Source: Candidatus Hadarchaeales archaeon (GTDB lineage Archaea > Hadarchaeota > Hadarchaeia > Hadarchaeales > Hadarchaeaceae). From it: a DNA stretch of 26,182 nucleotides. How positions within the stretch are numbered: the stretch's first letter is position 1; every line of letters begins with the position of its first letter. The stretch covers positions 1 to 26,182 of the forward strand of contig JAWCKY010000006.1 in the NCBI GenBank assembly GCA_038851365.1, read 5' to 3'. A model generated the notes under the pieces. It saw nothing but the letters and a program-made list of their open reading frames with translations, had not been told where the DNA came from and ran no database searches. Made by a program: the position numbers and the translations under genes. This document shows positions 1 to 26,182 of this stretch, in pieces.

Positions 1-828
1 GTAGCGCCTCCCCTCGAACTCGCTCCCCTTGGGCAGGCGCTTGACCCTTCGCTCGGAGAGCCTCCTCACGAGGAGCTCGTTCGCTTCCCTGAGCGGCTTC
101 CCGCCCAGCAACCACTCCAGCGGGGCGTCCACGCCCATGGGTCGAGCCGGCAGGACGTGTCTCGTCGTTTTGTGCGCGAATGGCTCGCCACGAAGGGCGG
201 CGGCTATCACCTCCTCCTTCCTAGCCCTGGGCGTCACGAGGGCTGCGATCGCCTCGCCGGAGTCCACCATCTGCCTGGCGTCCCTTTCCACCTCGTAGCT
301 CACTTCCAGCCCCTTCGCCCTTAGGGCGTCCTCCGCCCGCTTCACCCAAGCGTAGCTGGCCCTTATGCTCCCTCCCTCCCCCCTGAGCAGGTGGCAGTCC
401 TGCTTGGTGAGCATGGCGAAGCTCGCGGAGCGCTCGTCGAGGGCCTGAAATGCCTCCTCGAGCGTAGATCTCTCGGCTTTAAGCCCAAGCGACGTCATCG
501 CTCCCAGAAGCTGGTCGGCGGTGACCTCGCCGCGCACCGAGCGATACCAGGAGCCTACGTGGATGTGGGGGTTCCTGTAGTCCACGAGACAGACGGGAAG
601 GTAGGCACAGCCCAGCTCGCGAAGGGCGGCTACGCGGTGCATGCCGTCGAGCACCACGAGCGTCGAAGCGTCGACGATGACGGGATGCCTCATAGCGCCC
701 TCGGCCTTGATCTCCCTCACGAGCGCCTCGAGCAGCTCGGGTATGATCTCCTCGTGGATCTTGACCCTAGCCAGGTCTTCAAGCCCCAGCCTGAGCTCGA
801 GCCTAGGCGTCGCGAGCGTGAACCACAA
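1..828 (-). CDS. serK: SerK-like ADP-dependent free serine kinase (ParB/sulfiredoxin-fold, SerK/SbnI family); 3' end runs off the window
   Basis: Not in the ORF track. I translated the minus frame by hand; it is open from 867 to 1. Motifs KIHEE, VLDGMHRVAAL, VCLVDY, GSWYR and KEEVIAAALRGEPFAHKTTRHVLP match Thermococcus SerK motifs as I recall them (KPHEQ, DGHHR, TWYP, KEEV..GEVFSPKTTRHVLP). The TTG start at 828 is tentative. Confidence 0.8.
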   Translation of the reverse strand, partial: MWFTLATPRLELRLGLEDLARVKIHEEIIPELLEALVREIKAEGAMRHPVIVDASTLVVLDGMHRVAALRELGCAYLPVCLVDYRNPHIHVGSWYRSVRGEVTADQLLGAMTSLGLKAERSTLEEAFQALDERSASFAMLTKQDCHLLRGEGGSIRASYAWVKRAEDALRAKGLEVSYEVERDARQMVDSGEAIAALVTPRARKEEVIAAALRGEPFAHKTTRHVLPARPMGVDAPLEWLLGGKPLREANELLVRRLSERRVKRLPKGSEFEGRRY

Positions 829-881
829 CCCATCGCCAATAGCACCACGCCGCCGGCTCTCTAAAGGTTAACGCCTCGCCC

Positions 882-3200
882 TCAAGTGCGCTCAGGAGAT
901 TGGGCTGCAACGACGGCCTGCCCCACGCAGATGCCCCCGTCGCCGGGAGGCAGGAGATGGTGCGAGAGGAACTTGAGCCCAGCCCCCTCCACGGCCTCCC
1001 TGATGAACCTAGTGATCGCCCGATTGCAGAACACGCCCCCCGAGGCGCCGACCACTTTTATCCCCTCCTCCACCGCCGCCTCTATGGCCACCTCCGCCAG
1101 TCCCTCCGCTAGAGCGCGCTGCGCCGAGGCGGCGATGTGCCTGCGAGGCACCCGCTCGCGGAGGGCCTCCAGCACCTCAAGCAGGAGCTCAGAGGTGTCG
1201 ACCACCCGCATCCCGTCCACCTCCTCCACCGCCGACCTCAGCCCGAGCCGATAGGGGTCGCCGCCGTTGGCAGCCGCCTCGAGCTTGATCGCCGGCTCGC
1301 CCTCGTACGTGCGCTCGCGGCAGACGCCGAGCAGGCAGGAGACGGCGTCGAGCACCCTCCCGCAGCTGCTCGTCCAGTGCACGAGGAGCCCCCTCTCGAG
1401 CTGCCTCAGTATCGCCCGCACCTCGACCTCGCCTCGCCTTAGGCCATCGGCGCAGAACTCTCGCAAAACCCCCTCCACCTCAGCGGGCGAAAGCACTTGC
1501 CAAAGCATGCCCGCCACCATCCGCGCGGGGAACCTCGTCGCCAGGTCTCCGCCGGGCATGGGCTGCTTGATAAGCCCTCCCAGGCGGTCGTAGGAGCCGC
1601 GGCCGACGACCATCACCTCTCCCCCCCAAACCGTGCCGTCCCCGCCGTAGCCCACGCCGTCGGCGGCTATGCCCACGAGCTCGTCTAGGCCCTGCTCCGC
1701 CAGCAGCGAGCAGAGGTGGGCGTGGTGGTGCTGCACCGCCATCGTCCTCGCCCCCAGCTCCTCCGCCAGCTTTGGCGCGAGCCTCGTCGTGGAGTAGCTC
1801 GGGTGCAGGTCGTGCGCCACCACGTCTACGCGCTCGATGCCCAAGAGGCGCATGAGCCTAGCCACGGCGGCGCGAAGGTAGTCGAGGGTCTCCACCTTGG
1901 TGGCGTCGCCTATGTGCTGGCTCACGAAGCACCTGTCGCCGACGAGTAGACAAGCGGTGACGTTGAGCTCCGCGCCGAGCGCCAGCACCACGACGTCGCT
2001 CTCGAACGCCAGCCTTATCGGCTCCGGCACGTAGCCCCTCGACCGCCTGAGGAACGTCGCCCTGCCGTCGACCACCTTCACCACGGAGTCGTCGCACCTG
2101 TTCACTATCTCGCGGTCGTGGAGGAGGAGGTAGTCCACCTTGTCCCGCAGCTCAGCGAGCGCCTGGGCGTTGTCGATGATCATCGGCAGGCCAGGCGGGT
2201 TGGCGCTGGTCATGACGTAGGCCGGCCTCCTGCCGTGGCGAAGGATGAGGTGGTGGATGCCCGAGTAGGGCAGCATCACGCCCACGCTGTCGAGCCCCGG
2301 CGCCACGAGCTCCGAGAGCTCGCAGCTCGGGAGGCGCTCGAGCACCACGATGGGCCTCCTGTACGAGGTCAGGAGCCCCGCCTCGACCTCGCTGACCCTG
2401 GCGAACGTTCGCACCGTCTCGAGATCCCTGGACATCACCGCGAACGGCTGCTGCGGGCGGCTAAAAGCTCGTCGGAGGCGCTCGAGCACCCCGTCGTCGG
2501 TGGCGTCGGCGGCCACGTGGATGCCCCCTATGCCCTTTATCGCGACGACGTTCCCTTCGTCCAGCAGCTCGGCCACCTCCCGTAGCGGCTCCTCGTTCTC
2601 TAGGACCTCCCCGCTGGCGGAGTAAAGCCGCACCTTGGGCCCGCAAGCTGGGCAGCACGTAGGCTCCGCGTGGTAGCGCCTATCGCTTGGGTCGTGGTAC
2701 TCCCTCCCGCAGTCGGCGCAGAGCGGGAAGGCCCTCATCGACGTCCTCGAGCGGTCGTAGGGGAGCTCCTCTATGATGGTGAAGCGGGGGCCGCAGTTGA
2801 CGCAGGTGATGAAGGGGTAGCGGTAGCGCCTGTCGTTGGGGTCGAGCATCTCCCTCAAGCAGTCGTCGCATAGCGCTAGGTCGGGGGGCACCACGGAGGG
2901 CAGCCCAAGCCCTCGGCGCTCGCTCGGCGCCACCTCGAAGCGCTCGAACTCTCCCTTCGCCTCCCCCCAGAGGACGCGGACGTCGTCCACCCTGGAGAGG
3001 GGCGGCCGCTCCGCCCTCAGGGAGCCGAGGAAACCCTCGATCGCCTCCTTCTCCCCCTCCACCACCACCTGCACGCCGGCGTCGCCCATGTTGCGGACGA
3101 AGCCGACGAGGCCGTAACGCGTGGCAAGCCTGTAGACGAAGGGCCTGAAGCCGACGCCCTGAACGATGCCGGTGACCGCGATCTCCGCTCGCGCCCGCAT
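882..3200 (-). CDS. hypF: Carbamoyltransferase HypF ([NiFe]-hydrogenase maturation)
   Basis: Acylphosphatase N-terminus (GIVQGVGFRPFVY), two Zn fingers (CDDC..CVNCGPR, CADC..CPACGP), KGIGGIH, HHHAH and C-terminal PPGDGGIxxGQ. Start moved from the ORF track's 3263 to ATG 3200 (MRARAEI), which removes the overlap with porB. Confidence 0.96.
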   Translation of the reverse strand: MRARAEIAVTGIVQGVGFRPFVYRLATRYGLVGFVRNMGDAGVQVVVEGEKEAIEGFLGSLRAERPPLSRVDDVRVLWGEAKGEFERFEVAPSERRGLGLPSVVPPDLALCDDCLREMLDPNDRRYRYPFITCVNCGPRFTIIEELPYDRSRTSMRAFPLCADCGREYHDPSDRRYHAEPTCCPACGPKVRLYSASGEVLENEEPLREVAELLDEGNVVAIKGIGGIHVAADATDDGVLERLRRAFSRPQQPFAVMSRDLETVRTFARVSEVEAGLLTSYRRPIVVLERLPSCELSELVAPGLDSVGVMLPYSGIHHLILRHGRRPAYVMTSANPPGLPMIIDNAQALAELRDKVDYLLLHDREIVNRCDDSVVKVVDGRATFLRRSRGYVPEPIRLAFESDVVVLALGAELNVTACLLVGDRCFVSQHIGDATKVETLDYLRAAVARLMRLLGIERVDVVAHDLHPSYSTTRLAPKLAEELGARTMAVQHHHAHLCSLLAEQGLDELVGIAADGVGYGGDGTVWGGEVMVVGRGSYDRLGGLIKQPMPGGDLATRFPARMVAGMLWQVLSPAEVEGVLREFCADGLRRGEVEVRAILRQLERGLLVHWTSSCGRVLDAVSCLLGVCRERTYEGEPAIKLEAAANGGDPYRLGLRSAVEEVDGMRVVDTSELLLEVLEALRERVPRRHIAASAQRALAEGLAEVAIEAAVEEGIKVVGASGGVFCNRAITRFIREAVEGAGLKFLSHHLLPPGDGGICVGQAVVAAQSPERT

Positions 3201-3238
3201 GTTGCCAGCCTCAAGCTCGCGCCTAGTTACCCCGGCGG

Positions 3239-4123
3239 TCACTCGATGCCGAAGCGCCTGCACTGCTCATCCACCATTCGCTGGATCTGGGCGACCTCCT
3301 CGTCGGTGAGGTGCCTGAACCTGCCCTGGAGCTTGAGGTAGTCGGCGACGGGCCTGCGCTTGGGGGGCTTGAAGGTGACCCTCAGCTGCCCATGCTCGAT
3401 CTCGTAGAGCACCCATGCGCCGGTGAGCACCGCCAGCCTGGCCACCTCGATGGTCTTGCCCGTCTCTATGCGCCAGCCGGGCACGCAGGGCGCGTGCACG
3501 TGCACGTAGGTGGGCCCCTCTATGGCGGCGGCCTTCCTGAGCTTGTTGATGAAGTCGAGCGGGTAGGCGACGGAGGCGGTGGCCACGTAGGGGGCTCCGT
3601 GGGCGGCGATGATCGCTGGCACGTCCTTCTTCGGCCTGTCCTCCCCCCTCTTCACCTTGCCTATGGGCGTGGTCGTCGTCCACGCGCCGAACGGCGTGGC
3701 CCCGCTGCGCTGTATGCCCGTGTTCTGGTAGGCCTCGTTGTCGTAGCAACAGAACAGCACGTTGTCCCCCCTCTCCACCGCGCCCGAGAGCGCCTGCAGT
3801 CCTATGTCTGCCGTGCCGCCGTCGCCGGCGATCGCCACGGATTTCACCCCCTTTTTCCCCAGCGCCTTCAACCCAGCCGCTATGCCGGCCGCCGTCGCCG
3901 CGGCGTTCTCGAAGGCGGAGTGGATCCAAGGCACCCTCCAAGCCGTCTCGGGGTAGGGGGTCGTCACCACCTCCATGCAGCCCGTCGCCATGCTGACGAT
4001 GATGTTCCTACCCAGCGCCTTCAGCAGGTACCTCATCGCCAGCACGCAACCGCAGCCCGCGCAGGCGCGGTGGCCAGGAGCTAGGAGCTCCTCCTCGGGT
4101 ACGCCGGGCGGCGCCGCCATCAT
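3239..4123 (-). CDS. porB: Pyruvate/2-oxoacid:ferredoxin oxidoreductase beta subunit (TPP-binding)
   Basis: [50 protein letters not shown]. The start overlaps the porA stop. Confidence 0.94.
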
Positions 4124-5304
4124 ATCCCCAGCCCCACCAGCTTCTCCCTCAGCCCAAGCCAGCGCACGGGCCTCTTCACCTCTCCGGTCTCCGCCGCCCT
4201 CGCCGCCGCGCGCAGCGCCTCCCTGATGTGGAGGGGCGATACATCGCGCCCGCCGAGCCCGCAGATGAAGTTCAGCAGCAAGGGCGCGCCCTCGACGTTG
4301 GCCAGCGCGCAGGAGACGTCGGCGAAGAGGGCGCCCGCCCAGCCGAGCGAGATGTCCTTCTCGAGCACGGCGACCACCTTCGCGTGCTCCAGGGCCTTCA
4401 CCAGCGCCTCTCGCGGGAAGGGCCTGTAAGCGCGCACCCTCACCAGCCCCACCCTCTCGCCCCGCCTGCGGGAACGGTCGATGAGGTCCTTCGCGGTGCC
4501 GCTCAGCGAGCCCAGCGTGAGGAGGATTATCTCCGCGTCATCGCTTCGGTAGCACTCGACCAGGCCATAGCGCCTGCCGAACCGCTTGCCGTATTCCCTG
4601 TCCACCTCGACTATCTTGTCCCTCGCCGCACGCACCGCTTCGTGCAGCATATATCTTATCTCCTGGTAGTACTCCGGCACGCCCACGGGTCCCATGGTGA
4701 CGGGCATGACGGGGTCCAAGGGGTGGCGAGGCCTGTAAGGCGGCAGGAAATCGTCGACCTCCTCCTGCTCGGGCACGTCCACGGGCTCGGCCGTGTGCGA
4801 GAGGATGTAGCCGTCGAAGCACACCATCACGGGCAGCATCAGCTCCTCGGCCACGCGATAGGCCTGCAGTATAGAGTCGAGGATCTCCTGATTGTTCTCG
4901 CAGTAGAGCTGCACCCAGCCGCTGTCTCGCACGGCCATGGAGTCCTGCTGGTCGCACCAGATGTTAAGCGGTGCCGAAAGCGCCCGGTTGGCGTTGGCCA
5001 TGACGATGGGCAGCCTGAGGCCGGCCGCGATGTAGAGCATCTCGCTCATGAGCATCAGCCCCTGCGAGGAGGTGGCGGTAAAGGCCCTGGCCCCCACGGC
5101 GGCGGCGCCTATGCAGGCGCTCATGGCGCTGTGCTCCGACTCCACCTTCATGAACTCCGCGTCCAGCTCACCGTTGGCCACGAACTCCGCGAGCTTCTCC
5201 ACTATGGCCGTCTGGGGGGTTATCGGGTAGGCGGAGATCACCTTCACGCGAGCCAGCTTCGCGGCGGTCGCGGCTGCCTCGTTGCCCGTCAACACCTGCT
5301 TCAA
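4120..5304 (-). CDS. porA: Pyruvate/2-oxoacid:ferredoxin oxidoreductase alpha subunit
   Basis: [47 protein letters not shown] start at 5304 overlaps the porD TGA (TTGA); the ORF track's extension to 5460 is spurious. Confidence 0.94.
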
Positions 5305-5579
5305 TCTCTCCCCTCCGGGACCATGGTTATGGCCTTGAAGGGACACTCGTTGGCGCAAATGCCGCAGCCCTTGCAGTAGCGGTAGTCTACCCTCGCGGGC
5401 TTGCCCTTGGAGATCGCGGGCTCCGGGCAGAACATCCAGCACATGCCGCAGCCCGTGCACTTCGCCTCGTCGATCACGGGCCTGAAGTTGCGCCAGCTCC
5501 CGGTCTCGGTCCGCGCGGTGTTACCCGGCTCGGTTATGATGGCTCCGGCGATTATCTTCAAAATATCGCCCTCAACCAT
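5301..5579 (-). CDS. porD: 2-oxoacid:ferredoxin oxidoreductase delta subunit (2x[4Fe-4S])
   Basis: TGSWRNFRP followed by CTGCGMCWMFCP and YCKGCGICANECP. An alternative TTG start at 5561 is possible. Confidence 0.93.
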   Translation of the reverse strand: MVEGDILKIIAGAIITEPGNTARTETGSWRNFRPVIDEAKCTGCGMCWMFCPEPAISKGKPARVDYRYCKGCGICANECPFKAITMVPEGRD

Positions 5580-5618
5580 CCAAGAGGCTACGTAACTTGC
5601 TAAAAAGTTTTTGTGCGT

Positions 5619-6170
5619 TCAGCCGCGTCGGTCCTCCCACAAAAGCTTCGTCCGCTCGTACGCGGCCCTCACGGCGGCCACGTTCTTCTCCGCGAGCTTG
5701 TCGCCGAAGTAGCCCCTGACCGCCTTCTCGAGGGAGTCCAGCGACACGAGCTTCGTCGCCCTCGCGAGGGCCCCTAGGATGGCCGTGTTGGTTATGGGCG
5801 CGCCGAGGGTCTCGAGGGCGATGCCCGTGGCGTCGACGATGGCGAGCTTCGCCGCGGGGAGACCGGTGGGCGCTTCCTTGGCGTTCACCACGACGACGCC
5901 GCCAGTTTTCAAGCCAGCCGCGACGTTCGTCACCTCGAGCAACGTGGGGTCCAGCACGACGACGTGGCTGGGCTCGTAAACCTGTGTTCTCGTCCTTATG
6001 GGCTTGTCGTCGATTCGCGCGAAGGCCAAGATCGGTGCCCCCCTGCGCTCGGCGCCGAAGAAGGGGAAGGCTTGGCCGTACTTGCCCTCGAGGAAGGCCG
6101 CCTCCACCAGCAGCCTGGCGGCGGTCACCGCGCCCTGCCCGCCCCGGCCGTGGAACCTCACCTCTATCAT
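5619..6170 (-). CDS. porG: 2-oxoacid:ferredoxin oxidoreductase gamma subunit
   Basis: [36 protein letters not shown]. Confidence 0.95.
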
Positions 6171-6195
6171 GCGACCATCTTACACTCATCGCCCG

Positions 6196-6210
6196 GCTAT
6201 AAGCTTTTAT
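6196..6210 (-). promoter_or_regulatory. BRE/TATA promoter of the por operon
   Basis: Minus strand ATAAAAGCTTATAGC; the TATA lies ~32 nt upstream of the porG ATG. Confidence 0.6.
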
Positions 6211-6331
6211 CCGTCGCGCTCCCCTCCGCCTCCTTGAACCTGTCGCAGACCACCACCCCTGCGCCGCCCACGAGGGGGTAGTTGGGCCTGCACTCCTGCC
6301 TTCGTCCGCACCTCTTGCACAGCGACTTCAT
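6197..6331 (-). CDS. 44-aa Cys-rich microprotein MKSLCKRCGRRQECRPNYPLVGGAGVVVCDRFKEAEGSATDKSL (C-x2-C-x5-C-x14-C)
   Basis: Below the ORF-track cutoff. A TTTAAAAA box starts 26 nt upstream of the ATG (leaderless geometry), GGTGG precedes the ATG, and there are four Cys with metal-binding spacing. Confidence 0.65.
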   Translation of the reverse strand: MKSLCKRCGRRQECRPNYPLVGGAGVVVCDRFKEAEGSATDKSL

Positions 6332-6343
6332 CGCTACCACCGC

Positions 6344-6357
6344 GGCGATTTTTTAAA
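6344..6357 (-). promoter_or_regulatory. TATA box of the 44-aa microprotein gene
   Basis: Minus strand TTTAAAAAATCGCC; the same element occurs at 7203-7217 and 21311-21322. Confidence 0.6.
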
Positions 6358-6363
6358 TTTTTT

Positions 6364-6379
6364 TGTTACATATGTAACA
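6364..6379. promoter_or_regulatory. Perfect 16-bp palindromic operator TGTTACATATGTAACA
   Basis: Exact inverted repeat, extendable over 6359-6384 with one mismatched pair. It lies 7-22 nt upstream of the microprotein TATA. The core TACAnnTGTA equals the CopY/BlaI-type box. Confidence 0.7.
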
Positions 6380-6474
6380 TAAAACAACTTCGCCCCGCAA
6401 CGGCGGCTCGTTCGCTTCCCGAGAAGGTCTGGGCTGGCTTATCCCTCATGTTGCAGCTTCGCGTTGAGGTAAGC

Positions 6475-6765
6475 CTACTCGCTCGCGAGCATCCCTCGAA
6501 GCTCCGGGTGTCGCTCGAAGTAGCGCTTGGCGTAGCTGCAGTTGGGCACGATCTTAAGCCCTCCCTCCCTCGCGTATTCGATGGCGGCCCTGGTGAGCCT
6601 CTCCGCCAAGCCTCGGCCGCGATGCTCCTCGGGCGTGAAGGTGGCATCGATGTGCATGGTCTCGCCCTCTAGGTGGTACTTCAGGTACGCGTATTTTCCC
6701 GGGGCGAGCCTGATGAGGAACATGCTCGCCCGCCGCTCGACGTTCGCGAACGCGGGATCAACCAA
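6475..6765 (-). CDS. Small GNAT-family N-acetyltransferase (YjdJ/Acetyltransf_CG-like)
   Basis: IDATFTPEEHRGRGLAERL acetyl-CoA motif and C-terminal VPNCSYA. TTG start with GAGGAGG upstream; overlaps the upstream NDT stop. Confidence 0.88.
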   Translation of the reverse strand: MVDPAFANVERRASMFLIRLAPGKYAYLKYHLEGETMHIDATFTPEEHRGRGLAERLTRAAIEYAREGGLKIVPNCSYAKRYFERHPELRGMLASE

Positions 6766-7180
6766 GCCTCCTCAGCTCCTCGACGAGCTCGTCCAAGTTC
6801 CTCGCCAGCGCACGTATGGCCTGGGCCAGCATGTTGTTGAGCTCCTCGTCCCTCGCGAACACCCTCATGTCCGTCTTGAGGCCTATCACTGGCTTTCCCT
6901 TAGCGAACGCGTAGCCCACCTCGAAGGCCGTGCCGCTGTCGACGTCCGCCCCGTCGAGGATCGCCACGACGACGTCCGCTTGCTTCACGCCGGCCAAGTC
7001 GCGCTCGAAGATCTCGCGGTAGGCTCGCCTGCCCTTCTTGCGGAGGAGCTCGTCCAGCTTGCCCACGTCGCGCTGGGGCAGGAAGGTCTCGAAGCCATGC
7101 CTTCGTAGGTGTTCATCCACCTTGAGGTTGAACTCCCTTTCGGCCTGGGAGAAAAGCGGTCCGGCGATGAAGACCCTCAA
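6758..7180 (-). CDS. Nucleoside 2-deoxyribosyltransferase-family N-glycosidase
   Basis: VFIAGPLFS, FLPQ, FERDLAGVKQADVVVA, DSGTAFEVGYA. TTG start at 7180 with GGTGG upstream. The 354-aa ORF-track product is an artefact of reading antisense through rnpB. Confidence 0.9.
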   Translation of the reverse strand: MRVFIAGPLFSQAEREFNLKVDEHLRRHGFETFLPQRDVGKLDELLRKKGRRAYREIFERDLAGVKQADVVVAILDGADVDSGTAFEVGYAFAKGKPVIGLKTDMRVFARDEELNNMLAQAIRALARNLDELVEELRRLG

Positions 7181-7202
7181 GTCACCACCGCTCAACCTTG
7201 CG

Positions 7203-7217
7203 CGCGATTTTTTAAAA
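7203..7217 (-). promoter_or_regulatory. TATA box of the NDT-GNAT operon
   Basis: Minus strand TTTTAAAAAATCGCG, ~36 nt upstream of the TTG. Confidence 0.6.
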
Positions 7218-7225
7218 GGTATGCA

Positions 7226-7242
7226 GATGTTTGTGAAACATC
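7226..7242. promoter_or_regulatory. Inverted repeat GATGTTT-GTG-AAACATC between the divergent NDT and rnpB promoters
   Basis: Perfect 7-bp arms with a 3-nt spacer, ~10-26 nt upstream of the NDT TATA. Confidence 0.5.
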
Positions 7243-7266
7243 CCTCGCGCTGCTCTAAAGCGCCAA

Positions 7267-7283
7267 GGGAAACCTTCTTAACC
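7267..7283 (+). promoter_or_regulatory. BRE/TATA promoter of rnpB
   Basis: GGGAAACCTTCTTAACC, with the TATA-like part ~27-30 nt upstream of the P1 5' end. Confidence 0.55.
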
Positions 7284-7304
7284 GAGTTGGGGCTAAAATT
7301 GTAT

Positions 7305-7600
7305 GCCGGCGAGTCGGTGGGCGGCCGTCGGGCGAAGGCCTGAGGAAACTCCGTCCATCCGGCGGGTTCGCGGGTCCGCGAGGACCTGGCCGAGAGGCCA
7401 GACCCTGGCACAGAAACGACACCTCCCGGCCCGCGCGATGACGCGGGGACGTCGAGGTCGGGCCGAGCGAGGTTGAAACGGCCAATCCGCGAGATGCAAG
7501 GGCAAGTCGCCGCCGATGAACGCCCGCCCGAGGCGGGTGGTAGCCCGCTCAGCAGAATGCCGCCTGAAAACAGAAGACGGGTTACGGCCGACTCGTCGGC
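7305..7600 (+). ncRNA. rnpB: RNase P RNA, archaeal type A
   Basis: P1 GCCGGCGAGUCGGU/GCCGACUCGUCGGC; GAGGAAACUCC (CR-I); P8 GGUCC-GCGA-GGACC and P9 UGGCC-GAGA-GGCCA; ACAGAAAC; UGAAAC; GCAAG; 3' AACAGAAGACGGGUUA, which pairs in P4 with CCGUC. Presence of P8 argues for type A rather than type M. Confidence 0.96.
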
Positions 7601-7618
7601 GCTCGAAGGGGTGGGAGA

Positions 7619-7837
7619 ATGGGCAAGAAGTGGGGACACTACAAGGCGGGCGGTCGAAGCCAGCCGGTGGCATGCATCTACTGCGGTCGCCTCACGCCTC
7701 GCATCAAGGCGATCGTCGTCCACAAGGGGTTCAGGATCGACCCTAAGATCCCGGGCATAGACAGGCGCCGCGTCTTCACCTCCGGCATCAAGGGCTACGC
7801 TTGCATCTCCTGCGCGAAGCACCGCGGCCTGATTTGA
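7619..7837 (+). CDS. rps26e: Small ribosomal subunit protein eS26-like
   Basis: QPVACIYCGRLTPRIKAI and YACISCAKH align with eS26 QPIRCxNCxRxVPKDKAI and YCVSCAIH. SD-like GGGGTG precedes the ATG. Confidence 0.85.
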   Translation: MGKKWGHYKAGGRSQPVACIYCGRLTPRIKAIVVHKGFRIDPKIPGIDRRRVFTSGIKGYACISCAKHRGLI

Positions 7838-8567
7838 TCGCCCTGACGATCTCCCTTATCCTCTCGGCCCTGTTTTTGACCTCCTCCACCAGCGTGCCGG
7901 TCACCACGATATCGGCTCCCGCCTCGACGCGCTCAGCCGCAGCCTCTGGTGTCCTTATGCCCCCTCCCACGAGGAGCGTCGCGTCCACAGCTCGCCTAAC
8001 TGCTTGGACCATCTCGACCGGCACGGGTGCCTCGGCGCCCGAGCCCGCCTCCAGGTAAACGAACCTCATGCCCAAGTACTGCGCCGCGAGCGCGTACGAG
8101 GCCGCGAGCTCCGGCTCGTCGCGGGGGATCAGGTTCGCCTTTCCCACCCTCCCGGCGGCGCCGCCGGGCTCCACCACTAGGTAAGCCATGGGTATTGCCT
8201 CTAGCCCGAGCTCCTTGACGCGCGGGGCGCCCAGCCTCTGGGCACCGGTTATGTAGTAGGGGTCTGCCGAGTTCAGCATGCTCATGAAGAAGATGGCATC
8301 CGCATGCCCGCTTATGCAGAGCTCGCTCGCGGGGAAAAGGATCACCGGCAGGTCCACCGCGTCCTTTATCGCGAGCACGGTCTCGTCGAGCAGTTTGCCG
8401 CCAGCGCCGGTGGAGCCCCCGACCATTATCCCGTCGCTCCCCCCCTCGGCCGCGCTCGAGGCCATCCTCCCGGCGACCTCAGGGGACTGCTTTGCAGGGT
8501 CTATGAGCGAGAGGTGCGCGGCCCCCTCGCGCTCGATGACCCTCAGCAAATACTTCTCTACCCTCAT
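7788..8567 (-). CDS. Geranylgeranylglyceryl phosphate synthase (group II GGGPS)
   Basis: [43 protein letters not shown] overlap with rpl40e. Confidence 0.95.
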
Positions 8568-8710
8568 CCCCTCGGCTCCTTAGCTTTCGGGCGCAGCGCG
8601 CCGTAGCCGCACTTCCTGCACTTCGTCGCCTTCCAGGGGTTACGTGCGTTGCAGCGCCTGCATATCTTGACGTTGAACAGGCGCCTCTCGGCGACCTCGA
8701 ACCTCGCCAT
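8564..8710 (-). CDS. rpl40e: Large ribosomal subunit protein eL40 (48 aa)
   Basis: Not in the ORF track. [48 protein letters not shown] has the eL40 ICxxCNARNP..CRKCG..LRPK signature. Confidence 0.96.
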
Positions 8711-8741
8711 GGTAGATCCCGGAATCGATATCTCGCCCGAG

Positions 8742-8752
8742 CTATAAATTTG
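8742..8752 (-). promoter_or_regulatory. TATA box of rpl40e-GGGPS, overlapping the nnr stop codon
   Basis: Minus strand AAATTTATAG; TATA ~38 nt upstream of the rpl40e ATG. Confidence 0.55.
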
Positions 8753-10262
8753 CAGCTGCCCTCGCCTCGGAGAAGACCGCCGGCAGCTTCTCGATGACGT
8801 CGCTGGCGGTGAACTCGTATCCCCTCTCCAGCTTGCAGAGGTCGCCCGCCCTACCGCAGGCGAAGGCCCCCGCGACGGCGGCGCGGAAGGGCTCCACCCC
8901 CTGCGCCAGGAAGGCGCCTACTATGCCCGCGAGCACGTCGCCCGTGCCGCCCACGGTCATGCCCGGGTTGCCGGTGTAGTTGAGGGCGAACTCGCCGCTG
9001 GGGGAGGCGATGACGTCGACGTGGGCCTTCAGCAGCAGCACGCAGCCGAGCTCCTTCGCGGCGGTCCTCACCTGCTCGAGCCTGCCCTCGACGTCCGCCG
9101 GCAGGTCGATGCCCGTGAGCAGCTCGAATTCCCTGGCGTGGGGCGTGAGCACCCATCCCCGCCCGCGCAACAGCTTCCGCTCGGACGCGATCGCCTTCAG
9201 CCCGTCGGCGTCGAACAGCGCAGGCAGCCCGGGGTGCCTCTGCGATAGCGTGCGGGCCAGCTCGATTACAGCATCCCTCGTGGCGTTCGAGGTGCCCAAG
9301 CCCGGCCCCACCACCAGGGCGCTGGAGCGCTCGAGTTGCGCCCGCAGCGCCGGGAGCGCCTCGGGCGTCAGGTCTTTGCCTGGGAGCTTGGCCACGATGA
9401 GGTCGGGCGAGAAGGAGCTTATGACCGTCGCCGCCTCCGCGGGTGCGGCTATTGTAGCCAGGTCGACGCCAGCCCGAAGCGCGGCCAGCGCGACTAGAGC
9501 GGGGGCGCCAGTGTAGCTCGAGCCCCCTCCTATGACCAGCAGCCTCCCGTGTTCGCCCTTGTGCGACTCCGGCCTCCGCTCGGGCAGCGCCATGAGCACG
9601 TCGCCCGGGCCCGCGGTGGTCTCGGCCTCCCTCGGCAGGCCAATGTCGGCGACGATCACCTCGCCCGCGTAGCGCTTGGCCTTCTTCAGCCCGGGCTTCA
9701 CGTCGTGGAAGGTGACCGTGAGGTGGCACCTCACCGCTTCGGGCGAGGCCTCGCCGGTCAGCGAGTCCACGCCGGTGGGCACGTCGACGGCCACCTTGTA
9801 GGCCCTCATGGAGTTGATCGCCCTGGCGGCGCTGGCGATGGGCTCTCGCGGCCTTCCGGCCGCCCCAATGCCGAGCATCGCGTCTATCACCACGTCGGCC
9901 TTCTTCTCCTTGAGCGCTCGGAGCTCCGACGAGTCCCTGACCACTAGGCATTTGACGCTCCTCCGCAGGTTCTGGAGCGCCTGCCAGTTGGCCCTCGCCT
10001 CGGGGGTGGCGATGAGCTTGGGGTCGCCTAGGAGCACCACCTCGACGCTAGCGCCCGCGTTGGCCAGATGCCTCGCCGCCGCGAAGCCGTCTCCGCCGTT
10101 GTTGCCGAGTCCGGCGAACACCAACACGCGCTTGCCGACGACGCCTCGCCTAGCCACCTCCCTAGCCACCGCTGCGCCCGCGTTCTCCATCAGCAGCAGC
10201 CTAGGCACGCCCAGCCAAGCGGCGTTCGCCTCGAGCGCTAGCATGCGCTGCGGGGTTATCAT
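8742..10262 (-). CDS. nnr: Bifunctional NAD(P)H-hydrate epimerase/dehydratase
   Basis: [78 protein letters not shown] 10262 is preceded by GGAGG. Confidence 0.96.
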
Positions 10263-10300
10263 TTGCCTCCAAAGCAAGTTGTCTTACAGCAATAAAAAAG

Positions 10301-10463
10301 GTAGGTGCCTAGGGGGGTTCCGATTTACGGAGATAAAGTTTCCCCTGCCGCCGGCCCCGTGATAGATATCAAAACGGCGGGGATATCTTGTCCGATTAGC
10401 GCGATGGTCCCCCGCTATTTCAGATCAGCATCGGTCACGGGACCAATGTCGATTATAGGCTAC
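10301..10463. ncRNA. Candidate structured non-coding RNA or cis-regulatory element of unknown class
   Basis: Nested helices visible by eye: 10353-62/10435-44, 10364-70/10382-88, 10392-96/10430-34, 10397-401/10413-17, 10311-17/10340-46. Possible pseudoknot 10348-53/10375-80. No convincing ORF. Strand unresolved. Confidence 0.4.
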
Positions 10464-10499
10464 GAGAGTTTGAACAAGTGGAAAAGATCATCGCCGCAA

Positions 10500-10516
10500 C
10501 GAAAGCCTTTTTAAAC
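10500..10516 (+). promoter_or_regulatory. BRE/TATA-like promoter, distal to the lysine operon
   Basis: CGAAAGCCTTTTTAAAC has the same pattern as the rnpB promoter; predicted start ~10535. It also reads TTTAAAAA on the minus strand. Confidence 0.5.
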
Positions 10517-10609
10517 CCGCGCCGAATAGCTAGCTGGGGCAGAAGATGGGGGAGGGCTTTAAGGGCTGATGGCTTTAAGGCGCTCGTCGCTGGCTAGCCC
10601 GCCCTCGTC

Positions 10610-10622
10610 GAGCTTATTAAAT
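10610..10622 (+). promoter_or_regulatory. Proximal TATA box of the lysine operon
   Basis: GAGCTTATTAAAT, ~45 nt upstream of the TTG, with a GGTGA SD at 10649-10653. Confidence 0.55.
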
Positions 10623-10658
10623 ACCCGCTCGTTTTCATTAATGCCGTCGGTGATCTCC

Positions 10659-12014
10659 TTGTCCAGACCGAGTTGGGTCAGGGGCGGGCCGCGAGTGGTC
10701 AAGCCGATCCCAGGTCCGAGGGCGAGGAGGATCATCGAGCGCGACGAGCGCGTGATCTCGCCCTCCTACACGCGAGCCGACCCGCTGGTGGGAGAACAAG
10801 GCTGGGGCGTCTACGTGCGCGACGTCGACGGCAACGTTTTCCTCGACCTCTCGTCCGGCATGTTCGTGCTCAACTACGGCTATTCCCACCCCGCCCTGGT
10901 TCGGGCGGTGCAGAGGCAGGCCGCCAGGCTGACGCACTTCGCTGGCACCGACTTCTACTACGAGCTTCAGGTAGAGCTAGCGGAGGAGCTAGTTTCGCTC
11001 GCGCCGGGCAGCTTCGAGAAGCGCGTGTTCTTCGCCAACAGCGGCACGGAGGCGGTGGAGGCGGCGTTCAAGTGCGCCCGCTGGCACACCCGCCGCCCAC
11101 GCATGATCGCGTTCGCTGGCGCCTTCCACGGCCGAACCTTCGGCGCGATGAGCCTGTCGTCGAGCAGCGCGACGCATCGCAAGTTCTTCGAGCCCTTGGT
11201 GCCGGGCGTCGCCTTCGCGCCCTTCCCCTACTGCTATCGCTGCCAGTTCGGGCAGAGCTACCCCGGCTGCGACTTCCTGTGCTTCGAGTACCTCCGAAGC
11301 TCGCTCTCCACCACCACGCCTCCCGAGGAGGTGGCGGCGGTGATAACCGAGCCCATCCAGGGCAACGCGGGCTACATCATCCCCCCGCCCGAGTTCTACC
11401 CCATGCTCAAGGAGCTTTGCGAGGAGCACGGCTGGCTTCTCATAGCGGACGAGATCCAGACGGGCCTGGGCAGGACGGGCAAGATGTTCGCGATGGAGCA
11501 CTGGCGCGTGACGCCGGACATCATCTGCCTGGCTAAAGCCCTAGCGGGGGGGATGGTACCCATGGGCGCCACCGTAGCGCGCGCCGACGTCATGGATTGG
11601 TCGCCCGGCGCGCATGCCAGCACCTTCGGCGGCAACCTCCTCGCCTGCGCCGCAGCCCTCGAGGGCTTGAGGGTCCTGAGGCGGCAGAAGTTGGTCGAGC
11701 GGGCGGAGAAGCTCGGCAGGCTGGCGCTGGCGAGGCTGCAGGAGATGGCAGAGGAAAGCAAGCTCGTGGGGGAGGTCAGGGGCAAGGGCCTGCTGCTGGC
11801 GGTGGAGCTCGTGAAGGACCGCGAGCGCAAGCAGCCAGCGGTGGAGGAGCGCGACGCCGTCGTGAGGGAGGCCTTGAACAGGGGGATAATAGTCTTCCGG
11901 GGAGGGCGCTCGACCATCCGCATCGCCCCTCCCCTTATCATAAGCAGGAAGGAGCTGGAGCTGGGGCTAGATCTGTTTCAGCAGGCGCTCGAGGAGGTGG
12001 AGAGGGCATGCTGA
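10659..12014 (+). CDS. Class III PLP aminotransferase (GABA/ornithine-AT-like fold), first gene of the DAP lysine operon
   Basis: [45 protein letters not shown] (PLP Lys), STFGGN, VRGKGLL, IRIAPPL. TTG start inferred from the SD and TATA; the 30-aa Ser-rich extension from 10569 looks spurious. Confidence 0.92.
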
Positions 12015-13321
12015 TGTTGAAATCCCACTTCGAGGTCGACGAGCGGGGCCACCTGATAATAGGGGGCTGTGATTCCGTTGAGCTGGCGGAGCGCTTCGGC
12101 ACGCCGCTTTACGTCGTCGACGAGCAGCGGGTCCGGGAGAACTACAGGCGTTTCTACCGCGCCTTCGCTCGGCGTTGGCGCGACGTCATGGTTTGCTATG
12201 CCTACAAGGCGAACTCCAACCTCGCGATCTGCAAGATATTGCAGAGCGAGGGCGCCGGTGCGGAGGTAAGCTCGCTCTGCGAGCTCAACATAGCCCGCCG
12301 CGTGGGCGTGCCCGGCGAGCGGACGGTCTTCAACGGCAACAACAAGTCGTCAGCCGAGCTGGAGCGGGCGATAGCGGAGGGCGTGCTCATAAACGTCGAC
12401 AGCCTCCAGGAGCTTCACGCCGTCGGCCGCATCGCGTCTAGGCTAGGCCTCCGCGCGCGCATCGGCTTCAGGGTGAACCCAGATATCAGCGCGCCCACCC
12501 ATCCCTACATCGCCACGGGCTTGAGGGAGAGCAAGTTCGGCCTCGACGTCGCCAGCGGCCAAGCCCTCGAGGCATACCGCACGGCCTCCAGGATGGAAAC
12601 CGTCGAAGTGGTGGGCATCCATTGCCACATCGGCTCCCAGATCTTGGATCCCGCGCCCTTCGAGGAGGAGGCGGAGAGGCTGATGGCCATCGTCGCCCAG
12701 CTGAAGGCCGAGCTCGACTTGGACATCCGTTTCCTCGACATGGGAGGCGGCCTCGGCATCCCCTACAAGCCAGGCGACGTGGAACTGCATCCCGAGCAGC
12801 TGGCCTCCAGGGTGGTGCCCGTAATCGAGCGGGAGGTGGACGAACACGGACTGCTGCCCCCGACGCTCGTCTTCGAGCCGGGGCGCTACATCGTGGGCGA
12901 TGCAGGCGTGCTCCTCGCGAGGGTCGGCTACTGCAAGGAGAGGCAAGGGATGCCCGGCTGGGTGGCGGTCGATGCCGGCATGAACGCGCTGATAAGGCCA
13001 GCGCTCTACGGGGCCTACCACCACATCGAGGTCGCGAACAAGATGACCGCCGAGCCAGAGCAGGTGGTGAACGTCGCCGGTCCCCTATGCGAGTCCGGCG
13101 ATTTCCTGGGCAAGGAGCGAAGGTTGCCTCGCGTGGAGCCGGGGGACCTGCTGGCGATCTTCGACGTGGGGGCTTATGGGCTGGCGATGTCCAACCAGCA
13201 CACGGCCCAGCCTCGTCCGGCGATGGTGCTCGTGAACTCGGGCAGGGCGGAGGTGGTGAGGCTGCGCGAGACCTGTGAGGACCTCACTCGCTTGGACCGC
13301 ATGCCAGGGTGGTTGACGTGA
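12008..13321 (+). CDS. lysA: Diaminopimelate decarboxylase
   Basis: YAYKANSN, GLRESKFG, HCHIGSQI, DMGGGLG, FEPGRYIV, GPLCESGD, GAYG. Start is 12008 or 12014 (TGATG). Confidence 0.95.
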   Translation: MLMLKSHFEVDERGHLIIGGCDSVELAERFGTPLYVVDEQRVRENYRRFYRAFARRWRDVMVCYAYKANSNLAICKILQSEGAGAEVSSLCELNIARRVGVPGERTVFNGNNKSSAELERAIAEGVLINVDSLQELHAVGRIASRLGLRARIGFRVNPDISAPTHPYIATGLRESKFGLDVASGQALEAYRTASRMETVEVVGIHCHIGSQILDPAPFEEEAERLMAIVAQLKAELDLDIRFLDMGGGLGIPYKPGDVELHPEQLASRVVPVIEREVDEHGLLPPTLVFEPGRYIVGDAGVLLARVGYCKERQGMPGWVAVDAGMNALIRPALYGAYHHIEVANKMTAEPEQVVNVAGPLCESGDFLGKERRLPRVEPGDLLAIFDVGAYGLAMSNQHTAQPRPAMVLVNSGRAEVVRLRETCEDLTRLDRMPGWLT

Positions 13322-14547
13322 GGCGGATCGTCGTGAAGTTCGGCGGGATGAGCGTGGGCGACGGCGAGAGGGTACGCCTGGCCGCGAGGTCCGTCGTCCG
13401 CGAGCGCGAGAGGGGCGCACAGGTGGCGGTGGTGGTTTCGGCGATGGGTCACGCCACCGATGAGTTGCTCGAGGCCGCGAGGTCCAGCACCGGCGGCAAG
13501 ATCAGCCCCGCGGAGCTGGACGACATCCTGGCGATGGGCGAGCGAACGAGCGCCAGAATATTCGCCTCCGCCCTTCGCAGCCTGGGCGCCGATGCGCGCT
13601 GCATAGACCCCGCCCACGAGGAGTGGCCGGTCGTCACGGACAGCTCGTTCGGCAACGCGAGGGTGGATTTGCCCGAAACCCGGCGGAGGGTGCGGAGGTT
13701 CATCCTGCCTCTGCTAGAAGAGGGGGCGGTTCCGGTTATCTGCGGTTTCTTGGGCAAGGACGCCGAGGGTCGCATCACAACGCTTGGCAGGGGAGGCAGC
13801 GATATCACGGCATTCCTCATCGGCGCCTGCCTCGACGCGGACGAGGTGATCTTGGTCAAGGACGTGGAGGGGGTGATGAGCGGCGACCCGAGCGCGGTCA
13901 AGGGCGCGAGGTTGTTGGAGAGCATCTCCGTGGAGGAGATGAGGGACTTGGCGAGGTATGGCGCCAGGGTCCTTCACCCGCGCGCGCTGGATTATAAGGA
14001 CCCAAAGATAAACGCTAAGGTGATACACTTCCGCCACGGAGACCTCTCCGCGCGCGGCACCGTGATAACTGGGCCAAGGGGTGGTAGCATGGGGGTGAGC
14101 CTGTACGAGAAGCCGTTGGCGATGCTGACGGTGGTGGGGGAGGAGATGCAATCGACGCCGGGTGTGCTGAGGAGGGCGGTGGAGCCGTTGAGCAAGCAGA
14201 ACATAAACATCTTCGGCGTCTCGATAGGTCCCAGGTCCTTTTCGCTCTACGTCAACAAGCGCGAGGCCAAGCGCGCGATCGAGCTCCTGCATCGGGTCGT
14301 GGTGAAAAACAAGGTGATGAAGTCGGTGACGAGCGAGGAGGACATAGCCATGATCATCGCGGAGAGCGAGAAGTTCATCGAGACGCCAGGGGTCATCGCC
14401 AAGCTGACGGAGCCGCTGGCCAAGGAGGGCATAAACATCATAGAGATCTTCTCGAGCAGGGCCTCGATCACCTTCTTCGTGAATTGGGCCGATGGGGAGC
14501 GAGCGGTCAAGCTCTTGGAGCAAGCCATGAGGGAGGTGGGTAGTTGA
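13318..14547 (+). CDS. lysC: Aspartokinase with two ACT domains
   Basis: VVKFGG, VVVSAMG, GERTSA, TTLGRGGSD, DVEGVMSGDP, VLHPRAL. GTGA overlap with lysA. Confidence 0.95.
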   Translation: MRRIVVKFGGMSVGDGERVRLAARSVVRERERGAQVAVVVSAMGHATDELLEAARSSTGGKISPAELDDILAMGERTSARIFASALRSLGADARCIDPAHEEWPVVTDSSFGNARVDLPETRRRVRRFILPLLEEGAVPVICGFLGKDAEGRITTLGRGGSDITAFLIGACLDADEVILVKDVEGVMSGDPSAVKGARLLESISVEEMRDLARYGARVLHPRALDYKDPKINAKVIHFRHGDLSARGTVITGPRGGSMGVSLYEKPLAMLTVVGEEMQSTPGVLRRAVEPLSKQNINIFGVSIGPRSFSLYVNKREAKRAIELLHRVVVKNKVMKSVTSEEDIAMIIAESEKFIETPGVIAKLTEPLAKEGINIIEIFSSRASITFFVNWADGERAVKLLEQAMREVGS

Positions 14548-15437
14548 GCGTGTTTAAAGGGGCCTACACGGCTATGGTGACGCCCTTCGATGAGAAGGGC
14601 GAGGTGGATGAGGAAGGGCTGCGCGCGAACGTCGAGTTCCAAATAAGGAAGGGCATCCACGGCTTGGTGCCGGTTGGCACGACGGGCGAGTGTGCGACCC
14701 TCTCCTACGAGGAGCACAAGAGGGTGATAGAGATCACCGTCGACGCCGCTAAGGGCAGGGTTCCCGTCCTCGCGGGCACGGGAAGCAATAGCACTTGGGA
14801 GGCGATAATGCTCACCGAGCACGCCAAGGAGGTCGGAGCGGATGGGGCGCTGCTGGTGGCGCCCTACTACAACAAGCCCACCCAGCGAGGTCTCTACGAG
14901 CACTTCAAGAAGATCGCGGAAACGGTGGACATTCCGCAGGTGCTTTACAACATCCCCTCCCGCACCGGCGTCAACATCGAGCCAGAGACCATGGCCAAGC
15001 TGGCGGAGCTAAAAAACGTGGTCGGCGTGAAGGAGGCGAGCGGCAGCTTGGATCAGGTCATGAGGATCATCCAGCTGACCAGCGGCAAGGAGTTCTTCGT
15101 GACCTCCGGCGAGGACTCGCTGACCTTCCCCATCCTGGCGCTTGGGGGGATCGGCGTGATCTCGGTGGCGTCCAACTTGGTGCCGGACAGGGTCGCGGGA
15201 ATGGTGGACGCCTTCTTCGAGGGCAGGCTAGAGGAGGCCAGGCGGATCCACTACGAGCTGATGCCTTTGTTCAAGGCTTTGTTCATCGAGACTAACCCCT
15301 CGCCCGTGAAGGCGGCGATGGAGATGATGGGCATGCCAGCTGGCAAGCCGAGGCTCCCGTTGGTGGAGCTCCAGCCGGAGAACAGGGAGAAGCTGCGCAG
15401 GGTATTGATGGACATGGGGTTGGTGAAGGGTGATTAG
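14544..15437 (+). CDS. dapA: 4-hydroxy-tetrahydrodipicolinate synthase
   Basis: AMVTPF, GTTGE, AGTGSNST, PYYNKP, LYNIPSRTG, GVKEASG, FIETNPSPVK. TTGA overlap. Confidence 0.96.
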   Translation: MSVFKGAYTAMVTPFDEKGEVDEEGLRANVEFQIRKGIHGLVPVGTTGECATLSYEEHKRVIEITVDAAKGRVPVLAGTGSNSTWEAIMLTEHAKEVGADGALLVAPYYNKPTQRGLYEHFKKIAETVDIPQVLYNIPSRTGVNIEPETMAKLAELKNVVGVKEASGSLDQVMRIIQLTSGKEFFVTSGEDSLTFPILALGGIGVISVASNLVPDRVAGMVDAFFEGRLEEARRIHYELMPLFKALFIETNPSPVKAAMEMMGMPAGKPRLPLVELQPENREKLRRVLMDMGLVKGD

Positions 15438-16254
15438 GGTCGCGGTCTGCGGCGCGGGCGGGCGGATGGGTAGGCTAGTGGTCAAGGAAATAGCAAGCCA
15501 ACCCGACATGCGACTCGTCGCGGCCGTGGACGCGCCCCACACGCCGCTTGCAGGTAAGGACGCCGGTGAGCTCGCGGGCATCGAAGGGCTCGGCGTGCGC
15601 ATGGTGGGCGCAGAGGGGCTGAGGGCGGTGCTTGCAGAGGTAAGGCCGGATGTGCTGGTGGACTTCACGAACCCCGAGGCGGCGCTCGAGAACGTCCGCG
15701 CGGCGGCCGAGAGCGGCGTGAGGGTCGTCGTAGGGACCACCGGCTTCACCCCGGAGCAGAGAGAGGAGATGTTGAAGACGATAAGGGAGGCCGGCATTGC
15801 CGCGGTGGTGGCGCCCAACATGTCGGTAGGCGTAAACGTGTTCTTCAAGCTCCTGGAAGTGGCCGCCGAGCTGCTGGGAAAGGGCTACGACGTGGAGATC
15901 GTGGAGGCGCATCACTCGCACAAGGTCGATGCTCCCAGCGGAACGGCGCTGAGGGCAGCGGAGATAATCGCCGAGAAGCTGGGGGTGGGCAAGGACAGCA
16001 TAAGGTGCGGCAGGCCGGCGGGCAGGCAGCCTAGGCTCAAGGGGGAGATCTGCATCCACTCCATCCGCGCCGGCGATATCGTCGGCGAGCACATCGTGAC
16101 CTTCGCCGCCCCGGGCGAGCGCCTCGAGCTCGTGCACCGCGCCCACAGCAGGGAGGCCTTCGCGAAGGGGGCAATGCTCGCGATACGCCACGTCCTCAAG
16201 TGCGGGGCGGGAGAGGTGCACGATATGCAGGACGTGCTCGGCCTCCGCAGGTGA
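15430..16254 (+). CDS. dapB: 4-hydroxy-tetrahydrodipicolinate reductase
   Basis: GAGGRMG, DFT, GTTG, PNMSVGVN, EAHHSHKVDAPSGTA, RAGDIVGEH. Confidence 0.96.
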   Translation: MIRVAVCGAGGRMGRLVVKEIASQPDMRLVAAVDAPHTPLAGKDAGELAGIEGLGVRMVGAEGLRAVLAEVRPDVLVDFTNPEAALENVRAAAESGVRVVVGTTGFTPEQREEMLKTIREAGIAAVVAPNMSVGVNVFFKLLEVAAELLGKGYDVEIVEAHHSHKVDAPSGTALRAAEIIAEKLGVGKDSIRCGRPAGRQPRLKGEICIHSIRAGDIVGEHIVTFAAPGERLELVHRAHSREAFAKGAMLAIRHVLKCGAGEVHDMQDVLGLRR

Positions 16255-16258
16255 TCTC

Positions 16259-17077
16259 TCAATCCTTCAGCACGTAGGCGAGCGCTTCCCGAAGGTCGGA
16301 GACCTCGACGATCTCGACCCCCTGCACGTCTACGCGTTGTCCCCGCGGGACGAGCAGCAACCTAGCGCCCCAGTCGCGAGCGGCGATCGCCTTCTCCTCA
16401 ACCGAACCAACCCAACCTATGGTGGCGTTGGGCCTTATCGCCCCCGTGATCAGCACCTGGTTGTCGACCTGCTTGCCGTGCAGGCAGGCGTAGATCGCGA
16501 TCGCCATCGCCGCCCCGGCGCTGGGTCCGTCCACCCTGATCAACTTCCCGGGACTTCCAAACCTGATCACAACCCCCACGCCGAGCGAGTCCCTGTTTTC
16601 CAGAAAGGCGACCGCCGCCGCTGCGTCCTTCGCGGACCTTTGAAGGTCCTCACCATAGGAGACGTAGGAGAGGTCGACCGACACCCAATTCTCCTCCCCG
16701 ATCAACGTCACGCGCACCGAGATGACCTCGCCGACGTTTTCCTCGGAAATGCCGATGGCGAAGTACTCCACCTCCCTTGGCCTGAGGGCCTCCAGCCTTG
16801 ACCCAAGCTCTCTTACCTCCTCGCTAAGCCTTCCCACCTGTCCACGCAGCGCTCCCAGCGCGGCCTCGCTAGCCCTCAAGTTCTCCGTGAGCTTTTCGAT
16901 GAGGGCCATCGCCTCCTCCACCGCTCGGCGGGTTTCGAGCAACTCCTCCTCGCGTTGCCCGAGTTCTCGGCTGAGCCGGTGCACTTCGAGCGAGAAGAAA
17001 ACGATGGCGCCGGTCAACACCATAGCGACCAGCGAAAGCGCGATTACCGGAGCCTTCGCTCCACGTCTTCTCCTCAT
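16259..17077 (-). CDS. Membrane-anchored, ATP-independent Lon-type (S16) Ser-Lys protease with a coiled-coil stalk
   Basis: Basic N-terminus plus hydrophobic helix, heptad-like segment, then VDGPSAG (Ser) and TGAI..IGWVGSVEEKA (Lys); no Walker motifs. Alternative GTG start at 17086. Confidence 0.85.
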   Translation of the reverse strand: MRRRRGAKAPVIALSLVAMVLTGAIVFFSLEVHRLSRELGQREEELLETRRAVEEAMALIEKLTENLRASEAALGALRGQVGRLSEEVRELGSRLEALRPREVEYFAIGISEENVGEVISVRVTLIGEENWVSVDLSYVSYGEDLQRSAKDAAAAVAFLENRDSLGVGVVIRFGSPGKLIRVDGPSAGAAMAIAIYACLHGKQVDNQVLITGAIRPNATIGWVGSVEEKAIAARDWGARLLLVPRGQRVDVQGVEIVEVSDLREALAYVLKD

Positions 17078-17111
17078 GCTGCTCACGGAACACTCAAATT
17101 TTGTTCAAGCT

Positions 17112-17204
17112 CTAATTCCTTCGACCGTGGATGGGACAGGGGCGCCGTAACTTGCAGAAACGGCACTTCTCGGGCGGTGGGGGCTGAGGCAAGGGTTTCA
17201 CCAT
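17112..17204 (-). CDS. 30-aa microprotein MVKPLPQPPPPEKCRFCKLRRPCPIHGRRN (C-x2-C-x5-C-x2-H)
   Basis: Hand-translated, with a C3H Zn-ligand pattern including CPIHG. It lies downstream of a minus-strand TTTATA (17267-17262) and just upstream of the S16 protease. GGGAGG abuts the ATG, so SD spacing is poor. Confidence 0.45.
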   Translation of the reverse strand: MVKPLPQPPPPEKCRFCKLRRPCPIHGRRN

Positions 17205-17256
17205 CCTCCCATACTTCCTTCTGGGCAAGGGGGCCACCGACCTGCAATAGGTTCCG

Positions 17257-17274
17257 AGGGGTATAAATCCCCCT
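17257..17274. promoter_or_regulatory. Bidirectional TATA box flanked by an AGGGG/CCCCT inverted repeat (asd versus microprotein/protease)
   Basis: AGGGGTATAAATCCCCCT reads TATAAA on + (asd ATG 38 nt downstream) and TTTATA on -. Confidence 0.55.
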
Positions 17275-17299
17275 AGGAATGAAAATAGCGGGGATTTCC

Positions 17300-18367
17300 A
17301 TGGCCAGGATCCCGGTCGGTGTGCTGGGCGCCACTGGCACCGTGGGGCAGCACTTCGTCAAGCTGCTCTTGGATCACCCGTGGTTCGAGCTGGTGGCGTT
17401 GACGGCGTCCGAGCGCTCTGCCGGCAAGCCCTACGCCGAAGTGGCGAAGTGGTATCTCAGCGACGAGGTGCCTCGGGAGATAGCGGACGTCGAGGTTAGG
17501 CCCACCGACCCCAAGGCCGTGGAGGACGTAAAGTTGCTGTTCTCCGCCATGCCGGCCGACGAGGCGCAGAGGATCGAGCCGGCCTGCGCGGAGGCCGGAT
17601 TCGTCGTGAGCTCCAACTCGAGCAACTTCCGGATGGACCCGGATATTCCCCTGATAATCCCGGAGGTCAACCCCGATCACCTCGCGCTCATCGACGTGCA
17701 GAGGGAGAAACGAGGCTGGGACGGTTACATAGTGAAGAACCCCAACTGCACCACCATCACCTTCGTGCTGCCGCTCAAGCCCCTGTACGATGAATTCGGC
17801 ATCCGTCGGGTCTTCATCTCTTCGATGCAGGCCCTGTCCGGTGCCGGATGGACGGGCGTGCCTTCCATGGCGATAGAGGATAACGTCATCCCATTCATCG
17901 CCAAGGAGGAGGACAAGTGCGAGGAGGAGCCGCTCAAGCTGCTCGGCTCGCTCAGGGACGGTCGCGTCGAGCTCGCGCCCATTCGGGTGAGCGCCAGCTG
18001 CCATCGCGTCCCAGTGCTCGACGGTCACACCATAGCGGTGTTCGTGGAGCTGGAGCGGGAGGCCACGCCCGCTGAGGCGGTGGAGGTGTTGAGCAACTTC
18101 AGGGGCGTGCCGCAGGAGCTGGAGCTGCCGACGGCGCCAAGGCAACCGGTTATCGTGTCGCCCGGTGAGGACATGCCACAGCCGAGGTACGCGAGGAACG
18201 CCGGCTCCGTGCCGGGCATGGCGGTGGTCGTGGGCAGGGTTCGAGGCGACCGAGCTCTCCCCAACGGCATCAAGTTCGTTTGCTGCAGCCACAACGTGAT
18301 CCGCGGAGCGGCGGGGGCAGCGGTGCTCAACGCCGAGCTGCTGAGGGCGAGAGGTTACCTGAAGTAA
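17300..18367 (+). CDS. asd: Aspartate-semialdehyde dehydrogenase (archaeal type)
   Basis: GVLGATGTVGQ, SNSSNFRM, PEVN, NPNCTT, QALSGAG, CHRVPVLDGH, HNVIRGAAG. ATG 17300 preferred over 17279 because of the TATA position. Confidence 0.96.
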   Translation: MARIPVGVLGATGTVGQHFVKLLLDHPWFELVALTASERSAGKPYAEVAKWYLSDEVPREIADVEVRPTDPKAVEDVKLLFSAMPADEAQRIEPACAEAGFVVSSNSSNFRMDPDIPLIIPEVNPDHLALIDVQREKRGWDGYIVKNPNCTTITFVLPLKPLYDEFGIRRVFISSMQALSGAGWTGVPSMAIEDNVIPFIAKEEDKCEEEPLKLLGSLRDGRVELAPIRVSASCHRVPVLDGHTIAVFVELEREATPAEAVEVLSNFRGVPQELELPTAPRQPVIVSPGEDMPQPRYARNAGSVPGMAVVVGRVRGDRALPNGIKFVCCSHNVIRGAAGAAVLNAELLRARGYLK

Positions 18368-18411
18368 TCAGCCGGTCTCGGCGATTCTTCGCGCTGTAAC
18401 TTTTGCACTCG

Positions 18412-18460
18412 CCAAATTTGGGGCATTTTCGGCGATCTCTCTCAAAGGAGTTTAAATAAG
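18412..18460 (+). promoter_or_regulatory. nrdD promoter with an upstream palindrome
   Basis: CAAAGGAG-TTTAAATA (18443-18458) and the 10-bp palindrome CCAAATTTGG (18412-18421). Confidence 0.5.
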
Positions 18461-18492
18461 TATCAGAGCAAGATAAACTGAGAGCGGTGCGG

Positions 18493-20610
18493 ATGATCAA
18501 AAAAGTGCGAAAGCGCGATGGCAGCTTAGTCGACTTCGATAAGGACCGCATAACCAACACAATTTTCAGGGCGGCACAGGCCGTGGGCGGGAAAGATAGG
18601 AGGATCGCCGAAAGGCTTGCGGACGAGGTCACGAGGATCCTCGAGCAAAGGTTCGCGGGCGGGATACCGAGCGTCGAGGACATTCAAGATGTGATCGAAA
18701 AGGTCCTGATCGATCATGGCCACGCTAAAACCGCGAAGGCCTTCATCCTATACAGGAGGCAAAGGGAAGAGCTGAGGAAACTGCGCGATGCGGAACTGTC
18801 GGTCGTCGGGCTCGTGGATTCCTATCTCAATGGTCTTGATTGGCGGGTCCGCGAGAACGCAAACATCAACGGGCAAACCGTCCCAGGGCTGATGTTTCAC
18901 GCGTCGAACGCCGTCCTGGCAAACTACGCGCTGGTGAAGATATACCCTCCTGAAGTCGCCGACGCTCACGTCAACGGCGATCTGCACCTCCATGATCTTC
19001 AAATGTCGCTATGCGGCTACTGCGCGGGTTGGTCGCTTGAGACATTGCTCGCGGAGGGCTTCAATGCTCCAGGCAAAATACATTGCAATCCGCCCAAGCA
19101 CCTCGATACCGCGCTCATGCAGATGGTCAATTTCATCGGCTCGCTCCAAAACGAATGGGCGGGAGCGCAGGCCTTCAATCATATGGACGTCTTGCTCGCT
19201 CCATTCATCCGGGCAGATGGGCTAAGCTACGAGGAGGTAAAACAGGCCGTGCAGATGTTTGTGTTCAACCTCAACATCAGCTCGCGGTGGGGCGGGCAGA
19301 CCCCTTTCACGAACTTAACCTTTGCCCTGACCTGTCCGGAGGACTTAGCGGATAAGCCCACCATCGTCGGAGGAGAGCCTCAGGACAGGACATACTCAGA
19401 ATTCTCGGAAGAAATTGAAATGCTCAACAAAGCGTTCATAGAGGTCATGCTGGGGGGCGACCCCACGGGGCGCGTTTTTACCTTCCCGATCCCGACCTAT
19501 GGTGTAACAAAAGAGTTTCCATGGGATTCGGAACTGGCCACTTTACTCTTCAAACTCACCGCGAAGTACGGATCGCCTTATTTCCAGAACTTCGTCAACA
19601 GCGATATGAAGCCAAGCGACGTCCGCGCCATGTGCTGCCGGCTACAGCTTGACTTGAGGGAGCTTCGCCGAAACGTTACGGGGGGACTCTTTGGCTCGTC
19701 CGATGCCACGGGCAGCGTGGGCGTGGTGACGTTGAACATGCCACGCCTAGGGTATCTTTCGAAGGACGAAGATGAATTCTTCGAGCGCTTGGAATGGCTC
19801 ATGCAGCTCGCAAAGGAGGCACTGGAGATCAAGCGTAAGTTGGTGGAGGGAAACATCCAAAACGGGTTGCTACCCTACACAAAGCGCTACTTGGGCACGC
19901 TCAGGAACCACTTTTCCACGGTTGGCCTCATCGGGATGCACGAGGCGCTTTTGAACATGGGTTTTGATCGAGGCATCGTGGGCGAGGACGGACGTAGATT
20001 CGCGGTTAAAGTCCTTAAGTTCATGCGTGAGAAGTTGCGCGAATTTCAGGAGGAGACCGGAAACCTCTATAACCTCGAGGCGACACCCGCCGAGGGGACA
20101 AGCTATAGGCTAGCTAGGATAGACAAGCGGAAATATCCGGAAATCATCACCGCGGGGGAGCGCGAACCATTTTATACAAACTCGACCTGCCTTCCCGTAA
20201 ACCATGATCTAAGCCTTAAAGAAGCGCTCCAGCATCAGGAGGAGCTTCAGGGCCTCTACAGCGGCGGGACGGTTTTTCACGTTTACCTTTCTGGGGCATT
20301 TGAGAGGTTGCCCGATTTGAAGGTCCCAGTTATGGTAGGAGACCTTGTATCGTCCCCCGGAGGCTGTTCGGACGTGGTCCGAAAAATCGTCGGTGGTTTT
20401 AGGATACCGTACTTCACCTTGACGCCGACCTTCTCGCTTTGCGAAAATCACGGTTACATGTCCGGTGAGCATTTCAAGTGCCCAGTGTGCGGGAGGGAGT
20501 GCGAGGTTTACTCCCGCGTGGTTGGATATTACCGTCCCGTCAGGAGGTGGAATGCAGGAAAACAGGAGGAGTTCCGCCTGAGGAGCAAGTTCGATTCGTC
20601 GATCCTATGA
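18493..20610 (+). CDS. nrdD: Anaerobic (class III) ribonucleoside-triphosphate reductase with an N-terminal ATP cone
   Basis: VRKRDG..FDKDRI ATP cone, GYCAGWS, RAMCCRL, NLEATPAE, CENHG..CPVCG and the glycyl-radical motif YSRVVGYYRPV. Confidence 0.96.
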   Translation: MIKKVRKRDGSLVDFDKDRITNTIFRAAQAVGGKDRRIAERLADEVTRILEQRFAGGIPSVEDIQDVIEKVLIDHGHAKTAKAFILYRRQREELRKLRDAELSVVGLVDSYLNGLDWRVRENANINGQTVPGLMFHASNAVLANYALVKIYPPEVADAHVNGDLHLHDLQMSLCGYCAGWSLETLLAEGFNAPGKIHCNPPKHLDTALMQMVNFIGSLQNEWAGAQAFNHMDVLLAPFIRADGLSYEEVKQAVQMFVFNLNISSRWGGQTPFTNLTFALTCPEDLADKPTIVGGEPQDRTYSEFSEEIEMLNKAFIEVMLGGDPTGRVFTFPIPTYGVTKEFPWDSELATLLFKLTAKYGSPYFQNFVNSDMKPSDVRAMCCRLQLDLRELRRNVTGGLFGSSDATGSVGVVTLNMPRLGYLSKDEDEFFERLEWLMQLAKEALEIKRKLVEGNIQNGLLPYTKRYLGTLRNHFSTVGLIGMHEALLNMGFDRGIVGEDGRRFAVKVLKFMREKLREFQEETGNLYNLEATPAEGTSYRLARIDKRKYPEIITAGEREPFYTNSTCLPVNHDLSLKEALQHQEELQGLYSGGTVFHVYLSGAFERLPDLKVPVMVGDLVSSPGGCSDVVRKIVGGFRIPYFTLTPTFSLCENHGYMSGEHFKCPVCGRECEVYSRVVGYYRPVRRWNAGKQEEFRLRSKFDSSIL

Positions 20611-20751
20611 ATTACGAGCTTCGAATAGGTGTGGTAGCGGGGGGTGGAATCTCAGAGGGAAGGCTTACCATCCCTCCCTTGAACCACCGACCTCCGGGTC
20701 TCACAGGAGCGCCAAACCCACGGCTCGACGCCTTATGAGCTTCGCCCGTGG

Positions 20752-21294
20752 TTACCCACGACCGGCGGGCACTCCTATCTGCCCTACCCCGCTACCATTT
20801 TTAGTTGGGTACCTCGGCTTTAATGTTTTACGCAGAAATCCGCCTAAAACCGCGCTAAGCCCCACGAGCGCGATCAGGAAAAGGGCATCTAGCAACGTTC
20901 GTCCGCATAGATTTGTCAGCAGCTCCCCACCGCCCACTGCCCGCTCGAGCTTCTCCGCTATCTCTGCGATGCTATATCTAAAGAGCACGTAGGCGACCGG
21001 GACGAGCGAGAGGTTCGGAAGGAACAGCATGCCGGTCAATCCTCCAGCGCGCATGTGCTTGCTCCAACCCTCGACCTTACCCGAGAAGAGATAGCCCGTG
21101 ATCAGCCCGCTCACCAGGAGGGCGAACGTACCCGCCCCGAGGAGCATGTAACAACTCATGCCCACCAAAAACCCCAGTAGCACGGGCCGCAGGAGGAGCG
21201 CCCTGTTGAGACCCTTAGATAACAAGAACAGGAGAAGGACGACCAAGATTGCTGAATACGCGCAATAAGCCACGCGAAGCGTGAATTCGTCCAT
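20752..21294 (-). CDS. Polytopic membrane protein of unknown function
   Basis: About 5 hydrophobic segments with Gly-x3-Gly-like patterns. TTTAAAATCGCG box ~28 nt upstream of the ATG. Confidence 0.75.
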   Translation of the reverse strand: MDEFTLRVAYCAYSAILVVLLLFLLSKGLNRALLLRPVLLGFLVGMSCYMLLGAGTFALLVSGLITGYLFSGKVEGWSKHMRAGGLTGMLFLPNLSLVPVAYVLFRYSIAEIAEKLERAVGGGELLTNLCGRTLLDALFLIALVGLSAVLGGFLRKTLKPRYPTKNGSGVGQIGVPAGRG

Positions 21295-21310
21295 GCTTTA
21301 AGCTCATCGC

Positions 21311-21390
21311 CGCGATTTTAAACAGTTTTCGGCGCTGAATTTTTGCTGAAATTACTAATAGGAATATTTTTAATCGAAAAATATAAATAA
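21311..21390. promoter_or_regulatory. AT-rich divergent promoter region
   Basis: Minus TATA at 21322-21316, plus TATA (ATATAAATA) at 21381-21389, and the inverted repeat TATTTTT-N5-AAAAATA at 21365-21383. Confidence 0.55.
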
Positions 21391-21419
21391 AGCTGAAACC
21401 CCCTTGCATCGGGGTAAGC

Positions 21420-22925
21420 TTGGAGATTCTTCGAACGTACGAGGAGATCAACCAAAAGATCCGCGAAGGCGACGTGGTGGTGCTGACGGCCGAAGAGGTC
21501 GTAAAGCTAGCGCGGGAAAAAGGACCGGAAGCCGTGGCTAAAGAGGTCGACGTCGTCACTACCGGCACCTTTGGCGCGATGTGCAGCTCCGGCGCCTGGC
21601 TGAACTTCGGGCATGCCGATCCCCCGATAAAGATGCAGCGCGTCTGGCTCAACGACGTGGAGGCCTACACTGGCGTGGCAGCGGTCGACGCTTATATTGG
21701 TGCGACGCAGCTCAGCGAGACGAGGGGCATGGAGTACGGCGGCGGTCACGTTATAGAGGATCTAGTACGGGGAAAAGAAATCGAACTCCGCGCCACCGCG
21801 TACGGGACGGATTGCTATCCAAGGAAGGAGATCGAGACGACCATCACCATAGACGACTTGAACCAAGCGGTGCTATGCAACCCGCGGAACGCATATCAGC
21901 GCTACGTGGCGGCGACGAATTCTAGAGACGAGACTATTCACACCTACATGGGCACGTTGCTGCCCAACTACGGTAACGTCACCTTTTCCGGCGCGGGGGT
22001 GCTCAGCCCGCTCCAAAGGGATCCAAATTACGAGACGATTGGCGTCGGAACGCGCATATTTTTGGCCGGCGCTCAGGGCTACATCATTTGGGAGGGTACT
22101 CAACACAACCCAGCCAAAGGAATGGGCACGATAATGGCGATAGGCAACCTAAAGGAGATGGATCCCCGCTACCTACGCGGATGTACCATCCAAGGCTACG
22201 GGACCTCCCTTTATCTAGGTTTGGGGGTGCCCATACCGATCATCAACGAAAGGGTTGCGCGAAGCGTAAGCCTAGACGAAGACCAGATAAAAATTGACCT
22301 GCTCGATTACGGCGTCGCCCGGCGCGAAAGGCCGGTCGTGCGTGAGGTCACCTATGCCGAGCTCAGGTCCGGCAGGATAGAGGTCATGGGCAAGGAGGTG
22401 CCGGTCAGCCCCCTCAGCAGCTTCAAGATGGCTAGGGAGATCGCGGAGAAGTTGAAGCGATGGATCGAACGAGGCGAGTTCTTCCTCAGCTCCCCCGTCG
22501 AACTCCTACCCCGCGATACCACCTTTAGACCAATGAGGCAGATCGTCAAGGTGGTGCTCGTAAAAGACGTGATGACGAAACCAGCGACGACCGCCATGCC
22601 GGACGATACGATAGCACATGCTGCCAGGATATTCGCCGAAAAGGAGTTCAATCACCTGCCGATCGTGGACGAGAAAGGGAAACTGCTGGGCATAGTGACC
22701 TCTTGGGATATCGCGGTGGCGCTCGGCACCGGCAAGGAAAAGCTAGAGGAGATAATGACGCGGAGGGTGATAACCGCGCATGAGGACGAGCCCATCGAGG
22801 CCGCGGCGAGAAAGCTCGAACAGCACAACATCTCTGGCTTGCCGGTGGTGGATGCGGCCGGCCGAGTTAAAGGCATAATAACCAGCCAGGACATCTCGAA
22901 GTTGATCGGGAGGAGGATCACATGA
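21420..22925 (+). CDS. Homocysteine biosynthesis protein / L-aspartate semialdehyde sulfurtransferase (DUF39 + CBS pair, MA1821/MJ0100 family)
   Basis: RTYEEINQKI, VDVVTTGTFGAMCSSGA, YGGGHVIEDL, NPRNAYQRY, IHTYMG, GEFFLSSP, then two CBS domains. TTG start. Confidence 0.93.
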   Translation: MEILRTYEEINQKIREGDVVVLTAEEVVKLAREKGPEAVAKEVDVVTTGTFGAMCSSGAWLNFGHADPPIKMQRVWLNDVEAYTGVAAVDAYIGATQLSETRGMEYGGGHVIEDLVRGKEIELRATAYGTDCYPRKEIETTITIDDLNQAVLCNPRNAYQRYVAATNSRDETIHTYMGTLLPNYGNVTFSGAGVLSPLQRDPNYETIGVGTRIFLAGAQGYIIWEGTQHNPAKGMGTIMAIGNLKEMDPRYLRGCTIQGYGTSLYLGLGVPIPIINERVARSVSLDEDQIKIDLLDYGVARRERPVVREVTYAELRSGRIEVMGKEVPVSPLSSFKMAREIAEKLKRWIERGEFFLSSPVELLPRDTTFRPMRQIVKVVLVKDVMTKPATTAMPDDTIAHAARIFAEKEFNHLPIVDEKGKLLGIVTSWDIAVALGTGKEKLEEIMTRRVITAHEDEPIEAAARKLEQHNISGLPVVDAAGRVKGIITSQDISKLIGRRIT

Positions 22926-23326
22926 ACGTTAAGATGCTGTTGAAGTACTCGGCTGAGGCGCTCGATAAACCGATATTGGCGGAGGTGATCAGGCATACGT
23001 CGGCGGAGATAAACATCTTACATGCCGAGCTGAACGCGAGGAAGGGTGAGATCTTGATAGGCGTGGAGGCCGAGGAAGGAGAGATCGAGAGGGTGATAAA
23101 CCTATTCAAGGAGCGGGGGGTCGACGCCCAAAGACTAGAGCGCACGGTGGAGCTCGATGAGGAGACGTGCATGCACTGCGGTGCCTGCCTCTCGCTCTGT
23201 CCAACCGGGGCGCTGAGCATGAGGGAGGACTATTCGGTGAAGTTGGACGAGGGCAAATGTATCATGTGTGAGGTCTGCGTCCCAGCTTGCCCGGTGAGGG
23301 CCATCAAGGTCTTCAAACCTTTTTAG
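22922..23326 (+). CDS. NIL domain + 2x[4Fe-4S] ferredoxin (MA1822-like partner subunit)
   Basis: PILAEVI..INILHA NIL domain; CMHCGACLSLCP and CIMCEVCVPACP. ATGA coupling to DUF39. Confidence 0.92.
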   Translation: MNVKMLLKYSAEALDKPILAEVIRHTSAEINILHAELNARKGEILIGVEAEEGEIERVINLFKERGVDAQRLERTVELDEETCMHCGACLSLCPTGALSMREDYSVKLDEGKCIMCEVCVPACPVRAIKVFKPF

Positions 23327-24116
23327 TTTTCGTTAAGCTTCCAGGGCGATAGCCCTCAAGGTCCAGCGCGATGTGGGAGTAACCCAATTTTTTGAGTTCT
23401 TCCACGATCGCGTCTTTTAGCTCTAGCGCTTTCGGTAGCTCGTCTTCCCCTACCTCTATTTTAGCAAAATCGCCATGATCCCGGAGGCGCACGATCTTGA
23501 AGCCCAGCGAGCGCAAGAATCTTTCGCCTCCCGCGATCCTTTCGAGTTTTTCGGCTGTGATCGCACAGCCGAAGGGTATCCTAGAGGCAAGACAGGGGTT
23601 TGCTGGTTTATCGGCGTTGGGCAAGCCGTACGCGGAGGCCAGCTCTCGCACTTCCGCTTTGGTAAGCTCGGCGAGGGCGAGGGGGCTCACAACTTTAAAC
23701 TCCTCCGCTGCCCGCAGCCCAGGCCTGAAATCCGAAAGATCATCGTAGTTCGTTCCATCGAGGATCTTCTTGAAGCCCAGTTCCCTTCGAATCCCATCTA
23801 GCTTCCTATAAAGCTCGCTTTTGCAAAAGTAGCATCGCTCCGCCGGATTCGCCACGAAGTTAGGGTTCCGGAGCTCATCCGTGGCGATGATTTGGTGGCC
23901 GATGTCGATGAACTTGGCAACGCTTTTAGCGACCTCGAGCTCATCGGGAGGATAAGTGGGGGAGACCGCTGTGACTGCGATGGCTCGGTCGCCTAAAATT
24001 TCGCGCGCAACTGCACAGACGAGAGAGGAATCGACGCCTCCGGAAAAGGCCACGACCACGCTTTCACAATTGGCCACGATGGATTTAAGGCGCCGCATCT
24101 TCTCGTTCAGGGCCAT
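23313..24116 (-). CDS. larE: LarE-like ATP-dependent sulfur transferase (PP-loop)
   Basis: AFSGGVDS, ERCYFCKS, DGTNYDDLSDFRPG, SPL, NPCLASRIPFG, VRLRDHG, DLEGYRPGS. Alternative TTG start at 24134. Confidence 0.9.
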   Translation of the reverse strand: MALNEKMRRLKSIVANCESVVVAFSGGVDSSLVCAVAREILGDRAIAVTAVSPTYPPDELEVAKSVAKFIDIGHQIIATDELRNPNFVANPAERCYFCKSELYRKLDGIRRELGFKKILDGTNYDDLSDFRPGLRAAEEFKVVSPLALAELTKAEVRELASAYGLPNADKPANPCLASRIPFGCAITAEKLERIAGGERFLRSLGFKIVRLRDHGDFAKIEVGEDELPKALELKDAIVEELKKLGYSHIALDLEGYRPGSLTKTKKV

Positions 24117-24204
24117 TTTACCATCGCCTGACAACTATAGTTCATTCGACTTGAAAGTTTCGCTGGTTTGGATAGCTAAAGCGTTTATCCTCACCGGAGC
24201 GATT

Positions 24205-24969
24205 ATGGATGGGTCATCCGTGCACGCGAAGCCCTTGCTCTCGGAGCACTGGACGTGCAGGCAGACGGACGTCCTGATAAAGGCAGATAGTTTAGAGGCG
24301 ATTGAGGCAGTAAAACGCTCCATCCTAAGGAATCGAAGCGCATTGGAGCGGTACATCGCGCGCAACCCCTTTTTTGAGCTATCTTTGGAGCCCCTTGAGA
24401 TAGACGAAAATGCCCCGAAGGTCGTGCAGCTGATGGCCGAGGCCGCCAGTCTGGCCGGCGTGGGACCGATGGCCGCCGTCGCAGGGGCGCTGGCGCAACT
24501 TGCGGTTGAGGAGGCTGTCGCCGCCGGGGCAAGGAACGTGCTGGTGGACAACGGTGGAGATATATTCATCTATGGGGACCAAAGCTACGTCGTCGCAATT
24601 CATGCGGGCACAAGTCCCTTATCGGACAAGCTCGCGCTGGAGATCCCCCCTGAGAAGCTGCCTATTGCGGTCTGCACGAGCTCTGCCACGGTTGGGCCGT
24701 CCCTTAGCTTCGGAGAAGCGGACGCGGCGACGGTGCTCGCCGACTCCGGAGCGTTAGCTGACGCAGCCGCGACGGCGGTGTGCAACCAGACGCGGGGTGA
24801 GCCAGAGCTAGCCATCAGGGCCGGTTTAGAACAGGCGAGAAAGATACCCGGCGTTAAAGCGGCTTTAGTTATCTATGGCTCTTACATCGGGGGCTGGGGC
24901 GATTTGCCGCAGATGATCATCGCCGAGGGGCTGAGCGAGGAATTGATGAAGCGGATTCAGATACGTTAA
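24205..24969 (+). CDS. UPF0280/COG2122 ApbE-like protein (MA1715-type sulfide assimilation)
   Basis: LERYI..PFFxxSLEP, AGVGPMAAVAGA, VDNGGDI, CTSSATVGPSLSFGEADA, LADAAATAVCN. Start uncertain; the ORF track's 23956 start overlaps larE. Confidence 0.9.
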   Translation: MDGSSVHAKPLLSEHWTCRQTDVLIKADSLEAIEAVKRSILRNRSALERYIARNPFFELSLEPLEIDENAPKVVQLMAEAASLAGVGPMAAVAGALAQLAVEEAVAAGARNVLVDNGGDIFIYGDQSYVVAIHAGTSPLSDKLALEIPPEKLPIAVCTSSATVGPSLSFGEADAATVLADSGALADAAATAVCNQTRGEPELAIRAGLEQARKIPGVKAALVIYGSYIGGWGDLPQMIIAEGLSEELMKRIQIR

Positions 24970-24982
24970 TTGCTCGATGAGC

Positions 24983-26182
24983 TCACTTGAGCATTTTCTC
25001 CTCGTATTCCTGTAGATATGCGACCGACCTTTTTACATCAACGAACAGTTGCCTAACCCTCTCCACATGCTCCTTGGTTATCTTCTTCGATCCCTCCGCC
25101 TCCGCATAGTTAGCGGCCGGCGCTAGAAGTTGAACCGCATACCTCAGCGAGGATTCCTCGCCTATATCCGCGAGGTACTCTAGCGCATCTTTTGTGATCT
25201 CGATCTTCTCCGCCCTTGCCCTTATCTTTAGGATCTCGAGTATCTCATCGCGAGAGTAGGGCTTCGTGCTAATTATCAGCATTCGATCCAAGAGGTCAAG
25301 AGGCATGCCGTGAGGCGCTTTGAGGTCCGTGCCCCTGACGACTGTAACGCCGCGATTGGTAGCGAAGATGATTATGGGCGCTAGCTCCTGCTCCATCGCC
25401 CTGTTCAAGAAGGAAAACGTTTCTATGTCCAGCATCGAGCACTCGTCGATAAAAACCACGCCAGGAATGATCTCCGCTCGTCCCTCCTCGACCCACGATC
25501 TAACCGCCTCGTCAACGCTCCTCCTTGTTTCATCGGAGATCTCCTTCCTCTCTTCGCCGCCGAAGAGGAGGCTGAACATACTCATACCGGCGCGAGATTG
25601 GGCCACGTCGAGGTTATGCAGCGTTAGGGTGTAAACGAATTCCTTGTGCTTCAGCACCGGCCCGTTGGGCACATCCACAACTTCGACGGAGCTCAAGTCA
25701 AGTTTCTCCTTCTCGGCAGCCTCCTTTGACTTACCGAGCTTAACTATTCTCCCGCTGTCCGCGTCGATCTGGATCACATCGCCCGTCTCGACCCCTTGTC
25801 TGATTAGGGAGATCGCGAAGGATTGGTCCATGGTGAGCTTCTGCGAGGCATCGGTGGTGGCGAGCTTTATCGTCGCTCCCGTGGGCACCTTCACGTAAGG
25901 ATTGTACGGATGGGGTTGTTCCTTCACCGAAAGCTCCTTGACTTCGCCCTCGTAGATCCTGCGCATCTCGTGTATCCTCACGCCGATCGCCTTCCTGAGC
26001 GCTTGCGTGAGGAACTCCGTCTTCTTGATCTCCGCCGAGTAGATCTCGCTCGCGGCTATGGGCACGAAGGGCACGTCCCGCCCCAATTCCTTTGCTATGG
26101 CCGTCGCCAAGGCCGTCTTGCCTGTGCCTGGAGGGCCGGCCAACAGTATCGCCCTACCGGCGAACTTTCCCTTCTTGACCAT
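24983..26182 (-). CDS. TIP49/RuvBL-like AAA+ ATPase, N-terminus outside the window
   Basis: GRAILLAGPPGTGKT (Walker A), ASEIYSAE, GDVIQI, TLHNLDV, PGVVFIDECSML (Walker B), ATNRG, HGMPLDLLDR, SLRYAVQLL. Confidence 0.95.
   Translation of the reverse strand: MVKKGKFAGRAILLAGPPGTGKTALATAIAKELGRDVPFVPIAASEIYSAEIKKTEFLTQALRKAIGVRIHEMRRIYEGEVKELSVKEQPHPYNPYVKVPTGATIKLATTDASQKLTMDQSFAISLIRQGVETGDVIQIDADSGRIVKLGKSKEAAEKEKLDLSSVEVVDVPNGPVLKHKEFVYTLTLHNLDVAQSRAGMSMFSLLFGGEERKEISDETRRSVDEAVRSWVEEGRAEIIPGVVFIDECSMLDIETFSFLNRAMEQELAPIIIFATNRGVTVVRGTDLKAPHGMPLDLLDRMLIISTKPYSRDEILEILKIRARAEKIEITKDALEYLADIGEESSLRYAVQLLAPAANYAEAEGSKKITKEHVERVRQLFVDVKRSVAYLQEYEEKMLK

Follow-up and report, generated by a model that had tools for sequence, protein, structure and literature searches.

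The first gene of a lysine operon in Hadarchaeota encodes a class III PLP aminotransferase that probably aminates tetrahydrodipicolinate to diaminopimelate (DAP), the step between DapB and LysA. Organisms are known to convert tetrahydrodipicolinate to meso-DAP in four ways (the succinylase, acetylase, dehydrogenase and DapL aminotransferase routes), and the type of aminotransferase that heads this operon is not known to act on the free intermediate at this step. The best explanation of our observations is that the gene belongs to a subfamily of class III (fold-type I) PLP aminotransferases that is specific to Hadarchaeota and would have been recruited into lysine synthesis for this amination. 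If this is true, a non-orthologous enzyme is added for the tetrahydrodipicolinate to DAP step, and a gap in the lysine pathway reported by automated reconstructions for an uncultured, deep-subsurface archaeal phylum is closed; without such an enzyme, Hadarchaeota would be labelled lysine auxotrophs. The enzyme would also be a natural case of an omega-aminotransferase scaffold that came to serve alpha-amino acids through loss of the Glu switch. In the full-text literature searched, which covers few subscription journals, neither a class III tetrahydrodipicolinate aminotransferase nor lysine synthesis in Hadarchaeota is described.

The window, by which we mean the whole stretch of DNA analysed (26,182 nucleotides), belongs to a Hadarchaeota MAG of 810 kb that is 79% complete. 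Its lysine genes are arranged in the order aminotransferase-lysA-lysC-dapA-dapB, with asd about 1 kb downstream:

10614 to 10623, + strand: TATA-box-like element TTATTAAATA, read from the sequence, about 36 nt upstream of the TTG start
10659 to 12014, + strand: class III PLP aminotransferase, 451 aa, first gene of the lysine operon, candidate tetrahydrodipicolinate to DAP aminotransferase
12008 to 13321, + strand: lysA, diaminopimelate decarboxylase (TIGR01048, 504.6 bits against a cut-off of 297.9)
13309 to 14547, + strand: lysC, aspartate kinase (NF005159, 514.8 against 379)
14544 to 15437, + strand: dapA, 4-hydroxy-tetrahydrodipicolinate synthase (TIGR00674, 388 against 206)
15430 to 16254, + strand: dapB, 4-hydroxy-tetrahydrodipicolinate reductase (TIGR00036, 314.6 against 122)
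17279 to 18367, + strand: asd, aspartate-semialdehyde dehydrogenase (TIGR00978, 445.8 against 301)

LysA, aspartate kinase, DapA, DapB and Asd all score above their NCBIfam equivalog cut-offs. The original prediction held that the aminotransferase is translationally coupled to the genes that follow and that asd lies 1 kb further on, and the coordinates agree: the stop codon of the aminotransferase (TGA, 12012-12014) overlaps the lysA ATG (12008 or 12014), the operon genes overlap in series (lysA and lysC by 13 nt, lysC and dapA by 4 nt, dapA and dapB by 8 nt), and asd begins 1025 nt past dapB, with a Lon_C-like gene on the opposite strand in the gap. The element TTATTAAATA is a putative operon promoter, and an Rfam scan of positions 10200-10750 (E <= 1) found no riboswitch in the leader. 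The open reading frame of the aminotransferase spans 10569-12014 on the + strand. The TTG at 10659, proposed earlier as the start, is favoured because homologues are about 451 aa long and their alignments begin at residue 6-7 of the translation from 10641; the residue numbers used below are counted from the 10641 start.

The encoded protein is a class III enzyme (PF00202, fold-type I PLP) by profile score, by the positions of the PLP lysine and aspartate, and by fold. A Pfam profile search matched PF00202 over residues 49-450 with 407.4 bits against a cut-off of 30.5, and the AF2 model (pLDDT 91) found 7VNO as its top Foldseek match (TM 0.92), with GabT structures at TM 0.88-0.92. PF00202 is the only Pfam family matched, without membership of PF00155, TIGR03540, TIGR03542 or NF006756; the protein is therefore no member of the DapL family, an assignment that leaves untouched the claim that it works like DapL.

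Residues of the active site were located by alignment:

10860 to 10883, + strand: lid loop M74-F75-V-L77-N78-Y79-G-Y81, with clade-specific residues from the specificity-position analysis
11133 to 11135, + strand: Arg165 (AFHGRT), distal-carboxylate arginine, invariant in the alignment
11349 to 11372, + strand: EPIQGNAG motif, residues 237-244, read from the sequence
11364 to 11366, + strand: Asn242, at the position of the Glu switch and of the racemase Asp
11535 to 11537, + strand: Lys299, PLP Schiff-base lysine, invariant in the alignment and aligned with GabT K268
11919 to 11921, + strand: Arg427 (IRIAPP), alpha-carboxylate arginine, invariant in the alignment

The motif and the two retained arginines are as first described; Arg165 and Arg427, the equivalents of GabT R141 and R398, are invariant, as is Asp270, the pyridine-nitrogen aspartate, which aligns without gaps with GabT D239. 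Asn242 aligns with residue 211 of E. coli GabT (ungapped offset of 31). From the literature on GabT mutants we take Glu211 to be the Glu switch, which neutralises the alpha-carboxylate arginine in the amine half-reaction; PDB 1SZK is the E211S mutant. With Asn242 at this aligned position, the enzyme appears to lack the switch of 2-oxoglutarate-dependent omega-aminotransferases (GabT, OAT or ArgD type). M74 probably aligns with Ile50 of GabT, presumably a lid residue. The racemase PH0782 has the catalytic pair D234/K291 (PMC6047364), whose spacing of 57 residues is that between N242 and K299, and the alignment offsets agree; by this comparison the catalytic Asp of fold-type I racemases and epimerases (ASR, BAR and Ile 2-epimerase) is likewise replaced by Asn. 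The argument that had been built on Asn242 survives in part: Glu and Asp are absent from the switch position in 120 of the 120 closest homologues, but Asn is not conserved, the residue being N, S, T or G. Judged from the alignment, the conserved trait is thus the absence of Glu or Asp at this position rather than Asn itself.

The operon enzymes are monophyletic and form one clade (SH-aLRT 99), and the active-site differences that set this clade apart from its Glu-type relatives are fixed (98 operon-type against 65 Glu-type sequences in the specificity-position analysis). Homologues outside the phylum are 46-53% identical, all Glu-type and without consistent dap linkage; all 64 of those with a readable motif carry Glu at the switch position. 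A residue other than Glu is common at this position in many other subfamilies, which are unrelated and lack linkage to lysine genes. Three distantly related sequences (P0141, P0228 and P0243; about 40-45% identity) likewise carry N or T there, and none has dap neighbours; the motif alone is therefore no predictor of function. A second Hadarchaeota paralogue (EPIQGA[GA/E]G) was rejected as a member of the pathway, since its partner is a Mem_trans transporter gene and no lysine genes lie beside it.

Linkage to the lysine genes extends across the phylum. The aminotransferase came first in the same gene order in all 14 Hadarchaeota loci with flank among the genome contigs, and the order recurs in the g15 and g16 loci, in G006, G061 and G063, in an MSBL1 single-cell genome and in GCA_043821745; orthologues that retain the operon position diverge down to 58-67% identity. 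Every orthologue with a readable flank heads lysA-lysC-dapA-dapB, with the sole exception of G062, in which the operon is rearranged or split and the aminotransferase gene is still kept. Apparent stop codons in the g15 orthologues proved to be natural stops one or two codons early, and these genes are not pseudogenes. Only three assembled operons lack the aminotransferase gene. One (G038) belongs to a genome with an adjoining DapL-like/DapF pair, and the other two (G049 and G057) to genomes that carry Ddh (391-395 bits); these contigs agree in GC with their own genomes. In the remaining genomes without a match, the 5' end of the operon was unassembled or lysA was not found, and in G059 the C terminus of the aminotransferase sits at a contig end. 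The gene coexists with a known route in G009 (Ddh) and in G033, G036 and G017 (DapL-like and DapF), and is therefore not strictly exclusive with known routes. Because relatives lose the gene only where a known route is present, the aminotransferase most likely replaces the usual DAP-making enzymes. This complementary loss with Ddh or with DapL and DapF, a pattern of two independent events only, adds independent support to the original prediction.

Profile searches found no dapL, dapF, ddh or dapD/E in the window, in line with the local gap noted at the outset, nor in the 810-kb source genome (79% complete). No complete known DAP route turned up in that genome or in the 47 genomes sampled from the two main families, and nearly all of the 61 genomes sampled across the phylum, three near-closed ones (G006, G003 and G004) among them, yielded no DapF, DapL, Ddh, DapD or M20 deacylase. 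No DapF was found in the 41 genomes of one main family (f1) or the 6 of the other (f2), no DapL match reached cut-off in the genomes searched, and Ddh was found in three genomes only. All surveyed genomes are MAGs, so these absences mean 'not found in those searched'. The DapF of G047 is probably contamination: its contig, of 4.7 kb, has 42% GC against 54% for the genome. Two class I aminotransferases of the source genome (the C29 and C16 proteins) were rejected as DapL, scoring 281-304 bits against cut-offs of 507 and 593, and their best matches are AspAT-type families. With no known route found elsewhere and with homologues linked to lysA and dap genes, the proposal of a candidate non-DapL aminotransferase held on both points that could be checked in silico.

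Which substrate and donor the enzyme uses, and what its individual residues do, we infer as follows. Tetrahydrodipicolinate, via its open form L-2-amino-6-oxopimelate, would react with an amino donor (probably glutamate) to give 2,6-diaminopimelate, in an ordinary ping-pong transamination on Lys299-bound PLP. The masking carboxylate (Glu211 in GabT) would have been exchanged for N, S, T or G, and, since no Glu occupies the switch, Arg427 would stay permanently free to hold the alpha-carboxylate of alpha-keto or alpha-amino substrates. Arg165 would bind the distal carboxylate, and the remodelled lid loop (74-81), Glu/Asp47 and Trp148/Trp265 would form a pocket for the longer DAP skeleton.

The product might be LL-DAP, in which case an extra epimerase would be needed, or meso-DAP from the enzyme itself. 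LysA is 92-93% identical between sister genomes of the Ddh type and the aminotransferase type and should use the same substrate in both; meso-DAP must therefore be reached. It is conceivable, though we regard it as doubtful, that one class III PLP enzyme carries out the whole conversion of tetrahydrodipicolinate to meso-DAP and replaces DapL together with DapF, either by amination in the D-configuration at the new centre or by transamination coupled to epimerisation on the same PLP site. The identity of LysA argues for this reading, as do the observations that both displacing modules (Ddh, and DapL with DapF) yield meso-DAP and that no known type of epimerase is conserved (DapF, the Pro-racemase fold, Asp/Glu racemase or Alr-fold DapF2). 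The Pro-racemase fold (PF05544) turned up in none of 29 genomes, and Asp/Glu racemase (PF01177) was rejected, being present only in G000 and G001. DapF2 is an Alr-fold epimerase (PMC13759103), and it was set aside since PF01168 matches beyond LysA are sporadic: one resembling D-Ser dehydratase is confined to genus g1, and a YhfX-like one to g4. If one enzyme reaches meso-DAP, it would constitute a fifth variant of the diaminopimelate pathway; if it also sets or inverts the second stereocentre, this would be a new D-centre-making mode in a fold-type I transaminase.

The lack of a conserved epimerase and the meso-DAP formed by both replacing modules would also fit a PLP-dependent DAP epimerase that replaces DapF, with amination left to a class I AspAT-like aminotransferase. 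Such aminotransferases were found in all genomes searched and could in principle act as DapL, and near structural relatives of the window enzyme include an archaeal Ala/Ser racemase, a broad-specificity racemase and Ile 2-epimerase (TM 0.91). We consider this unlikely: the catalytic Asp of the racemases (D234 of PH0782; PMC6047364) gives way to N, S, T or G at the Asn242 site, NCBIfam racemase models score 338-344 bits against cut-offs of 639-800 (NF045634, 344 against 800; NF004171, 339 against 639), and both of the substrate arginines typical of transaminases are invariant.

An N-acyl-DAP aminotransferase like DapC or ArgD, with an acyltransferase and a deacylase too divergent for recognition, is similarly improbable. 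In E. coli and Salmonella the class III enzyme ArgD does serve as N-succinyl-DAP aminotransferase (the name given to PDB 2PB0), and generic hexapeptide-repeat proteins in these genomes score 42-67 bits on DapD_Ac. However, no DapD reached cut-off in the source genome, G006, G003, G004, G011 or G015; M20 matches were absent or marginal in the source genome and the three near-closed genomes (21-25 bits in the latter, with no real deacylase) and real only in G011 and G015 (109-113 bits). DapF, too, was not found, no acyl-related gene is linked to the operon, and the window enzyme falls below the argD cut-off (TIGR00707, 342 against 410), with a separate true ArgD encoded on contig C100 of the source genome.

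Loss of the Glu switch predicts alpha-amino and alpha-keto substrates generally and not DAP specifically, and with aspartate kinase in the operon and asd nearby the enzyme might instead feed the pathway elsewhere (for example, from oxaloacetate to aspartate), the step after DapB being left to unrelated genes. There is little to recommend this, as it leaves unexplained why the gene was lost exactly where Ddh or DapL and DapF were gained, and class I AspAT-like enzymes are already there. Least probable is an ordinary ornithine, acetylornithine or GABA omega-aminotransferase that merely adjoins the lysine operon: the protein does pass the cut-off of NF004426 (PRK05769, 'acetyl ornithine aminotransferase family protein'; 581.2 bits against 552), a name that is an annotation label and not a tested function, and among solved structures P. 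horikoshii 7VNO is closest to it (46% identity), but the uniform loss of the Glu switch, the separate ArgD, the stop/start overlap with lysA and the phylum-wide synteny speak against coincidence.

The tetrahydrodipicolinate aminotransferase that we favour can be placed beside several known systems. DapL (EC 2.6.1.83; TIGR03540/TIGR03542) is closest in proposed reaction: it aminates unacylated tetrahydrodipicolinate directly, fills the slot between DapB and LysA and is also a fold-type I PLP enzyme. It is of class I/II (PF00155), in contrast to PF00202 here, and requires DapF afterwards, which was not found in these families. Ddh (TIGR01921, PF16654) likewise fills the gap with one gene, and stands in for the aminotransferase in G049 and G057, but it is an NADPH-dependent reductive aminase of unrelated fold that gives meso-DAP directly. 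ArgD/DapC (class III; for example, PDB 2PB0) shares Pfam family and fold and demonstrates that the 6-oxo group of a pimelate skeleton can be aminated in a class III active site; unlike the operon enzyme, ArgD retains the Glu switch, uses an N-acylated substrate and depends on DapD and DapE.

The closest characterised relatives are the archaeal ornithine omega-aminotransferases PH1423 and TK2101 (46% identity, TM 0.92), and we take PDB 7VNO to be PH1423. PH1423 is listed as an ornithine delta-aminotransferase (PMC9986279). Both share the AFHGRT and IRxxPP arginines with the window enzyme and differ in having EPIQGEGG and the lid loop IGVMNVGL, where the operon enzyme has MFVLNYGY, and in lacking both a four-Cys segment and linkage to lysine genes. 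The fold-type I racemases (PH0782 and PH0138 of P. horikoshii, TK1211 of T. kodakarensis and the L. buchneri Ile 2-epimerase) belong to the same clade and fold and show that the scaffold can invert an alpha-carbon, a capacity that bears on the missing epimerase step; they carry Asp at the switch (D234 in PH0782), where the operon enzymes have N, S, T or G.

The class III pyridoxal-phosphate (PLP) aminotransferase with the motif EPIQGNAG (hereafter AT) leads a lysine operon in the window, as the original prediction had it, and its motif, PLP lysine and both substrate arginines are in place:

10659-12014, + strand, class III aminotransferase (PF00202, its only Pfam match, 407 bits)
12008-13321, + strand, lysA
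13309-14547, + strand, aspartate kinase (lysC)
14544-15437, + strand, dapA
15430-16254, + strand, dapB
17279-18367, + strand, asd

All of the genes from lysA onwards score above their NCBIfam equivalog cut-offs. The ATG of lysA shares bases with the TGA stop of AT, and the following overlaps measure 13 nt (lysA/lysC), 4 nt (lysC/dapA) and 8 nt (dapA/dapB); the interval between dapB and asd holds a Lon_C-like S16 gene on the minus strand (16259-17086). The TTG start at 10659 proposed earlier, which gives a protein of ~451 amino acids, fits the homologues, with alignments beginning at residue 6-7 of the longer reading frame (start at 10641) used here for numbering. The intergenic region between nnr and the operon (10301-10463) matched no Rfam family at E <= 1. 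A homocysteine-biosynthesis gene (PF01837 + CBS; 21420-22925) lies 3 kb past asd, so the region groups several functions that consume aspartate semialdehyde. G+C content falls near nrdD from ~65% (1-18000) to ~55% (18000-26182; genome mean 57%); an assembly chimera was ruled out as the cause, because a 97%-identical contig (L017) has the same gene order.

The gap in the diaminopimelate (DAP) pathway predicted from the window persists in the rest of its genome (G000; 810 kb, 100 contigs, 79% complete), in which we found no DapF, Ddh above cut-off, DapD or M20 deacylase. Two AspAT-like class I aminotransferases were rejected as DapL: they reach 281-304 bits, below both cut-offs (507 and 593). 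Because one incomplete metagenome-assembled genome (MAG) proves nothing, we searched 61 genomes of the phylum, 53 of them at least 80% complete, and known routes proved scarce throughout. DapF was not found in any of the 41 genomes of f1 or the 6 of f2, the two main families, and was present in 4/6 genomes of genus g15; the sole copy outside g15 (G047; locus L116, contig C28) sits on a 4.7-kb contig of 42% GC, against 54% for the operon contig, and is probably a binning contaminant. No DapL exceeded the cut-off of either model in any of the 61 genomes, and DapF in the four g15 genomes adjoins a class I aminotransferase that scores best on the DapL models (403-420 bits; DapL-like). Ddh scored well above cut-off in three genomes only, all of genus g4 (G049, G057 and G009), in agreement with PF16654. 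The near-closed genomes G006 (3 contigs), G003 (4) and G004 (9) yielded no DapD above cut-off and no real deacylase, their M20 matches being marginal (21-25 bits).

Of the 61 genomes, 50 yielded an AT orthologue (58-97% identity); named close homologues belong to Hadarchaeota/Hadesarchaea MAGs and one MSBL1 single-cell genome. Wherever flanking DNA exists, the gene lies directly 5' of lysA-lysC-dapA-dapB, with G062 as the one exception, and the neighbourhood survey thus upholds the predicted linkage. This order was found in 14/14 contig loci with flank, in the g15 and g16 loci, and in G006, G061, G063, the MSBL1 genome and GCA_043821745; in G059 the AT C terminus falls at a contig end. The G062 operon is split over two contigs (C7, with L167/L170, and C18, with L169): AT is kept on one, alone beside nnr, and lysA-lysC-dapA-dapB-asd lies on the other, where a 269-aa gene, XdhC/CoxI-like by eye, abuts the lysA start. 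A polysaccharide pyruvyl-transferase gene (PF04230; L126:12322-13395) separates dapB from the asd-like gene in G049, and gaps of similar size suggest the same insertion in several other loci (L022-L028).

Three assembled operons (G038, G049 and G057) lack AT, and in each of them nnr is followed, after ~210-230 nt, by lysA. G038 carries the DapL-like/DapF pair, and G049 and G057 carry Ddh; the intergenic sequences of the latter two are almost the same and therefore reflect one loss event. The contigs bearing these replacements are large or have the GC content of their genomes. Among the 61 genomes we found no readable operon in a genome lacking both AT and a known route, because in every other genome without a match the operon is truncated at its 5' end by a contig boundary (G056, G029 and G046) or lysA is unassembled (G052, G060 and G041) or, in G002 of another class, absent. 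AT coexists with Ddh in G009 and with DapL-like and DapF in G033, G036 and G017, which look like intermediate states of displacement. That AT loss tracks the gain of a known route is suggestive, two independent losses falling short of statistical proof.

In a maximum-likelihood tree, the operon enzymes form one clade (SH-aLRT 99) with branching consistent with vertical descent. Homologues outside the phylum are 46-53% identical and have Glu at the switch position in all 64 with a readable motif; none is linked to dap genes, save for a WOR-3 locus that has dapA/dapB at a distance of 3 kb. The original prediction stressed Asn at this position. Loss of the carboxylate holds throughout the 120 closest homologues, none of which has E or D there (all have N, S, T or G), but Asn itself varies. 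The switch motif by itself is not diagnostic of function, because many subfamilies of the wider family have D, A, H, N, V or other residues there, and no dap neighbours were found for three N- or T-type members. Comparing 98 operon-type with 65 Glu-type sequences, we found further fixed differences:

Lid loop 74-81: M-F-x-L-N-Y-x-Y in the operon type, I-A-x-C/T-S/A-T-x-H in the Glu type
Position 47: Glu/Asp versus Tyr
Position 148: Trp versus Tyr
Position 265: Trp versus Ile
Position 306: one-residue insertion versus none
Positions 419, 421 and 429: likewise different

A second paralogue in Hadarchaeota (~50% identical; relatives L143-L160), also of the NF004426 type, has Ala at the switch (EPIQGAGG, EPIQGAAG or EPIQGAEG) and forms its own clade (SH-aLRT 100). 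Its G000 copy is split over two contig ends (C77:1-570(-) and C13:7215-8018(-)), and in five genomes a ~310-aa gene follows, annotated in G042 as a Mem_trans (PF03547) transporter gene.

On NF004426 ('acetyl ornithine aminotransferase family protein') AT scores 581, above the cut-off of 552. Its motif spans residues 237-244, with K299 as the PLP lysine and R165 and R427 as the two substrate arginines; the alignment shows no variation at these three residues or at the pyridine-N Asp. Ungapped HMMER coordinates place Asn242 at E. coli GabT residue 211, K299 at K268 and I272 at V241. Mutant work on GabT points to Glu211 as the residue that neutralises Arg398 in the amine half-reaction; GabT mutants in the PDB are 1SZK (E211S), 1SZS (I50Q) and 1SZU (V241A). 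The AF2 model has high confidence (pLDDT 91) and is closest in structure to 7VNO (TM 0.92), presumably P. horikoshii PH1423. PH1423 is listed as an ornithine delta-aminotransferase (PMC9986279). Fold-type I racemases differ in having their catalytic Asp at the position of Asn242: in PH0782, D234 is paired with K291 (PMC6047364), the same 57-residue spacing as N242/K299, and offsets to 9WQZ agree. A C-x2-C-x8-C-x3-C segment (PYCYRC...GCDFLC; 11232-11282; Cys198, Cys201, Cys210 and Cys214), whose conservation across the operon clade is at least 90% and which many bacterial Glu-type homologues share, may from its sequence be a structural metal site of the subfamily; 7VNO lacks Cys in the corresponding region.

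The best-supported inference is that AT aminates the 6-oxo group of open-form tetrahydrodipicolinate. A permanently exposed Arg427 would bind the alpha-carboxylate, and Arg165 with the new pocket residues would hold the distal end. LysA decarboxylates the D-centre of meso-DAP. LysA of G049 and G057 (Ddh only) is 92-93% identical to that of G006 (aminotransferase only) in the same genus, so the same substrate is expected and meso-DAP must be the end point of the AT route. The family has no conserved epimerase of a known type: the Pro-racemase fold was found in 0/29 genomes, Asp/Glu racemase occurs in G000 and G001 only, and Alr-fold proteins are sporadic. The Asp/Glu-racemase-family gene (171 bits) and Alr-fold D-Ser-dehydratase-like gene (PF01168+PF14031) of G000, at C94:6812-7429(-) and C67:3869-4546(-), are missing from most of the family and might assist DAP epimerisation locally, in the genus of G000. 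By analogy it is plausible that AT itself makes or equilibrates meso-DAP, because the closest relatives of its scaffold are racemases, although their Asp is absent; the alternative is a separate epimerase of a new type, and we rank neither first.

A pure epimerase is disfavoured, since the racemase Asp is missing and the transaminase arginines are present. A DapC-like N-acyl-DAP aminotransferase would need DapD and DapE partners, of which none was found in G000 or the three near-closed genomes. An enzyme supplying aspartate would not explain why the losses of AT coincide exactly with the presence of Ddh or DapL/DapF. Nor would an ordinary omega-aminotransferase, a reading that also conflicts with the missing Glu switch and with the existence of a distinct, true ArgD (EPIQGEGG; contig C100 in G000).

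In a non-exhaustive search of the full-text literature, including the GapMind 2026 survey of missing amino-acid steps (PMC13759103), we found no description of an enzyme that aminates tetrahydrodipicolinate in this way. AT is a candidate non-orthologous enzyme at an established step of the pathway, and its stereochemistry may be novel as well. Both modules that displace it, Ddh and DapL-like with DapF, deliver meso-DAP, and the arrival of DapL together with DapF in g15 fits the absence of a free-standing epimerase.
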